DNA of 64,000 nucleotides from Clostridiales bacterium. Lineage in GTDB: Bacteria; Bacillota; Clostridia; Oscillospirales; Acutalibacteraceae. The position numbers and the translations under genes were made by a program. The stretch is from assembly GCA_024680655.1 (NCBI GenBank), contig JAILBY010000026.1:4109-68108 (forward strand). Reading direction: 5' to 3'. Below, one piece after another: positions 1 to 64,000 of the stretch. Below the pieces are notes generated by a model, which searched no databases, was not told the origin of the DNA, and worked only from the letters and a program-made list of their open reading frames with translations. Positions within the stretch are counted from its first letter, which is position 1. Every line of letters begins with the position of its first letter.

Positions 1-1
1 C

Positions 2-469
2 CATGTTCCGCTTTTGGCCAAAATGCACTATTGGAGCGAGGAGATACGGAACGAGGCCGCGATGGTAAAAGTCCTGCAAGACTTTAACGCGGGCGCGCGG
101 ACGGACAACCAGGCGCCAGGCTTGGCCAACGCGCGGTCGGACAACCAGGCCTCGGACTTGGCCAGCGCGCGGTCGAGCAACCAAGCATCGGGCGCGGCTG
201 GGCAAAAAGGCCGCCTGCTTGCCTTTGTCCACGGCCACATCCACGCCGATTGGGTCAACAGCGCCGACTTGTCCTTCCCAATCGTGTCAATCGGCTGCGC
301 AAAGGTTGAGGACGACCAAGTCAAAAAGTCCGCAGGCTCCACCACCTATAGCCGCGCCCTTGGCGACGCGACGCAAGACCTGTGGGACGCGCTGGTGGTC
401 AACACTCGGACGGGGCGCTTGGACTTTATCCGCTTTGGCGCCGGCGAGGACAGGACTCTGGGGGAGTAG
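2..469 (+). CDS. Metallophosphoesterase-like protein, C-terminal part (5' end lies outside the window)
   Basis: The frame is open from nt 2 to the left edge. The GHxH motif in LLAFVHGHIHAD is typical of calcineurin-like phosphoesterases. GC is about 60%, unlike the rest of the window. Confidence 0.5.
   Translation, partial: HVPLLAKMHYWSEEIRNEAAMVKVLQDFNAGARTDNQAPGLANARSDNQASDLASARSSNQASGAAGQKGRLLAFVHGHIHADWVNSADLSFPIVSIGCAKVEDDQVKKSAGSTTYSRALGDATQDLWDALVVNTRTGRLDFIRFGAGEDRTLGE
95..199 (+). repeat. 36-nt in-frame tandem repeat, about 2.9 copies, inside the flank gene
   Basis: Units at 95-130, 131-166 and 167-199 (gcgcggNcggacaaccaggc...ttggccaRc). They encode ARTDNQAPGLAN / ARSDNQASDLAS / ARSSNQASG. 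Confidence 0.85.
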
Positions 470-486
470 AGGGGGAAATCGGCGAG

Positions 487-2010
487 ATGAAAGACTCAAG
501 CTTTTCTTTTGTAACAAAACGATGCTCTGCCCTGACGGAAGACGAAATGAATTCTGCGTCCGCTTTGTTTTCAAATAATTATGGAAGCTACAGCTTGTCT
601 CATCCAGTTTCAAAATTTCGCGGCCGGCAGATAAGGCTTCCTCCGTCATATTATCAAAGGTTAACGGAAAAGCCGTGCAACTATGTCGCGTTTGCCTATT
701 ATAAAGAAAGATTAATTGGCCAAGCTTTTTATGTTGTGGAGCAAAGCGGCAAGGGAAAAATGACTTGGGTCATTCAGCTTGTCGTTGACAAAGCCTTTAG
801 ACGGCGGCAAGTGGCAAAAAAGCTTTTGTTTTCTATATGGGGCTTTTCCAATGACTTTGCCTGGGGGCTTGCCACAACAAACCCGGTGACGATAAAAACA
901 TTGGAATCTGCGACCATGCGAAAGGTTTCGTTGTCCTCAATGCAAAAGAATGTCAGCTATATAAAGCAGGCTTCTAAAAACATAGAGTTTGTGAATGAAG
1001 ACACTATTGAAATTTCTGAGAATAATTCAACTGTAAATTCAACTTTTTTTGTGAGCCACAACGATATTCCTAAGTTGATAAACTCTTATGGAAAAAATTG
1101 GATTTTTGGCGATTTGCAAGAAGGTTATGAATGGTTGGCTTTTGCTTTTAAAAGCCAAGACTTAAAGCCAATATCTAAGAAAGATTTTGAAAAGATAATC
1201 GCCCACTCTGAGAAGTGCCTGGTTGACGCGTATTCCAGAATGGATATGAAAAACCATCCTTGGACAAAATATACGCGCGACGAAGTAGACTATATGGAAC
1301 AGTTTATTCCCATAGCAAGTGGAAAAGATTCTGTTATTGTTGATGTTGGCTGCGGCATTGGTCGGCATGTTGCGGAATTGTATAGGCGAGGCTATAAAAA
1401 TGTTTATGGCTATGACTTTTCTAACCGACTTTTGGAAGATGCAAAAACAAACAATCCTGAAATCGCCGACCGTTTTTTGCTGGGGGATTTTAGGAGCTTC
1501 TGCCCGCCGCAGAAAGCAGATTTTGTTATCTGCGTTTATGATGTGATAGGTTCTTTTGCCGACCAAAGACAAAATGACAAGATTGTTCGGAACATAAAGA
1601 AGATGTTAAAAAAAGGCGGACGAGCCATTGTGTCTGTTATGAATATGGAATTGACAGGGAATGTCGCCCGCCATAAATTTGATGTGTACGCAAATCCAAA
1701 GTCATTGTTCAAGCTAAAGGCCTCTAGCGTTATGCAGGAAACGGGCAACATTTTTAATCCGGACTATTATGTGATAGACACACATAGCGGCGCTGTGTTT
1801 AGAAAAGAAATGTTTACTAATGATGGTTATTTGGATTCTGAATACATTGTCAGAGACCGCCGCTACACAATGGCGGAAATTTGCGCGATGTTTAAGAAAC
1901 ATGGAATGTCAGTTTTGGACGCTCGCTATGTCCAAGCCGGAAGATGGGATTTTTCTTTGAAAAATACGGATTTGAAGGCCAAAGAAATTTTGTTGGTGGC
2001 GCAAAAGTAA
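487..2010 (+). CDS. GNAT-like acyltransferase fused to a class I SAM-dependent methyltransferase
   Basis: Track ORF 382-2010 trimmed to ATG 487, the first ATG after the upstream stop at 469. GNAT-like core: WVIQLVVDKAFRRRQVAKKLL. MTase motif I VDVGCGIGRH, plus DFVICVYDV and LKKGGRAIVSV. Confidence 0.7.
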   Translation: MKDSSFSFVTKRCSALTEDEMNSASALFSNNYGSYSLSHPVSKFRGRQIRLPPSYYQRLTEKPCNYVAFAYYKERLIGQAFYVVEQSGKGKMTWVIQLVVDKAFRRRQVAKKLLFSIWGFSNDFAWGLATTNPVTIKTLESATMRKVSLSSMQKNVSYIKQASKNIEFVNEDTIEISENNSTVNSTFFVSHNDIPKLINSYGKNWIFGDLQEGYEWLAFAFKSQDLKPISKKDFEKIIAHSEKCLVDAYSRMDMKNHPWTKYTRDEVDYMEQFIPIASGKDSVIVDVGCGIGRHVAELYRRGYKNVYGYDFSNRLLEDAKTNNPEIADRFLLGDFRSFCPPQKADFVICVYDVIGSFADQRQNDKIVRNIKKMLKKGGRAIVSVMNMELTGNVARHKFDVYANPKSLFKLKASSVMQETGNIFNPDYYVIDTHSGAVFRKEMFTNDGYLDSEYIVRDRRYTMAEICAMFKKHGMSVLDARYVQAGRWDFSLKNTDLKAKEILLVAQK

Positions 2011-2019
2011 GGAGCGGTC

Positions 2020-3279
2020 TTGACTTTTTTTAGCAAAGAACAAAACTACATACGCTATCGCAAGCTCAAAGCCTTTTGCAACTCGCTGGCTTTTTATTTG
2101 TGCCGAGTGTTTCCTATCGACAAAGAGCTTGTTTCTGTTTGTACGTTTGAAGGAAAGGGCGGTTTTGGCTGCAATCCAAAGTATATTGTTCAAGAGCTTC
2201 ATAAACGAACCCCTGATTTGAAGTTTGTTTGGTTCGTGAACGACATGGCAAAGGAATTTCCTGATTACATAAAGAAAGTTCCAAACACCTTGTGGAGCCG
2301 CGCCTATTGGCTGACCCGCTCAAAGGTGTGGATAGATAATTATCGAAAACCATACGGTACGGTGAAGCGTCGCGGCCAATATTACTTGAATGTCAACCAT
2401 TATACGATTGGAATAAAATGCACCGGCTTGTACAGGGGCGCCGGTTTTTCCAAAATGGCCTACATTGTAAGCAAGAACGATTCTGACATGGTTGACGACT
2501 TTGTAATTGATTCTGATTGGTGCGAGCAGATTTCTCCCCAGGCTCTTGTTTATGGCGGAACATACTTAAAGACAGGCGCTCCGCGTTGCGACATTCTTTT
2601 TGGCGACAGAAGCGCGCAAAAAAGAGCCTTTAGGCAAAAGCATAATTTGCCGTCGGACGCAAAAGTTCTTATGTACGCTCCCACTTTTAGGGAAGGTGCG
2701 CAAAACGGAAAGCGCTTTGTTTTTAGCGAAGTGTGGACAATCGACTTTGAGCGGCTATTAAAAAGGTTTGAAAAAAAGTTTAGCGGGGCATGGTATTTGT
2801 GCGTTCGCGTTCATCCGCAGCTCGCGCCCACTTTTAAGGAGTACAAAAATCCCGCCATACAAGACCGCCTTATAGACGAAAGCCAGGCGGACGACTTTTA
2901 CGAAATATTGGCCGGCATGGACGCTTACATAACCGATTATTCCAGCGCGTGTTTTGAGGCTGGCTTTGCAAAAATTCCGGTATTCCTGTACGCCGACGAC
3001 GTAAAAAAATACACGCATGACCGTGGCCAGCTTATGTGGAACATGGCCGCCGACAGCCGCAATGAAGTTGGCAACAACAAGGACATCACGCCTATGTTTG
3101 ACGTTCGTTTGCCCTTTACGCTGGCGCAAAACAATGGCGAGCTTATGCAGGATATACAGAGTTTTGACGCGAGCTCTTATAATGACAAATTGGACGCCTT
3201 TTACAACAAGTTGGGTCTTGTGTTTAACGGGAACGCAAGCAAGAAATTGGCTGAAGTGGTGGAAGAAAAGCTTAAGTAG
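2020..3279 (+). CDS. CDP-glycerol glycerophosphotransferase family protein (TagB/TagF-like)
   Basis: TTG start 8 nt after aggag. Family motifs: VLMYAPTFREG, VRVHPQ, ITDYSSACFEAGF. Confidence 0.85.
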   Translation: MTFFSKEQNYIRYRKLKAFCNSLAFYLCRVFPIDKELVSVCTFEGKGGFGCNPKYIVQELHKRTPDLKFVWFVNDMAKEFPDYIKKVPNTLWSRAYWLTRSKVWIDNYRKPYGTVKRRGQYYLNVNHYTIGIKCTGLYRGAGFSKMAYIVSKNDSDMVDDFVIDSDWCEQISPQALVYGGTYLKTGAPRCDILFGDRSAQKRAFRQKHNLPSDAKVLMYAPTFREGAQNGKRFVFSEVWTIDFERLLKRFEKKFSGAWYLCVRVHPQLAPTFKEYKNPAIQDRLIDESQADDFYEILAGMDAYITDYSSACFEAGFAKIPVFLYADDVKKYTHDRGQLMWNMAADSRNEVGNNKDITPMFDVRLPFTLAQNNGELMQDIQSFDASSYNDKLDAFYNKLGLVFNGNASKKLAEVVEEKLK

Positions 3280-3305
3280 TTTTTTGGGGCCATTTGCAAC
3301 TCCTG

Positions 3306-3336
3306 TTTAGTTGATTTTTGCCTAAATTCAACTAAA
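3306..3336 (+). terminator. AT-rich hairpin downstream of the TagF-like gene (weak intrinsic terminator candidate)
   Basis: Perfect 9-bp arms tttagttga (3306-3314) and tcaactaaa (3328-3336), 27 nt after the stop at 3279. A T-rich stretch follows. Confidence 0.3.
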
Positions 3337-3342
3337 TAAATA

Positions 3343-3370
3343 TTGATTTTTGGATAGATTGTGATATAAT
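3343..3370 (+). promoter_or_regulatory. sigma70-type promoter with extended -10
   Basis: TTGATT (3343-3348), 16-nt spacer, TGaTATAAT (3362-3370). It lies directly upstream of the ATPase gene. Confidence 0.55.
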
Positions 3371-3388
3371 ATGCGTCAAGAGGTTCTT

Positions 3389-4546
3389 ATGGAGCGCAAA
3401 ACAAAGAGAATTCTTGATGTTTCTGACTTAATTAGTAAAAAGTCGCTTTTTTTGTTCGGGCCAAGGCAAACGGGAAAGTCAACTCTTGTTGACCAGCTTC
3501 CCGAGAAAACCTTCGCCCTAAAGTGGAATCTTCTAAAAGGAAAGCTCCGCTTGCAGATTAAGGCAAACCCCAGTTATTTGACGGAGCAGGCGGAACTACT
3601 TGATTTGCATGACTGCGCGATTTTCATTGATGAAATCCAGCTGTGCCCAGAACTGTTGAACGAGTGCCATCTTTTGATTGAAGGGCGCAATATCCGCTTT
3701 CTTCTTACTGGCTCTTCGGCGAGAAAACTGCGCTCGTATGGAACTAACCTTTTGGGCGGAAGAGCTTGGGAGCGCCATTTGCATCCGTTCACTTTTGCCG
3801 AAGTTGGAACAGACGCAAATTACAATCTGCCGTATATTTTTGAACACGGTCTTTTGCCGTCAATGTTCTATTCAACCGACATAGAAGAGGACTTGTCTTC
3901 ATATATCGGAACCTATCTTACGGAAGAAATTTCCGCGGAAGGAACCGCCCGCAATTTGGGGGCGTTCGCGCGTTTCTTAAAAACAGCGGCGTTGACAAAC
4001 GGGCAGCTGTTGAACTACGCGAACATTGCAAGCGATTCGCAAGTTCCTGTTCAGACTGTAAAGCAGTGGTACAAGGTTCTTGAAGACACTTTGCTTGGTT
4101 TTATAGTGGAACCGTACACCGCCGGCAAAAAAAGAAAAAGCGTGAGCGTTTCAAAATTTTATCTGTTTGATATTGCCGTTGCGCGCGCGCTGCAAAACAT
4201 TTCTGTCCCCGGCGAGGCGAACGAAGAATTTGGCGAATGTTTTGAGCAGCTTGTGTGCATGGAGTTAAAGGCCTGGATTTCTTATAAAAGTCCGCGTTCG
4301 CGCCTTGCTTTTTGGCGGACAACAAGCGGGAATGAAGTTGACTTTTGCCTTGATGACGAACTTGCGATAGAAGTAAAATCGACGGACACAGTCACAGATA
4401 GGCACTTGAAGGGACTTAGAGCGTTGCGGGAGGAAGGAATCTTCAAGCGCTACATTGTTGTTTGCCGTGAAGAATATCCGCGCAAGGTTGACGGAATTGA
4501 AATTCTTCCGTGGAAATATTTTTTTGAGTCTTTGTGGAATGGGTGA
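3389..4546 (+). CDS. AAA+ ATPase with C-terminal PD-(D/E)xK-like domain (AAA_14/DUF4143-type architecture)
   Basis: Walker A FGPRQTGKST, Walker B-like AIFIDEIQ. C-terminal NEVDFCLDDELAIEVKS resembles a D...ExK nuclease motif. Start moved to ATG 3389 (aagagg 6 nt upstream) because the -10 box abuts ATG 3371. Confidence 0.8.
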   Translation: MERKTKRILDVSDLISKKSLFLFGPRQTGKSTLVDQLPEKTFALKWNLLKGKLRLQIKANPSYLTEQAELLDLHDCAIFIDEIQLCPELLNECHLLIEGRNIRFLLTGSSARKLRSYGTNLLGGRAWERHLHPFTFAEVGTDANYNLPYIFEHGLLPSMFYSTDIEEDLSSYIGTYLTEEISAEGTARNLGAFARFLKTAALTNGQLLNYANIASDSQVPVQTVKQWYKVLEDTLLGFIVEPYTAGKKRKSVSVSKFYLFDIAVARALQNISVPGEANEEFGECFEQLVCMELKAWISYKSPRSRLAFWRTTSGNEVDFCLDDELAIEVKSTDTVTDRHLKGLRALREEGIFKRYIVVCREEYPRKVDGIEILPWKYFFESLWNG

Positions 4547-4594
4547 AGGTGGCGGCGGAAACTCGCAACTGTTAAAAAGTTAGGCAAAACAACC

Positions 4595-6679
4595 ATGGAA
4601 TCAAAAAGCAAATTTGACTACGAAGTGGAAGCCTTTGAAAAAGCTTTTGCGGATATGCGCGACAAACGAATCGCTTTGTACGGAACAGGCCGCATGACGG
4701 CCACGTTGTTGGAGCGGTTGAAAGGCTTTAACATCGTAGGAGTTCTTGATAAAAACTCAGAATTGGTCGGCTCTTATGTATTTGGAAAAGAGGTTCTTGA
4801 CCAAAAAAAAGCTGAGTCTGTTGCCGACCTTATAGTTATTAACACTTCTGGGGCTTATTGGGATACAATTTATCAAAGAATAGCGGATTATAAAATACCA
4901 ATATATTATCGCAACGGCGAATTGGCTTGCAATAAGGCCAAGGATTTTGAAAGCAACGAGTATTGGGAAAAAAATGAAGAGGATTTGCGGAGCCAAATTT
5001 TAAAAGCCGATGTCATTTCTTTTGATGTTTTTGACACCTTGCTTGTTAGAAGGGTGACCGACAATATGGATGTTTTTCGTATTGTCGAAGACAAGTTGCG
5101 CTTAAAATATGGCGATTTAAATTTTGTTCAAATCAGAAAACAAGCTGCAGGAATAAATGCAAACCCGACAATCGATGAAATTTATGGCGCTGTCAAAGAT
5201 TTGTCCGGTTGGCCAGATAAATGCATAAACTGCGCGAAACAGGCCGAAATAGATACCGAGATGGCTCTGATAGCGCCACGGACCGCTGTCGTGGATTTGT
5301 ACCGCGAGGCTGTCAAATGCAAAGACGTGTATCTTGTGAGCGACATGTATTTTCCCAAGGAAATTATATGTGATTTTTTAACAAGCGTTGGTGTATCCAT
5401 TGATATTAACCATATCGTTGTTTCTTGCGACTATAAAAAAAGCAAGCAAGACGGCGCCTTGTGGGAGCATTATTCCACTGCATTTGTGAAGGGGAGAAAG
5501 GCTCTTCACATTGGCGATGATGTCAAAGGAGATGTCATTGAGCCCGCTCGTTTTGGCATAAAGACTTATGAAGTGTGGAGCGAGGCTAAGTTGGTGGAAA
5601 ACTCGTATTTGAGCGGCACAAATGCGTTTGCGAATTCGACTTTTGAATCTATTTTGTGTTCGACTCTGACAAATAAAATATGCAACGATCCATTTTGCTT
5701 TCATAAGAGCAAAGGAAAAGTTGTTTTTTCAAATGAGAAGGAAGCAGGATATGTTCTGCTTGGGGCAGTTGTCTATGTCTTTTGCAGTTGGCTTTTGGAG
5801 CAGGCAAAAAAAGATAATGTTGCGCAGCTTCTTTTTCTGGCAAGGGATGGATATCTAATAAAAAAAATGTTTTTTGCGTATTGCAATCTGATTGGCGAAA
5901 AAAACATGCCAGAGCTTGTTTACTTGGAAACTTCAAGGCGGGCTGTTTTAACCGCTTTTATCCGAACAAAGGACGATATTGCGGAGGTGGCTGATTTTCC
6001 GTATAACGGCGCAAGAAAAGATTTCTTTTATGACAGGTTTGGAATAGAAGTGGCCGACGCCGAAAAAGAACCTCTTTATTATGCGGACGAAATACTAAAA
6101 GAGGCAGAGCGCGAAAGAAAGAATTACTTGCGATATCTTGATTCGCTGAATATTAAAGACGATTGCGCTGTAATAGACACATTGCTGTATGGAACCGTTC
6201 AGTACTATCTTGGAAAAATTTCGCGGCGTAATTTTTTAGGGTATTATCTATGCGTCCGGCTTGATTCTGCCAACCGTTATCTTGTGTCAAATAAAATGAA
6301 AGGCTGCTTTTGCGGAGAACACGGCGAGCAGTCTAACATCTGCAAGAATAATGTTTTTTCGGATTCGTTTTTTACGGCTCCAAACGGCATGATGGAATGT
6401 GTTTGCGATGACGGAACGATAAAATACAAGCCTAATGGAAAAAGTCAGGAAAACTTTGCCGTAAGAGAGGATATGCTTGACGGAATAATTGATTTTATGA
6501 AGGATGTCGAAGCTGTGAAAAAAGCTTCCGGCGTTTCCTATACGAATTCTTCGGAGTGGGCTGACAAGGCTTTTGGAATATTGATGCAAGGCGCGTTTGA
6601 ACCTACCGCAAAAATGAAAGAAGCCTTTTATTATGACAATGGGATTGCCGGCAGGCAGGAATCGGCCATATTTGAATAA
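4595..6679 (+). CDS. Rossmann-like module + HAD-superfamily hydrolase-like domain + large uncharacterised C-terminal region
   Basis: N-terminal RIALYGTGRMT...VGVLDKN. HAD motif I ISFDVFDTLLVRR, late motif HIGDDVKGDV. The C-terminal half contains LLFLARDGYLI. Confidence 0.65.
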   Translation: MESKSKFDYEVEAFEKAFADMRDKRIALYGTGRMTATLLERLKGFNIVGVLDKNSELVGSYVFGKEVLDQKKAESVADLIVINTSGAYWDTIYQRIADYKIPIYYRNGELACNKAKDFESNEYWEKNEEDLRSQILKADVISFDVFDTLLVRRVTDNMDVFRIVEDKLRLKYGDLNFVQIRKQAAGINANPTIDEIYGAVKDLSGWPDKCINCAKQAEIDTEMALIAPRTAVVDLYREAVKCKDVYLVSDMYFPKEIICDFLTSVGVSIDINHIVVSCDYKKSKQDGALWEHYSTAFVKGRKALHIGDDVKGDVIEPARFGIKTYEVWSEAKLVENSYLSGTNAFANSTFESILCSTLTNKICNDPFCFHKSKGKVVFSNEKEAGYVLLGAVVYVFCSWLLEQAKKDNVAQLLFLARDGYLIKKMFFAYCNLIGEKNMPELVYLETSRRAVLTAFIRTKDDIAEVADFPYNGARKDFFYDRFGIEVADAEKEPLYYADEILKEAERERKNYLRYLDSLNIKDDCAVIDTLLYGTVQYYLGKISRRNFLGYYLCVRLDSANRYLVSNKMKGCFCGEHGEQSNICKNNVFSDSFFTAPNGMMECVCDDGTIKYKPNGKSQENFAVREDMLDGIIDFMKDVEAVKKASGVSYTNSSEWADKAFGILMQGAFEPTAKMKEAFYYDNGIAGRQESAIFE

Positions 6680-6698
6680 CGCGCAAGGAGTTTGAGGT

Positions 6699-7817
6699 TT
6701 GAATCATTTTTCAGACGACTGGAAAAACTTAAAGCATATTGTCCTGTATGGGTATGGAAATGTTGGAAAGGCGTGCTTTAACAAAATAAAGTCTGATTTT
6801 TCCGTAGATTTCATAATGGACAAGGATACGGAAAAATTAAAAAAAGGCGCATTCGGCGTTCCCGTGCTTTCTCCAAAAGACGGTTTGGCGGCTCTTGACG
6901 GTCAGAAAATCATTGTAATGACAGGCGGAAGAGTTTATCAAGAAATATCCGATTTTCTAAAAAACGAAGGCCTAGTGGAGTTTAAGGATTATTGCGGCAT
7001 TGAGTATTTGATAACTCATTGGTACTGGGAAGTAAAAGGCCTGAACTGCGTGATGGAGCTGCACAGCGCCTTAACAATGGATTGCACGTTAAAATGCAAA
7101 AATTGCAATATGTTTGTTCCGTTTTATGAAAAAAGCGTGTCGTATGACTTGCACAGCCTTAAAGAAGATGTTGACGCGCTTTTTAAGTATGTTGATTATG
7201 TTTTTTGCTATACTTTGCTTGGCGGAGAGCCTTTTTTGTATAAGCAGATTGGGGAATTTATTCAATATCTAGCGACATCATACAGAAATAAGATTGGAAC
7301 GATAAAAATAATAACAAACGGCACTTTGATTCCAAAAACAGAAACAATTGACGCGCTTTGCAAGTTTAATATTTGGGTAAGCGTGAGCGATTATACAACT
7401 TGCGTTCCATACCAAAAACGATTGGAAGAGTTGAAGACTGTTTTTGAAAATAACGGCGTTGATTATACAATTGCAAGCCAGGGCAACTGGTTAGCCTTTG
7501 GTTTTCCCAATGCCCCTGCTTGCATTGACAAAGAATATTGCGCCGCCCACATGAAAAACTGTTCTCCCATTTTTCACGGCTACAATGACAAAAAAATATT
7601 TTATTGCCATGTGGCGTGGAGCGCCGAAAAAATCGGGAAGTATGTTCTGCAAGAAAAAGATTTTGTTGACTTGGAGAAGTTGCCTGTGAGCGACAGGCAT
7701 GTCATTGCGGAACATTGCTTGGGCAACATAAAAGACGGCTATGTTAGTTTTTGTCGTGTGTGCGGCGGTTGTGGAAATGACAATGAGAATGTCGTTCCTG
7801 CCGGCGAGCAGGAGTAG
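6699..7817 (+). CDS. Rossmann-like module + radical SAM enzyme with Cys-rich (SPASM/twitch-like) C-terminus
   Basis: TTG start 8 nt after aaggag. HIVLYGYGNVGKA module. CxxxCxxC in CTLKCKNCNM. C-terminal CRVCGGCG. Confidence 0.8.
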   Translation: MNHFSDDWKNLKHIVLYGYGNVGKACFNKIKSDFSVDFIMDKDTEKLKKGAFGVPVLSPKDGLAALDGQKIIVMTGGRVYQEISDFLKNEGLVEFKDYCGIEYLITHWYWEVKGLNCVMELHSALTMDCTLKCKNCNMFVPFYEKSVSYDLHSLKEDVDALFKYVDYVFCYTLLGGEPFLYKQIGEFIQYLATSYRNKIGTIKIITNGTLIPKTETIDALCKFNIWVSVSDYTTCVPYQKRLEELKTVFENNGVDYTIASQGNWLAFGFPNAPACIDKEYCAAHMKNCSPIFHGYNDKKIFYCHVAWSAEKIGKYVLQEKDFVDLEKLPVSDRHVIAEHCLGNIKDGYVSFCRVCGGCGNDNENVVPAGEQE

Positions 7818-7825
7818 GGGGGGGG
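7817..7825 (+). repeat. Poly-G tract (G9) filling the junction between two genes
   Basis: The first G is the last base of stop TAG 7815-7817 and the last G abuts ATG 7826. It is the longest G run in an AT-rich window. Confidence 0.95.
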
Positions 7826-8929
7826 ATGATTTCGTTTAGAAATTGTACAATGAATGAAGCCGTTGATAGATTTTCTAAGAGGCGGATAATTCCCTTTGGT
7901 ACTGGCCTTTGGTTTAATTATTTACAATATACAGATTTGCGCTTGTTGAATGAAAATTATGTGTACGCAATTGATAACAATCTCCAACGTACAGAAGTTG
8001 AATTTTGCAATAGGCGTTTGCCTGTGCGCGGCGTTGATTCTTTGCTGCGGGAAACAGATGCGGTTGTAATTATTACTAGCCCAATCCATATGTATGATAT
8101 GTATACGCAGCTAAGCGCAATGAACCTTCCTGATACCATAGAATGCTATGCGCTACCGTTTGTCCAATTGGTTAGTGATGCTAATTATTCAAAATTGGAG
8201 GAGCGGCGCGCAATAAATTGCAAAAATTTAAATAAAATACCAAAGATAATTCATTGCTTTTGGTTTAGCGGTGATGAAAAACCAGAAAGTTATAAACGTT
8301 GCTTTGATACATGGAAGAAAGTGTGTCCTGACTATCAAATAATTGAATGGTCAAAAGATAATTATGATTATAAAAAAAATGAATTTTGTAAAAAAGCAAT
8401 AGAACTGGGGGCGTGGGCTTTTGCCTCTGATTTTGCGCGTCTTGATGTAGTGCATAGGATGGGTGGATTCTACATGGATATGGATGTTGAGTTGCTAAAG
8501 CCATTGGATGACTTTTTAGGCAACGAGGGCGTTTTTTCTTTTAGCAATAATATAACTGTTGATTTAGCTGTTTTTGGCGCCGCCAAAGGCAATGTTCTGG
8601 TAAAGAAATTGTTGGACTTGTATTCTAAGGTTGACATTCCCAATACTAGAAAGGAGTTTGACAAGTGTTTTCAGCCAAATATTATTTTGCCAACCTTGCT
8701 TGACTATGGATTAAAATGTGATGGAAGTTTTCAGATTGTCGAAAAAAATGCCTTCCTCCCAAGATGTTATTTTATGCCGATGGATTTGGTCTTGTTTGAA
8801 CTTGCCGCTAAAAATGAACGCACTTATGCTATTCATTGGGATAATTTTGGTTGGTATTCTGGCGGCAATGACACGCGTAAGAATAAAGAGGTTAATAATA
8901 GAAAGTTGTGGGCGATGCTAGGGGAGTAA
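7826..8929 (+). CDS. Degenerate Rossmann-like module + GT32/Gly_transf_sug-type glycosyltransferase (DXD)
   Basis: IPKIIHCFWFSGDEKPESYKRCFDTWKK and ASDFARLDVVHRMGGFYMDMDVE are typical of the sugar-binding DXD family. The N-terminus reads RRIIPFGTGLWF. Confidence 0.65.
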   Translation: MISFRNCTMNEAVDRFSKRRIIPFGTGLWFNYLQYTDLRLLNENYVYAIDNNLQRTEVEFCNRRLPVRGVDSLLRETDAVVIITSPIHMYDMYTQLSAMNLPDTIECYALPFVQLVSDANYSKLEERRAINCKNLNKIPKIIHCFWFSGDEKPESYKRCFDTWKKVCPDYQIIEWSKDNYDYKKNEFCKKAIELGAWAFASDFARLDVVHRMGGFYMDMDVELLKPLDDFLGNEGVFSFSNNITVDLAVFGAAKGNVLVKKLLDLYSKVDIPNTRKEFDKCFQPNIILPTLLDYGLKCDGSFQIVEKNAFLPRCYFMPMDLVLFELAAKNERTYAIHWDNFGWYSGGNDTRKNKEVNNRKLWAMLGE

Positions 8930-8957
8930 TGCATGAACTCAAATCGATATTTAGGAG

Positions 8958-10154
8958 ATGTTTTTACGCATGATGTTAAGTAAATACTTGCAAAGAATAA
9001 AATCTTCTCAAAAGCGTGTGGTTCTATATGGCGCGGGAAAGATAGGCAAAGCCTTAAAATCAATGCTTGAAAAGAACAATATATTGCCCCAAGGCTTTGT
9101 TGTTAGCGACAAGAACATGAATAAGGATGAAGTTGATGGCCTTAAAGTGTTTGGACTTGATGAGGTGATAAATTTGTGGGGTGGTGAAAATATTCTTGCC
9201 CTTGTCGCTGTGAAAGAACCTTGGAATAACGAGGTTGTTGCTAAAATAAAAAGTTGTCGTAATTTGGAATATCTTGATATTATCCCTGAACTGCTTACGC
9301 TTGACATAAAACCAGAACTTTTTGAAATAAACGCTGTTGTTGGATGTTCTGTCGCTTGTAAGTATTGCCCACAGTCCGCGTTAATAAAGGCTTACAGCGC
9401 GAAGAATGCTGCTTCTCCGCGTGTATTGTCATTTGATGTGTTCCGCCAAGCCTTGGATAAAATACCAGTGAAAAAAAATATAGCGTTCAGTGGTTTTTCG
9501 GAGCCTTTCTTGAATCCTGATATTACAAAAATGATAAAATATGCGCATGAGAAAGGGCACGGAATCATGCTTAATACGACGCTTGTGGGCATGACAAAGG
9601 AAAAATTCGCGGAAATTCGTGATATTCCAATTGCAAATTTTACTTTGCATTTGCCCGACAAAGATAATTATGCAAAAATACCTATTACGGAACAATATAT
9701 TGAACTTTTGAAAATGGTTTTGGATTGGAAGTGGCTGAAGAATGGGAGCTATATTCCTGTCGTGGATAAGGCTAATGGCCAGGGGGCTTTGCCAAAAGAA
9801 GTTGAGCAAATTATACATGGAAAAGTATTGTTCCATTCTGAGCTGGCGGACAGAGCCGGAAATCTAGCAGATTCAGATATTTACAGTATAGGAACTCTTA
9901 ATGGACGCATACGCTGCAATTATTCACCGGATATTTCAAATTTTGTTATGATGCCAAATGGCGATGTGTACTTGTGTTGCATGGATTTCGGACTTCGACA
10001 TAAGATAGGAAATATTCTTGAACAAAGTTATGAAGATCTTCTAAAGAGTTCGGAACTTCAAAAAATACGAAAAGCCATGGATAGTGATGATGGTGAATGT
10101 TTGTGCAGGCATTGCACAGAGGCTCAAGTTATTGCTGAGTCGAAAAAAAGCTAG
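8958..10154 (+). CDS. Rossmann-like module + radical SAM/SPASM-like enzyme
   Basis: RVVLYGAGKIGKAL...QGFVVSD module. CxxxCxxC in CSVACKYCPQ. C-terminal Cys cluster YLCCMDFG...GECLCRHC. Alternative start ATG 8970. Confidence 0.8.
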   Translation: MFLRMMLSKYLQRIKSSQKRVVLYGAGKIGKALKSMLEKNNILPQGFVVSDKNMNKDEVDGLKVFGLDEVINLWGGENILALVAVKEPWNNEVVAKIKSCRNLEYLDIIPELLTLDIKPELFEINAVVGCSVACKYCPQSALIKAYSAKNAASPRVLSFDVFRQALDKIPVKKNIAFSGFSEPFLNPDITKMIKYAHEKGHGIMLNTTLVGMTKEKFAEIRDIPIANFTLHLPDKDNYAKIPITEQYIELLKMVLDWKWLKNGSYIPVVDKANGQGALPKEVEQIIHGKVLFHSELADRAGNLADSDIYSIGTLNGRIRCNYSPDISNFVMMPNGDVYLCCMDFGLRHKIGNILEQSYEDLLKSSELQKIRKAMDSDDGECLCRHCTEAQVIAESKKS

Positions 10155-10266
10155 ATGGTGTCAATGACTTCTATAGATGTAAAATGTTCCTTCGGGCGGT
10201 TTGTGTTAAGCTGTTTGAGAAAAATAAGTTTATATTTGGCGTGTAAGTTTTTGACCGATTCGTGGC

Positions 10267-11436
10267 ATGAAAACTGCGCTATTTTATAGCATTAAGAACG
10301 GGATAAATGTGATGAAAGATACAGAATATGTTTTGTTGCTCACAGGAACAGTAAATCCGTGCACTCAAGTACCTTTTTTGTCATTGAAGGACGGTTTTGT
10401 AAGAAAAAAACAATATTACGATGCTATAAAGTTTTATATTGAAGAATGCAAGGTAAAAAAAATAGTCTTTTGTGAGAATTCCTGTGAAAAATGTCCTGTG
10501 GAAATAACGGATTTAGCTCTTGAAAATGGCGTTGAATTTGAATGGCTGTCTTTTATAGGCGATGTAGAAGGATCTGTAAAAATAGATAAATCTTACGGCG
10601 AAGTAGAAATAATAAACTATGCGCTTGATCATAGCAAACTTATTAAGGCCTGCTCTTATTTTGTGAAGGCTACTGGAAGAGTAAAGGTTAGAAACTATAA
10701 GAAAATTATTGCAATGTTATCTACAAAGCGAAATTATTTTTCGGCATATGGTGATAATAAGCTTGATAGGCTTGATACGCGCTTCTTTTCAATGAAAGTT
10801 GAAGTGTACAAGAATTTTTTTTATAATGTATATGATAAGAATATTCCTGTAAAAATCAAATCGATAGAAAATTTATATCCTTTTGTAATAAGGGACAATA
10901 ACATCCCAATAGTGTCATTTCCTTTGAAAGTATGTTTTGATGGAATTTCTGGGGGGTTTGGATTCCCGTATGTAACTACGAAGAAAGAAGAAATTTTAGG
11001 ATCCCTAAAACAATTGTTTTTTACAATGTGTGGTCACCGTCTGTATTTACAAAGAACTTGTTATTGGCAAGGCGATATGATTGTAACAAAAGCAATTTGG
11101 AACACTTGTTTTGAAGAATTGACAGGGAAAAGGATTGTTATGTGTGGAGCAGGCAGGCTGGGGTGTTGTTTGGTCAAAACTGCAAAAGAAATGTCAAAAC
11201 TTGTGGCATGGACAGATACAAACTATGAAAAAATAAAATCCATATACGGAAGAAAAGTTGAGCCTCTTGATAAGGTTATGAATCGAAAAACTGATTTTTT
11301 TTTGATATGTGTTAAGGATAAAAAGTGTTATGAGGATATAAAGGCGAAAATTATTGGTTTCACAGGAAACGATTCAAATATTCGTTGGATAATGGATTTA
11401 ATGTCTAAATTAGATGGCCTTTTGCGTGCGGAGTGA
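10267..11436 (+). CDS. Unrecognised ~285-aa N-terminal domain + C-terminal Rossmann-like module
   Basis: Long ORF in the operon frame. The N-terminus (VLLLTGTVNPCTQ...IVFCENS) matches nothing I recognise. C-terminal KRIVMCGAGRLGCC...VAWTDTN. Alternative start ATG 10312. Confidence 0.6.
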   Translation: MKTALFYSIKNGINVMKDTEYVLLLTGTVNPCTQVPFLSLKDGFVRKKQYYDAIKFYIEECKVKKIVFCENSCEKCPVEITDLALENGVEFEWLSFIGDVEGSVKIDKSYGEVEIINYALDHSKLIKACSYFVKATGRVKVRNYKKIIAMLSTKRNYFSAYGDNKLDRLDTRFFSMKVEVYKNFFYNVYDKNIPVKIKSIENLYPFVIRDNNIPIVSFPLKVCFDGISGGFGFPYVTTKKEEILGSLKQLFFTMCGHRLYLQRTCYWQGDMIVTKAIWNTCFEELTGKRIVMCGAGRLGCCLVKTAKEMSKLVAWTDTNYEKIKSIYGRKVEPLDKVMNRKTDFFLICVKDKKCYEDIKAKIIGFTGNDSNIRWIMDLMSKLDGLLRAE

Positions 11437-11528
11437 ACTGTCATGCGGATGGTGTATATGCAAAAATAAAATGATTCCATGCTAGAATTTAAGATTCGAT
11501 GCAAATATAATTAGTTCAGGAGTTTTTA

Positions 11529-12497
11529 ATGATGGATTTTATGTTTCCTTATTGGGCGGTAAAAAAGGATAGTGACATTGTTTTGTATGGCGAGGGCAAT
11601 GTTGGAAAAGATTTTTTTCTTCAGCTTTATGAAACAAAATACTGCAATGTTGTTGCTTGGGTGGATAAGGTCTTTGACGGCTATGAATTGAGCAAGCCTT
11701 TTGACTATGTGAGCAATATAAAGAACTATAATGTGGATTATATTGTTTTGGCTGTTAAAGATAAGAAAACAGCTGATGAAATATCTAACGAGCTAAAACT
11801 CAAATGCGGCGTTGATGGTTCAAAAATAATTTGGTCAAACTATTACAACTTTAGCCGCGACTTTTTCCCTTCCGATAGACTGTTATATTTAAAAGATTTG
11901 GATTTTTACATGAGTCTTTTGGATGAATATATGGTCGCAGAAACTTTTTACGCTACAAAGGAATATTATCAGAGCTTTGAAAAACTTGGCATAAAAGGAT
12001 CTCGCAAGAATGCGGAACGTTTGGTGAAATACGGAATACATGAATTTTTGAACAAGGATGACAACGTCTTGGATATAGGCTGCAATTGCGGCTTCTTTTC
12101 TATGACTGTGGCTCCGTATGTAAAGAAGATTATTGGCGTGGATGTTGATGAAAACTTTATTAATATCGCGAATAAGGCAATGGCTTTTGCAAAAATTGAC
12201 AACGCTGAATTCTATGTAAAAGATGTGTTTGCTGACGGATTAAACGGTAATTATGACGCGATATTTATGCTTGCTTTGCCTGCCAATATAGGAGTTTACG
12301 AAAAGGCGAATGTGATTGCCAACCACATAACTCAAGGCGGCTATTTATTTTTGGAGTCTCACAATATGAAAGGCGAAAGTGAAAAGTATTTATTTAAGAA
12401 GTTGATAGATACGTATATCGAAAAAGGGCTAAAAAATGTTTGCCTCTATGACAATTTAGGTTCACAGGATCGTGATTTCTGTGTGCTAAGAAAATAA
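11529..12497 (+). CDS. Rossmann-like module + class I SAM-dependent methyltransferase
   Basis: DIVLYGEGNVGKDF...VAWVDK module. MTase motif I VLDIGCNCGFFS, then IIGVDVDENF and YDAIFML. Confidence 0.75.
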   Translation: MMDFMFPYWAVKKDSDIVLYGEGNVGKDFFLQLYETKYCNVVAWVDKVFDGYELSKPFDYVSNIKNYNVDYIVLAVKDKKTADEISNELKLKCGVDGSKIIWSNYYNFSRDFFPSDRLLYLKDLDFYMSLLDEYMVAETFYATKEYYQSFEKLGIKGSRKNAERLVKYGIHEFLNKDDNVLDIGCNCGFFSMTVAPYVKKIIGVDVDENFINIANKAMAFAKIDNAEFYVKDVFADGLNGNYDAIFMLALPANIGVYEKANVIANHITQGGYLFLESHNMKGESEKYLFKKLIDTYIEKGLKNVCLYDNLGSQDRDFCVLRK

Positions 12498-12506
12498 AAC
12501 TGTTTT

Positions 12507-13766
12507 ATGGGGCGAAAATTGTTAAGGGTGCTTGGAAAGTCAAAGGACTTTATGGACAATAAGGGGTGTATTGTTTGGGGAGCGACTAGAAGAACCGCAG
12601 TAAACTGTGCTAGCATTTATCTTGACGACAGGGAAGTTCGTGTTATAGACAGTCAGCGAGAAAAACACGGCCAAGTTCTATGTATTGGAAAAAAAGAGTT
12701 TGTTATAGAATCCAGTGATATTTTAAACAATCTGGATTCAAAAGCTTGGTGTCTGGCAATTTCAAGCCAAAATTATTACGAAGAAATAAGAGATTTAATA
12801 AGGGCTTCTTATGCAGGCTGGGATGCTTCGACAATAAATTTTGATCAATTGTACAGAACATATGAGTCATTGGATGATTTGTTTAAATTGGATTATGTTT
12901 TTCATAAGCGCATGTTGAATGCCTGTATATTAGGAGATATAGAAGCTTATCAAAATACTGCAAAGAATATAGTCTCAAGTTTTTTGTCCTGTAGTGGTTA
13001 TGAATATTTTTGCTTGCCAAGCGCTTCCAATGTTGTAATAATGATTCAGGGAGATGCAGACTCTTATGTCTTAAAGTTTCCTAGTTTTGACGGGTCGCAT
13101 TCTTTGAAACAAATAAAAGCAATATTGAATAATAAAGAGAAAATAATCGGGAAAGACAAACTTGTGTTGTATGAAGACTCCGAAGGCTTTGTGCTTTCTC
13201 GCAAGGCGCAGGTAATTGAAAACTGGGAGCAAGAGGAGGTAAAGCAAGCGCTATCCATCCTGAAACAAATCGAAAAATCAGATGTTTTAGTGGATAAGAA
13301 TATTGAGCCGTTATTGTTTGTATCTGAGAGACATGTAAAAAAATTCTGCAATCTTGAAGAAAAAAGAATTCAGACGCTTGTGAATGATATAAAGTGTCAT
13401 TCTGAAAAAAAACGAATTAGTCATGGGGACACTCATTGCGGTAATTTTCTTAAACATGAAAACGAAGTGTATTTGATTGATTGGGACACGCTAGCAATGC
13501 GCGATGATTTATGGGATGTTTTATTTTTTATAGGTGATTTATGGTATGGAAGGGCCGCGCGAATATACAAAAATTGGGAAGACATGTTGTTGGAATATTT
13601 AGACGGAAAAATTGATGATGTTATGATGAGGTACGCCAGGGCTAAGATGATCGGAATTATGATTAAAATTGAAGACGTCTTTTCAAAGGCTGGCGTAAAC
13701 ACAGATTTTATTACTGGTGAAATAAAAAAGAGCGTTAATGAATATGTCGCATTATATAAGTTGTGA
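12507..13766 (+). CDS. Degenerate Rossmann-like module + protein-kinase-like fold phosphotransferase (APH/choline-kinase type)
   Basis: Catalytic-loop region ISHGDTHCGNFLKHENEVYLIDWDTLAMRDDLWDV (HGD...N...IDWD pattern). N-terminus GCIVWGATRR. Confidence 0.65.
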   Translation: MGRKLLRVLGKSKDFMDNKGCIVWGATRRTAVNCASIYLDDREVRVIDSQREKHGQVLCIGKKEFVIESSDILNNLDSKAWCLAISSQNYYEEIRDLIRASYAGWDASTINFDQLYRTYESLDDLFKLDYVFHKRMLNACILGDIEAYQNTAKNIVSSFLSCSGYEYFCLPSASNVVIMIQGDADSYVLKFPSFDGSHSLKQIKAILNNKEKIIGKDKLVLYEDSEGFVLSRKAQVIENWEQEEVKQALSILKQIEKSDVLVDKNIEPLLFVSERHVKKFCNLEEKRIQTLVNDIKCHSEKKRISHGDTHCGNFLKHENEVYLIDWDTLAMRDDLWDVLFFIGDLWYGRAARIYKNWEDMLLEYLDGKIDDVMMRYARAKMIGIMIKIEDVFSKAGVNTDFITGEIKKSVNEYVALYKL

Positions 13767-13772
13767 ACCTTA

Positions 13773-13801
13773 TTGATTAAGTGGCAAAAGAATGGTAGTA
13801 T
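13773..13801 (+). promoter_or_regulatory. Weak sigma70-like promoter candidate placed for a leaderless or near-leaderless start
   Basis: TTGATT (13773-13778), 17-nt spacer, TAGTAT (13796-13801). A TATAAT overlaps at 13799-13804. ATG is at 13810. Confidence 0.3.
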
Positions 13802-13809
13802 AATTGAAT

Positions 13810-16407
13810 ATGTCTTACAACATTTACATTTATGGCGCCGGTAAGCTTGGCAGACGGTGTTATGATTTTTTAAAGAACTCTGGAATGCAAGTGGCGGGCT
13901 TTCTTGTAAGCGATGCAACTGGGAACCCAGGATGCATAGGCGAATGTCCTGTCTTGGAATATAAGAATGCGAATGTAGACAAGAGCAAAGACTTAATTGT
14001 CGTTGCCTTGAATCAACGTTTTAGGGATGAGGTGTGCCCTAAGCTGAAGGCAGACGGTGTTAAGCGCATGCAATTTTTTCCTTATTTGCGGACTGCGGAA
14101 AAACCTAAAAAACAAAATAGAGTTTTGATTTTTGGAACCGGCAAGTATGCTTTGGAAAATCGCCAATATTTTTACGAAGAGGAAGTTGTCGGTTATTTGG
14201 ACAACAATAAATCGGTTCAAAAAACACGTATTGACGAAAAACTTGTTTATGCTCCGAGCGTTGTAAAAAAACTAGACTTTGACTATGTTTGCGTCATGAG
14301 CCCTCGAAACGCAGTTGAGATGACGCTGCAGCTTTTGAAATTGGGCGTTGAAAAAGAAAAAATTATAAGCCTGTTGGGTTATAGAAGCAAGTTTTACAGG
14401 GCTGTGAATGTCCGTCTCGTGCTTGACTGCCCTCGACCAAAACTTTTTCCCACGCCTGAGATTTATAAGGATGTAAAAAAGTGTGAGAAAGTTGTTTTTC
14501 AGGTTTCTAAAACTCCTGTCGTATCAATCATAATCCCTGTATACAACCAGTTTGCCTACACATACAATTGTCTAAAGGCCATTAAGGATCATTCTGGCGC
14601 AGAAATTCCTTACGAAGTCATTGTTGCCGACGACAAGTCTTCTGACCAAACTAAAAACCTGGAAACAGTGGCGCCCGGCTTGACGGTAATTCACAACAAA
14701 AGCAATTTGCGTTTTTTAAAGAATTGCAACAATGCCGCAAAACACGCCAAAGGCAAGTATATATTGTTTTTAAACAACGACACGCAGGTTCAGGATAATT
14801 GGTTAAAGCCTTTGGTAGATTTGATTGAAAGCGATAAAAAAATCGGCATGGTCGGCTCAAAGCTTATTTACCCTGACGGTGTTTTGCAGGAGGCTGGCGG
14901 GATTCTTTGGAAGGATGGTTCCGCTTGGAACTATGGAAACAAACAAAATCCCACATTGCCGGAGTTCAATTATGTAAAGGAGGCCGACTACATTTCCGGA
15001 GCGTCCATTATGATACGTTCTGACCTTTGGAATGAGATAGGTGGCTTTGACGAACGCTTTTGTCCAGCGTATTGCGAGGATTCGGACTTGGCATTTGAAG
15101 TTCGAAAACACGGTTACAGGGTTATGTATCAGCCCGCCTCCGTTGTTGTTCACTTTGAGGGAGCTTCAAACGGAACAGACACTACCACAGGACAAAAAAA
15201 ATATCAAGTTGTGAACATGGAGAAATTTTACAACAAGTGGAAAGACGTTTTAGACTCTGAACATTTTGAGAACGGGCAAAATGTTTTCTTGGCCCGCGAT
15301 CGTTCCTGCGCAAAAAAACATATTCTCGTGGTAAACGACATTGTTCCCACTTTTGACAAGGACGCTGGGTCCAAGACGGTTTATCAGTATCTAAAAATGT
15401 TTGTGGCAAAAGGGTATAGCGTTAAGTATGTCGCGGACAACTTCTTCTTGGCGGAGCCATACACGACATGCTTGCAACAAATGGGGGTTGAAGTTTTGGG
15501 CGGTGCTTGGTACGCTCAAAACTTTTGGAACTGGTTTGACAAAATTGGAGATTGCATTGATGTTGTCTATCTAAACCGTCCACACATTAGCGTTAAATAT
15601 ATTGACAAAATTGCTGAAAGAAAAGGACCCAAAGTTGTTTATTACGGACATGACTTGCACTATTTGCGACTTTTGAGAGAGTATGAGCTGACTGGTGATA
15701 AGAAATATCTTTCGGAGTCAGATTATTACAAGAAAATTGAATTTTCTGTCATGCGAAAAGCTGATGTGTGTCATTATCCGTCGCAAGTTGAAATTGACGC
15801 TATTCACAACGAGGATTCTTCAATAAACGCAAAGGCAATTAACGCTTATGTATATGACAGGTTTTTGAATGATTTGGACTTCGATTGTGCAAAAAGAAAA
15901 GGCATTTTGTTTGTTGGAGGTTTTGGACACCGTCCAAATGTTGACGCAGTCTTGTGGTTTGCGAGCGAAGTATATCCGGTCATAAGAAAAAAAGCAAAAA
16001 TTCCTTTTTATATTGTCGGTTCAAAGCCGACTCAGGAGATTCTGAATCTTGACGGCAACGGCATAATAGTTAAAGGCTTTGTCTCTGACGAAGAATTGGC
16101 TAACTTATATCGTTCTTGCAAGCTTGTCGTTGTTCCTTTGCGTTATGGCGCTGGAGTTAAGGGCAAGGTTGTGGAGGCGCTCTATAATGGAATGCCCATT
16201 GTAACGACATCCGTTGGAGCGGAAGGTATTCCCGGCATAAGTAATGTTGTCGAGATAAAGGATTCCGTCCAAGCCTTTGCCAGTTCAGTAATCAAATTGT
16301 ATGAAAATGACAAGAAACTCGTTGAAATGTCAAGGGCCGCTCAAGCTTTGATAAAAAAGCATTTTTCCGCTGCGGCCGCTTGGAAATTGATAAAAGACGA
16401 TTTTTGA
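13810..16407 (+). CDS. Two tandem Rossmann-like modules + GT2 domain + GT4 (Glycos_transf_1) domain; dual glycosyltransferase
   Basis: IYIYGAGKLGRRCY...AGFLVSD and VLIFGTGKYALE...VGYLDNN modules. GT2: VSIIIPVYNQ...VIVADDKSSDQT, FLNNDTQV, EDSDLAFE. GT4: LFVGGFGHRPN...GAGVKGKVVEALYNGMPIV. The track start TTG 13804 is replaced by ATG 13810. Confidence 0.85.
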   Translation: MSYNIYIYGAGKLGRRCYDFLKNSGMQVAGFLVSDATGNPGCIGECPVLEYKNANVDKSKDLIVVALNQRFRDEVCPKLKADGVKRMQFFPYLRTAEKPKKQNRVLIFGTGKYALENRQYFYEEEVVGYLDNNKSVQKTRIDEKLVYAPSVVKKLDFDYVCVMSPRNAVEMTLQLLKLGVEKEKIISLLGYRSKFYRAVNVRLVLDCPRPKLFPTPEIYKDVKKCEKVVFQVSKTPVVSIIIPVYNQFAYTYNCLKAIKDHSGAEIPYEVIVADDKSSDQTKNLETVAPGLTVIHNKSNLRFLKNCNNAAKHAKGKYILFLNNDTQVQDNWLKPLVDLIESDKKIGMVGSKLIYPDGVLQEAGGILWKDGSAWNYGNKQNPTLPEFNYVKEADYISGASIMIRSDLWNEIGGFDERFCPAYCEDSDLAFEVRKHGYRVMYQPASVVVHFEGASNGTDTTTGQKKYQVVNMEKFYNKWKDVLDSEHFENGQNVFLARDRSCAKKHILVVNDIVPTFDKDAGSKTVYQYLKMFVAKGYSVKYVADNFFLAEPYTTCLQQMGVEVLGGAWYAQNFWNWFDKIGDCIDVVYLNRPHISVKYIDKIAERKGPKVVYYGHDLHYLRLLREYELTGDKKYLSESDYYKKIEFSVMRKADVCHYPSQVEIDAIHNEDSSINAKAINAYVYDRFLNDLDFDCAKRKGILFVGGFGHRPNVDAVLWFASEVYPVIRKKAKIPFYIVGSKPTQEILNLDGNGIIVKGFVSDEELANLYRSCKLVVVPLRYGAGVKGKVVEALYNGMPIVTTSVGAEGIPGISNVVEIKDSVQAFASSVIKLYENDKKLVEMSRAAQALIKKHFSAAAAWKLIKDDF

Positions 16408-16458
16408 ATATATATTAAAGATGGAGAATTGTATATAAATTGAGAGGGCAAATAGGGG

Positions 16459-17376
16459 ATGGGAAAATTAACAAACTCTGAGAAAAAAATAATTAGAATC
16501 CTAGAGTCTTTGAATTTTGACACAATTGATGGTTGCATAGTGTTTCCTTATGGTAAATATGGGAAAGAAGTTGTCAAAATCATAAAACAAAAAAGCTGAA
16601 TTATGTTGTGGCGGATAATTTTTGTGATTCTAGCTATGAGAATGTACATCCGTTTGCGGACATTGTGCATAATAAATTTTATGAAAAATACGCGCTTATT
16701 TTTTCTGCTGCGAGAGAGGAAATCAGAAAGGATTTGATTCCTTATTACAAGGCATGGAAAGGAGAGAAAAGGGATGCGTTTCTTTTTGATGCTGATGTTT
16801 TTGGAGACATTCACGAAGATGATTGTAGGCTTGGTGCTCTGGAAAGGTGTGGAAGAGAAATCCTTAATAAGAATTTATCAGGAAGTGTTGCAGAAGCCGG
16901 CGTTTTTCGCGGTGATTTTGCGAGATATATCAATTGTATATTTCCCAACAAAAAAAATATATCTTTGTGACACATTCGAGGGCTTTGATAAAAGGGACAT
17001 TGCAGTTGACGATGAAAGAAAATTTTCAGAAGGCAGTCAAGATTGGAGTGAGACAAGCATTGATTTTGTCTTGTCAAGAATGCCATTTAAGGATAACTGC
17101 ATAGTGCGAAAAGGTTTCTTTCCCACGACCATGATTGATGTTGACGATACATTTTGTTTCGTCAGTTTGGATTTGGATTTGTATAAGCCGATATTTGATG
17201 GGCTTGAGTATTTTTATCCAAGACTTGTTAGAGGAGGGTATATATTTGTTCATGACTGTGTGAATAAAGGGTATCTTGGAGCTCGTGAGGCTGTCTTGGA
17301 GTTTTGTGCGAAACATAAAGTGGGATATGTGGTTCTGCCAGATGAATGGGGGACAGCGGTGCTTACGAAGGCGTGA
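16459..17376 (+). pseudogene. Rossmann-like module + TylF/MycF-type O-methyltransferase, disrupted by two frameshifts at poly-A tracts
   Basis: Three consecutive frame segments (16459-16599, 16557-16970, 16774-17376) join into one protein if A6 (16589-16594) gains one A and A8 (16950-16957) loses one A. The repaired joins read IIKQKKLNYVVADNF and FPNKKIYLCDTFEGFDKRD. TylF-like motifs: AEAGVFRGDF, LCDTFEGF, VSLDLDLY, GGYIFVHD. Confidence 0.75.
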
Positions 17377-17620
17377 TTTTTTTTATGACAGAATATCTAT
17401 GTTGAAATTTGTTATAATACATATGGACGAGGCAATGTGTTTGATAAATGGAATGCGTGTTGAAAATAATCAAAAAAAGTCCAAGGTGACAATAATGCAA
17501 GATTGAGAGTTTTGATTGTGGTTCGTACTTATTGTTTATTTATGTGCTTAGAATTATTTTTTTTTCTATCGAAACTGCGTATGACGTTGTCTGATATGAA
17601 CTTGTTTAACAGGGGGACTC

Positions 17621-18760
17621 ATGGCTTTAACAAATTTTCCAAAATATGACTTTCTAATCGTAGGGGCCGGCCTTTACGGAGCTACCTTTTCATATCTTGC
17701 AAAACAGAATGGAAAAAAATGCCTTGTAATCGAAAAACGCCATGAAGCTGGCGGGAATATCCGCTGTCAGACTATTGAAGGAATAAACGTTCATACTTAT
17801 GGTGCGCACATTTTTCATACGTCAAACAAAAGAATCTGGGGTTTTGTAAATAAGTTCGTTGACTTCAACCGCTATACTAATTCTCCTGTCGCAAACTATC
17901 ACGGAAAGCTCTACAACCTGCCGTTCAATATGAACACTTTTTATGCTATGTGGGGGGTAATAACTCCCGAGCAGGCACGTGCAAAAATCGAAGAGCAAAG
18001 AGTTAAGGCAAAAGTCATTAATCCGAAAAATCTTGAGGAACAAGCTATCGCACTTGCAGGTCGCGATATCTATGAAATCTTGGTAAAAGAATATACAGAA
18101 AAACAGTGGGGGAGAAAATGCAACGAACTTCCTCCTTTCATCATCAAGCGTCTTCCTGTGCGATTCACTTTTGACAACAATTATTTTAATGACTGTTATC
18201 AGGGAATTCCAATCGGTGGGTACAATAAACTGATTGAAGGTCTGCTGAATGGGACTGAAGTCGTAACCGATACAGATTTCTTTTCTGACAGAAAAAAATG
18301 GGAGGTCATAGCAGACAAGATTGTCTTTACAGGTAAAGTCGATGAATTTTTTGATTATTGCTTTGGAAAGCTTGAATACCGTACTGTTCGTTTTGAAACA
18401 GAAACTCTTGATGTTCAGAATTTTCAAGGAAATGCGGTCGTCAATTACACGAGCCACGACGAGACATATACCCGAATTATTGAGCATAAGCATTTTGAGC
18501 CGGAAAATCCATCTTATCAGAACTGTAAGACTGTAATCTCAAAAGAGTATTCTTCTGAATGGACAGACGGAGCTGAACCATTTTATCCGGTCAACAATGA
18601 CAAGAATACCGATCTCTACAAAAAATACGCAGAGTGTGCGTCTAAGACAGATAATGTGATTTTTGGCGGTCGGCTTGCGGAATACAAATACTATGACATG
18701 GACGACGTGATTGAAAAGGCGATGACCGATTTTGAAAAAATATCAGGAGTGAATAAATGA
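17621..18760 (+). CDS. glf: UDP-galactopyranose mutase
   Basis: FAD fold YDFLIVGAGLYGA, plus GGNIRC, YGAHIFHTSN, RLPVRFTFDNNYFND, IFGGRLAEYKYYDMD. RBS aggggga. Confidence 0.93.
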   Translation: MALTNFPKYDFLIVGAGLYGATFSYLAKQNGKKCLVIEKRHEAGGNIRCQTIEGINVHTYGAHIFHTSNKRIWGFVNKFVDFNRYTNSPVANYHGKLYNLPFNMNTFYAMWGVITPEQARAKIEEQRVKAKVINPKNLEEQAIALAGRDIYEILVKEYTEKQWGRKCNELPPFIIKRLPVRFTFDNNYFNDCYQGIPIGGYNKLIEGLLNGTEVVTDTDFFSDRKKWEVIADKIVFTGKVDEFFDYCFGKLEYRTVRFETETLDVQNFQGNAVVNYTSHDETYTRIIEHKHFEPENPSYQNCKTVISKEYSSEWTDGAEPFYPVNNDKNTDLYKKYAECASKTDNVIFGGRLAEYKYYDMDDVIEKAMTDFEKISGVNK

Positions 18761-19479
18761 GTGATGTTTTGTATGTGGTTCTTCCTGCTTATAATGAGGA
18801 AGAGAATATCGAAGCAGTTGTGAAGAGTTGGTATGCGGTTCTTGACGGAAAAGATGACAACTCTCGGATTGTAATTGCAGACAGCGGAAGCATGGATAAG
18901 ACTCATGACATTCTGACTGGCTTGCAGGAGAATTTTTCCAAACTTGTTGTGCTTAGTGAAACTGGTAGATATCACGGCGAAAAAGTTATAGCGCTTTACG
19001 AATATGCCATCAAAAACGGTGCGGATTGGATTTTTCAGACTGACTCAGACGGTCAGACAAATCCTGATGAGTTTGCCGCTTTTTGGAATCTTCGTTCTGA
19101 ATATGATGGAATCTTTGGCAAGCGCATTGCTCGCGGAGATGGAAAGAGCCGTGCATTTGTCGAAAAAGTGGTTTGTTTTCTGCTTAAACTCTATTTTGAG
19201 GTTAACGTACCGGATGCAAACGCTCCGTTTAGATTGATGAAATCGGATGTCGTAAAAAAGTATCTTTATAAAATGGATTCAGATTACAACCTTCCAAACA
19301 TAATGATGACAACATATTTTTCTCATTATGGCGAAAAAATGTGCTTTAAAGAGATTTCTTTCAAGCCTCGTCAGGGTGGAGTTAATTCAATCAATATTCT
19401 AAAAATTGTAAAAATAGGCTGGAAAGCCTTGGCCGACTTTAAGAGGTTTAAAAAGGAAATGAAAGATGCTTCTGATTGA
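18757..19479 (+). CDS. GT2-family glycosyltransferase (soluble, DPM1-like)
   Basis: ATGA overlap with glf. Motifs VVLPAYNEEENI and FQTDSDGQTNP. Confidence 0.75.
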   Translation: MSDVLYVVLPAYNEEENIEAVVKSWYAVLDGKDDNSRIVIADSGSMDKTHDILTGLQENFSKLVVLSETGRYHGEKVIALYEYAIKNGADWIFQTDSDGQTNPDEFAAFWNLRSEYDGIFGKRIARGDGKSRAFVEKVVCFLLKLYFEVNVPDANAPFRLMKSDVVKKYLYKMDSDYNLPNIMMTTYFSHYGEKMCFKEISFKPRQGGVNSINILKIVKIGWKALADFKRFKKEMKDASD

Positions 19480-19629
19480 TTCAGAAAATACAAGATTCGT
19501 ATTTAAATCTAGTAAAAATGTAAACTCAGATTATGGAAAATAATGATTAATGCGGCCTATTGAAATATTCGTAAAATAATACTATTGTAAACATGTAATT
19601 TTCATTTTAGCAGTTGTTGAGGTATCAGA

Positions 19630-21438
19630 TTGTCAGAACTAGAATACCCTTTTGATGGCGCGTATCTTCTCAAAAAACGAAAGTCAATAAAGCGTGAGCT
19701 GTTGGCACGGATTGAACAATTGGAACAGTCCGGCACGAAAATTCTCACCAAGAAAATAGCCGTTCTTGGCGGTTCTACTACTCATGACATAAAAGATATC
19801 CTTGAGCTTTTTCTTTTAAATTACGGAATTAAGCCTGAGTTTTACGAAAGCGAGTACGCCCAGTATTGGAACGACATTATGTTTGACAATGCTGAGCTTT
19901 CTGAATTCAAGCCTGACATCATTTTTATTCATACATCAACACGGAATATCACAAGTTTTCCGACGGTGCGAGATTCTGCGGAATCAATAAACGCAATGTT
20001 GGACAATCAGTTCTCGCATTTTGAGCAGATGTGGAGCAAGGCTTTTGAAACTTACAAGTGTCCGATTGTTCAGAATAACTTTGAGCAGCCGTTTTATCGC
20101 CTTTTAGGAAACCGTGACGTATGGGATTTTCATGGCAGATGTAATTTTGTCTCCCGCCTGAATCAGCGATTCTATGAATACGCGCAGATACGTGAAAATT
20201 TCTATATAAATGACATTGATTACATGGCAAGCTGCTACGGCTTGCAAAAGTGGGCTGATCCGTTCTATTGGCATATGTACAAGTACGCTCTTTGTGTGGA
20301 CGCGATTCCTGAATTTGCCTATAACCTTGCAAATATAATAAAGTCTATTTACGGAAAGAATAAAAAGGCAATCGTCTGCGATTTGGACAACACGCTCTGG
20401 GGCGGAATCGTGGGAGACGACGGCGCGGAGAATATAGAAATCGGGCAGGAAACTTCTGTCGGACAGCTTTATTCAGAGTTCCAGACGTATCTAAAAGCTC
20501 ACAAAGATTTGGGCGTGCTTTTGACAGTCGACTCAAAAAATGACGAGGAAAATGCGCTCGCCGGCCTTAACCGCCCTGACAGCATTTTAAAGCCCGATGA
20601 TTTCATTGTAGTCAAAGCAAACTGGGATCCTAAGGATTTGAATCTTGTTGAAACCGCAAAAGAACTTAACATCGGAAATGATGCGCTTGTGTTTATTGAT
20701 GACAATCCCGCCGAGCGTGAGATTGTCCGCGCGCAGGTTGGCGGCGTAGCCGTTCCTGAAATGAGCGCACCTGAACGCTATATAAATGTGCTTGACCGCA
20801 GCGGATTCTTTGAAGTGACGGCATTCTCGGCTGACGATTTGAGCCGCAATGAAATGTACAAGGCGAATGTCGAACGCGCGAAACAGGAAGCAAGCTTCGC
20901 TGATTATGGCGAATATCTCAAATCGCTGGAAATGAAAGCAGAAATCAAGCCGTTCGCGCCGATTTACATGAGCCGAATCGCCCAGCTTACAAACAAGAGC
21001 AACCAGTTTAACTTGACGACGCTCCGGTGCACGCAGGCGGATATTGAGCGGGTGGCGGCAGACGGCAATTACATAACATTATATGGAAAGCTGGAAGACA
21101 AATTCGGCGACAACGGGGTTGTTAGCGTTGTGTTCGGACATATTGATGAAAGTGAGAAAATACTTTTTCATATAGACTTGTGGCTCATGAGCTGCCGCGT
21201 GCTTAAGCGGGATATGGAATTTGCCATGATGGACAGTCTTTCGGCTGAATGCAAGTCACGTGGAATTAAAAAAATCCGCGGTTACTATTATCCGACCTCC
21301 AAAAACAAGATGGTAAAAGACTTTTATGCCCTTCATGGCTTTGCCAGGGTATCAGAAGATGCTGATGGCAATGCAATATGGGAGCGTAAAATTGAAGATT
21401 ATGAAAACAAAAACAAAGTGATAGAGGTGAACAAATGA
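19630..21438 (+). CDS. FkbH-like / HAD-IIIC family protein (candidate ACP loader)
   Basis: TTG start. HAD-IIIC signature AIVCDLDNTLWGGIVGDDG, then VFIDDNPAERE. C-terminal GNAT-like fold region LWLMSCRVLKRDMEFAMMD. Confidence 0.85.
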   Translation: MSELEYPFDGAYLLKKRKSIKRELLARIEQLEQSGTKILTKKIAVLGGSTTHDIKDILELFLLNYGIKPEFYESEYAQYWNDIMFDNAELSEFKPDIIFIHTSTRNITSFPTVRDSAESINAMLDNQFSHFEQMWSKAFETYKCPIVQNNFEQPFYRLLGNRDVWDFHGRCNFVSRLNQRFYEYAQIRENFYINDIDYMASCYGLQKWADPFYWHMYKYALCVDAIPEFAYNLANIIKSIYGKNKKAIVCDLDNTLWGGIVGDDGAENIEIGQETSVGQLYSEFQTYLKAHKDLGVLLTVDSKNDEENALAGLNRPDSILKPDDFIVVKANWDPKDLNLVETAKELNIGNDALVFIDDNPAEREIVRAQVGGVAVPEMSAPERYINVLDRSGFFEVTAFSADDLSRNEMYKANVERAKQEASFADYGEYLKSLEMKAEIKPFAPIYMSRIAQLTNKSNQFNLTTLRCTQADIERVAADGNYITLYGKLEDKFGDNGVVSVVFGHIDESEKILFHIDLWLMSCRVLKRDMEFAMMDSLSAECKSRGIKKIRGYYYPTSKNKMVKDFYALHGFARVSEDADGNAIWERKIEDYENKNKVIEVNK

Positions 21439-21677
21439 CAAGAGAAGAAGTTTTTGAAAAGCTCAACGAAGTTTTTCGCGATGTTTTTGATGACGAGGAC
21501 ATCAAAGTAGCAGAATCTACAAACGCCGATGACATAGAAGACTGGGACAGTCTTTCTCATATCAATCTTGTTGTCGCTGTTGAAAAAGAATTCGGCATAA
21601 AATTCAGTATGGGCGAAACTCAGAAAATGAAGAACGTCGGCGAGATGGTTGATATTATCCTAGAGCGGACGAAATAG
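21435..21677 (+). CDS. Acyl carrier protein
   Basis: 80 aa, ATGA overlap with the FkbH-like gene. Phosphopantetheine-site motif IEDWDSLSHINLV. Confidence 0.8.
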   Translation: MTREEVFEKLNEVFRDVFDDEDIKVAESTNADDIEDWDSLSHINLVVAVEKEFGIKFSMGETQKMKNVGEMVDIILERTK

Positions 21678-21686
21678 ACTTGCTTT

Positions 21687-22109
21687 ATGAATGAATTTAC
21701 CTTTGAGGATATCGCCTCCGCTCAAAACATGGAGCAATCATTTTCTGTGACTGTAACACAGGAAATGATGCGTGATTTTCTGAAAATTACCGGTGATTCA
21801 AATCCAATGCATGTAGACGTGGGCTATGCCAAGCAAAACGGCTTTCCGTCATGTTTGGTATACGGCCTTCTAACCACAAGCTTTTATTCTACATTGGCAG
21901 GTGTTTATCTTCCTGGAAAATATTGTCTTTTGCAGGAGGTTTCAACTCAGTTTGCAAAGCCTGTTTTTATTGGCGATATTCTTACCGTGAGCGGAAAGGT
22001 CGCGGAAACTCAAGAAACTTTTAAGAGAATTATAATAAAAGCACGCATTACAAATCAAGACGGAAAAACTGTTAACCGCGCAACCATAACAGCGGGTGTG
22101 TTAAAGTGA
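21687..22109 (+). CDS. MaoC-like (hotdog fold) dehydratase
   Basis: ITGDSNPMHVDVGYAKQNGFPSCLVYGLL. Length 140 aa. Confidence 0.85.
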   Translation: MNEFTFEDIASAQNMEQSFSVTVTQEMMRDFLKITGDSNPMHVDVGYAKQNGFPSCLVYGLLTTSFYSTLAGVYLPGKYCLLQEVSTQFAKPVFIGDILTVSGKVAETQETFKRIIIKARITNQDGKTVNRATITAGVLK

Positions 22110-22870
22110 AAAAAGTATATTTAATTCTTGGGGCTTCTTCTGATTTGGGAATAGAGCTGATAAAACAACTGAATGGTGAGAATCCGACTGATGAAAAAGT
22201 TTTTATCGCCCATTATCATTCATCAAAAGAAAAACTGGAGCAGATTTCTCTGAATCAAAATAGAAGTCTTGTTTGCGTCAAGTCAGACTTGGGTGATATG
22301 GCTTCTGTGGACCTTCTTATTGAGAAAGTTCGTTCTTGTTGCGCAGAATATAACATGGACGCGCCAACTCATGTTGTTCATCTCGCTGCGGAGCCATTCC
22401 GTTACATGAAGTTAAAGGAATTTTCACGCGACAGGCTTATACATAATATTGATGTTCAAGTCAGCTCTTTTGCAAAAATTATGCAGTCTTTTCTTCCTTC
22501 AATGGCAAAAAGAAAGCGGCACGACAAAGTTGTGGTTATGTTAACAAGCTATCTATTGAATGCTTCGCCAAAACTTGTGCTTGATTACGTAGTGACAAAA
22601 TCCGCTTTGCTTGGCCTAATGAGGAGCATTGCGGCTGATTATCTTGGGAAGGGGGTGAATATAAATGCTCTTTCCCCTTCAATGATTGAAACAAAATTTT
22701 TGCAGAATGTTGATGAAAGGATCGTTCAGATGATTGCAGAAGGCAGTCCTGAGAAACGAAATGCAACTGTTGCAGATGTTGTGCCTGTCATTCAATTTCT
22801 TCTATCTGATGCGGCAAATTATTTGCATGGCGCAAACTTAAATGTAACATATGGGGGGGGATTTAGATGA
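22106..22870 (+). CDS. Short-chain dehydrogenase/reductase
   Basis: ILGASSDLGIELIKQL glycine loop, catalytic YVVTKSAL (YxxxK). ATGA overlap with the MaoC gene. Confidence 0.8.
   Translation: MKKVYLILGASSDLGIELIKQLNGENPTDEKVFIAHYHSSKEKLEQISLNQNRSLVCVKSDLGDMASVDLLIEKVRSCCAEYNMDAPTHVVHLAAEPFRYMKLKEFSRDRLIHNIDVQVSSFAKIMQSFLPSMAKRKRHDKVVVMLTSYLLNASPKLVLDYVVTKSALLGLMRSIAADYLGKGVNINALSPSMIETKFLQNVDERIVQMIAEGSPEKRNATVADVVPVIQFLLSDAANYLHGANLNVTYGGGFR
22853..22860 (+). repeat. Poly-G tract (G8) at the SDR 3' end and MBOAT ORF 5' end
   Basis: atgggggggga. The SDR frame reads tat ggg ggg gga ttt aga tga. The overlapping MBOAT ORF frame reads atg ggg ggg gat. Confidence 0.95.
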
Positions 22871-22904
22871 TAAAAAAGTTTTGCTTTCGAGGTTCCTTTT
22901 TATA

Positions 22905-24494
22905 ATGCATTTTCTTTATAATCTCCTAAAATTCATCGTAGATGATTTCTCCATTATGTCTTTTTGGTTTTGGACATGTCTCGCTGCGTTTGCTGTGATT
23001 TATTACACTGTGGGCAAGAGACTTCGCGTTCAGTGGATTCTGCTTTTGCTTGCAAGCCTGTTTTTTTACAGAGCAAACTGTTCCACAAAACTTATGCTCT
23101 GGATGCTTGTTCCTGTCTGCTTGACTTATCTTGTGGCGCTCGTAATAAACAACTTGCAAGGCCTGAGGCGAAGCTTGCTTCTTTTCTGCGCGGTTGCGGC
23201 AAGTGTCGCGTTCCTTGTCTATTTTAAGGAGCGGAATTTCTTTATAGTTACTCATAACGCGCTTGCATGCGTGTTTAACTTTGGACATTGGGAAAAAGTA
23301 AATATTGCGGCTCCACTTGGAATCTCTTATCTTATTTTGATGCTCGTAAGTTACACGCTTGATGTTTCGTGGGGACTTGTCAAACCGCAAAAAAATCCGC
23401 TTAAATTTCTTTTGTATGTGATTTATTTTCCTATTACAACTTCAGGACCGATTACAAGATATGTCGAAGTGGAGAATCAACTTTTTGCAGAACACAATTT
23501 TGATTATGACCGCTTTTGTTTCGGAGTCCAGCGGGTTGTCTGGGGAATGTTCAAGAAAATGATAGTCGCCGATAGAATTGGTCTAATCGTTGGAACAATT
23601 TATGGCAATTGGGAAAATTACACAGGGTTCACGCTTGCGATTGGGCTTCTTGCATACACATTGCAAGTTTATACAGACTTCTCTGGTTGCATAGACATGG
23701 CGTTGGGCGCGTCTCAAATTCTTGGTATAAATTTGCCTGAAAATTTCCGCCAGCCGTTCTTTTCATCAAGTCTTTCTGAAATTTGGCGAAGATGGCACAT
23801 GACATTGGGTTTTTGGGTAAAAGACTATATCCTCTATCCGATGTTAAAGTCTCGGTTAATTCAACAGTTCTCTAATTTCTTAAAAACAAGGCTTGGGAAG
23901 AAAAATCGTTATGCAAAACTTATTCCAACTTGGTGCGGAATGTTGGTTGTTTGGTTCACGGTAGGATTCTGGCACGGTGGATCTTGGAAATATATATTTG
24001 GCGGCGGGCTTTTTTTCTTCATTATGATTGCCGGCGGTCAATTGTTGGAACCGTTGTTTGCTTGGCTTATAAGAATAATGAGAATCAGGACCGAAACTGC
24101 AAGTTGGCGTTTGTTCCATAGGTTAAGAACGTTCTTCCTTTTTGCAGTGGCTGTTTCATTCCAACGGGCCCCATCTTTTAAAACTGGTTTGTGCATGTGG
24201 AAACGTGTTTTTGTCGAATTCAATCCATGGATTTTTGTTGATGGAACCTTGTTTAATATTGGTCTTGATGCCAAAGATTTCTTCGTGTTGCTCTTCGGAG
24301 GGATGATTATGCTGTTTGTTGAACTTGGCGAACATGGGAACAAGGCCGAATCTATAAGTATGAGGCGATGGATTGCTGGTCAAAATATAGCGTTTCGTTG
24401 GATAATCTATTTGGGGCTTGTGTTTAGCATAATTATTTTTGGAATGTATGGCCCAGATTATAATGCGAAATCATTCATTTACGCAGGTTTTTAG
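22905..24494 (+). CDS. MBOAT-family membrane O-acyltransferase (DltB/AlgI-like)
   Basis: Conserved His regions SLSEIWRRWHMTLGFWVKDYILYP and VGFWHGGSW; polytopic. The start is uncertain: the ORF is open from ATG 22851, and other candidates are ATG 22905 and ATG 22956. Confidence 0.85.
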   Translation: MHFLYNLLKFIVDDFSIMSFWFWTCLAAFAVIYYTVGKRLRVQWILLLLASLFFYRANCSTKLMLWMLVPVCLTYLVALVINNLQGLRRSLLLFCAVAASVAFLVYFKERNFFIVTHNALACVFNFGHWEKVNIAAPLGISYLILMLVSYTLDVSWGLVKPQKNPLKFLLYVIYFPITTSGPITRYVEVENQLFAEHNFDYDRFCFGVQRVVWGMFKKMIVADRIGLIVGTIYGNWENYTGFTLAIGLLAYTLQVYTDFSGCIDMALGASQILGINLPENFRQPFFSSSLSEIWRRWHMTLGFWVKDYILYPMLKSRLIQQFSNFLKTRLGKKNRYAKLIPTWCGMLVVWFTVGFWHGGSWKYIFGGGLFFFIMIAGGQLLEPLFAWLIRIMRIRTETASWRLFHRLRTFFLFAVAVSFQRAPSFKTGLCMWKRVFVEFNPWIFVDGTLFNIGLDAKDFFVLLFGGMIMLFVELGEHGNKAESISMRRWIAGQNIAFRWIIYLGLVFSIIIFGMYGPDYNAKSFIYAGF

Positions 24495-24505
24495 GAGATG
24501 ATTTT

Positions 24506-25969
24506 ATGGCTGATAGGTCAAAGATAGAAAACCTTGCAAAGTGCTCCATGTTTTTGATTTTTTTCGTTATTTTATTTTGGTTTTGCAATAAAGTTTTTAT
24601 TCTAAAAAGAAATGATGGAATAACTCCAATGCAGAATTTTTATGCACAAAAGCAAAATACTGTGGATGTGCTTTTTTGTGGCCCAAGTCTCATGGGAGAA
24701 CTTGGAATGGATGAATTGTGGTATGACTATGGAATAGCTGGTTATAATTTATGGGGAAGTGGCGAACCATTTTGGAATTGCTATTTTGGATTAAAAGAGG
24801 CGTTGAAAAGTCAAAAACCAAGAGTTGTGGTTTTGGAAGTTTCCCCTGCCTCCTATCAGTTTGAGTATTCAGACAATACAGGGCAATTGGTTAATACGCA
24901 AGGTATGAAATTCGGCAAAAACTTTCTTGATGCAATAAGAGTTTCAACTCCAAAAGAGAAATATCTTGAGCTTTTTTTTGGAATACAGACTTTCCATTGG
25001 AGATTTAAAGAACTCTCTAGAGATGATTTTTTGCATTTCACTTGGATTCAGGATTGTATAACTGATAAAGGCAGCTTTCATTATTATCATAATAATGCAA
25101 AAATGGACTTGACGGATATATCTAGTATTGTAGAATTTAAGAATTTATATCCAAAAGCAGAAGAATATCTTCGTCTGTTTATAGAATATGCTCAGCAGAG
25201 AAAGATTCAAGTGTTGCTAATAAAAACTCCTTCTATCAACAGGATGGCTGAAGCACCGTTTTATAATTGTGTTTCTAAAATTGCAGATGAATATGGGGTC
25301 AAATTCATAGATACTAATCGTGTATCCGATGAAATTGGTTTTGAGCTAGATGATTCCGCTGATGGAGGTCATATAAATGTTCGTGGAATGTGGAAGTGTA
25401 CAAGCTACATAGGAAATGTCTTGCGAAATGAATACAATGTTCCTGATAGGCGTGGGGAGAAACAGTATATCTCGTATGAAAAATACACAGAAAAATGTCA
25501 TAAAAAACATATTGTGGAGATGAAAGACAAAAAAGGTTATGCTGCCGAAGTACTTCGCTCAACTCAAAAACCGTACCTTGATTTGTATGTTCCAATTTAT
25601 TTTAGTTCATATAATTACAACGCACCCGTTTTTGTAAGATGTGGACTTTCTGAACCTGATAATGATTTTTCATGGACGGATAGAAGGTTTCTGCGTATGG
25701 TTTGCAATTTCCCAAAAAACTGCATGGGAAAAGACTTGAAGGCGAAATACAACTTGGCTCAAATTTTCAATGGTAATCAGAGGATTATTGTGTATGTGAA
25801 TAATAGCCGTGTCTTTGACAAAAAACTTTCAAACGGTGAGAATTTAGAATTTCATTTTAGTTTGCCGGCAGATAGCGTTACAGCCCACATAATGTTGGAA
25901 TTTCCAAATTTATTAAATAATGACAAAAAAAATGCATTAGCAATCAAAAATGTTGTTTTTACGGAGTGA
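24506..25969 (+). CDS. Membrane-anchored DltD/SGNH-like extracytoplasmic acyltransferase partner
   Basis: N-terminal TM helix. Block-I-like VDVLFCGPSLMGE, late DSADGGHINVRG (DxxH-like). It lies immediately downstream of the MBOAT gene. Confidence 0.55.
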   Translation: MADRSKIENLAKCSMFLIFFVILFWFCNKVFILKRNDGITPMQNFYAQKQNTVDVLFCGPSLMGELGMDELWYDYGIAGYNLWGSGEPFWNCYFGLKEALKSQKPRVVVLEVSPASYQFEYSDNTGQLVNTQGMKFGKNFLDAIRVSTPKEKYLELFFGIQTFHWRFKELSRDDFLHFTWIQDCITDKGSFHYYHNNAKMDLTDISSIVEFKNLYPKAEEYLRLFIEYAQQRKIQVLLIKTPSINRMAEAPFYNCVSKIADEYGVKFIDTNRVSDEIGFELDDSADGGHINVRGMWKCTSYIGNVLRNEYNVPDRRGEKQYISYEKYTEKCHKKHIVEMKDKKGYAAEVLRSTQKPYLDLYVPIYFSSYNYNAPVFVRCGLSEPDNDFSWTDRRFLRMVCNFPKNCMGKDLKAKYNLAQIFNGNQRIIVYVNNSRVFDKKLSNGENLEFHFSLPADSVTAHIMLEFPNLLNNDKKNALAIKNVVFTE

Positions 25970-26165
25970 AAAAAATCAAACAGCTCCCTTCAAATCGTTG
26001 CCGCGGTTTTGCGTACGGAAAAAACATAGCAATAAAAGTTGCGGATATGGCGCTTTTTCCTTGTGATCTAAGGAAACGCAATGGAACGCCTTGAATCTTT
26101 CAATCCTTTGGAAAGTATGAAAAAGGTGATAATTGACGACAGATTTTTTACACACGTAAAGGCTG

Positions 26166-26800
26166 TTGACTTTGTTCTCTTTCCAGGAGAGACAAGGAAA
26201 TATAGATTGTGGGGTGTATGGCAAGATTGTGATGAAATCTCAAAGTTGCGTACTAAAAATGACGGTCGCTGTTTTAGCCCAGACCGCTCTGCCTTTGATT
26301 AGAAAATTATCTGTTAACCAGTGCTTTCTTAAGCAGGATTTTGAAGTGGATGCACCGTATAAAAAAAACTTTTGACTGATATAACACAGATGACTTGCAA
26401 GAATGTTAAACTTTATGTTTGCTTCTTTTGTACTGCTACAATGGAGAAATCATTTCTCTTGTCACGGACAAAGAGTGCGGGCAGTCGGAAAGTCGGATTT
26501 ACACGCTTGATACCGACATAGGTCGGAAAGCCTGTGGAAGGTACGGGCCTCGTCCGAAAAGTGCGAAAGCCACAACACGTCCTTAAAAACTGGAGGGTAG
26601 ACCCTGGAAAACAGGTGCTTCATCACGGCTGATCGGCCCTTAAAATCGAAGCCGTTGAGAATTTTGTCGTTGTAAAGTGCTTTGTCTATAGCATAGAATA
26701 AAATGCAGTCCGATTCCGACACCATCTTAAGAAGGGGCGGGGGAGCATGTGCGACAATCCCAGAGCGAAGATTTTGTTTTCATGCTGTAGCCGTACGTGA
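26166..26800 (+). mobile_element. Degenerate rve (DDE integrase)-type transposase relic, IS3-like, with multiple stops and frameshifts
   Basis: Fragments in shifting + frames: CGVYGKIVMKS...IRKLSV, LKQDFEVDAPYKKNF then LLTDITQM (the pn.kW.TDITy region), FITADRP/KIEAVENF (the hsDrG.ef region), GSMCDNP...SEDFVFML (the C.DNa.aEsFF..LK region). The segment is GC-richer than its surroundings. Confidence 0.5.
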
Positions 26801-26813
26801 TTCAATTGTTCCC

Positions 26814-26843
26814 TTGACAATTCCGTATCGTGTGTACTAAAAT
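26814..26843 (+). promoter_or_regulatory. sigma70-like promoter candidate for module 3
   Basis: TTGACA (26814-26819), 18-nt spacer, TAAAAT (26838-26843). It lies upstream of ATG 26874. Confidence 0.35.
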
Positions 26844-26873
26844 ATAATAATTTTATATGATGTGAGAAGAAAA

Positions 26874-29800
26874 ATGATATTTGATATATCTAGAAAACAG
26901 ATTTTTCAGGAAGGTCGTATAGCTTGGGTTGATATTTATAAAGCGGTTGCCATAATTTTAATGGTGTTGGGACATGCTACAGGACGCTTTAATCTATGGG
27001 TTTATCAGTTTCATATGGCGGCATTTTTCTTTGTTTCTGGATATGTCGTTAATTACAGTAGACGTTCTTTGTCTAGAACTATTTGGGACAGGTTTTTTAC
27101 TCTGCTTTTACCATATTTTTCTGTTTTTACTCTTTTTCTTTCTCTTGAGTTTGTTTTGCAACATTTGGGCCTTAGACATTTCATTTTAGGAGATTTTAAC
27201 TATGTCGGTATTAAAAAGAGCCTTTTAGATTTGTTTGTTTATGGAAATTCCCACGCTTGTTTTTTAGGGGCTGGCTGGTTTGTCATTGCTCTTTTTGGCA
27301 TAGAGGTGTTGGGGAAAGTTTTATACGATCTTTTGTGCAAAAATAGGTTAGCATATTTTGTTTCTGCTGCAGCGATTTTCATTTTTGGTCGATGGATGGT
27401 GGATCAGGGGTATAGATTTCATATAGGTATTTTTTATGTGAATTCCATTTTTATCGGTCATTTTTACTTTGCTTTGGGGCATTTGGCTCGTAGTTCTGAA
27501 TTGTTAGAAATTATGCGCACAAAGCTTCCGTTGTGGGGGAAAGTTGCTTGTTTTGTGGTTGTAGTATGTCTTTTGCAAGTTTTTAGACATTTTGGTTTTT
27601 TGGTCGATTTTGCAAGCAATGTTTTTAATCATAATTTATGGTGCGAAGCCCTTGCCGCTATAAACGGTTGCATATTTTTGTTTCTCTGTTCTGTTTTTCT
27701 AGAGAGTATATATGCTCTCAGGAATCCTTTGTTCTTGCTTGGTTCGAATACACTTGGGGTTTTGTTTTTTCACTTTATGTTTTTTAAGCCAGTTCAGTTG
27801 TTGTTGATATTCGTAAAACGAAAAGACATTTCTTTATTGAATGAATTCGTTCCTAAATCTTTCGGCAGATACAGTTGGCCGTTGTTTGTTGTTGTCTCTA
27901 TTGTTTTGAGTGTCGGCCTATGGCTTTTACTTCTAAAGATTCCTTTGTTTAAGTTTTTGTTTGGAAAGTCTTCAGCTATTTATGACAAGTGGCGTTGTTT
28001 TGCTAAGCGTTCATTTGAACTGATTTTTGGCGTTGAAACAAAGACTTTGAGCATTTTAAATTATGCTTGTAAGACTAAGAGTTGTTTGTTAGAGAGTAAA
28101 ACTTGGATTTTGCCGTTTGCATTTTCCATTTTGGTGGCGATTCCAATGTTAACGCAGGGGGTTATGCTCAATGATGAGTTGCAAATAAATTCATGGGTGG
28201 AAGGCGGCTTCGCGACTTGTTTTAGTCATTGGTTTTCTTTGGCAAAAATGCAGGGACGACACATTTCTGCTTTTAGTTACGCGTTTTTTATGACTCTTGT
28301 AGAGCTTTTTGGAGGTCAGCGTTCTCCGCTAAATAGACTTTTGCCTGTTTTCTTGCATTTTTTCAGTGTGTTTTTATATTTTCGTTTTATAAAAAGAATT
28401 ACGGCGAATGGTAATTTTGCAAAATTTTGCTCTGTTGTTCTTTTGGCTTTTACTCCATTGCTTTTTGAGCATACTATACCAAATGCGTTTAATTATTTTT
28501 TACCAGATTTTATAATCCTATTGCTATCTTTTATTTTGTTTTATGATTATCAAATTTCGCACAAAAAACAGAAAATTATTTGGGCAATGATACTATTCTT
28601 CGCGGCTTGTTGTTCATACGAACTTTTTGTTACCTATGTTTTTGTTTATCTCGTTATAATTTTAGAAACACAAAAAACACGTCTTTTTTCAAAAAAGACT
28701 ATTCTTTTATTTGCTCCTGCTGTTATAACCGCTTTCATCTATGTCGCGTTTTACTGTGTTTTCAGAATTATGTTTCCATCTGGTTATTCTGGGAACACAA
28801 TCGGTTTTTCAGCACGGGGGGCGGCAAAAGTGCTGTTGGGAATGTTTCGATCTTCCGTTCCTGGTATTTTTTCATTAAACGGAAAATACAAATATTTTTC
28901 GGCTTTATATTCTAATAATCTTAATCCTATTGACTATTTTAGAATAATTGGCGTTGTTTTGTTGTTTTGTGCTATTTCGTATGTTTTGATAAAAAGACTT
29001 TTAGAATCTTCTGAGAAAAAGAATATAAAGACATTTGTTCTGCCGTTGTTTTGCGGTTGTGTTTATATGGTTTTGCCGGCCTTTCCTAACAGTCTTGGAC
29101 AAATGTATCAAAACGATTTTAATAGAGGCCACTGGTTGCTTGCCCTTCCAGTTTCGTATTTTTTGTTATATGCAGCCGTTTTCGCAGTTTGTTGGTGTTT
29201 GTTGCATTTTGCTCGGTTTGTTACAAGAAAAAAGTGTTCGGATATTGTTCCGTCTTTGATATCTATTGCGCTTGCTTTATATTTGATTCCCGTTCAGTAT
29301 TTAAATTCCATTGTGGCGAATCAGCAATATAAGGATTGGGAGCGTATTTGTGACATTCATGATTTGTTGGATACGGATTTTGTAAATGGGCTTGGTGGCG
29401 CGACCGCTTATGCTCCGGATTTTTTTGAAACTCGTAACCTTCTTGCAATAGACGCAGGACATTACGCCCTTTGGCAAAACTTAAAGAGGCATCGGCTTCA
29501 GATAGTGAACAGGACGTCTTTTGCCGATTTAAAAGACGATGAATGTTTTATAGCCATGCCATTTGACAAATACTTTGTTGTACAAGACAATGGCAGTGTG
29601 TTTGTTGTCAGCAAGAATCCGCTTTTTGGAAGAGCTCTTGTTCCTGTTTCGAGCGGAAACTGGAAAGAGGCAGTCTTGCAACGTCAATGGAAAGACAAGT
29701 CTTTCACAATATATGAGACAAACCTTGTGGTTGGTGATTCTATTGCTGCAATAGGAAAGACATTGAACAGAGCTTTTGTACAAAAAGGTTTTTATTCGGA

Positions 29801-30098
29801 CGGTTGGCTGCAAAAAGAAAGTTTGTTTAAGATTAGAACGGATACCTCTGGCCGTGTTGATTTTTCGTTTTATTATCCTTTTGATGACTGTGACGACAAA
29901 AAGCGTATTGTCATATCTGTCAACGGTGAAGAACATGGTTTCGTTGTAAGAGAAAACCTGTCAAATTTTTCCGTTTCTGCCCCTGCAAAACAAGTCGTTG
30001 ATGTAAAGATAGTGTGTTCATGGGAGTTGTCTGCAGAAAGAAAAAACGGCGATTCGCGAGAGTTGTGCATAGTGCTTTCAAAGATGAATGGAATGTAA
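26874..30098 (+). CDS. Acyltransferase-3 (OafA/AT3) domain fused to a large GT-C-like polytopic domain and a C-terminal soluble domain
   Basis: AT3 N-terminus IAWVDIYKAVAIILMVLGH with about 10 TM helices (aa 1 to about 370). A second polytopic block follows, with the loop motif MLNDELQINSW, and then a soluble tail of about 250 aa. The track start GTG 26862 is trimmed to ATG 26874. Confidence 0.65.
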   Translation: MIFDISRKQIFQEGRIAWVDIYKAVAIILMVLGHATGRFNLWVYQFHMAAFFFVSGYVVNYSRRSLSRTIWDRFFTLLLPYFSVFTLFLSLEFVLQHLGLRHFILGDFNYVGIKKSLLDLFVYGNSHACFLGAGWFVIALFGIEVLGKVLYDLLCKNRLAYFVSAAAIFIFGRWMVDQGYRFHIGIFYVNSIFIGHFYFALGHLARSSELLEIMRTKLPLWGKVACFVVVVCLLQVFRHFGFLVDFASNVFNHNLWCEALAAINGCIFLFLCSVFLESIYALRNPLFLLGSNTLGVLFFHFMFFKPVQLLLIFVKRKDISLLNEFVPKSFGRYSWPLFVVVSIVLSVGLWLLLLKIPLFKFLFGKSSAIYDKWRCFAKRSFELIFGVETKTLSILNYACKTKSCLLESKTWILPFAFSILVAIPMLTQGVMLNDELQINSWVEGGFATCFSHWFSLAKMQGRHISAFSYAFFMTLVELFGGQRSPLNRLLPVFLHFFSVFLYFRFIKRITANGNFAKFCSVVLLAFTPLLFEHTIPNAFNYFLPDFIILLLSFILFYDYQISHKKQKIIWAMILFFAACCSYELFVTYVFVYLVIILETQKTRLFSKKTILLFAPAVITAFIYVAFYCVFRIMFPSGYSGNTIGFSARGAAKVLLGMFRSSVPGIFSLNGKYKYFSALYSNNLNPIDYFRIIGVVLLFCAISYVLIKRLLESSEKKNIKTFVLPLFCGCVYMVLPAFPNSLGQMYQNDFNRGHWLLALPVSYFLLYAAVFAVCWCLLHFARFVTRKKCSDIVPSLISIALALYLIPVQYLNSIVANQQYKDWERICDIHDLLDTDFVNGLGGATAYAPDFFETRNLLAIDAGHYALWQNLKRHRLQIVNRTSFADLKDDECFIAMPFDKYFVVQDNGSVFVVSKNPLFGRALVPVSSGNWKEAVLQRQWKDKSFTIYETNLVVGDSIAAIGKTLNRAFVQKGFYSDGWLQKESLFKIRTDTSGRVDFSFYYPFDDCDDKKRIVISVNGEEHGFVVRENLSNFSVSAPAKQVVDVKIVCSWELSAERKNGDSRELCIVLSKMNGM

Positions 30099-30151
30099 AA
30101 TGATGTTTTGTGTTTATATATATGAGAGTAAATAAAATGATAGGAGGTTTC

Positions 30152-32548
30152 ATGATTTGCTTGTGTGATAGAAAAAGCTTAAGAAAATTTGTTCCCGATT
30201 TTGGTGTTTTGTTGTTCCTTTTTGTTTTCTCTGCGTTTTACTATTTCAAAATGAATGTTTGGCCTGTAAAACTAGCTGGAGACTTGGGGGATGGGTGGTT
30301 ATCGCCTATTTATTCGACGTACAACGTGTTCCGACATGGTGAACTTTCACTGTGGAACCCATACTTGTGGTGTGGCATGTCCGCAGCTGGACATACATGT
30401 CAACAAACTTTATACCCTATTTATTTGTTTCTATTTGTTTTAAGATTGCCCTCGTTTGTAACTTTTGCCACCATAGTATTTACTATTCATTTTTTTATTT
30501 TAAGTGCGGGACTTTATTTCTTTTTACGTGTTAATAAAGTGTCATGGATTTCTGCCTTTGTCGCTGTTATGATGGCAATAACTTCGGCGGGGTTAACATA
30601 CCAGTCTTGGTGGGCTTATCTTTTTACGGGGTTTGTTTGGCATCCTTTTGTCCTTGCTTTTTCCACGTTGGCCGCTAGACAAGACATCCATGTGGAAAAG
30701 TATGGATGGCAAAAAATGCTTTCATATATAGCACTTTCTGGTATCTGTTTGGGATTGTCAGGACTAGCATGTCCCGGACAGTCCCTTTTGGTAAATGTTT
30801 TGACTGTTTGTATATTATGGTTCTGCCTTGTGTGTGCTGATTTTTCTAAGAGAAATCTTGTAAATTTGACTTTTAGGTTTCTTGCAATTGGATTTTTTTC
30901 GCTTGCCGTTTGTGCACCTGTATTGTTTTTAACAATCGAATATTCAAAATATTGTGTTCGATATGTTCCTGAAATGGGATGGGTCTGGCCTGGAGAAAAA
31001 TTAACTATTGGAGTTTTTTTAAAGCATAATATTAATTTTTCAAGTTTTCAAAACTTGTTTCAGTTCCCTGAGGCTGTGGATTACGCAGGTGGTAGATTTG
31101 GTCCCGTTAATTTTTTGCTCTCTTTGTTTGGTGTCTGTGGTTTCTTTGTAAAAGTTAAAGAGGGGGTTAAGCCTATTCAACTTTTTCAAAAGGTCTTGTT
31201 TGCATGTGTGATTTTATATGCAAGCGATTTTGTGTTGCCCTATATCGCTTGGTATGTTCCGTATCTTAACGCCATTAGAGAACCATTTTTATATGTTCCT
31301 TACTTAATTCTTCCATTGACTTTTTTTGCTGGGGTTGGATTGGACGCTATGATTGCTTGCAAAGCTTCTCCTGTTAGACTTGCAAAATGTGTTTCGTCAC
31401 CAGTGGTTATGTTTTTTTTGCTTTTCATTGTTTTGTGCAGTACGATGGTGAATTATACTGGTGCAGGAAGGGGCAGGGCTAATATACCAATCATCTTGTT
31501 GTTGGTTGTTTCGTTTGTGTTTACAGTCGACAGATTTGATTCTGTTGCATTAATTAAATTATTGCGTAAGTTTGTTTTTTCTTGTCTTTTGGCGGCGTCT
31601 GTATTTGTTCAAATGAAAAATGTTTCCGGTTGGTTTTCTGCATTTTCGACAAATAATATCGTAGAGAGTAAATTGATAAGGGTGCTTGATAATTTGACAA
31701 GGATAGAAGATTTTGTCTCGATGAAAGATGGCATTGAAAGAAAATCTTTTGGACGTTTTTCTTCTTTTTGCACAAGAGCATGGAGTAGCAATAGTCTTTC
31801 TATTAATAGAATGAGAGATGTCTCGGGGTATATGAATCCCGCGATGGGGGCAGCTATTGTGCTGAATGGTTGTGACTTAAAAACAAGGGCCGTTCTTGAG
31901 GATATTAGATATTTTTTTGTTGCTGAAGATAAGACCGATGAACTCTATGATTGGTCGCATGGAGTTGTGAAAACTGAATTGGGAGCACAATGCTTAGGCA
32001 CTATTGATTTATTCCCTGATTACGACTCTGACAAATTGAAAACTTTTTCTGTATGGAAAGTAAAAACAAACGGGACTGCATGGCTTGTTAATGACATAAG
32101 GCCTGCTCCTTTCTTTGGAAAAATGAGCAAGTCGAAAGGTGACAAGATGCAAGAACTTCTTAAGCAAAATCTCATAGACTATGAGCGGACGGCTTGGATT
32201 TCAGAAGATAGTTTAGTTAAAATAGAGGCTGGCCATAATAATTGGAATGTTGATGTTCTTTCATATAATAGCAACAGTGTAGAGTATTCTGTCCAGTCAG
32301 AGAAAGCCTCTTTGTTTGTTACATCGGAATTATGGTATCCCGGCTGGGATATGTATGTTGACGGCAAAAAGACAAAAACTTTGCAAGTCAATTTGTGCTT
32401 TAGGGGATGTGAGGTTCCATCTGGAAGTCATGTAATCAGAATGGTTTACCATCCGAGGTTGTTTTTTGTGGGGATTGTTTTTTTGTTTTTGATTATTGTT
32501 TTTTTTGTTATAATGCTTGTTGTAAAGCGTGAGGAGGGCAGCGAATGA
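30152..32548 (+). CDS. YfhO-family polytopic membrane glycosyltransferase-like protein
   Basis: Many TM helices. C-terminal YfhO-type signature LWYPGWDMYVDGKKTKTLQVNLCFRGCEVPSGSHVIRMVYHP and a final TM helix. Start set to ATG 30152, 4 nt after AGGAGG (30142-30147); the ORF is open from 30110. Confidence 0.7.
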   Translation: MICLCDRKSLRKFVPDFGVLLFLFVFSAFYYFKMNVWPVKLAGDLGDGWLSPIYSTYNVFRHGELSLWNPYLWCGMSAAGHTCQQTLYPIYLFLFVLRLPSFVTFATIVFTIHFFILSAGLYFFLRVNKVSWISAFVAVMMAITSAGLTYQSWWAYLFTGFVWHPFVLAFSTLAARQDIHVEKYGWQKMLSYIALSGICLGLSGLACPGQSLLVNVLTVCILWFCLVCADFSKRNLVNLTFRFLAIGFFSLAVCAPVLFLTIEYSKYCVRYVPEMGWVWPGEKLTIGVFLKHNINFSSFQNLFQFPEAVDYAGGRFGPVNFLLSLFGVCGFFVKVKEGVKPIQLFQKVLFACVILYASDFVLPYIAWYVPYLNAIREPFLYVPYLILPLTFFAGVGLDAMIACKASPVRLAKCVSSPVVMFFLLFIVLCSTMVNYTGAGRGRANIPIILLLVVSFVFTVDRFDSVALIKLLRKFVFSCLLAASVFVQMKNVSGWFSAFSTNNIVESKLIRVLDNLTRIEDFVSMKDGIERKSFGRFSSFCTRAWSSNSLSINRMRDVSGYMNPAMGAAIVLNGCDLKTRAVLEDIRYFFVAEDKTDELYDWSHGVVKTELGAQCLGTIDLFPDYDSDKLKTFSVWKVKTNGTAWLVNDIRPAPFFGKMSKSKGDKMQELLKQNLIDYERTAWISEDSLVKIEAGHNNWNVDVLSYNSNSVEYSVQSEKASLFVTSELWYPGWDMYVDGKKTKTLQVNLCFRGCEVPSGSHVIRMVYHPRLFFVGIVFLFLIIVFFVIMLVVKREEGSE

Positions 32549-33699
32549 CTACCAAAAGAACGGAATGGATAGATTGCTTAAAATTTTTTGCGATATTGTC
32601 AGTTGTTATTCATCATGGTTATGGAGGATTTTATCATAAATGGTGGATAGTCTTTTTGACCCAATTTTCTGTTCCTGTTTTTGTTTTCTTGGGTGGAGCT
32701 AATATGTATCAGTCGCAAGAGCGCTCAATATCTGTTTCATATTGCAAAGATGTTTTTAGACGACTTAAGGCTTTGTTTGTTCCGTATTTGATTGTTACAG
32801 CGGCAATAGTTTTTTTTCAGGTTAGACAGGTTCATTTGATAAAAATTTGGGATTATGCTATACATTTTTCAGGTTCGGCTCAGTTTTATTTTATTCTGTT
32901 CTATGCACAGTTGATATTGATTTCTAGAGTTTTGTATGCAATCATTTATGCATGTAAAACATCTAAAAACAACATTTTGTGTTATATTGTTTCGATTTTG
33001 TTTATGTCTTTTGTTTGTGCCTTCTTATATAGGCACTCTTTTGTTCTAGAAGTTCATGGAGGTGGCAAATTCCTTTTTGGAGCGTCTTTTTTATTGTTAT
33101 ATTTTGTGGGCATGATATTTGGTGCGTATTATAAAGATGTAAAGTGGAATAAATGGGTGGCCCTTATTGTTTTTTGTTGCTCAATTATAGCAACATTTTT
33201 TTATGCTTATTATCTTTATAAAAAAGGTTTTACTATTGATAATACTATTATAAAAGTTTTTGGTAATGGAAATCCGCCAGGCTTAAATTCTATGTTTTTT
33301 GCTTTTTTGGTGTGCCTTGTGGGGTGGAGTGCAAATGAATTTATCGATGGTTTTTCTCTCGCTTTTGCATTCAAGTTTCGGACTGGATTTGCAATTCTTG
33401 GGCGGCATACACTGTATGTGTTTTTGATGCATTGCTTTGTTTATGCATTTTTCTTCAACAGTAAATATGGAAGGGTCTTAGGGGATAATATTTGGATTAG
33501 ACGTTGTTTCTATATTCCTGCTGAGATTTTTCTGCCAATTATGTTTGAAGTATATGTGAGACATTTTTTTTCCTTTTTTCAATCACTTGTTGATAATGCT
33601 AAACAATTGACGGCAAAGAATCCACTTGGAAAAAAACTTCTAAAATTGGCGATTGGGACTGGAGCGCTTTTGTTGTTATTGTTTATTTTATATAAATAG
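32545..33699 (+). CDS. Acyltransferase-3 family membrane O-acyltransferase
   Basis: TEWIDCLKFFAILSVVIHH, about 10 TM helices. ATGA overlap with the YfhO gene. Confidence 0.75.
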   Translation: MTTKRTEWIDCLKFFAILSVVIHHGYGGFYHKWWIVFLTQFSVPVFVFLGGANMYQSQERSISVSYCKDVFRRLKALFVPYLIVTAAIVFFQVRQVHLIKIWDYAIHFSGSAQFYFILFYAQLILISRVLYAIIYACKTSKNNILCYIVSILFMSFVCAFLYRHSFVLEVHGGGKFLFGASFLLLYFVGMIFGAYYKDVKWNKWVALIVFCCSIIATFFYAYYLYKKGFTIDNTIIKVFGNGNPPGLNSMFFAFLVCLVGWSANEFIDGFSLAFAFKFRTGFAILGRHTLYVFLMHCFVYAFFFNSKYGRVLGDNIWIRRCFYIPAEIFLPIMFEVYVRHFFSFFQSLVDNAKQLTAKNPLGKKLLKLAIGTGALLLLLFILYK

Positions 33700-33736
33700 A
33701 ACATTCAAAAAAAACATAGATACAGGAGTTTTCGAT

Positions 33737-35158
33737 ATGAGGATGATTAAATTTTTTTTAAACAAGTATAAGTTTTATTTAATTGGTTTTCTTTTCATTT
33801 TTCTTTTCAATGTTTTTGCGGCAATGCAGGTTGATTTATCAAGAGGCTATGACAATACTTGGTATTGGCGGGCGTATGAACCTTTTTTTAATGGTCATAA
33901 GGTCGGGTTGGGGGAGTTGCCAATTTGGAGGGGGGTGTTGTTTTTGTGCATTTGCGGTTTGCTTAATGTTTTTGGGCATGGCAAATTTACTTATTGGATT
34001 TTGTTTTCTTCCTTTTTGCATGCATTTGTTTTTATGTCAATAATTCCCTATGTTTTTGATTTTTCTGAACGTCCTTCCATTTTCTTTCGTTCATTTAAGA
34101 AAATGTTGGCTTCTGTTTTTTGCTTTATTTTGCTTTTTTGTTTATATTCCGGGCTTTTTTATTATACGTTGTCCGATGTTTTTGCACTTTATATGTCTTT
34201 ATTATCTGTCTTTTTTATGAAAAAAATTATTGAGGAAAATTCTTTTTCATCTCTGATGTTTTTTTCCTTTTTGTGCGCAGTGTTTGCTTATTCTTCTTAT
34301 AATTCAAGGGGAATTTATCTTTTTTTCCTTGCATTGGAAATAATCATAGCTTTTCTTATTATATTGAAAAAATCTATTTCTGTTCATAAGCGCCTTATTT
34401 GTGTTTGTGCGTTTGTTATAGGTATATTGATGGCGGGGGTTCCGCAAGCAATTTTTAATTATAAGCATGGTTTGAGTGACGGTGTAGAGAAGGCGAAGAT
34501 TTCTATTCTTATTCCGAATTATTTTAATTATGCCGGCCAAATTTATAATGGACTTCAATGGCAACGTGTTGACGGGTATATAGGTCGGCCAGGCGTTATG
34601 GAGCAAAGCACTCCTTTTATGGAGTCTCAAGACTTAGTTGGTCGCAAACTATTTGAATTGAACGGTGGAAATGGGACGATTAAGGGGGCTATAAAGCTTA
34701 TTATAAAGTATCCGTTTGAATATGCGGGCGTTTGTATGAGGCATTTTATGAATATGACTTTTCCTTGCTGGCCGAACCAATATGTATGTGAATTGAATAA
34801 TAATAAATTGCCATACGCAATTATATCTCTTTTGCTTATGTATTCTTTTATTTTGTCTGCGATTCTTAGATGCTTAAAATCCTTGACTTCATATTGGATG
34901 TTGGCACCTGTTTTTTTAGTTTGCTTTATGTGCTTGCCAGATGGTAGGGAAATGCGTTATATCATAGGATTTTTTTTCATCATGGCAGGAACATTGTTTT
35001 TCAACGTTGACTATAAAGCTCTTGCTTTAAAAATAAAAGAGAATTGGATAGCTGTCCTTGTTGTTTTTGTTCTTTTTTCTGCTGTGATGATTTCGCAGTG
35101 GACTTGGTTTTTGATGACGCAGGAAACTGGAATTCCAATTTTTATATTGGGAAAATAG
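33737..35158 (+). CDS. Polytopic membrane protein (Wzy/GT-C-like candidate), function unknown
   Basis: Start ATG 33737, 8 nt after AGGAG (33724-33728). More than 10 hydrophobic segments. No motif recognised. Confidence 0.55.
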   Translation: MRMIKFFLNKYKFYLIGFLFIFLFNVFAAMQVDLSRGYDNTWYWRAYEPFFNGHKVGLGELPIWRGVLFLCICGLLNVFGHGKFTYWILFSSFLHAFVFMSIIPYVFDFSERPSIFFRSFKKMLASVFCFILLFCLYSGLFYYTLSDVFALYMSLLSVFFMKKIIEENSFSSLMFFSFLCAVFAYSSYNSRGIYLFFLALEIIIAFLIILKKSISVHKRLICVCAFVIGILMAGVPQAIFNYKHGLSDGVEKAKISILIPNYFNYAGQIYNGLQWQRVDGYIGRPGVMEQSTPFMESQDLVGRKLFELNGGNGTIKGAIKLIIKYPFEYAGVCMRHFMNMTFPCWPNQYVCELNNNKLPYAIISLLLMYSFILSAILRCLKSLTSYWMLAPVFLVCFMCLPDGREMRYIIGFFFIMAGTLFFNVDYKALALKIKENWIAVLVVFVLFSAVMISQWTWFLMTQETGIPIFILGK

Positions 35159-35227
35159 ATGCGTCATTTTTTTCTTTCTGTTGCATAAATTGTATGTATT
35201 TGCTAGAATTATCTTATGAGGGTGTAA

Positions 35228-35653
35228 ATGAGTGACATTATTCCTGTTTTTGATCAAGTTAAGTTTTTTGAGTTTAATCAGAGGGGCGACAATCGAGGGC
35301 ATCTTGTTGTTGTTGAGGGTGCGCAAGATGTCCCCTTTGAGATAAAAAGAGTTTTTTACATCTATGGTTCTGACCGTGATGTTGTCCGCGGACAGCATGC
35401 AAATCGTAAGAGCGAATTTGTCTTGATAAATGTTTCTGGAACAAGCAAGGTACGGGTTAAGGATGGAAAGGATAATGAGGCCATATTCTCTTTGAATAGA
35501 CCTCATACTGGAATATATCTTCCTAAAATGATATGGAAAGACATGTATGATTTTAGTGAAGATTCGGTTTTGTTGTGTCTTGCAAGTGAGCATTATGATT
35601 CTGAAGAGTATATCCGTAACTATGATGATTATGTGAAAGAGGTCTGTAAATGA
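35228..35653 (+). CDS. FdtA/QdtA-type sugar 3,4-ketoisomerase (cupin)
   Basis: GDNRGHLVVVEGAQDVPFEIKRVFYIYG...VRGQHANRK...LASEHYDSEEYIRNYDDY matches the WxcM/FdtA cupin pattern. Confidence 0.85.
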   Translation: MSDIIPVFDQVKFFEFNQRGDNRGHLVVVEGAQDVPFEIKRVFYIYGSDRDVVRGQHANRKSEFVLINVSGTSKVRVKDGKDNEAIFSLNRPHTGIYLPKMIWKDMYDFSEDSVLLCLASEHYDSEEYIRNYDDYVKEVCK

Positions 35654-35657
35654 TATT

Positions 35658-36605
35658 ATGAAACTCTCAATTATTATCCCTGTTTATTACAATCAAGACA
35701 ATCTCAAACCTCTATATTATGACATAAAGAAGAAAGTCATTGACATTGTTGACTACGATTATGAAATCGTAATGGTCAATGATGGCTCAAAAGATGGCAG
35801 TTATTCTGTCATGAAGCAACTTGCAGAAATCGATAAAAATATCAAAATTATTAGCCTATCCCGGAATTTCGGCTCACACTCTGCGATTTTGTGTGGGCTT
35901 GCCCACTGCTCAGGGGATTGCGCGGTTGTAAAAGCGGCGGATTTGCAAGAACCTACAGAAATGATTCTTGAAATGGTTGGAAGCTGGAAAAAAGGAAACA
36001 ATGTAGTTCTTGCGGTTCGTGGTGGCAGGGAAGAAAAGAAAAGTCAGACATTCTTTGCAAATCTCTATTATTGGATGGTTCGCAAGACTTCATTCCCTAA
36101 TATGCCCAAAACAGGTTTTGACATTTATCTGATTGACCGCAAAGTTATAAATGTTTTGAGCATGCTTGATGAAATAAACAGCGCGCTGACAGGTCAGATT
36201 CTATGGAGCGGGTTTAAAACTGATTGCGTATATTATACACGATTGGAAAGAAAAATTGGGAAAAGTCGTTGGACGTTAAAGAAAAAAATTAGGCTCGTTA
36301 CAGATACATTGTTTAGTTTTTCGACACTGCCTATAAAGCTTGTTTCTGTGGTTGGATTCCTTGCGTTTACAGGCTCTGTTATATGGGCAATTTGCCTTAT
36401 TATTTCAAAACTGTTGGGGATTATTCCGGTAAGTGGATGGACGACACTTATCGTTTTCAATTTGTTCAGTTTTGGCGTGATTATGCTTACGCTCGGTATT
36501 CTTGGTGAATACTTATGGCGAACTTTTGACGCGACGCGCAAGCGTCCTCCATATATCGTTGAGGAATCCAATATGGATGAGGAAGAAAAATCATGGAAAA
36601 AATAA
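35658..36605 (+). CDS. ArnC/GtrB-like GT2 polyprenyl-phosphate glycosyltransferase
   Basis: LSIIIPVYYNQDNL, YEIVMVNDGSKDGS, SRNFGSHSAILCGL, plus two C-terminal TM helices. Confidence 0.85.
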   Translation: MKLSIIIPVYYNQDNLKPLYYDIKKKVIDIVDYDYEIVMVNDGSKDGSYSVMKQLAEIDKNIKIISLSRNFGSHSAILCGLAHCSGDCAVVKAADLQEPTEMILEMVGSWKKGNNVVLAVRGGREEKKSQTFFANLYYWMVRKTSFPNMPKTGFDIYLIDRKVINVLSMLDEINSALTGQILWSGFKTDCVYYTRLERKIGKSRWTLKKKIRLVTDTLFSFSTLPIKLVSVVGFLAFTGSVIWAICLIISKLLGIIPVSGWTTLIVFNLFSFGVIMLTLGILGEYLWRTFDATRKRPPYIVEESNMDEEEKSWKK

Positions 36606-37687
36606 TGCCAAACCGCCTCGACAGAGGTTTTTATATGTACCAAAAGGAATTTGAGATAAAGGCTCTCGAAGTCCTGCGTTCCGGCTGGTACATTCTTGGA
36701 AACGAAGTGAAGCAGTTTGAAAACGAGTTCGCTTCTTTTACTGGTTCAAAGCACTGCGTGGGACTGGCAAGTGGTCTTGACGCGCTTTGGATAGCTTTCC
36801 GTGTTCTTGGGATTGGCAAGGACGATGAAGTAATCGTTCAGGGGAACACATATATTGCGAGCGTTATGGGCATTACAATCAACGGGGCGACGCCAGTCTT
36901 TGTTGAACCAGATGAATACTTCAATATAGATGCCTCAAAAATCGAAGAAAAGATAACTCCAAAAACAAAGGCGATTCTTGTAGTTCATCTTTACGGACAA
37001 GCTTCAAATATGAAACCCATAACTGACTTATGTAAAAAATACAATCTCCGTCTTGTGGAAGACTGCGCGCAGTCGCATGGTGCCTGCTTTGACGGGAAAA
37101 TGACAGGAACGTTTGGTGACATTGGGTGCTTTTCTTTTTATCCTTCAAAGAACCTTGGCGCTTTTGGCGACGCCGGCGCTATTACAACTGACGATGAAAA
37201 ACTTGCTGAAGCGGTAAGAATCTTCAGAAATTATGGAAGCGAAAAGCGCTATCATAATAAGGTTGTCGGGGCAAATTCACGCCTTGACGAATTGCAAGCT
37301 GGACTTCTTAGAGTTCGACTCACTCATATAAAAGAGCTTGCTGAAGAAAAGCAGAAAATTTGCGGCCGTTATCTGGAAGAATTACATAATGATAAAATTC
37401 AGCTCCCTAAAATTCGTGATGGTGCGACACATATTTGGCATCAGTTTGTAATTCGTTCAAAACAACGCGACGAGCTTATGAAATATCTTGACGAAAAAGG
37501 AATCGGGACGATAATTCATTATCCAATTCCACCGCACCTTTCGGAAGCGTACTCATATCTTGGAATGAAAGGAGGTTCTCTCCCCGTTACAGAGTTGTAT
37601 GCGAAAGAAGTGCTTTCGATTCCTCTTTACAATGGCATGACAGAAGAAGAGCAAGCTCGTGTAATAAAAGCTATTAATGTTTTTTAA
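36593..37687 (+). CDS. DegT/DnrJ/EryC1-family PLP-dependent sugar aminotransferase
   Basis: GNEVKQFENEFASFTG, GLDALW, and FSFYPSKNLGAFGDAGAITT (PLP lysine). Confidence 0.9.
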   Translation: MEKIMPNRLDRGFYMYQKEFEIKALEVLRSGWYILGNEVKQFENEFASFTGSKHCVGLASGLDALWIAFRVLGIGKDDEVIVQGNTYIASVMGITINGATPVFVEPDEYFNIDASKIEEKITPKTKAILVVHLYGQASNMKPITDLCKKYNLRLVEDCAQSHGACFDGKMTGTFGDIGCFSFYPSKNLGAFGDAGAITTDDEKLAEAVRIFRNYGSEKRYHNKVVGANSRLDELQAGLLRVRLTHIKELAEEKQKICGRYLEELHNDKIQLPKIRDGATHIWHQFVIRSKQRDELMKYLDEKGIGTIIHYPIPPHLSEAYSYLGMKGGSLPVTELYAKEVLSIPLYNGMTEEEQARVIKAINVF

Positions 37688-38141
37688 GACAATAAAGATG
37701 AACAGAAAAACGCTGGATGAATTTATACAATTTATAAAGTTTTGCATTGTAGGCGTTACGAACAATGTGATTTTTTATGTCGTTAACATTGCCATTCTTT
37801 TTCTATTTAATGAGCGTGCTTTTGAATGGGATTACATGATCGCAAACATCGCGGGCTTTCTAATCAGCGTTCTCTGGTCGTTTTATTGGAACAACAAGTT
37901 CGTCTTCAAGGCGGGCGAAAGTGAGAAGCGTTCTCTTTTGAAGAGTTTGCTTAAGACATATATGGCTTATGGGTTTACAGGAGTTGTTTTAAACAATGTT
38001 CTTTCTTATGTGTGGATTGAGGTGTTTGGAGTTTCCAAATTTATTGCTCCACTTATAAATCTGTTTCTTACAGTTCCTGTAAATTTCCTAATCAATAAAC
38101 TATGGGCTTTTAGAACAACAAAAAATGGAGGAGAACAATGA
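37677..38141 (+). CDS. GtrA-family small membrane protein (candidate lipid-linked sugar translocase)
   Basis: FIKFCIVGVTNNVIFYVVN and NKLWAFR; 4 TM helices. Alternative start ATG 37698. Confidence 0.8.
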   Translation: MFFKTIKMNRKTLDEFIQFIKFCIVGVTNNVIFYVVNIAILFLFNERAFEWDYMIANIAGFLISVLWSFYWNNKFVFKAGESEKRSLLKSLLKTYMAYGFTGVVLNNVLSYVWIEVFGVSKFIAPLINLFLTVPVNFLINKLWAFRTTKNGGEQ

Positions 38142-38172
38142 TTCATCCAACTGCTGATAGGAGAGATAGATA

Positions 38173-38712
38173 ATGGCTAAAGAAATAAAGAGAGAAAATC
38201 TTTGTGGCAAATATGTAACATTGAGAGAAGTGTCTGTTGATGATGCAGATTTCATTCTTGCTCTTAGATGCGATGAAAAAAAAGCGAGGTTTCTTAACAA
38301 AATTAACAATGACAAAAATGCGCAGGTTGCCTACATAAAAAGATATCTTGCGACCACTGATGAATGGTATTTTATCAGCGAAAGTAAGGACGGCAGGAAA
38401 CTTGGGGCTATCAGAATATATGATTTGAGGAGCGACAGTTTTTCTTTTGGAAGCTGGGTTATGATAGACGGAGTTACTATGTCTGAAGCCTTTGAAACTG
38501 ATTATCTTACTAGAATGTACGGATTTAATGTACTTGGGTTTAACAAGAATCATTTTGATGTGCGAAAAGATAATGAAAAAGTCTTAAAGTATCATCAATT
38601 CCTGGGGGCGAAAAAAGTAGGAGAAACGGAACTTTGTTATTTGTATGAAGTTACCAAGAACGAATTTGTAAAAAGAGCAAACCTTATGTGGAAGTTGTCA
38701 GAGTCCAAATAA
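38173..38712 (+). CDS. GNAT-family N-acyltransferase
   Basis: 179 aa. AGGAG lies 9 nt upstream. RimJ/L-like N-terminus VTLREVSVDDADFILALR and a beta-strand core. Confidence 0.6.
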   Translation: MAKEIKRENLCGKYVTLREVSVDDADFILALRCDEKKARFLNKINNDKNAQVAYIKRYLATTDEWYFISESKDGRKLGAIRIYDLRSDSFSFGSWVMIDGVTMSEAFETDYLTRMYGFNVLGFNKNHFDVRKDNEKVLKYHQFLGAKKVGETELCYLYEVTKNEFVKRANLMWKLSESK

Positions 38713-38756
38713 AAACTGCTTAAAAACTATAAATATATATGTAAGGAGCAATAATT

Positions 38757-39047
38757 ATGAAAGAAAAAATTAAAGCATTAGTAATCGACTCTTTGAATGA
38801 GTCAAAAGAAACAAATAATCTCGATTTTGAGATTAATGACGAGACAATTCTTTTGGGGGAAAACGCCGTAATGGATTCATTCGACTTTGTTTCATTCGTT
38901 TCTACTCTTGAAGAAAAGATTGCAGATGCTTTTGGCAAATCAATAACTGTTGTAAGCGAGAAGGCGTTCTCAAAGAAATACAGTCCGTTCAAAACAATTG
39001 ACCGTATTTCTGATTACATCATCGAACTTTTGAATGAGGCTGAGTAA
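38757..39047 (+). CDS. Acyl carrier protein-like
   Basis: 96 aa. AAGGAG lies 8 nt upstream. LLGENAVMDSFDFVSFVSTLEEK carries a DSx phosphopantetheinylation-type motif. Confidence 0.7.
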   Translation: MKEKIKALVIDSLNESKETNNLDFEINDETILLGENAVMDSFDFVSFVSTLEEKIADAFGKSITVVSEKAFSKKYSPFKTIDRISDYIIELLNEAE

Positions 39048-39740
39048 ATGATTATCCTTATAACAGGTACAAGCCGGGGCATAGGAAAATATCTTGCAGA
39101 AAAGTTTCTTGCTGCAGGTCATACAGTAATCGGTTTCTGTCGTAGCGAATGTGATATTCATAATGAGAATTTTTATCATTTTACAGCCGATGTTACCGAT
39201 GAAAAAGGTGTTGTAAAAGCTCTTGGTGAAGTACGGAAGCAGTTTGGTTGTATTGATGTTCTTGTCAATAATGCCGGAATTGCTTCCATGAATCATTTCT
39301 GTCTTACACCCCTTGAAACTGCAAAGCGGATTATGAATGTGAACTTCTTCGGAACTTTCCTTATGACTCGTGAATGTGCAAAACTTCTTCGCAAGAGCAA
39401 GAATGCGAGAATCATTAATTTTAGCACCGTGGCCGTTCCTCTCAACCTTGAAGGGGAGGCTTCTTATGCGGCATCTAAATCTGCGATTGAAACTCTCACT
39501 CGCACAACTTCGAAAGAACTCTCTGGTTATGGTATTACGGTAAACGCTGTTGGTCCTGTGCCGATTAAAACGGCTCTTATTGCAGGCGTGCCGGAAGATA
39601 AAATTCAGAACTTGCTTTCTCATCAGGCAATCAAACGCTTTGGTGAACCAGAAGATGTTTATAATGTAATTGATTTTTATATCAAGCCAGAGAGCAACTT
39701 TATTACAGGTCAGATTATGTATCTTGGAGGGATTAATTAA
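39048..39740 (+). CDS. SDR, 3-oxoacyl-ACP reductase (FabG)-like
   Basis: ILITGTSRGIGKYL, NNAGI, YAASKSAIE (YxxxK). Confidence 0.88.
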   Translation: MIILITGTSRGIGKYLAEKFLAAGHTVIGFCRSECDIHNENFYHFTADVTDEKGVVKALGEVRKQFGCIDVLVNNAGIASMNHFCLTPLETAKRIMNVNFFGTFLMTRECAKLLRKSKNARIINFSTVAVPLNLEGEASYAASKSAIETLTRTTSKELSGYGITVNAVGPVPIKTALIAGVPEDKIQNLLSHQAIKRFGEPEDVYNVIDFYIKPESNFITGQIMYLGGIN

Positions 39741-41065
39741 TGTCTTGCATTGACTTTATTATAGATGACATAAAATCTTTTGGAGAAGAAATTGCAATCG
39801 TCACTGATGGAAAAGAGTATACCTACAAAGATTTGCTTTCTGAGTATGAAAATGCAGTTGCTTTTCTTGATGAAAATAAAGTTCCTGACTGTTCGGTTGT
39901 AGCGCTTCGTGGTGAGTTCTCTCCTAAAACAATCGGCATGATGCTTGCGATTATTGGAAAGAATTGCATATATGTTCCAGTTTCTACGGCTGTTAAAGAA
40001 CCTGTAAAATATATCGAGATTTCAGAAGTTCAGTTCTATATCGACGGTTTAACTGTTACGAAATACGACACGATGCCAAAACATCAGATTCTGACTGGCC
40101 TTATTAACGAAAATCATCCAGGACTTGTTTTATTTTCTTCTGGAACAACAGGTGACCCAAAAGCGGCTGTTCATAATCTTGTTCCCATGCTTGAGAAATA
40201 CAAGGCAAAGGGTAAGAAAATAAAGTCACTTGCATTTTTGTTGTTTGACCATATTGGCGGTTTTAATACTGTTATGTACAACATTTCAAACGGAGGCATG
40301 CTTGTAACCCTTAAGAACAGAAGCCCGGAAGAAGTTGCTTCATATATTGAAAAATATAAGCTAGAGTTGCTCCCGACCTCTCCGTCTTTCCTCAATATGA
40401 TTTTGTATTCTCACATTTATGAAAAGTATGATTTTTCTTCACTAAAAATTATCAGCTACGGAACAGAACCTATGCCGGAATCTACGCTTAAAATGATGCA
40501 TCAGATATTCCCGGATGTAAAACTTAAGCAAACTTATGGACTTTCAGAAGTCGGCATTATGCGCACTAAGTCTGAAAGTTCTGATTCTCTATGGCTTAAA
40601 GTTGGTGGCGATGAAGATCATCAGATTAAGATTGTGGATGGAATTCTTTTTATTAAGTCAAAGATGTCTATGCTCGGTTATTTGAATGCTCCAAGTCCTT
40701 TTGATGAAGATGGTTGGATGAATACAAAGGATCGTGTTGAACAGAAAGGCGAATACATAAAAATTCTTGGTCGTGTGTCAGAACTTATAAATGTTGGTGG
40801 CGAGAAGGTTTATCCTGCTGAAGTTGAAAGCGTTTTGCTTGAAGTTCCGGGGGTAAAGGACGCAATCGTTGGTAAAATGCCGAATCCTATTCTTGGAAGT
40901 GTTGTTACCTGCAAGGTTGCCGCCGATGAAGGACATGATTTGACAGAGCTCAAGAAGGCAATACAAAAGCATTGTACTGAACGTTTGGAGAAATTCAAGA
41001 GGCCAGTGAAGATTGAGTTTCGGGAATCTTCGTTCAATACTGCAAGATTTAAAAGATTACGATAA
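39740..41065 (+). CDS. AMP-dependent synthetase/ligase (acyl-ACP or acyl-CoA ligase, DltA-like size)
   Basis: Adenylation motifs LFSSGTTGDPKAAVH, SYGTEPM, DGWMNTKDRV, NVGGEKVYPAEVE. Its start shares a base with the SDR stop. Confidence 0.9.
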   Translation: MSCIDFIIDDIKSFGEEIAIVTDGKEYTYKDLLSEYENAVAFLDENKVPDCSVVALRGEFSPKTIGMMLAIIGKNCIYVPVSTAVKEPVKYIEISEVQFYIDGLTVTKYDTMPKHQILTGLINENHPGLVLFSSGTTGDPKAAVHNLVPMLEKYKAKGKKIKSLAFLLFDHIGGFNTVMYNISNGGMLVTLKNRSPEEVASYIEKYKLELLPTSPSFLNMILYSHIYEKYDFSSLKIISYGTEPMPESTLKMMHQIFPDVKLKQTYGLSEVGIMRTKSESSDSLWLKVGGDEDHQIKIVDGILFIKSKMSMLGYLNAPSPFDEDGWMNTKDRVEQKGEYIKILGRVSELINVGGEKVYPAEVESVLLEVPGVKDAIVGKMPNPILGSVVTCKVAADEGHDLTELKKAIQKHCTERLEKFKRPVKIEFRESSFNTARFKRLR

Positions 41066-41078
41066 TGGTTTGATAAAA

Positions 41079-41250
41079 ATGAAGTACATTTACAAAAGAA
41101 CAAATGATTTGACGGAGAATGAGATACAAGAAATTTGCTCGGTTTTTGAAACTGTTTTTGCAGGTATTGAAAAAAAACTGTGACGTATTTCAAAAACGAG
41201 ACTGTGAAGTCCTTTATGTAAATTCAGCAGGCTGCGGTAAAAAGTTTTAA
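41079..41250 (+). pseudogene. Truncated and frameshifted 5' remnant of an unidentified gene next to the IS relic
   Basis: ATG 41079 gives MKYIYKRTNDLTENEIQEICSVFETVFAGIEKKL, stopping right after an A8 tract (41170-41177). An alternative frame continues CDVFQKRDCEVLYVNSAGCGKKF and then ends. Confidence 0.35.
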
Positions 41251-41268
41251 TGCGGGCGTGTTCCGCAA

Positions 41269-41295
41269 GCAGCTGGCAGCTGCCGTTTCTTTTCT
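41269..41295 (+). terminator. Short GC hairpin plus T-rich tail (weak intrinsic terminator candidate)
   Basis: gcagct-ggc-agctgc (41269-41283) followed by cgtttcttttct. Confidence 0.3.
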
Positions 41296-41320
41296 GAATA
41301 TAAACTATTGCTGAAGATAG

Positions 41321-41886
41321 TGTACAATAAAGTTCGCAATTTGGGGTAGGAAAAAGCCATTGAAAATTCCAAAATGTTGGTGACCAAACTAACAAAGAGG
41401 AAAAGACAATGGCCAAGAAGAGCGATACCACATTTTTCGAAAAAAACTACTGGATTTTGTAACCGAAAAGGATCCGATGCTGGAGATGCTTCAGTGGGTG
41501 ATGGACAAGTTCATGGAGATTGAAGTCGCCCACAAAACGGGAGCTGGAAAAGGGGTTCACTCAAGAAAGCGAGCAGGCGCTCATTCAGGTCGTGCAGGAA
41601 TGCTGGCTGAACGGAGTCTCCACCCGCAAGATTTCAAGCACGAACACGCTTGAGCGGCTCAACCGCGAAATCCGCAGACGTTCGTCCGTTGTCGGCATTT
41701 TTCCTTCAACGGATTCTTACATCAGGCTGATAACAAGCTATCTGCTTGAGTATTCAGAGGACTGGCAGACTGAGAGGAGCTACATGAATGCCGGCTCAAT
41801 AAAAGTTCAAAAGGAGATTCTGTTTAACGCAGCATGATGGATTTTTTGGCTTTTTTCAAAAACGAAATTGCGAACTAAACTTGACA
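41321..41886 (+). mobile_element. IS256-family insertion sequence relic with internal deletions and recognisable terminal inverted repeats
   Basis: Transposase fragments: MAKKSDTTFFEK(frameshift at A7)LLDFVTEKDPMLEMLQWVMDKFMEIEVAHKTGAGKG, ALIQVVQECWLNGVSTRKI, and STNTLERLNREIRRRSSVVGIFPSTDSYIRLITSYLLEYSEDWQ. Left agttcgcaattt (41331-41342) and aaaaagcca (41351-41359) are mirrored by tggcttttt (41847-41855) and aaattgcgaact (41865-41876). Confidence 0.75.
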
Positions 41887-42064
41887 TAGTCAAAAGGTGG
41901 CTCTTGAGACGTTTTGAAAACTTTTTTTAGGCTAGTCCTAGACTGGCTGAAAAAAAATTTTTTCGGAAGACTCTGCATGGAAGTTGATTAAAAATGATTT
42001 ATGAGGTAAACTAATAGTTCGAGGTGTTTTTTTTTAATATTAGTTATAACCTAGACAATGCTTT

Positions 42065-42760
42065 ATGAAAATTCTTGCCATTGTTCCGGCGTATAATGAA
42101 GCCGCAAATATAGAGAAGACTGTCGCAAATTTAAAGTCCTGCGGAAGTTCGGTTGATTATGTAGTCATAAATGACTGCTCCACCGACAACACTTTGGATA
42201 TACTAAAAGCAAATGATTTTAACTACATTAGTTTGCCTGTAAATCTTGGTATTGGCGGCGGCGTTCAGACTGGATATAAATATGGCGTTGAAAATGGTTA
42301 TGACATTATAATTCAGCAGGATGGCGATGGGCAACATGACCCCAAATATATAAAGGATGTTTGTGCTCCTATAATAAACGGAGATGCGGATATTGTTGTT
42401 GGGAGTCGATTTATAACAAATGAAGGCTTTCAGTCTAGCGGAACGCGCCGTATAGGTATTGGTTTCTTAAGTTGGCTTATAAAACTAAAGTGTGGAACTG
42501 TTGTGAAAGATGTTACAAGCGGATACAGGGCTGTGAACAATAAATACTCGCTTTTTTTTGCCCGCAATTATCCGCAGGATTATCCAGAGCCAGAAGCTAT
42601 CGTTTCAGCTTCTTTGGCTGGTGCGAGGATAAAGGAAGTGCCTGTTGTTATGAAAGAAAGGGAGTATGGAAAATCCTCGATAAATCTAAAGCGTTCTATT
42701 TATTATATGATTAAGGTTTCATTGGCGATACTTTTATGCAAAAAGGAGAGCGATATATGA
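42065..42760 (+). CDS. GT2-family glycosyltransferase (DPM1/GtrB-like catalytic domain without TM)
   Basis: ILAIVPAYNEAANI, VVINDCSTDNT, IIQQDGDGQHDP. Confidence 0.85.
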   Translation: MKILAIVPAYNEAANIEKTVANLKSCGSSVDYVVINDCSTDNTLDILKANDFNYISLPVNLGIGGGVQTGYKYGVENGYDIIIQQDGDGQHDPKYIKDVCAPIINGDADIVVGSRFITNEGFQSSGTRRIGIGFLSWLIKLKCGTVVKDVTSGYRAVNNKYSLFFARNYPQDYPEPEAIVSASLAGARIKEVPVVMKEREYGKSSINLKRSIYYMIKVSLAILLCKKESDI

Positions 42761-43107
42761 CAGATAGATTGAGGGTGTTTGTTACAATTGGAATTGTTTT
42801 GTATTTTTTGTTGTTGTCTTTGTTGGTAAAAAAAAAACATATTTCGCTTAGATATGCTCTTGTTTGGGGCGTTTTGGGGTTAGTTTTTTTGGCTTTGGAT
42901 GTTTTTCCCGGTTTGCTTGTCCAAATATGTGATTTTTTTGGAATCCAAACACCTGTTTTTGCTTTATTTGCTGTTTTTTTTACACTTGTTTTTTTTGTTC
43001 TTATTGTTTTTACAGGGGTCGTTAGTAGACAGGCAGAAAAAATACGGACTCTAGTTCAAACTGCGGCATTGTTGGAAAAACGAATTATGAATATGGAACA
43101 AGATTGA
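42757..43107 (+). CDS. Small membrane protein, DUF2304-like partner of the GT2
   Basis: ATGA overlap; AGGAG lies 8 nt upstream of ATG 42757. Three or four TM helices, then the amphipathic tail EKIRTLVQTAALLEKRIMNMEQD. Contains an in-frame A10 tract (42828-42837). Confidence 0.6.
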   Translation: MTDRLRVFVTIGIVLYFLLLSLLVKKKHISLRYALVWGVLGLVFLALDVFPGLLVQICDFFGIQTPVFALFAVFFTLVFFVLIVFTGVVSRQAEKIRTLVQTAALLEKRIMNMEQD

Positions 43108-43152
43108 TTGAGAAACTCAAGATAAATAATCTGTAAGAGAGGAAAGAATAAT

Positions 43153-44196
43153 ATGTCTTTGTATAGCGGAAAAAGGTTGCTTATAACTGGGGGTACTGGG
43201 TCTTTTGGAAATACCGTGCTCAAGCATTTTCTAAAATCTGATATAGAAGAAATCCGAATATTTAGTCGAGATGAAAAAAAGCAGGATGATATGCGTCATG
43301 GTTTGCAGACAGACTGTCCTGAATTTGCACAAAAAGTGAAATTCTATATAGGAGACGTTCGAAACTATCAGTCAATTAAAGATGCGATGTCTGGCATTGA
43401 CTATGTCTTTCATGCGGCGGCTTTAAAGCAGGTTCCCAGTTGTGAATTCTTTCCGATGGAAGCTGTTCGGACAAATGTTATTGGAACGGACAATATGCTC
43501 CACGCGGCTATGGAAAATGGTGTAAAAAGGGTTGTCTGCCTTTCTACAGATAAAGCGGCGTATCCAATTAATGCGATGGGAATATCAAAGGCTATGATGG
43601 AGCATGTTATCTATGCAAACGCACGTATTGCGGCCGAACGAGGAGATACGGTGATTTGTTGTACTCGATATGGTAATGTAATGTGCAGCCGTGGATCGGT
43701 GATACCTCTTTTCATTGATCAGATAAAGGCTGGCAACCCCATTACAGTTACTGATTCCAATATGACAAGGTTTCTTATGAATTTGGATGAGGCGGTGGAT
43801 CTTGTTCAGTTTGCTTTTGAGCATGCTAATCCTGGTGATTTGTTTATACAGAAGTCGGACGCTTCCACAATAGGAGATCTTGCAAAGGCCGTGCAAAAGT
43901 TATTCGGCGATACAGGGATAAATGTTATTGGAACTAGGCATGGTGAAAAATTGTATGAGACGCTGATGACTTGTGAAGAAAGATTGCGCAGTGAGGATAT
44001 GGGCGGATATTATCGTGTTGCTGCGGACAGTCGTGATTTGAATTATGATAAGTTTTTTGTGAAGGGAGAGGTTCATACTATGGCGAAGGAAGCTTATACA
44101 AGCCATAATACACGCCGACTTGATGTTGACGGCACAGTTGAAAAGATTCTTACGACGGATTATGTAAAAGGCGCGCTTGCATCTTGGAAAATATAA
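43153..44196 (+). CDS. UDP-GlcNAc 4,6-dehydratase/5-epimerase (FnlA/CapE/WbvB family)
   Basis: LLITGGTGSFGNTVLKHFL, IRIFSRDEKKQDDM, LSTDKAAYPINAMGISKAMME. Confidence 0.9.
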   Translation: MSLYSGKRLLITGGTGSFGNTVLKHFLKSDIEEIRIFSRDEKKQDDMRHGLQTDCPEFAQKVKFYIGDVRNYQSIKDAMSGIDYVFHAAALKQVPSCEFFPMEAVRTNVIGTDNMLHAAMENGVKRVVCLSTDKAAYPINAMGISKAMMEHVIYANARIAAERGDTVICCTRYGNVMCSRGSVIPLFIDQIKAGNPITVTDSNMTRFLMNLDEAVDLVQFAFEHANPGDLFIQKSDASTIGDLAKAVQKLFGDTGINVIGTRHGEKLYETLMTCEERLRSEDMGGYYRVAADSRDLNYDKFFVKGEVHTMAKEAYTSHNTRRLDVDGTVEKILTTDYVKGALASWKI

Positions 44197-45414
44197 ATGA
44201 AGAAACGTATTCTTATTGTTTGCCAGCATTTTTGGCCTGAAAATTTTCGTATAAACGATATCGCAAAGAATTTCGTGGAGCACGGTTATGAAGTTGATGC
44301 TTTATGCGGAATTCCAAATTACCCTAAAGGAGAATTCTTTTCAGGATATGGTTTTTTTCGACGTCGACACGAAGAATACGAGGGTATAAGGATTTTTAGA
44401 TGTGGGGAGGTTCCCCGCAAAGGGAATACTTATTTCAGAATATTTCTTAATTATATATCATTTCCCTTCTTCAGTCTCTTCCACGTATTTCCAAGGTTGT
44501 TTACACATTATGACGTGGTCTTCTTATACCAGCTTTCTCCCGTAATTATGGTATGGGCGGGCATGCTTATTGCAAAAATAAAAAAATTGCCAACTGTAAT
44601 GTATGTATTGGATTTGTGGCCTGATAATTTGTATTCCGTTTTAGATATTAAAAACAAGTTTTTGAGAAAAATTGCCGTAACAATGTCTCATTGGCATTAT
44701 CGGCATGCCAGTAGGCTTATAGCGATTTCTCCCAGAATGCAAAAAAAACTTTATGATATAACAGAGAATAAAAGTATCATTACAGTTCCTCAGTTTTGTG
44801 AAAAGATTTATGAGACTACTATTTATGATGAGAGTTTAAATGACAGGTTTAAAAATGGATTTAATATTGTGTATGCAGGAAATATAAGTCCTGCACAGAA
44901 TTATTCGTTAATAGCAAAAACTGCCAAAATTTTAGTCGATGACTATGGAATTAAAGATATTAATTGGATTATTGTTGGTGACGGCATGTCAAAAAATGAT
45001 TTTGAAAGAATTATTGCTGACTATGCATTGGAGGATATTTTCTATTTTGAAGGGATGCACCCAATGGAAGACATACCGAAGTATGCTTATATAGCTGATG
45101 GTCTTCTTGCGGCATTGACAAAAACACCTGGTTTAGATTGTACTATACCCGCAAGAGTAATCTCGTATTTTGCAGCTGGCAAGCCGCTGTTGCTTTCTAT
45201 GGATGGAGATGCCACGGATTTGGTTAATGGTCAGAATTGTGGTTTTGCTTCTGCGGCAGGTGATGTGGAGCAATTTGCTGAGAATATATGCAAGTTGTAT
45301 AGAATGAATGACAGTGAACGAACCAAGATGGGGGATAATGCAAAGAAAGTTTATATGGAGAATTTTGAGAGAGGTGATTGTCTTGCAAGGTTGATTGCTT
45401 TTATTCAGCCCTAG
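44197..45414 (+). CDS. GT4 glycosyltransferase, WbuB-like
   Basis: ILIVCQHFWPENFRINDIAKNFVEHGYEVD is a WbuB-type N-terminus. It is adjacent to the 6-deoxy-L-HexNAc genes. Confidence 0.75.
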   Translation: MKKRILIVCQHFWPENFRINDIAKNFVEHGYEVDALCGIPNYPKGEFFSGYGFFRRRHEEYEGIRIFRCGEVPRKGNTYFRIFLNYISFPFFSLFHVFPRLFTHYDVVFLYQLSPVIMVWAGMLIAKIKKLPTVMYVLDLWPDNLYSVLDIKNKFLRKIAVTMSHWHYRHASRLIAISPRMQKKLYDITENKSIITVPQFCEKIYETTIYDESLNDRFKNGFNIVYAGNISPAQNYSLIAKTAKILVDDYGIKDINWIIVGDGMSKNDFERIIADYALEDIFYFEGMHPMEDIPKYAYIADGLLAALTKTPGLDCTIPARVISYFAAGKPLLLSMDGDATDLVNGQNCGFASAAGDVEQFAENICKLYRMNDSERTKMGDNAKKVYMENFERGDCLARLIAFIQP

Positions 45415-45457
45415 GATTGTTTGAAAATATATGAGGCGGGGGGAGAGGAAACGAAAT

Positions 45458-45808
45458 ATGAAAAATATTGTTGAATGTGTTGTGTACCTACTGTTGGCTC
45501 TTGCTGGTATGACATTAATAAAGATGGGAGGTCGTTCGTCAGGGCAATTTATACATCTGCTCGGTTTCTCAGTTAGTTTGCAAACTATTGCGGGCATGTT
45601 CTTTTATGGATTAAGTTTTTTGTTGTATACATTTTTAATTTCAAAAATGCAATTAAGTATTACGATACCGGTTCTTTCGATGGTGAGCAACTGCGCTGTA
45701 GTAATGATAGGCATGATAGTTTTTAAGGAAGTGTTAAAACCCGGGCAGATTGTTGGAATAACCATTATGATCGCCGGAGTGTTTATAATGGGATTCTTTT
45801 CAAAATGA
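45458..45808 (+). CDS. SMR/EamA-like 4-TM small membrane protein (ArnE/ArnF-like flippase subunit candidate)
   Basis: About 116 aa with 4 hydrophobic helices. ggagagg RBS before ATG 45458; the track start 45431 is trimmed. Confidence 0.5.
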   Translation: MKNIVECVVYLLLALAGMTLIKMGGRSSGQFIHLLGFSVSLQTIAGMFFYGLSFLLYTFLISKMQLSITIPVLSMVSNCAVVMIGMIVFKEVLKPGQIVGITIMIAGVFIMGFFSK

Positions 45809-46686
45809 ATAATAAGAAAGTGGTTGTTTTGGGCGCGACAGGAATGGCGGGTCATGTCGTTTATATGTATCTTGCTGAGACAGACAAATATGATGTCGTA
45901 ACAGTATGCCATTCGGGAAAAATAGGAGCAAAAAACTATGAGCTTGATGTGTACAATACAGAGGAGTTAGCACGGATACTTTTTTTAGAGAAGCCGGATG
46001 TTGTTATAAACTGCATTGGGGTCCTCATAGCGGGGGCAAGAAATAATCCCTCCAATGCAATTTATGTCAATGCATATTTTCCTCATGTGCTCTCAAAATC
46101 TTTGCATTCTATCCTTCCAAATTCTAAAGTAATTCAAATAAGCACAGATTGTGTTTTTTCAGGAAACGAGGGAGGGTATAAGGATTCTGATGTAAAGAAT
46201 GCTCTTGATACATACGGCATGACAAAGAATCTTGGCGAGCTTATAAATGATAGGGATTTAACACTTCGGACTTCTATAATTGGACCAGAATTGAAGAGAA
46301 ATGGCGAAGGCCTTATGCATTGGGTTTTTTCTCAAAAAACTGTAGGTGAACTTAATGGTTGGCAGAAGTCTTTTTGGGGCGGGGTTACGACCCTTGAACT
46401 TGCAAAAGTTATGGATGCGGTTATTGATTCAAATTTGACAGGTTTGTATCAGATATCAAATAATGAAGCGATTAGTAAATATGATTTAGTTTCTCTAATA
46501 GTGAAGGAGTTTGAGCTTCCCATAAAAGTGAATGCGATTGAGGGAAATGTGTGCGACAAGTCTATATTCAATTCTATTCGTGCCGATTTTTCTTATAATG
46601 TTCCTTCGTATAAAGACATGATTTCTGAAATACATTCGTTTATGAGCGTCCACAAAGCATTATATACTCAATATCTTGGAGAATGA
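45805..46686 (+). CDS. RmlD-like SDR reductase (candidate C-4 reductase of the 6-deoxy-L-HexNAc pathway)
   Basis: VVVLGATGMAGHVV, ISTDCVFSG, YGMTKNLGE (YxxxK). 293 aa, which is RmlD/WbvR-sized rather than CapF-sized. Confidence 0.75.
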   Translation: MNNKKVVVLGATGMAGHVVYMYLAETDKYDVVTVCHSGKIGAKNYELDVYNTEELARILFLEKPDVVINCIGVLIAGARNNPSNAIYVNAYFPHVLSKSLHSILPNSKVIQISTDCVFSGNEGGYKDSDVKNALDTYGMTKNLGELINDRDLTLRTSIIGPELKRNGEGLMHWVFSQKTVGELNGWQKSFWGGVTTLELAKVMDAVIDSNLTGLYQISNNEAISKYDLVSLIVKEFELPIKVNAIEGNVCDKSIFNSIRADFSYNVPSYKDMISEIHSFMSVHKALYTQYLGE

Positions 46687-47825
46687 TTATGAATAAAACA
46701 GAAAAACTTAGGGTTATGATTGTAATGGGAACGCGCCCAGAAATTATAAAGCTTTCAGCTGTTATAAAAAAATGTGATAAATATTTTAATTTACAGATTG
46801 TTCATACAGGGCAGAATTATGATTATGAACTAAATAAGGTTTTCTTTGAAGATTTACAGATTCGTGAACCGGATTTCTATTTGAATGTAGTTGGGGACAG
46901 CCTTGGTAAAACAATGGGGAATATTATTTCAAAATCATATGAACTTTTTACAGAGCAGAAACCTGACGCTGTGCTTGTGTTGGGTGATACAAATTCTTGC
47001 CTTTGCGTTATTGCCGCAAAACGTCTGAAGATTCCAATTTTTCATATGGAAGCAGGAAACCGTTGTAAAGATGAAAATCTTCCGGAAGAGGTTATTCGTC
47101 GTATTGTTGATGTGACGAGTGATGTAAACCTTTGTTATTCGGAAAATGCCAGAAAATATATTTTGGATACTGGTGTAAAGCCTGAGTATACCTTTGTTAC
47201 AGGTTCTCCCATGGCTGAGGTTCTGAATTGTTGCATAGATAAAATCAATGCAAGCAATGTTTTGGAAGAATTAAAGTTAAAGCCGAGAAATTACATTCTT
47301 CTTTCTGCGCATCGAGAAGAGAATATTGACAATGAAGAAAATTTTATGGCCCTGATGAGTGCTGTAAATGCAATGGCTGAAACTTATGACATGCCCATTT
47401 TGTATTCATGCCACCCACGTTCAAGAAAGATGATTGAAAAACGTGGTTTTAAGTTTGATGAGAGAGTTATACAACATCAGCCATTGGGTTTTTTTGATTA
47501 CAACTATTTGCAGCAAAATGCCTTTTGCGTTGTTTCTGATAGTGGGACCATACCTGAGGAAGCTAGTTATTTTAAATTTCCTGCCGTTTCTGTTCGTACA
47601 AGTACAGAAAGGCCTGAGGCTATGGAAAAAGGAGTGTTCGTTGTTGGCAGCATTACAAAGGAACATGTTTTACAGGCTGTGGATTTGGCGGTGAGCATGC
47701 ATGAAAATGGCGATGCGGGGCTTACAGTGCCTGCTTATACTGATACAAATGTATCGGTAAAGGTGGTAAAAATCATCCAAGGCTATGTAGGGATAGTTAA
47801 TAAAATGATTTGGCGAAAGTGTTAG
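46683..47825 (+). CDS. UDP-N-acetylglucosamine 2-epimerase, non-hydrolysing type (FnlC/WbvD/CapG-like)
   Basis: MGTRPEIIKL, VHTGQNYD, VLGDTNS, HMEAGNR, VSDSGTIPEEA. Confidence 0.9.
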   Translation: MIMNKTEKLRVMIVMGTRPEIIKLSAVIKKCDKYFNLQIVHTGQNYDYELNKVFFEDLQIREPDFYLNVVGDSLGKTMGNIISKSYELFTEQKPDAVLVLGDTNSCLCVIAAKRLKIPIFHMEAGNRCKDENLPEEVIRRIVDVTSDVNLCYSENARKYILDTGVKPEYTFVTGSPMAEVLNCCIDKINASNVLEELKLKPRNYILLSAHREENIDNEENFMALMSAVNAMAETYDMPILYSCHPRSRKMIEKRGFKFDERVIQHQPLGFFDYNYLQQNAFCVVSDSGTIPEEASYFKFPAVSVRTSTERPEAMEKGVFVVGSITKEHVLQAVDLAVSMHENGDAGLTVPAYTDTNVSVKVVKIIQGYVGIVNKMIWRKC

Positions 47826-47863
47826 TTTTTTTTGAGTGCATGTGATTTTAAGGATAATGTTTT

Positions 47864-49996
47864 ATGAATAAAGAGTTCAAATATAGTGATATCTTAATAT
47901 CTTTCATGTTTTCAACTGTTTTAATTTTTGTTTTTTTGGCATATTGTGATTTTGTTGCGGAGCCCAATTTTGATGTTTTGTTGACAAAAGCCTTTTCGCG
48001 TTTGTTTTCAATGAAAATATGGCTGGCTATATTTTTATTCTTCGTGATTTTCTTTATTTATAGAAAACATTTTAAAATTATAAATGATTTTATTTTTCAT
48101 TATCGTTTTGCTATTGTTTTTGCAATCTTTGCATTATGCGTCTTTTTTGAAATAACTGGGTCGTCAATCGGAATGTGGTGCGCTTATTTGGGTGAGGCTG
48201 ACAATGATGTTGTTCTCGGCGTTTCTCGCCCGATTCGTACCGATGAATGGGCTGTTTCCACGCCTATAGCAATCTCACAGTATTATAATTATTCCGGCTC
48301 TTTTCCTTACTTTAGCGATACGGTCCGTGCTGCTGCCACAGACGTGTTCTTGGTGTCTGGAACAGCCGTTAAAAACCCGCTAATTTTTTTTCGCCCATTT
48401 TATTGGGGGTATCTTTTCCTTCCGGTGGCAAAAGGTATGGCCTTTTTTTGGTGCGGTAGATTGCTTGCATTGCTGTTGGTTTCTTTTGAATTTGGAATGC
48501 TCATAACAAATCGAAATAAATCATTGTCAGTTGTTATGGCGATTATGATCGCCTATGCTCCTGCTGTCCAGTGGTGGTTTTATGGATTTGCAGAGCTTCT
48601 TATTTATACACAGCTTTCTGTGTTGTGTTTAAAAAAATATTTGAATGAGAACTTGCTTGTAAAACGAATATGTCTTCTTGCGGTGATAGTTATTTGCGCT
48701 GGCGGCTATGTGCTTACTTTTTATCCGCCATGGATGATTCCATGCGTATATGTTCTGCTTGCGCTGATTTTATGGGTTTTATTAGAGAACTATAAAGATT
48801 GCAGGATGAGATTAATAGACTGGATTTGCATTGCAATTGCGATTCTAGTATTTATGCTTTCTATGCTTTATTTATATCAAAAATCAAAGGGGACAATTCA
48901 AGCATTGATGAATACTGTTTATCCGGGAGAAAGGTTTGAAACTGGAGGAGGAGGATTAAACAGTCTCTTTTTATATATAACAAATATTTGGCATTCTGTT
49001 CTTGGAGAAGGTGCTGTTGCCAATGTCTGTGAAAGTAGTTATTTCATTGATTTTTTTCCAATTTGTTGGCTTCTGCCGATAGCGGCACTTAACAAGAAAG
49101 AAGATAAAGATGTTTTGTCAATGTTTTTGTTTTTGGTCAGTCTGTTTTTGGGAGTTTATTGTGTTTTCGGTTTTCCAAGAACACTTGCTCGGTTCACGCT
49201 CCTTAGAAATGCAGCTACAGGTCGTGCCATTGTTATTTTTGGTTTTTGCAATATTCTGCTTCTGATTCGCTCTGTTTCAATAAATAAAAAGTATTCTATC
49301 TCATTGCAAAGTTCTATTGTAATAGCTCTTGTTTTTTTGCTTATCGCATTGCAAGCTTGTAAAGCTTTAAATCCGCATTATTTGTATAAGTCAAAAAAAA
49401 TTCTTATGTCGACAATCGCTGTGTTTTTTGGTCTGTATTTTTGTTTGCTCTCATTTAACAAAAATAACTTATTTTTCTTGTGGAAGTGTGGAACTGTCAT
49501 TCTCGTTTTGTTTGCAAGTTTTTTGGCGAATCCAATTAGACATGGTATAAAATCTGTGGAAAATATTTCGTTGTTACGCACAATGAAAGAAATTCATCTT
49601 CATGAACCTGATGCAAAATGGATGATAGAAGGTGAGGGGATACCTTTTAATTTAGGGTTGTTTGTGGGAATTCCCACTGTAAATTCAACAAATATTTATC
49701 CGAACATTGAAAGGTGGCGTGGCTTTGATTCTGAAAGGAAATATGAGCAGATTTACAATAGATATGCGAACTGCATTATTATGCATTTGATAGATCAAGA
49801 TGAACTTATGACATTTTCGTTACCTGGTACGGATTTTTTTGCATGTAATCTTAATATGGATGCTGCCAGACAATTGGATGTTTCGTATATAATGACCCGG
49901 GGTGATTTGACGCCATTTGTTTACAATGGTGACGTGACTTTTATAACTATGACAAACGGATGTGCGTTTTACAAGGTCAATGCAAGCAAGAAATGA
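47864..49996 (+). CDS. Large polytopic membrane protein with C-terminal soluble domain (GT-C-like candidate), function unknown
   Basis: 710 aa with more than 12 hydrophobic segments. The early extracytoplasmic loop contains RPIRTDEW. No family recognised. Confidence 0.5.
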   Translation: MNKEFKYSDILISFMFSTVLIFVFLAYCDFVAEPNFDVLLTKAFSRLFSMKIWLAIFLFFVIFFIYRKHFKIINDFIFHYRFAIVFAIFALCVFFEITGSSIGMWCAYLGEADNDVVLGVSRPIRTDEWAVSTPIAISQYYNYSGSFPYFSDTVRAAATDVFLVSGTAVKNPLIFFRPFYWGYLFLPVAKGMAFFWCGRLLALLLVSFEFGMLITNRNKSLSVVMAIMIAYAPAVQWWFYGFAELLIYTQLSVLCLKKYLNENLLVKRICLLAVIVICAGGYVLTFYPPWMIPCVYVLLALILWVLLENYKDCRMRLIDWICIAIAILVFMLSMLYLYQKSKGTIQALMNTVYPGERFETGGGGLNSLFLYITNIWHSVLGEGAVANVCESSYFIDFFPICWLLPIAALNKKEDKDVLSMFLFLVSLFLGVYCVFGFPRTLARFTLLRNAATGRAIVIFGFCNILLLIRSVSINKKYSISLQSSIVIALVFLLIALQACKALNPHYLYKSKKILMSTIAVFFGLYFCLLSFNKNNLFFLWKCGTVILVLFASFLANPIRHGIKSVENISLLRTMKEIHLHEPDAKWMIEGEGIPFNLGLFVGIPTVNSTNIYPNIERWRGFDSERKYEQIYNRYANCIIMHLIDQDELMTFSLPGTDFFACNLNMDAARQLDVSYIMTRGDLTPFVYNGDVTFITMTNGCAFYKVNASKK

Positions 49997-50029
49997 ATTT
50001 GATACAGTGTTGATTTTTTACGGTTTGTA

Positions 50030-50058
50030 TTGATTTTACTATTGTCAATTATTAAAAT
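50030..50058 (+). promoter_or_regulatory. sigma70-like promoter candidate for module 5
   Basis: TTGATT (50030-50035), 17-nt spacer, TAAAAT (50053-50058), in the 113-nt gap before ATG 50110. Confidence 0.4.
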
Positions 50059-50109
50059 ATAAGATAAAATAATAACTATCTTTTTTATAATATAAAGTGG
50101 GACATTTTT

Positions 50110-52539
50110 ATGGTCGTTTACATATATGGAGCGGGAGTTTACGCAAAGCGTTGTTATGAAGATGTCACTAGACTTGGTTTTTCTGTAAAGGCTTTTGTTG
50201 TGACCGACAAGGCGGACAATCCGCAAGAGTTGTTTTTGTTGCCAGTGCTTTGCGTTGACGATTTGAGCTTGCTTGCAGATGATGTGTTGATTGTCGCTCT
50301 AAAAGAAGCGTTTCGGGAAGATGTCGCAGAAATCTTGAAAAAGCGGAACGTTAAAAATGTCTATTATTATCCTGACGTAACGCGGTTGGATGTCGCTACC
50401 GCCATGTGGATGAACCGTATTGTGGCGGAATCGAGCGGCTATAAGCGTGTTTATGTTTATGGCGCCGGCGCTTACGGCCAACTGTGTCTTAGAGCCTTCG
50501 CGCAGAGAAATGTAAAAGTTGATGGATTTTTAGTCACGGATAAGGCTGGCAACCAAGAATTGCTGAACGACATTCCAGTTTTTGCGTTAAAGGATTTCAA
50601 TGTTCCCTCCAAGGAAACATTGATTGTTGTTGCGCTTAAGCCTAAATATAGGGACGAAGTCCTTCCTCTTTTACGAGCTGCGGGCTATTCAAACTATATA
50701 TGCTTTAAGGATGAAATTCTGGAAAATGAGGTAGCAGGGCAGGGCACTTCGGAGAATGCAGATAATAATGGAGATGTGACTGGCAACAAGCAAGAGGACG
50801 ACAATATTTTTGCTTCTATATGGCGCCGACGGCATGACTTTGTTATAGAGCCGGAGTCTTTTGGCTGTCGGTATTCCATAGTAGAAAAGCAACGAAAATT
50901 ACAATTCCCTAAAAAAATTAAATTTAGCATTTTGACCCCTCTTTACAACACGCAGGAAGACTTTTTGAGGGAAATGATTGCTTCTGTTCTAGGCCAGTCG
51001 TATGAAAATTGGGAGTTGTGCCTTTCTGACGGCAGTGATTCCGCTCATTCTTATGTTCGTGATATTTGCGAAAAAATTGCTTCAAAAGACAATCGTATAA
51101 AGTATAAAAAGTTAGACAAGAATAAGGGGATATCCGAAAACACCAACGTCTGTCTTGGCATGGCCACTGGAGACTATGTCGCTTTGTTGGATCATGACGA
51201 TTTATTGCATCCTGCGGCTCTTTATGAAATGATGAAGGTGATTTCAAACTGTGATGCCGACTTTATTTATACGGACGAGGCAACATTTAATAGCCCTAAT
51301 TTACATGAGATTATTGGAACAAATTTTAAGCCGGACTTTGCCCCAGATTATTTTTACGCTGTGAACTATATATGTCATTTTACCGCTTTCTCAAAAAAAC
51401 TGCTTGATAAGATTGGTAATTTTAATTCTGAATACGACGGAGCTCAGGATTACGATTTGTTTTTGAGGTTGACTGAAAAAGCTCGTTGTATAAAGCATAT
51501 TCCCAAGTGCCTGTATTATTGGCGAGGAAGCGAGACTTCGACATCTGTGAATGCCGCCTCAAAGTCTTACACTTGCATAGCCGGGCAAAAGGCGGTTATG
51601 GCTCACTTTAAGAGAGTTGGCGTGAATGCAAGTGTCTATTTGGGACACGTAGAGAATACATATCGCGTTAAGTATGAAATAAAAGATGAGCCGCTGATTT
51701 CCATTATAATTCCAAATTATGAGCATTGGGAGAGTTTAAAAAAGTGTGTTGAGTCGATAATTGGATTTTCAACATATAAAAATTATGAGATAATCGTTGT
51801 AGAAAACAACAGCAAATCTTCTGAAACTTTCGCTTACTACAAGGAACTTGAAGGGAAAACAAAGGTAAGAATTGTGACATGGGAAGGGAAATTCAATTAC
51901 TCTGCCATAAATAATTTTGCCGTAAAATATGCCAACGGTGAATATATTTTACTTTTGAACAATGATGTTGAAGTCATTACAGCCAATTGGCTGGAAGAGA
52001 TGCTTATGTACGCCCAACGGTCGGACGTGGGCGCTGTTGGGGCTATGCTTTACTATCCCTCAAATAAAATTCAGCATGCCGGTGTCATTGTGGGGCTTGG
52101 CGGTGTTGCTGGACATTCGCACAAACAGTTTAACCGGGATGGGACACCTGGATATGCTCGTAGAAAAGTTGTTCCCCAAAATCTTTCAGCGGTCACGGCA
52201 GCATGCGTGATGATTCCAAAAAAAGTTTTTGATGAAGTTGGCGGCCTTGACGAAATGTTTGAGGTGGCCTTTAACGATGTTGACTTATGCCTTAGAATCA
52301 GAAGCGCTGGATACACCGTTGTTTGGACTCCTTTTGCAGAGCTTTATCATTATGAATCCGAGACCCGAGGATATGAGGACACGCCTGAAAAACAGGCGAG
52401 GGCGGATAGCGAAGAGTATTTGTTTAAAGAAAGATGGCAGAAGTTTTTGGCGGCAGGAGATCCATATTACAATAAAAATTTGACGTTGGATTATGAAAAT
52501 TTTGCTATTGCAGGGTTTCACACTCTTTTTCACTGTTAG
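50110..52539 (+). CDS. Two tandem Rossmann-like modules + two GT2 domains; dual glycosyltransferase
   Basis: VYIYGAGVYAKRCY...KAFVVTD and VYVYGAGAYGQLCL...DGFLVTD modules. GT2-1: FSILTPLYNT...LCLSDGSD...LLDHDD. GT2-2: ISIIIPNYEH...IIVVENNS...LLNNDVEV, AFNDVDLCLR. Confidence 0.85.
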   Translation: MVVYIYGAGVYAKRCYEDVTRLGFSVKAFVVTDKADNPQELFLLPVLCVDDLSLLADDVLIVALKEAFREDVAEILKKRNVKNVYYYPDVTRLDVATAMWMNRIVAESSGYKRVYVYGAGAYGQLCLRAFAQRNVKVDGFLVTDKAGNQELLNDIPVFALKDFNVPSKETLIVVALKPKYRDEVLPLLRAAGYSNYICFKDEILENEVAGQGTSENADNNGDVTGNKQEDDNIFASIWRRRHDFVIEPESFGCRYSIVEKQRKLQFPKKIKFSILTPLYNTQEDFLREMIASVLGQSYENWELCLSDGSDSAHSYVRDICEKIASKDNRIKYKKLDKNKGISENTNVCLGMATGDYVALLDHDDLLHPAALYEMMKVISNCDADFIYTDEATFNSPNLHEIIGTNFKPDFAPDYFYAVNYICHFTAFSKKLLDKIGNFNSEYDGAQDYDLFLRLTEKARCIKHIPKCLYYWRGSETSTSVNAASKSYTCIAGQKAVMAHFKRVGVNASVYLGHVENTYRVKYEIKDEPLISIIIPNYEHWESLKKCVESIIGFSTYKNYEIIVVENNSKSSETFAYYKELEGKTKVRIVTWEGKFNYSAINNFAVKYANGEYILLLNNDVEVITANWLEEMLMYAQRSDVGAVGAMLYYPSNKIQHAGVIVGLGGVAGHSHKQFNRDGTPGYARRKVVPQNLSAVTAACVMIPKKVFDEVGGLDEMFEVAFNDVDLCLRIRSAGYTVVWTPFAELYHYESETRGYEDTPEKQARADSEEYLFKERWQKFLAAGDPYYNKNLTLDYENFAIAGFHTLFHC

Positions 52540-52563
52540 AATGCCGCGTAAGGAGTTAACTTT

Positions 52564-53934
52564 ATGAGAGGGCCGGATTTGATTTCTGTAATAATTCCGA
52601 CATACAACAGAGCCTATTGTTTGGAAAAATCGATGCGCTCTGTGCTTAACCAAACTTATGGCAACATAGAGTTGATTGTTGTTGACGATTGTTCCACTGA
52701 CAATACAGAATCTGTTGTTCGTTCAATAGACGATTCTAGGTTGCGATATATAAAGTTGGGTAAAAACGGCGGCCCGTCAAAGGCAAGAAATGTTGGCATA
52801 GAGAATGCTCGTGGTAAATACATAGCCTTTCATGATTCCGATGACGTGTGCCATTTGGACAAATTGGAAAAACAATATGCCGAAATAATGAAGGATGAAA
52901 GCGTTCTTATGGTGTTTTGCCGATACAAAGTTTTTGGTGAAAAAGAATCAATTGTGCCTGCGGCAGATGTTGTTAATTGTGATGATAATTTTTTTGAACT
53001 TTTATTACAAGGTAATGTTATAGGTACGCCAACTATGTTGGTGAAAAAAAGTGTTTTTGACATTGTTGGCGGATTTAATGAGAGCCTTTCGACGTACGAG
53101 GATTGGGAACTTGCCTTGCGATTGGCTAAAAATGGAAGGATTTCATTTGTGGATGAAATCTTGTTGGATGTGTATGATTCAAAGAGTTCTGTAAATAAAC
53201 TTTTTGGGGTAAAAAGAATAAACGCTATCTTGCTTTTCTTTTCTCTTTATTGGAATGATGTTGAGGACAAGGCCGCATTTAAAACATTGGTTTTTTTAAT
53301 TTTTGCCGAGCTTAAATTTGCTGATGAAGCAGCTCAAAAAGAAACGTTGGATAAATTGAACCTTTACTTTCCTTTTTCGTCCTTGTTTTACCAGACTTAT
53401 CGCCTTACAAATGATCATATTGATAACCTTAGCACTAACTTGTCCAACATGAAGGCCGCCCATGATAACGCCGTTTCGATAATTTCAAATCTGCAAAATG
53501 AGTTGAATTTGCGACAGAATCACATCAATAATTTGAATGATACAATCAATAATTTGAATGATACAATCAATAATTTGAATAATACAATCAATTTCGAAAA
53601 ATCCAAAAAGTTCCTCATCAAAAAATGTGTAAACTATTTCTGTGATGATGGACTTGTGGCGAAACTTGGTACTAATTTCTCTTTATATGGTGCTGGAGAG
53701 GTCGCTCAAATCCTAATTCCTCTGTGTAAAAAATCAGGAATAGTAATTCCATATACAATCGACAGGAAGCCTAAAATTGTTGATGGCGTTCCTTCCTATA
53801 CTGTTTCTGATATTCCTGACAAAGAGCTTCCAATTATCATAACAGCTTACGATCCGCAGCGGTCAATAATTGGCGAGCTAAAAAAAGCACACAATGGTCC
53901 AATTCAATATCTTGATGAATTGCTAGTTGATTGA
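52564..53934 (+). CDS. GT2 glycosyltransferase + coiled-coil segment + C-terminal Rossmann-like module
   Basis: ISVIIPTYNRAYCL...LIVVDDCSTDNT, FHDSDD. Heptad-rich region at aa 283-348. C-terminal FSLYGAGEVAQIL. Confidence 0.85.
   Translation: MRGPDLISVIIPTYNRAYCLEKSMRSVLNQTYGNIELIVVDDCSTDNTESVVRSIDDSRLRYIKLGKNGGPSKARNVGIENARGKYIAFHDSDDVCHLDKLEKQYAEIMKDESVLMVFCRYKVFGEKESIVPAADVVNCDDNFFELLLQGNVIGTPTMLVKKSVFDIVGGFNESLSTYEDWELALRLAKNGRISFVDEILLDVYDSKSSVNKLFGVKRINAILLFFSLYWNDVEDKAAFKTLVFLIFAELKFADEAAQKETLDKLNLYFPFSSLFYQTYRLTNDHIDNLSTNLSNMKAAHDNAVSIISNLQNELNLRQNHINNLNDTINNLNDTINNLNNTINFEKSKKFLIKKCVNYFCDDGLVAKLGTNFSLYGAGEVAQILIPLCKKSGIVIPYTIDRKPKIVDGVPSYTVSDIPDKELPIIITAYDPQRSIIGELKKAHNGPIQYLDELLVD
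53524..53594 (+). repeat. 21-nt in-frame tandem repeat (3.3 copies) encoding the heptad INNLNDT
   Basis: atcaataatttgaatgataca at 53524-53544 and 53545-53565. 53566-53586 carries one substitution. A partial copy runs to 53594. Confidence 0.95.
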
Positions 53935-53946
53935 TAGAATCTTAAA

Positions 53947-55215
53947 ATGAAATTTTCTGTTGTAGTTCCTGTCTGCAATGTAGAGAAGTATCTTGCAGAA
54001 TGTTTGGACAGTATTCTTAAACAAAACATTTCTTCATTGGAAGTAGTATGTGTCAATGACGGCTCAACTGATTCATCACTTTCTATTTTGCGTGAGTTTG
54101 CAAAAAGTGATAGTCGCGTTGTGGTTGTTGATAAGCCCAATTCTGGTTATGGGGATTCTGTAAATATTGGCATAAATCGTGCCTCTGGTGATTATATAGG
54201 AATTGTTGAAAGTGATGACATCGTAGTTGATGGAATCTTTCAAAAAATGCTTACTATTGCAAAAAATACAGGCGTTGATTTTGTAAAAGGAACTTTCAAT
54301 TTTTACCAGGCAGAGAGTTGCACTCGGAATTTACATCCTAATTTTATGAATCTTCCATGCGACAAAATAATTTCTGTAAATGAATATCCTGAACTTTTCT
54401 TTACAGCGCCTTCAATATGGAGCGGAGTCTATAAGAGGTCCTTCCTCGACGAGAACAAAATTCGTTTCTTGCCGACTCCAGGAGCAAGTTATCAGGATAC
54501 TTCCTTTGCGTTCAAAGTCTGGGCGACAGCAAAGTCCGTGTACCTGCTTTCTGATCCTGTTATTGATTACCGGCAGGATAGTTCAGGCTCTTCAAGCAAC
54601 ATAAGCAAAAAAGTATTTAATATTTTTAATGAAACAAAAGAAATGGAGCGTTTTATAAAAGAAAATGAACTTGAGCGTTTTTATCCAGAATTCGTAAAGA
54701 CGAAATTCATAAGTTATGCATGGACCCTTGCTAGGCTCAATGAAAATGACAAGCGTAAGTTTTTTTTGCGGTGGATTCCAGAATTGACATCAGAATTTGA
54801 AAAAGGGTATTTTGTAAAAAAATATTGGGATGATTATAATTGGAATTACATTCATCAACTTGTTTTTAATCCCCAGCAAAGCATAGAAAATGTTTGTTCT
54901 TCTACGCCTATTTTAGCTCCTGCATTTTCCAAAATTGAAATTTTATCAAAAATTACACCTGTTTACATATATGGAGCTGGAAAATACGGTCAGATTGCAT
55001 TAAAGAAACTAAAAGTTCATGGAGTAAATACTTCTGCATTCGTTGTTTCTAGTAGAGATGATAACCCTGGAAGTGTTGATGGAATACCCGTTATTCAACT
55101 CGATGAAATTGACAAAGATGGAATCATCTTTATAGGTTTATCTGAAAAGTATAAGATGGAAGTTCTTAAATTATTAAAAGATAGATGGCTTTTTAATAAT
55201 GTATTTGAAATTTGA
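53947..55215 (+). CDS. GT2 glycosyltransferase + C-terminal Rossmann-like module
   Basis: FSVVVPVCNVEKYL...VVCVNDGSTDSS, VESDD. C-terminal VYIYGAGKYGQIALKKL...SAFVVSSRDDNPG. Confidence 0.85.
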   Translation: MKFSVVVPVCNVEKYLAECLDSILKQNISSLEVVCVNDGSTDSSLSILREFAKSDSRVVVVDKPNSGYGDSVNIGINRASGDYIGIVESDDIVVDGIFQKMLTIAKNTGVDFVKGTFNFYQAESCTRNLHPNFMNLPCDKIISVNEYPELFFTAPSIWSGVYKRSFLDENKIRFLPTPGASYQDTSFAFKVWATAKSVYLLSDPVIDYRQDSSGSSSNISKKVFNIFNETKEMERFIKENELERFYPEFVKTKFISYAWTLARLNENDKRKFFLRWIPELTSEFEKGYFVKKYWDDYNWNYIHQLVFNPQQSIENVCSSTPILAPAFSKIEILSKITPVYIYGAGKYGQIALKKLKVHGVNTSAFVVSSRDDNPGSVDGIPVIQLDEIDKDGIIFIGLSEKYKMEVLKLLKDRWLFNNVFEI

Positions 55216-55224
55216 GAGAAAAAT

Positions 55225-56721
55225 ATGAATTCGAAAAATTCTATAATAAAAGTCAGTTATATTTTGTTAGTATTGGCAGGACTAAGTTTGTTATGCCTTG
55301 TACCTTTCGCTGTAGTTTGTGTTTCAAAAATACTTAACGAGGGACTTGGTAGTCTAGGAATGCATGGAATAAGTCACAACTATCATTATCTTGCATCCTT
55401 CGGGATATTTAGTTTTATTATTTGTTTTTTTTCTTCTATCGCCTTATACCTATTATCTAGGCTCCATAAATATAAATCATTTTCAAAATCGCAGAAAATA
55501 CATTTCTATACGGCAATTTCTGCCTTTGTTCTTATTTTTATTTTACATAATTTTATAAATCCTGATTTTGGTGACGATATTATTTGGCGAAAGTATTTGG
55601 ATCAAATAACCCTAACAGAAATTATCGGCTTTAATTTTTTCACGCATCAAAGTCGTATTATTGGTACCGTTGGCGGAGCCATATTTACCTGGCTTCATCC
55701 CATTTTTTGGTGTTTTTTTGATTCCCTTTTTATGGTTATAATCATAGAAGAGATAATCTACATATTTATGAAAGATGAATTAAAAAAGTATTCTTTTCTT
55801 GTTTACCTTTATGTTTTTCTTATTCCGCTTAGAGTTTATTATTGTGCTGGTTGGGAAATCACAACAATCACATATGTTTGGCCTTTGGCATTTTTCCTAC
55901 CATGTTTTATGATGGTAAAAAAAATATTTTCAGGGGCAGAGGTTTGTTTTTACGAATTTATAGTCACTCTTGTTTTTGCTGCAATGGGAGCCACTGAGCT
56001 ATCATTGGTTCCTGTGCTTTTGGTTGCGTCTATAGTTTTTATAATGTATCAAGTTTTTTTTCGAGAAAACCATTTTTGTCCGATAAACAGCTATTTATTG
56101 TTGCTTTTTCTTGTTGCGATATTTAGCTTGTTGGTAGTTATTTTTACACCTGGAAACTGGCATAGGGCAGAAGAGGAACTGCGTTGGTTCCCCGAATATC
56201 CATCTTTATCATTATTCAACAAACTGTCGATGGGATTGTTGACTGCAATGTCATATTTTTTTGCCGGTAGTTATTTTAACTTGCTTATAATACCATTTCT
56301 GATTGTCATGATTTATGCTTTTATAAAAAAACGACAGTATTTATCATTGTCAGGGGTAATTTTTCCTCTCTCCCTTGTTTTTATGAGCATGTTTAATATA
56401 CTCCCATGGTTAAAAAATGACAAAATTCTTTATTTTTCTGAATATTCAATATCAATTGTAAACACTGAAATTATTATATATTTTGTTATCTGGTTACTTT
56501 GTCTTATGCTGATTTATCAGGCTGCGGGAAAAGGTTGGTATGGACTACTTATAGATCTTGTTTTTTTAGCCGGTTTTGGAACAAAATTTATGGTTTGCTT
56601 TAGTCCTACCGTATATGCATCTGATGTAAGAACAACATATTATATGTCCATATCTGTTATTATGGTTTCTACTGCAGTTTTTTCAAAAGGAAATGTACAA
56701 TGGAAACAGAAAAAAAATTAA
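55225..56721 (+). CDS. Polytopic membrane protein (Wzy/GT-C-like candidate), function unknown
   Basis: 498 aa with about 12 hydrophobic segments. No catalytic motif recognised. Confidence 0.5.
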   Translation: MNSKNSIIKVSYILLVLAGLSLLCLVPFAVVCVSKILNEGLGSLGMHGISHNYHYLASFGIFSFIICFFSSIALYLLSRLHKYKSFSKSQKIHFYTAISAFVLIFILHNFINPDFGDDIIWRKYLDQITLTEIIGFNFFTHQSRIIGTVGGAIFTWLHPIFWCFFDSLFMVIIIEEIIYIFMKDELKKYSFLVYLYVFLIPLRVYYCAGWEITTITYVWPLAFFLPCFMMVKKIFSGAEVCFYEFIVTLVFAAMGATELSLVPVLLVASIVFIMYQVFFRENHFCPINSYLLLLFLVAIFSLLVVIFTPGNWHRAEEELRWFPEYPSLSLFNKLSMGLLTAMSYFFAGSYFNLLIIPFLIVMIYAFIKKRQYLSLSGVIFPLSLVFMSMFNILPWLKNDKILYFSEYSISIVNTEIIIYFVIWLLCLMLIYQAAGKGWYGLLIDLVFLAGFGTKFMVCFSPTVYASDVRTTYYMSISVIMVSTAVFSKGNVQWKQKKN

Positions 56722-58712
56722 CAGAATCAATTTGGCGTTGGTTCTCATTCAAGAAGGAATCTTCTATATGCTTTGTGAGTGCAGATACTGTTTTGAATGA
56801 CAGATTCGACTACATTATAGTCTTGGATTTTTCCTCTCTAAAAGGCGAGAATTCTGAAATTTTAAAAAATCTACGTTCTCACTTAAAATTTGGTGGAACA
56901 CTTCTATTAGGATTTGATAACAGTCTTGCATATCGTTTTTTTTGCGGGGACACAAAAATAGAAGGAAAACAATATTTCACCAAGCATGAAATAAAAAATC
57001 TTCTTGCTTCTGCAGAAATAAAATCCTATAAGTTTTATTCTGTTTTTCCATGTCTTGAAGCGGCACAACTTATTTATGCGGACACATTCACGCCTGCAGA
57101 AAACCTAAACATTCGTTTCCTCCCACTTTATAATAACCCGGATTCTGTTTTCAAATTTGAGGAATCAGGCTATGACGATTTAATACAAAATGGCCTTTTT
57201 CATTCTATGGCAAATGCTTTTTTAGTCGAATGCAATGATGAGGGAGTTTTTAATAATGCCTTGCAAATTACTCTTAGTGCCGATCGTGGAAATGATATGT
57301 CCTATGCGACAATTATACGAGAAAATGATACTGTTATTAAAAAGCCTCTTTTTTCTAATGGTACAAAAAAACTGGAAGTTTTACAGAAAAACCTTTTTGA
57401 CATAAAAAAATTGGGGCTTAATGTAGTTGAAGGAAGTCTGAATTATGATGAATTCTCAATGCCTTTTGTGAATGCTCCTTTGGGAAATGTTTATTTACAG
57501 GAACTTGCTCAAAAAGATAGGGATTCATTTATTAAAAAAATGGATCATTTCCGAGAATTGATTTACAAATCTGCGGAAAATGGTATTTGTTACTTTGATT
57601 TAGTTCCCCTTAATTCTTTCTATGTTGATGGGGACTTTTCTTTTTTTGATCAGGAATTTGACTTGCCAGCGTCTGATTACCCGCCAGAGATGCTTGTTTA
57701 CAGAACAATTGTTATTGTTTACTCAGATTTTGAGAAGATGAATGCAATTGCTCCCATTGATTTTTTCTGGAAACGATACGGGATTCAAGATAAGTTGCCT
57801 GAACTAGAAAAGCTTTCCCATGAATTCCTTATGAGCCTTAGAAATCAAGAACAACTAAAATCTTTTAATGCACTTCATCAAAGGAAAGATGCGGTTGTAA
57901 GGTTTAATATGGCTCAACGTAATCAGACTCATTTTTATGATTCTCTCTTAAATAGAAATTTCATTGAAGGTACTTTCGGAAAAAAAGTTTGCGTTTTTGG
58001 AAGCGGAAGGTTTGCAGAAAAATTTATTTCGCAATATGGAGACAATTGCGATGTTGTGCAAGTTGTTGATAATGATTCATCAAAATGGAACTCTGACTTC
58101 CATGGAATAAAAATTTCGTCTCCTTCAACACTTTCAAATATTTCTGATGATATTTGTCTTGTTATCTGTGTAAAAGATTATAAACCTATATACAATCAAT
58201 TGCTTTCAATTAATATAAAAAACATTGTTTTATATGATGCGCATAAAAACTATTCTGTAGGCGATTTAAAAGATGGTGAAAACAAAAAATACCACGTTGG
58301 TTATCTGTCTGGAGTCTTTGATCTTTATCATATTGGTCATATTAACATGTTCCGGCGCGCAAAGGAAATGTGCGATTACTTGATTGTAGGGGTAACAAGT
58401 GATGAATATGTACTAAATAAAAAGAAAAAAACTCCTTTTATCCCTTGTGAAGAACGGATGCAGGTTATTCAAGCCTGCAAATATGTTGATAAGGTTGTGA
58501 AAGTTCCTTACCTGCACGAAGAAATCACGGAGGCGTGGAATACATATCATTATGATGTCCAGTTTTGTGGTTCTGATTATGAAAACAATCCTTGGTGGCT
58601 TGAACAGCAAAAATGGCTCCGCGAGCATGGCGCTGATTTGGTCTTCTTCCCGTATACAGAACAAACAAACTCCACAAAGATCAAGGCTTTGATAGAGAAG
58701 GGCTTGTTATGA
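56700..58712 (+). CDS. Four-domain fusion: MTase-like (motif I not evident) + kinase-like fold + Rossmann-like module + TagD-type cytidylyltransferase
   Basis: aa 35-75 FDYIIVLDF...LKFGGTLLLGFDN. aa about 295-320 ICYFDLVPLNSFYVDGDFSFFDQEF (kinase-like catalytic-loop pattern with HGD replaced). aa 428-512 KVCVFGSGRFAEKF...VVDND. aa 530-670 GVFDLYHIGHINMFRRAKE (HxGH) ...CGSDY. Confidence 0.7.
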   Translation: METEKKLTESIWRWFSFKKESSICFVSADTVLNDRFDYIIVLDFSSLKGENSEILKNLRSHLKFGGTLLLGFDNSLAYRFFCGDTKIEGKQYFTKHEIKNLLASAEIKSYKFYSVFPCLEAAQLIYADTFTPAENLNIRFLPLYNNPDSVFKFEESGYDDLIQNGLFHSMANAFLVECNDEGVFNNALQITLSADRGNDMSYATIIRENDTVIKKPLFSNGTKKLEVLQKNLFDIKKLGLNVVEGSLNYDEFSMPFVNAPLGNVYLQELAQKDRDSFIKKMDHFRELIYKSAENGICYFDLVPLNSFYVDGDFSFFDQEFDLPASDYPPEMLVYRTIVIVYSDFEKMNAIAPIDFFWKRYGIQDKLPELEKLSHEFLMSLRNQEQLKSFNALHQRKDAVVRFNMAQRNQTHFYDSLLNRNFIEGTFGKKVCVFGSGRFAEKFISQYGDNCDVVQVVDNDSSKWNSDFHGIKISSPSTLSNISDDICLVICVKDYKPIYNQLLSINIKNIVLYDAHKNYSVGDLKDGENKKYHVGYLSGVFDLYHIGHINMFRRAKEMCDYLIVGVTSDEYVLNKKKKTPFIPCEERMQVIQACKYVDKVVKVPYLHEEITEAWNTYHYDVQFCGSDYENNPWWLEQQKWLREHGADLVFFPYTEQTNSTKIKALIEKGLL

Positions 58713-59839
58713 GTGATAATAATTACGATTATCTAATAGTAGGCTCCGGCCTTTATGGAGCCGCTTTCGCGCGTCTTGCGACTGACGCACAAAAAAAATG
58801 CCTTGTAATTGAAAAACGACCGCAATTTGGCGGAAACATTCGTTGCGAGAATGTTGAAGTTATAAACGTTCATGTTTACGGAGCGCATATTTTTCATACA
58901 TCAAATAAAAAAGTCTGGGATTTTGTGAACAGGTTCGTTGCGTTCAACCGCTACACAAATTCCCCAATCGCAAATTACAAAGGAAGGCTTTACAATCTTC
59001 CCTTCAATATGAACACCTTTTACGCTATATGGGGCGTAAAAACGCCTGCGGAAGCCCTTGCCAAAATAGAGGAGCAAAAAGCGGCTGCAAAAATAAGTGA
59101 ACCAAAGAATTTGGAGGAACAGGCCATTTCCCTTGTAGGAAGCGACATTTATAAAATCCTTGTTAAGGAATATACCGAAAAACAATGGGGCAGGGTTTGC
59201 GCGGAGCTTCCTCCTTCAATAATAAAGCGGCTTCCTGTGCGCTTTACTTTTGACAACAATTATTTTAACGATTTCTACCAAGGAATTCCCATTGGAGGCT
59301 ACAATAAAATAATAGAGGGGCTTCTTGACGGCGTTGAAAAAATGGCGGACGTTGACTTCTTTTCCGATAGAAGGCGCTTTGAAAGCCTTGCGTCAAAAAT
59401 CGTCTTTACAGGAAAAATCGATGAATTTTTTGGCTATCGGTTTGGAAAACTTGAATACCGCACGGTCCGTTTTGAAACTGAACTTTTGAGCCTTCAAAAT
59501 TTTCAGGGAAATGCTGTAGTGAACTATACGAGTCGTGAGGAGCCTTATACTAGAATCATAGAACACAAGCATTTTGAACCAGAAACCTCATCCTATAATA
59601 ATCCAAAAACTGTCATTTCCAAGGAATATTCTTCCGAATGGACTAACGGCTCGGAACCTTTTTATCCAATAAATGACCAAAGGAACACAGTGCTTTATAA
59701 AAAATATCAAGAGATTTCTAAGACAAGTTCGAACGTAATTTTTGGCGGCCGCTTGGCTGAATACAAGTATTACGATATGGACGATGTAATTGAAAAGGCT
59801 ATGAATGATTTTGAAAAAGAAATTCATAAAAAAGAATAG
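58709..59839 (+). CDS. glf: UDP-galactopyranose mutase, second paralog
   Basis: YDYLIVGSGLYGA, YGAHIFHTSN, RLPVRFTFDNNYFND, IFGGRLAEYKYYDMD. Roughly 70-75% of residues are identical to the first copy by eye. ATGA overlap with the upstream gene. Confidence 0.93.
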   Translation: MSDNNYDYLIVGSGLYGAAFARLATDAQKKCLVIEKRPQFGGNIRCENVEVINVHVYGAHIFHTSNKKVWDFVNRFVAFNRYTNSPIANYKGRLYNLPFNMNTFYAIWGVKTPAEALAKIEEQKAAAKISEPKNLEEQAISLVGSDIYKILVKEYTEKQWGRVCAELPPSIIKRLPVRFTFDNNYFNDFYQGIPIGGYNKIIEGLLDGVEKMADVDFFSDRRRFESLASKIVFTGKIDEFFGYRFGKLEYRTVRFETELLSLQNFQGNAVVNYTSREEPYTRIIEHKHFEPETSSYNNPKTVISKEYSSEWTNGSEPFYPINDQRNTVLYKKYQEISKTSSNVIFGGRLAEYKYYDMDDVIEKAMNDFEKEIHKKE

Positions 59840-59864
59840 TATTGGCATTGGTTGTATATCGCTA

Positions 59865-59893
59865 TTGAAAAATCTTGCTTTTATTGTTAAAAT
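59865..59893 (+). promoter_or_regulatory. sigma70-like promoter with extended -10, placed for a leaderless start at 59901
   Basis: TTGAAA (59865-59870), 17-nt spacer, TGtTAAAAT (59885-59893), then 7 nt to ATG 59901. No SD is visible. Confidence 0.5.
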
Positions 59894-59900
59894 GTAAAAT

Positions 59901-61502
59901 ATGTCTGACAAAAAACGTGTTTACCTCAATTTAATTTTGTATGAATATAATTTAGAGCATTTTAATTTCTTAAAGAATTTGGCGGCTGAATATGGAAGCC
60001 TTACCATAGGAATCCCCTCAGATTATGTTATGGCGCGTCTTTTTGGGGAAGGTCGCAACGGTTATTCGGCGGAGCGAGTTAGAGATTTTTGGCTTCAGTT
60101 TAAATTTGTAGAAGACATAGTGGTTTTTGACAATCATAAATTCGGCTATCAAGATATGTATGAAAAACTTCACTTTGACGTGTGTTTTTATGGGTCAGAG
60201 TACGGAATACAGTTTGTAAAAGATAAAGCGTTTTTTGAATCGCGTGGCGTTTCTTTTTTGTCACTCATGCCAGAAAATTTTATATTTACCAATCCGATTG
60301 ATTCTTTTTCTCTTTCATTAAAAAACATTCAAAAAGACAAAAAACTAATTCTTTTTGGTACTGGCAAATACTTTGACTTGTTTATTAAAAGATATTCTTC
60401 CCAGTGTGCAATTGCTTACGCGGTTGACAATAATTCAAACCTTTGGAATACTCAAAAAAGCTCTGTTCAAATATTTTCTCTTGAAAAATTAAAAGAGGAA
60501 AATGTTCAAGATTGTCTTGTCGTCTTGTGCGCAAAAAACTTTTCTTCTATGAAAAATGATCTTTTTTCGGTTGGCGAATTTAATTACAGGACATTGATTT
60601 TTTGTAATCCCATTTCGCTTTTGGAAGAAATGTGTCTTGGCCTCAAAGCTGAAGACGAGTATTTGAAAAAAGCTCAAAGAATAAATCTTATTATGATGGC
60701 AGAAGTTAATCGTGTTTGCAAAAAATACAATATTCCTTATTATGTTATTTGTGGAAGCCTTATTGGAGTTGTTCGCCATCATGGTTTTATTCCTTGGGAT
60801 GACGATGTAGATTTGGCATTTACGCGGGAAGGATACGAAAAACTAAAATCTGTCGCTAAAAACGAATGGGCAAGCGGTGATTTTACATTTGTTGATTATG
60901 AAGATTATGGCGTTTTTTATGATTTTATGCCACGTCTTGTCTACAACAAAGAACGCCTTCCCATTAAGGCTTTTGATAAGGTTAACGATGTGTCGGCTGT
61001 TGATGTAAGAGGTAAATTGTTTGTTGATTTTTATATTTTTGAGGATGCTGGAAAAAATCCAAAGAGACACTATAGGGCGGTAAAAAAAATGCAAGCAATT
61101 TACACTATGTGTATGGGGCATCGTCCTTGTCTTGATTTTGATGAATACAAGAGGCTTCCTAAGTCTAAAATAATGCTTTTAAAAGTGATGACAAAAATAG
61201 GATCGTTAATACCATTAAAAACATTGTTCTCTTGGTATGAAAAAACGCGTCGTTTTGCTATTAATGAAAACAGCGATTATTATTTTTGCGCCAATTTTGC
61301 TATTTTGTGCATAGATAGGCGTATAAAGAAGGCTTTTTTGGGAAATGGCAAGGAAATGCAAATGGAGAATTTAAAAGTTAGGGTTCCAATTGATTGCGAC
61401 GCCTTTTTGGAAAACATGACTTACCACAATTATATGAATTATCCAGGACTGTCAGTCCAAAAGCCATCGCATTATTTTAATTCTGACATTGAAATATGGT
61501 AG
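59901..61502 (+). CDS. Degenerate cytidylyltransferase-like domain + Rossmann-like module + LicD-family phosphotransferase
   Basis: aa 5-125 align by eye with the TagD-like domain of the 56700 protein, but HxGH is replaced (YEYNLEHFNF). aa 147-235 LILFGTGKYFDLF...YAVDNN. LicD core YYVICGSLIGVVRHHGFIPWDDDVDLAF. Confidence 0.8.
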   Translation: MSDKKRVYLNLILYEYNLEHFNFLKNLAAEYGSLTIGIPSDYVMARLFGEGRNGYSAERVRDFWLQFKFVEDIVVFDNHKFGYQDMYEKLHFDVCFYGSEYGIQFVKDKAFFESRGVSFLSLMPENFIFTNPIDSFSLSLKNIQKDKKLILFGTGKYFDLFIKRYSSQCAIAYAVDNNSNLWNTQKSSVQIFSLEKLKEENVQDCLVVLCAKNFSSMKNDLFSVGEFNYRTLIFCNPISLLEEMCLGLKAEDEYLKKAQRINLIMMAEVNRVCKKYNIPYYVICGSLIGVVRHHGFIPWDDDVDLAFTREGYEKLKSVAKNEWASGDFTFVDYEDYGVFYDFMPRLVYNKERLPIKAFDKVNDVSAVDVRGKLFVDFYIFEDAGKNPKRHYRAVKKMQAIYTMCMGHRPCLDFDEYKRLPKSKIMLLKVMTKIGSLIPLKTLFSWYEKTRRFAINENSDYYFCANFAILCIDRRIKKAFLGNGKEMQMENLKVRVPIDCDAFLENMTYHNYMNYPGLSVQKPSHYFNSDIEIW

Positions 61503-61571
61503 GAACAGAACTCGTATAAAAAACAATTTTTTTACAATGCCTTGATGCTATGGTAGGAGAACCAACTATGC

Positions 61572-61600
61572 TTGACACAATCCAAATCGCAAACTATAAT
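61572..61600 (+). promoter_or_regulatory. Perfect-consensus sigma70 promoter
   Basis: TTGACA (61572-61577), exactly 17 nt, TATAAT (61595-61600). Confidence 0.6.
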
Positions 61601-61611
61601 TCACATAATTC

Positions 61612-61755
61612 ATGTCCTTGCTTTTTACTCTGAGTTTGTATATTAATCCTGAAATTATGGTTTTAGACGAATCTGCGTCTGCTTTGGATAACGAGACTGA
61701 AGGTGTCGGCTTTAAAACCATCACTTGCGGCCAATTGTTGGCAAAAACAGAATAG
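61612..61755 (+). pseudogene. Relic of an ABC-transporter ATPase gene (Walker B / D-loop region only)
   Basis: The 47-codon ORF contains LYINPEIMVLDESASALDNETE, matching the ABC pattern P.i.iLDEatSALD.e.E. The rest of the ATPase is absent. Confidence 0.5.
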
Positions 61756-61769
61756 GAGAGCGTTTTGTT

Positions 61770-63017
61770 ATGATTTCAGAAATGCCAATTAAAAAGAAGT
61801 ATGAAAACTATTATTTTTTAGGCGCGATAGGCCTCTTTTTGCTGTGGTTCATCCTTTTTTCTTTTAGGCCGAATAGCAGAGAGTGTTTGATTTTTTTCCG
61901 GAAGTTTGAAGATTTGTTTGCTGATTTTTTTAATGTATTGCGCTATGTCAGTGAAAGGGATGTGTATTTTAATGAAGTCAACGGCTTGGGGCAAAAAGAA
62001 TATCTCCCCTTAGCCTATATGATATTTTATCCTTTTTCACGTTTTGATGATTATGCGCGTATGTCCTTGGCGGATTGTTGGCATTCTCAATGGGGAATGT
62101 TCACCTGTTTCCTCTTTTTGTTTATCAACTTAATCCTTTTGTTGCATTCTTTATTGGCGCTTTGTAAAAAATATTCGGTTGATGAAAAAATAGCGTACGC
62201 CTTGTTTTGTTCCAACGTGATCCTTCTTTCAATAGAGAGGGCGAATATTGTATTTTTATCAGCCGTTTTCCTAAATTATTTTTTAGTCTTTTATGATTCT
62301 CAAAATGCAAGAGAGAGATTGTTTGCATGCTTTGCCCTTGCGTTTTCCGCAACATTGAAGATTTATCCTGTGCTGTTCATCCTTTTATATCTTCCAAAAA
62401 AGCGATATAAAGAATTCTTTACGACTGTCATCATGGGGCTTTTGTTGGCCTTTTTGCCTTTCTTGTTTTTTAAGCAGGGTTTTGCAAATATTCCGCAGCT
62501 TGTTAAAAATGTGTTGGTTGCCAGTAATACTGGATTTTTTACCGCATATGGAGGCTGCTTTTCTCCATTGGTATTTGATGCGTGTCGTTTTTTAGGCATG
62601 AATGAAAATGTATCCATGATGTTTGTTGGACTGTCACGATATTTTGTCATTTTATTGACTCTTATTTCTTTGGCGTTGTTTTTTATTCATCATGACAGCC
62701 TAAAGCGTTGGGATAAATTAACATTGCTTTTATTCCCTTTCCTTTATTTACCTAGCACTAATAGGAGATATTGCGGCCTTTTTATTTTTTCTCTTGTCAT
62801 TCTTTATTTTGCGACATTGCCGGAACGAAAAAAAGCTTCCAACATTTTGTTTCTTGTTTTATTTCTCATAGCTTTTACTCCTTTGGAGTTTTTTGAATCT
62901 GGTCTAAATAGCCTGATACATCAGAGAATAATTTTCTTTATCTGCGCTGTATCTTTATTTTCTAGAACGCGCTTTATTTGTAATGAATTTTTTCTCAGAA
63001 AAAAGGAAACTTTTTAA
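61770..63017 (+). CDS. Polytopic membrane protein (GT-C / DUF2029-like candidate), function unknown
   Basis: Start ATG 61770, 12 nt after AGGAG (61754-61758); the track start TTG 61725 overlaps the ABC relic. About 11 hydrophobic segments. Early loop FEDLFADFFNVLRY...YLPLAYMIFYPF. Confidence 0.5.
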   Translation: MISEMPIKKKYENYYFLGAIGLFLLWFILFSFRPNSRECLIFFRKFEDLFADFFNVLRYVSERDVYFNEVNGLGQKEYLPLAYMIFYPFSRFDDYARMSLADCWHSQWGMFTCFLFLFINLILLLHSLLALCKKYSVDEKIAYALFCSNVILLSIERANIVFLSAVFLNYFLVFYDSQNARERLFACFALAFSATLKIYPVLFILLYLPKKRYKEFFTTVIMGLLLAFLPFLFFKQGFANIPQLVKNVLVASNTGFFTAYGGCFSPLVFDACRFLGMNENVSMMFVGLSRYFVILLTLISLALFFIHHDSLKRWDKLTLLLFPFLYLPSTNRRYCGLFIFSLVILYFATLPERKKASNILFLVLFLIAFTPLEFFESGLNSLIHQRIIFFICAVSLFSRTRFICNEFFLRKKETF

Positions 63018-63059
63018 TTATAATTTGTACATTTTGATAATAAAGATAAAGGTGGAAAA

Positions 63060-63806
63060 ATGGATATAAATGAAAAAAAAAGTAAAGATTTTCATAGGCA
63101 TCCTTGGGAATTAAGTCGTACAAAATGTGTGATGAATGAGCTAAAAAAACATCTTGCCGTTGATAAACAATCAAAATATTTGAATATAGGCGCTGGCGAT
63201 TTATATTTTGATGAATGTTGGAAACAAATATACGCTAAAAATCATGAAACATATGCTGTCGACATTGGATATGAGCATGAGTCAAAAAATGGAACAACAA
63301 ATCTATATCGTGACTTAAGTTCAGTCAATGAGAGCAATTTTGATTATGCATTAATGATGGATTCTCTTGAATATATGACCGATGATTTTTTATATGTGAA
63401 ACTCCTTGCCGATAAAGTATCTAATGGCGGCAAGTTGATGTTTACGTTGCCTGCTTATTCTTCATTATATTCAAAACATGACGAAATTGTAGGAAACCTT
63501 AGAAGATATAGCTTTTCTGATTTTAAGAAACTTATAAACAGAATCGATAATTTGTCTATTGTTACTTGGCATTATTTTTATTTTTCTTTGTTCTGCTTCC
63601 GTTTCATGCAAAAATTCTTTAAGCTTGATATCGATCCATCTCATAAAGTTACAACCGGTTGGAAGCATTCAGAAAAAAACATTATAACAAGAACTGTGGT
63701 TTTTATACTTGATTTAGACTATTGGATTTGTAAAATTTTAAGGATTTTTCATTTTCCGGGTTTGTCATTGTTTGTAATATGCAAAAAAAATGATGGAGTG
63801 TTATAA
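63060..63806 (+). CDS. Class I SAM-dependent methyltransferase-like protein with C-terminal hydrophobic segments
   Basis: YLNIGAGDLYFD (motif I-like), FDYALMMDSLEYM, SNGGKLMFTLPAY. Contains an in-frame A9 tract (63073-63081). Confidence 0.55.
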   Translation: MDINEKKSKDFHRHPWELSRTKCVMNELKKHLAVDKQSKYLNIGAGDLYFDECWKQIYAKNHETYAVDIGYEHESKNGTTNLYRDLSSVNESNFDYALMMDSLEYMTDDFLYVKLLADKVSNGGKLMFTLPAYSSLYSKHDEIVGNLRRYSFSDFKKLINRIDNLSIVTWHYFYFSLFCFRFMQKFFKLDIDPSHKVTTGWKHSEKNIITRTVVFILDLDYWICKILRIFHFPGLSLFVICKKNDGVL

Positions 63807-63808
63807 AA

Positions 63809-64000
63809 ATGAAACTTTCTATTTGCATTCCTGTTTATAATGGTTCTGACACAATCGGCGCTCTTGTTGATGCGTTGCAAAATGCTTTTGCGGGCAAGGA
63901 TATTGAGATTGTCATGGTGAATGACGGAAGCAAAGACAATTCCAGCCTTGTCTGCCAATCGCTTGTAAAAAAATATGACAATGTCCGTTTTATAGATTTG
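63809..64000 (+). CDS. GT2-family glycosyltransferase, N-terminal part (runs off the right edge)
   Basis: ATG 63809 gives MKLSICIPVYNGSDTIGALV...EIVMVNDGSKDNS. The frame is open to nt 64000. It is absent from the track because no stop lies in the window. Confidence 0.8.
   Translation, partial: MKLSICIPVYNGSDTIGALVDALQNAFAGKDIEIVMVNDGSKDNSSLVCQSLVKKYDNVRFIDL

What the first reader, a model, noticed from the sequence alone, without database searches (positions are those of the whole stretch)
38173..41065. ACP-dependent acyl-donor cassette (GNAT + ACP + FabG-like SDR + AMP ligase) next to the amino-sugar genes
Sugar N-acylations normally use acyl-CoA. Here a dedicated 96-aa carrier protein, an adenylating ligase and a ketoreductase-type SDR sit with a GNAT directly after the aminotransferase and GtrA genes. 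This suggests a short hydroxyacyl group (for example 3-hydroxybutyryl-like) is built or activated on the ACP and then transferred to the sugar amine. As I recall, a partial precedent exists in Vibrio cholerae O1. There an ACP-like RfbK and a ligase-like RfbL were proposed to act in tetronate N-acylation of perosamine, but such systems remain poorly characterised.
Basis: partly seen in the sequence, partly recalled or inferred. Interest (0 to 1): 0.6.

Follow-up and report, generated by a model that had tools for sequence, protein, structure and literature searches.

The report
Acyl-carrier cassette feeding a sugar N-acyltransferase
Four adjacent genes in a gut or rumen Clostridia cell-wall sugar locus most likely build a small hydroxy-acid on their own carrier protein and attach it to the amino group of a rare 3-amino sugar; this is an untested variant of a way bacteria vary their surface sugars that has been proposed for several other species.

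Summary
All four genes are real. The GNAT (38173-38712) is a full-length homologue of FdhC, the 3-hydroxybutanoyl transferase acting on dTDP-Fuc3N (PDB 5KTA, E 2.6e-23). The 96-aa ORF gets no Pfam hit, but it is an acyl carrier protein by profile search, invariant Asp40-Ser41 and a confident four-helix model. The SDR and the ligase keep their catalytic motifs.

ACP-SDR-ligase is a fixed, translationally coupled trio. It recurs beside amino-sugar genes in distant taxa, paired with different acyltransferases (GNAT, PglD-like LbH, AAC(3)-like, MBOAT). All 7 FdhC-like GNAT loci sampled have a small carrier-protein gene within two genes. Two carry the ligase trio and five carry KAS III plus ACP (four of them also a ketoreductase), the set tied genetically to N-3-hydroxybutanoyl-viosamine in Pseudomonas syringae.

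The host MAG shows no ketoacyl synthase or thiolase, so a self-contained donor route makes sense.

The acyl group is open: 3-hydroxybutanoyl, or 3-hydroxypropanoyl/4-hydroxybutanoyl made by mupirocin 'priming-cassette' chemistry.

The idea has published precedents, and this scan has noted similar cassettes about 98 times on other DNA. This is a new variant of a known, biochemically untested kind.

The parts
35228..35653 (+). FdtA/QdtA-type 3,4-ketoisomerase (141 aa); makes the NDP-3-keto-6-deoxyhexose
   Evidence: Pfam FdtA, E 1.9e-45
35658..36605 (+). GT2 polyprenyl-phosphate glycosyltransferase (PgfS/ArnC/GtrB-like, 315 aa); loads the finished sugar onto the lipid carrier
   Evidence: Pfam Glycos_transf_2. 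NCBIfam PgfS 217 bits and ArnC 145 bits, both below cut-off
36593..37687 (+). DegT/FdtB-type PLP aminotransferase (364 aa); makes the 3-amino sugar
   Evidence: Pfam DegT_DnrJ_EryC1, E 6e-112
37677..38141 (+). GtrA-family membrane protein (154 aa); presumed flippase for the lipid-linked sugar
   Evidence: Pfam GtrA_DPMS_TM, E 1e-20
38173..38712 (+). FdhC-type GNAT sugar N-acyltransferase (179 aa)
   Evidence: PDB 5KTA FdhC, E 2.6e-23 over residues 10-165. Pfam Acetyltransf_3. GGAG ribosome-binding site
38757..39047 (+). Divergent acyl carrier protein (96 aa); predicted phosphopantetheine site Ser41; family motif VSEKAFSKKYSPF
   Evidence: 1,333 cluster representatives at E<=1e-10. No Pfam hit
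39048..39740 (+). FabG-like SDR (230 aa); TGxxxGIG, Arg32, NNAG and Tyr140/Lys144 conserved
39740..41065 (+). Short ANL-family adenylating ligase (441 aa); presumed loader of the ACP
   Evidence: Invariant SSGTTGxPK, TYGLSE, Asp331, GR344-345 and Lys438
30110..32548 (+). YfhO-like GT-C membrane protein (812 aa); candidate extracytoplasmic transferase for the lipid-linked sugar (context)
   Evidence: Pfam YfhO, E 2.9e-11, C-terminal part only
41520..41837 (+). Fragment of a Mutator/IS256-family transposase; marks the downstream edge of the cassette
   Evidence: Pfam Transposase_mut, E 3e-15, last 49 profile positions only

Best explanation
The ligase adenylates a small acid and loads it as a thioester on Ser41-phosphopantetheine of the 96-aa ACP. 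The FabG-like SDR reduces it with NAD(P)H to a C3-C4 hydroxyacyl-S-ACP. The FdhC-type GNAT then transfers that acyl group to the 3-amino group of the NDP-3-amino-3,6-dideoxyhexose (Fuc3N or Qui3N) made by the FdtA-like and DegT enzymes. The N-acylated sugar is then passed to undecaprenyl phosphate by the GT2, flipped (GtrA) and added to a wall polymer by a GT-C/YfhO-type enzyme.

My estimates for the acyl group: 3-hydroxybutanoyl (acetoacetate loaded, 3-keto reduced) about 0.4. An omega-hydroxyacyl group made as in the mupirocin/thiomarinol priming cassette about 0.35. Something else about 0.25.

Shown here: the gene identities, the carrier-protein fold and serine, the FdhC homology, the conserved gene linkage.
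Inferred: every catalytic step, the acid, and the use of acyl-ACP rather than acyl-CoA.
For: (1) The GNAT is an FdhC homologue (5KTA, E 2.6e-23). FdhC/QdhC are the named 3-hydroxybutanoyl transferases for Fuc3N/Qui3N (PMC4869667).

(2) The GNAT is linked to carrier proteins in 7 of 7 sampled loci. The window and L016 carry the ligase trio. L014, L015, L022, L023 and L024 carry KAS III plus a 72-73-aa ACP, with a 246-248-aa ketoreductase in four of the five. Three of the five small ORFs pass Pfam PP-binding. The KAS III/ACP/KR set is the P. syringae vioS/acp/vioR design, whose glycan carries N-(3-hydroxybutanoyl)viosamine and whose vioR mutant loses the sugar (PMC3927599).

(3) The trio is a fixed unit. 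Order is always ACP-SDR-ligase, with 0-4-nt overlaps, in L001, L003, L004, L009, L011, L013 and L016. SDR identity is 55-63% and ligase identity 50-54% across distant taxa. It always sits beside aminotransferases and N-acyltransferases, never with fatty-acid genes alone.

(4) The same trio at 90-93% amino-acid identity pairs with a PglD-like LbH instead of a GNAT in L009. The trio therefore behaves as a swappable donor module.

(5) The SDR and ligase keep their catalytic motifs. An AcpS-type PPTase is present in the genome.

(6) In this 93%-complete MAG I found no ketoacyl synthase, KAS III or thiolase, so no housekeeping 3-hydroxyacyl thioester is evident.

(7) A 44%-identical ligase in a Burkholderia plasmid sits directly upstream of an SDR gene and a PKS gene (one 93-aa ORF of no detected family before it, one small ORF between SDR and PKS). 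That fits a carrier-loading rather than CoA-forming family.

(8) GNAT-ACP complex prediction: weak support. Score 0.59, best of 3 controls 0.00. The mark was reached by 58 of 80 solved complexes and 2 of 110 mismatched pairs, but a score of 0.60 or under was seen in only 7 of those 80 and in both mismatches that passed. Runs agree in >=97% of contacts and partner pLDDT is >=88. My own alignments were used, so these counts hold only roughly, and many ACP-enzyme complexes are solved, so likeness may contribute.
Against: No biochemical data exist for any member of this trio.

FdhC itself was crystallised with CoA, and (from my memory of Salinger et al. 2016, not re-read here) assayed with 3-hydroxybutanoyl-CoA. 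O-antigen descriptions that name fdhC list no ACP genes (PMC4869667). An FdhC-type enzyme therefore can work without a dedicated ACP.

No acetoacetate:ACP ligase is known, and the host shows no obvious source of acetoacetate.

RmlA and RmlB were not found above cut-off in the MAG, so the nucleotide-sugar supply is unverified.

The ACP gets no Pfam hit.

Gene linkage cannot tell acyl-ACP use from acyl-CoA use.
Confidence: 0.65

Rival explanations
1. Same architecture, different chemistry. As with MacpD/MupQ/MupS in mupirocin biosynthesis, the ligase adenylates the free carboxylate of malonyl-CoA (or succinyl- or methylmalonyl-CoA) and loads it on the ACP. The SDR then reduces the CoA-thioester end to a primary alcohol. 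The product is 3-hydroxypropanoyl- (or 4-hydroxybutanoyl-) ACP, which the GNAT transfers.
For: It is the only biochemically worked-out system with exactly these three parts: ACP, adenylating enzyme and an SDR annotated as a 3-oxoacyl-ACP reductase. It makes 3-hydroxypropionyl-ACP from malonyl-CoA (PMC10098928, citing Walker et al. 2020). It explains why the SDR always travels with the ligase and without a ketosynthase, and it needs only universal metabolites. The MAG has a 484-aa acyl-CoA carboxyltransferase but no thiolase. Y. ruckeri O1-specific genes include a PP-binding protein, an AMP-dependent synthetase and a 3-oxoacyl-ACP reductase (PMC5552943). From memory, that O-antigen carries an N-4-hydroxybutanoyl group. 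A 44%-identical ligase lies directly upstream of an SDR gene and a PKS gene in Burkholderia.
Against: I could not obtain MupQ/MupS/MacpD sequences, so homology is untested. Gene order differs (ACP-ligase-SDR in mupirocin). The Burkholderia SDR is only 29% identical to this one and its upstream 93-aa ORF shows no similarity to this ACP. The GNAT's homologue FdhC and its sister loci point to 3-hydroxybutanoyl. No succinyl-CoA ligase was found in the MAG.
Confidence: 0.3
2. The GNAT uses a cytoplasmic acyl-CoA (3-hydroxybutanoyl-CoA or acetyl-CoA), as FdhC does in vitro. The ACP-SDR-ligase trio serves another acceptor in the locus, for example one of the AT3 or MBOAT O-acyltransferases.
For: FdhC binds CoA (PMC12273574). 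In one Treponema locus the trio follows an MBOAT and a 362-aa protein with no sugar N-acyltransferase in between, a Dlt-like layout (L006). The window holds two AT3 proteins and an MBOAT.
Against: All 7 sampled loci of this GNAT clade have a carrier-protein gene within two genes of the GNAT, in two unrelated module types. The window's MBOAT cassette has its own carrier protein at 21462-21656. No thiolase and no convincing 3-hydroxyacyl-CoA dehydrogenase were found in the MAG. The GNAT-ACP pair scored 0.59, against 0.00 for the best control (weak support; counts given under the best explanation).
Confidence: 0.12
3. The ligase is DltA-like and loads an amino acid or a 2-oxo/2-hydroxy acid (alanine, serine, pyruvate or lactate, glycerate). 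The sugar then carries an aminoacyl, lactoyl or glyceroyl amide.
For: DltA aligns over the whole ligase length (7VHV, E 2.7e-15). Such N-acyl groups occur on 3- and 4-amino sugars (general knowledge).
Against: The best PDB matches are fatty-acyl and aryl-CoA ligases, not amino-acid adenylases. An obligatory SDR is not explained by amino-acid loading. The FdhC homology points to a hydroxyacyl group.
Confidence: 0.08

Closest known systems
FdhC (Acinetobacter nosocomialis O12, E. coli O103, Salmonella O55; PDB 5KTA) and QdhC
   Same: GNAT-fold sugar N-acyltransferase of about 180 aa, encoded with FdtA and FdtB. It puts 3-hydroxybutanoyl on dTDP-Fuc3N. The window protein aligns over residues 10-165 at E 2.6e-23.
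   Different: No ACP, ligase or SDR genes are named in the O-antigen descriptions I read (PMC4869667), and (from memory) the enzyme was studied with acyl-CoA. Here, and in all 7 sampled relatives, a carrier-protein gene lies within two genes. The host is Gram-positive and uses a lipid-carrier side-chain pathway.
Pseudomonas syringae viosamine island: vioS (KAS III), acp, vioR (3-oxoacyl-ACP reductase), vioB (LbH acyltransferase) (PMC3927599)
   Same: A private ACP plus ketoreductase supplies a 3-hydroxybutanoyl group to a dTDP-amino sugar. There is genetic support (the vioR mutant loses the sugar). The same KAS III-ACP-KR set sits next to this GNAT's relatives (L014, L015, L023, L024).
   Different: The window replaces KAS III with an adenylating ligase and the LbH transferase with a GNAT. 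Its ACP (96 aa) and SDR (230 aa) belong to different subfamilies. The sugar is a 3-amino, not a 4-amino, hexose.
Mupirocin/thiomarinol priming cassette MacpD + MupQ + MupS (PMC10098928; Walker et al. 2020)
   Same: Same three protein types acting together on a dedicated ACP to make a short hydroxyacyl-ACP. Biochemically demonstrated.
   Different: It feeds a polyketide/fatty-acid synthase, not a sugar. Gene order is ACP-ligase-SDR. Sequence relationship to this trio was not testable here.
Vibrio cholerae O1 RfbK (ACP) / RfbL (ligase) with RfbM, N, O for N-tetronyl-perosamine (PMC12208996)
   Same: A dedicated ACP and an adenylating ligase in a glycan locus, proposed to supply a hydroxyacyl group for sugar N-acylation.
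   Different: From memory, that set also has an iron alcohol dehydrogenase, a LuxC/LuxE-like protein and an LbH transferase. None of these lie beside this cassette.
Flavobacterium psychrophilum wfpC-G (PMC6519341)
   Same: An O-antigen-specific ACP with a ketoreductase and an N-acyltransferase, proposed to deliver 3,5-dihydroxyhexanoyl from acyl-ACP to UDP-Qui2NAc4N. The glycan structure is known.
   Different: It uses two ketosynthases, no ligase, and a PglD-type LbH transferase.
[quoted passage not shown]
   Same: Same three annotations in the same order, inside an amino-sugar (pseudaminic acid) locus. Uncharacterised.
   Different: They are accompanied by luxE/luxC. Homology to this trio is not shown. 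The authors read them as fatty-acid synthesis or 'liposugar' genes.
DltABCD D-alanylation; LpxD; NodA/NodF (established knowledge)
   Same: Carrier-protein-bound acyl donors used to decorate envelope glycopolymers (Dlt) or to N-acylate a sugar amine (LpxD, NodA).
   Different: Different transferase folds (MBOAT, LbH, NodA) and acyl groups. The Dlt transfer is extracytoplasmic O-acylation.

Membership tests
FdhC-type GNAT sugar N-acyltransferase | GNAT fold with full-length sequence similarity to FdhC | tested here: met
   5KTA, E 2.6e-23, residues 10-165 against 6-167. Pfam Acetyltransf_3
FdhC-type GNAT sugar N-acyltransferase | Encoded with a 3,4-ketoisomerase and a 3-aminotransferase for an NDP-3-amino-3,6-dideoxyhexose | tested here: met
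   FdtA and DegT lie 0.5-3 kb upstream on the same strand. The same holds in L014, L016 and L022
FdhC-type GNAT sugar N-acyltransferase | Transfers 3-hydroxybutanoyl to dTDP-Fuc3N | not testable with these tools
   Needs an enzyme assay. RmlA/RmlB for dTDP-sugar supply were not found above cut-off in the MAG
Acyl carrier protein (PP-binding superfamily) | Four-helix bundle with the phosphopantetheine serine of a DSx motif at the start of helix II | tested here: met
   Model pLDDT 92.5, helices 2-20, 41-59, 68-72 and 81-95. D40-S41 invariant in 26 sequences. DS aligned to ACP 2L4B at E 9.6e-5. Foldseek top hits are ACPs
Acyl carrier protein (PP-binding superfamily) | Match to Pfam PF00550 | tested here: not met
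   No Pfam family even at E<=10. This is a divergent subfamily with its own VSEKAFSKKYSPF motif
Acyl carrier protein (PP-binding superfamily) | A phosphopantetheinyl transferase available in the genome | tested here: met
   ACPS-family ORF at C204:2290-2625, 59.8 bits. Actual modification is untestable here
Classical SDR, FabG-like ketoreductase | TGxxxGxG, NNAG and Ser-Tyr-Lys catalytic residues | tested here: met
   T6, G7, G11-I12-G13, N74-N75-A76-G77, Y140 and K144 invariant; S126 at least 90% conserved. Best PDB matches are FabG
Classical SDR, FabG-like ketoreductase | Equivalog of housekeeping FabG | tested here: not met
   TIGR01830 scores 158.9 bits against a cut-off of 297.75
ANL adenylate-forming enzymes | Core motifs (SSGTTGxPK, YGxTE-type, Asp of A7, hinge GR, A10 Lys) | tested here: met
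   Invariant in 10 orthologues. Pfam AMP-binding plus AMP-binding_C
ANL adenylate-forming enzymes | Thiol acceptor is the ACP rather than CoA | not testable with these tools
   Only linkage supports it: fixed ACP-SDR-ligase unit, and a PKS-adjacent homologue
Mupirocin-type priming cassette (MacpD/MupQ/MupS) | ACP plus adenylating enzyme plus SDR encoded together | tested here: met
   Gene order differs
Mupirocin-type priming cassette (MacpD/MupQ/MupS) | Sequence orthology to MupQ/MupS/MacpD and use of malonyl-CoA | not tested
   No reference sequences were reachable. pTML1 is not in the plasmid collection and the primary paper is not held
V. cholerae RfbKLMNO tetronate module | LuxC/LuxE-like reductase-synthetase and an iron alcohol dehydrogenase beside the ACP and ligase | tested here: not met
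   Pfam scans of every ORF of at least 100 aa across the window found none
DltABCD-type system | MBOAT and DltD-like partner next to the ligase and carrier | tested here: not met
   Not adjacent here. The window's MBOAT (22851-24494) belongs to a separate FkbH cassette with its own carrier. A Dlt-like layout with this trio does occur in L006

The most novel reading that the evidence does not exclude
FdhC-type GNATs natively take their acyl group from a protein-bound thioester rather than from acyl-CoA. The ACP-SDR-ligase trio is a portable, phylum-hopping 'donor module' that any amino-sugar N- or O-acyltransferase (GNAT, LbH, AAC(3)-like, MBOAT) can plug into. This lets even bacteria without fatty-acid synthesis decorate surface sugars with hydroxyacyl groups. 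The trio's ACP family (more than 1,300 clusters at 50% identity) would then be a large, unannotated carrier-protein family dedicated to glycan tailoring.
Probability: 0.45. Interest if true: 0.6.

Novelty: new variant of a known kind. Interest (0 to 1): 0.45.

Why it matters
Non-acetyl N-acyl groups (3-hydroxybutanoyl and similar) are common serotype-defining epitopes on O-antigens, capsules, flagellin glycans and wall polymers. Where the acyl donor comes from has almost never been shown. This locus joins a structurally characterised transferase family (FdhC) to a compact three-gene donor unit, and natural 'swap' variants exist (KAS III in place of the ligase, LbH in place of the GNAT). That makes a clean in-vitro test possible: acyl-ACP against acyl-CoA, and acetoacetate against malonyl-CoA. 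A positive result would allow annotation of thousands of 'hypothetical' 96-aa genes and 'fatty acid-CoA ligase' genes in glycan loci. It would also give glyco-engineers a portable module for installing hydroxyacyl groups.

Tried and rejected
Pfam and NCBIfam on the 96-aa ORF: no hit. I had to use a family profile, a fold prediction and a structure search instead.

Pattern scan of genome contigs with the ACP alignment: only 4 loci. The look-up of encoding contigs was more productive.

I first took the host for a Treponema, because the nearest ACP and GNAT homologues carry Treponema/Spirochaetia names. I rejected this: the MAG has Spo0A and no FlaA hit, although the FlaA search rang in no control genome either.

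Search for RmlA/RmlB in the MAG: only weak paralogues. The nucleotide carrier of the sugar is therefore unverified.

Attempts to reach MupQ/TmlQ sequences failed: pTML1 accession not in the plasmid collection, Walker et al. 2020 not held. The FdhC structure paper is also not held. What I say about its acyl-CoA assays is from memory.

Literature searches for a characterised ACP-dependent FdhC, or for this trio, found only genome-survey mentions.

A fatty-acid scavenging (AasS-like) role was considered and dropped: the trio never sits with lipid genes in the loci examined.

The promoter/terminator scan shows no + strand terminator-like site between the GNAT start (38173) and the ligase end (41065). 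Weak terminator-like matches upstream (36385-37618) lie inside the GT2 and DegT genes. Promoter-like counts are at chance level.


Full report
OBSERVATION. The region 35228-41065 is one + strand gene string with tiny gaps. In order it holds:
- an FdtA-type ketoisomerase;
- a GT2 whose best curated matches are polyprenyl-phosphate glycosyltransferases (PgfS, ArnC; both below cut-off);
- a DegT aminotransferase;
- GtrA;
- a GNAT (38173-38712);
- a 96-aa ORF (38757-39047);
- a 230-aa SDR (39048-39740);
- a 441-aa AMP-binding enzyme (39740-41065).

The GNAT and the 96-aa ORF each have a Shine-Dalgarno sequence. ACP/SDR abut and SDR/ligase overlap by one base. No + strand terminator-like site lies between the GNAT start and the ligase end; the weak matches upstream sit inside the GT2 and DegT genes. 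The string ends at a transposase fragment (41520-41837). The coordinates and gene calls of the finding are therefore correct.

IS THE 96-AA ORF A CARRIER PROTEIN?
- The ORF has 125 homologues down to 44% identity, a few of them named 'acyl carrier protein' or 'Carrier domain-containing' by their sources.
- An alignment of 26 homologues shows invariant Asp40-Ser41, plus a family-specific block VSEKAFSKKYSPF.
- A profile of that alignment hits a solved ACP (2L4B) at E 9.6e-5, with the DS motif in register.
- The AlphaFold model is confident (pLDDT 92.5). It is a four-helix bundle with Ser41 at the N-terminus of helix II.
- The top 28 Foldseek matches are all carrier proteins, though no E-value is below 0.02 for so small a fold.
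- An exhaustive profile search finds 1,333 cluster representatives at E<=1e-10, nearly all single-domain proteins of 91-105 aa.
- The ESM Atlas places its nearest clusters in Campylobacterota and Pseudomonadota. That is a lead only.

I conclude that it is a real ACP of a large, poorly annotated subfamily. The genome has an AcpS-type transferase.

THE OTHER THREE PROTEINS. The GNAT is the informative one. Its only strong PDB match is FdhC (5KTA), at E 2.6e-23 over nearly the full length. FdhC and QdhC are the named 3-hydroxybutanoyl transferases for Fuc3N and Qui3N in E. coli O103, Salmonella O55, Hafnia and Acinetobacter (PMC4869667). The structure paper is cited in PMC12273574.

The SDR keeps TGxxxGIG, Arg32, NNAG and Tyr140/Lys144, and resembles FabG most. 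It falls well below the FabG equivalog cut-off. The ligase keeps all ANL core motifs, including the A10 lysine. Its best PDB matches are fatty-acyl and aryl-CoA ligases, and DltA aligns end to end.

HOST. The nearest homologues carry Treponema/Spirochaetia MAG names. The window's own assembly, however, is a 1.79-Mb MAG in 253 contigs, 93% complete. It has Spo0A and no FlaA hit, although the FlaA search rang in no control genome. It is therefore a small-genome Clostridia-type bacterium. The ACP family was found in only 4 of 400 other genomes sampled across its phylum, and in none of the sampled genomes of its family, order or class. The cassette is thus an accessory element, probably exchanged horizontally.

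THE TRIO IS A PORTABLE UNIT. In every locus fetched, the order is ACP-SDR-ligase with 0-4-nt overlaps. SDR identity is 55-63% and ligase identity 50-54% even in Atribacteria and other distant taxa. The neighbours are always amino-sugar genes, but of different pathways, and with different transferases:
- WbpB/WbpE-like genes with LbH transferases, between flagellin genes (L001);
- NeuB and a CMP-sugar synthetase-type cytidylyltransferase with an AAC(3)-like acyltransferase (L003);
- DegT with a PglD-like LbH (L009-L013);
- an MBOAT plus a 362-aa protein in a Dlt-like layout (L006);
- loci with an extra KAS III and ketoreductase (L008, L011).

The trio in L009 is 90-93% identical to the window's, yet sits behind a PglD-like LbH rather than a GNAT. 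The donor module and the transferase are therefore exchanged independently.

THE GNAT CLADE IS ALWAYS NEXT TO A CARRIER PROTEIN. I sampled the genomic context of six homologues spanning 50-71% identity.
- L016 has the same layout as the window: FdtA-GT2-GtrA-GNAT-ACP-SDR-ligase.
- L014, L015, L022, L023 and L024 instead have KAS III, a 72-73-aa ACP and, in four of the five, a 246-248-aa ketoreductase directly upstream of the GNAT. Three of the five small ORFs pass Pfam PP-binding.

That makes 7 of 7 loci with a carrier-protein gene within two genes of the GNAT, in two unrelated module types. On a GNAT tree the two ligase-type loci form one supported clade (99/95). With midpoint rooting this clade sits among the KAS III-type loci.

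KAS III plus ACP plus KR is exactly the P. syringae vioS/acp/vioR set. There the glycan carries N-(3-hydroxybutanoyl)viosamine, and deleting vioR abolishes the modified sugar (PMC3927599). The straightforward reading is that this GNAT clade receives a 3-hydroxyacyl group from an ACP, and that in the window's lineage a ligase-loaded module replaced the condensing-enzyme module.

The host fits this reading. No ketoacyl synthase, KAS III or thiolase was detected in the MAG, and only marginal Rossmann-only hits to 3-hydroxyacyl-CoA dehydrogenase. Neither malonyl-ACP chemistry nor 3-hydroxybutanoyl-CoA is therefore evident, with the caveat of 93% completeness.

A GNAT-ACP complex prediction gave weak support. 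The score was 0.59 against 0.00 for the best of 3 controls. The mark was reached by 58 of 80 solved complexes and 2 of 110 mismatches. Scores of 0.60 or under were seen in only 7 of those 80 and in both passing mismatches. Runs agree in >=97% of contacts and partner pLDDT is >=88. My own alignments were used.

WHICH ACID? This remains open.

Model A is ligase plus classical ketoreduction. It needs acetoacetate and gives 3-hydroxybutanoyl-ACP, which matches FdhC and the sister loci. But no acetoacetate:ACP ligase is known, and the host shows no source of acetoacetate.

Model B came from a lead in this scan's earlier notes, which I checked in the literature. [quoted passage not shown] This is the only worked-out system with the same three parts. 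It explains why the SDR is obligatory in the absence of a ketosynthase. Several observations are compatible with it:
- a 44%-identical ligase on a Burkholderia plasmid sits directly upstream of an SDR gene and a KS-AT-DH-KR-ACP-TE synthase gene;
- the MAG has one acyl-CoA carboxyltransferase;
- Y. ruckeri O1-specific genes include a PP-binding protein, an AMP-dependent synthetase and a 3-oxoacyl-ACP reductase (PMC5552943).

Against model B: I could not get MupQ/MupS sequences, the gene order differs, and the Burkholderia SDR and upstream small ORF are not specifically related to the window's.

I put model A at about 0.4, model B at about 0.35 and other acids at about 0.25.

COMPARISON WITH WHAT IS KNOWN. 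The concept is not new. Dedicated ACPs for sugar N-acylation were proposed for three systems:
- V. cholerae O1, RfbK/RfbL (PMC12208996);
- P. syringae, with genetic support;
- F. psychrophilum wfpC-G, where the authors state explicitly that a PglD homologue transfers 3,5-dihydroxyhexanoyl from an O-antigen-specific ACP (PMC6519341).

LpxD and NodA/NodF are textbook ACP-dependent sugar N-acylations. The triad 'ACP, 3-oxoacyl-ACP reductase, AMP-dependent synthetase' has been listed in Aeromonas and enterobacterial flagellin-glycosylation islands, and read there as fatty-acid or 'liposugar' genes (PMC7874193, PMC4875605). This scan has also noted similar cassettes about 98 times in other genomes.

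What I did not find described in the papers I could search is the pairing of an FdhC-type GNAT with a private ACP module, the ligase-for-KAS III swap within one GNAT clade, or such a module in a Gram-positive Gtr/YfhO-type side-chain pathway of a host that seems to lack fatty-acid synthesis.

VERDICT. This is a new variant of a known, though uncharacterised, kind, of moderate interest. Its main value is that it gives a clean, small system for settling donor identity for a structurally known transferase family.

Noticed in passing
whole MAG (G000): No ketoacyl synthase (PF00109), KAS III C-terminal domain (PF08541) or thiolase hit in a 93%-complete, 1.79-Mb Clostridia-type MAG. The organism may be a fatty-acid auxotroph. 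Only three weak PP-binding hits in the genome.
   Followed up: partly
whole MAG (G000); C72:1-8000: No RmlA or RmlB above the curated cut-offs anywhere. A second FdtA-like gene (44% identity) and a DegT (51% identity), with several 4,6-dehydratase-like SDRs, lie on contig C72 and may supply the NDP-4-keto-6-deoxyhexose.
   Followed up: partly
window 19630-25969: A second, separate carrier-protein system: FkbH-like loader, PP-binding ORF at 21462-21656, MaoC dehydratase, SDR, MBOAT and a 487-aa protein with no Pfam hit. The locus thus holds two independent ACP-based acylation cassettes.
   Followed up: no
L006:5310-10305 (Treponema sp. MAG HAN028): The same ACP-SDR-ligase trio follows an MBOAT and a 362-aa protein with no Pfam hit. 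This is a Dlt-like arrangement suggesting extracytoplasmic O-acylation with the same donor. A ToxN toxin gene lies just downstream.
   Followed up: no
L013:8342-11886: Orphan five-gene island (LbH, ACP, SDR, ligase, 194-aa GNAT) with no sugar-pathway genes within 9 kb on either side. The 194-aa GNAT is unrelated to the FdhC-like one (E 0.019 for the homologous L005 protein).
   Followed up: partly
L009/L010:1-4000: The 90-93%-identical trio lies in a polysaccharide locus directly downstream of three tandem phage-type integrases and a RepA-like gene, behind a NusG-like gene. This hints at carriage on a mobile element.
   Followed up: no
L023:1287-3099 and L024:2162-3967: Two GNAT loci carry a second small PP-binding ORF and a 524-529-aa HAD-family protein (FkbH-like?) before the KAS III-ACP-KR-GNAT genes. 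This suggests a more elaborate acyl group there.
   Followed up: no
L020/L021 (two 7-Mb Bacillota genomes): The ACP-family match lies inside a 494-aa open frame and is followed by a 37%-identical ligase. No SDR hit falls within the 3.3-kb loci.
   Followed up: no
window 41066-41890: Only the last 49 profile positions of a Mutator/IS256 transposase survive, just after the ligase stop. A hairpin terminator-like site lies at 41269-41283.
   Followed up: partly
window 1-64000: Every ORF longer than 230 aa is on the + strand. The window is one very large wall-glycopolymer region. It includes two UDP-galactopyranose mutases, LicD, a CDP-glycerol glycerophosphotransferase-family (TagF-like) protein, two radical-SAM proteins, several multidomain GT2/GT4 enzymes, and an FnlA/CapE-like dehydratase with a UDP-GlcNAc 2-epimerase.
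   Followed up: partly
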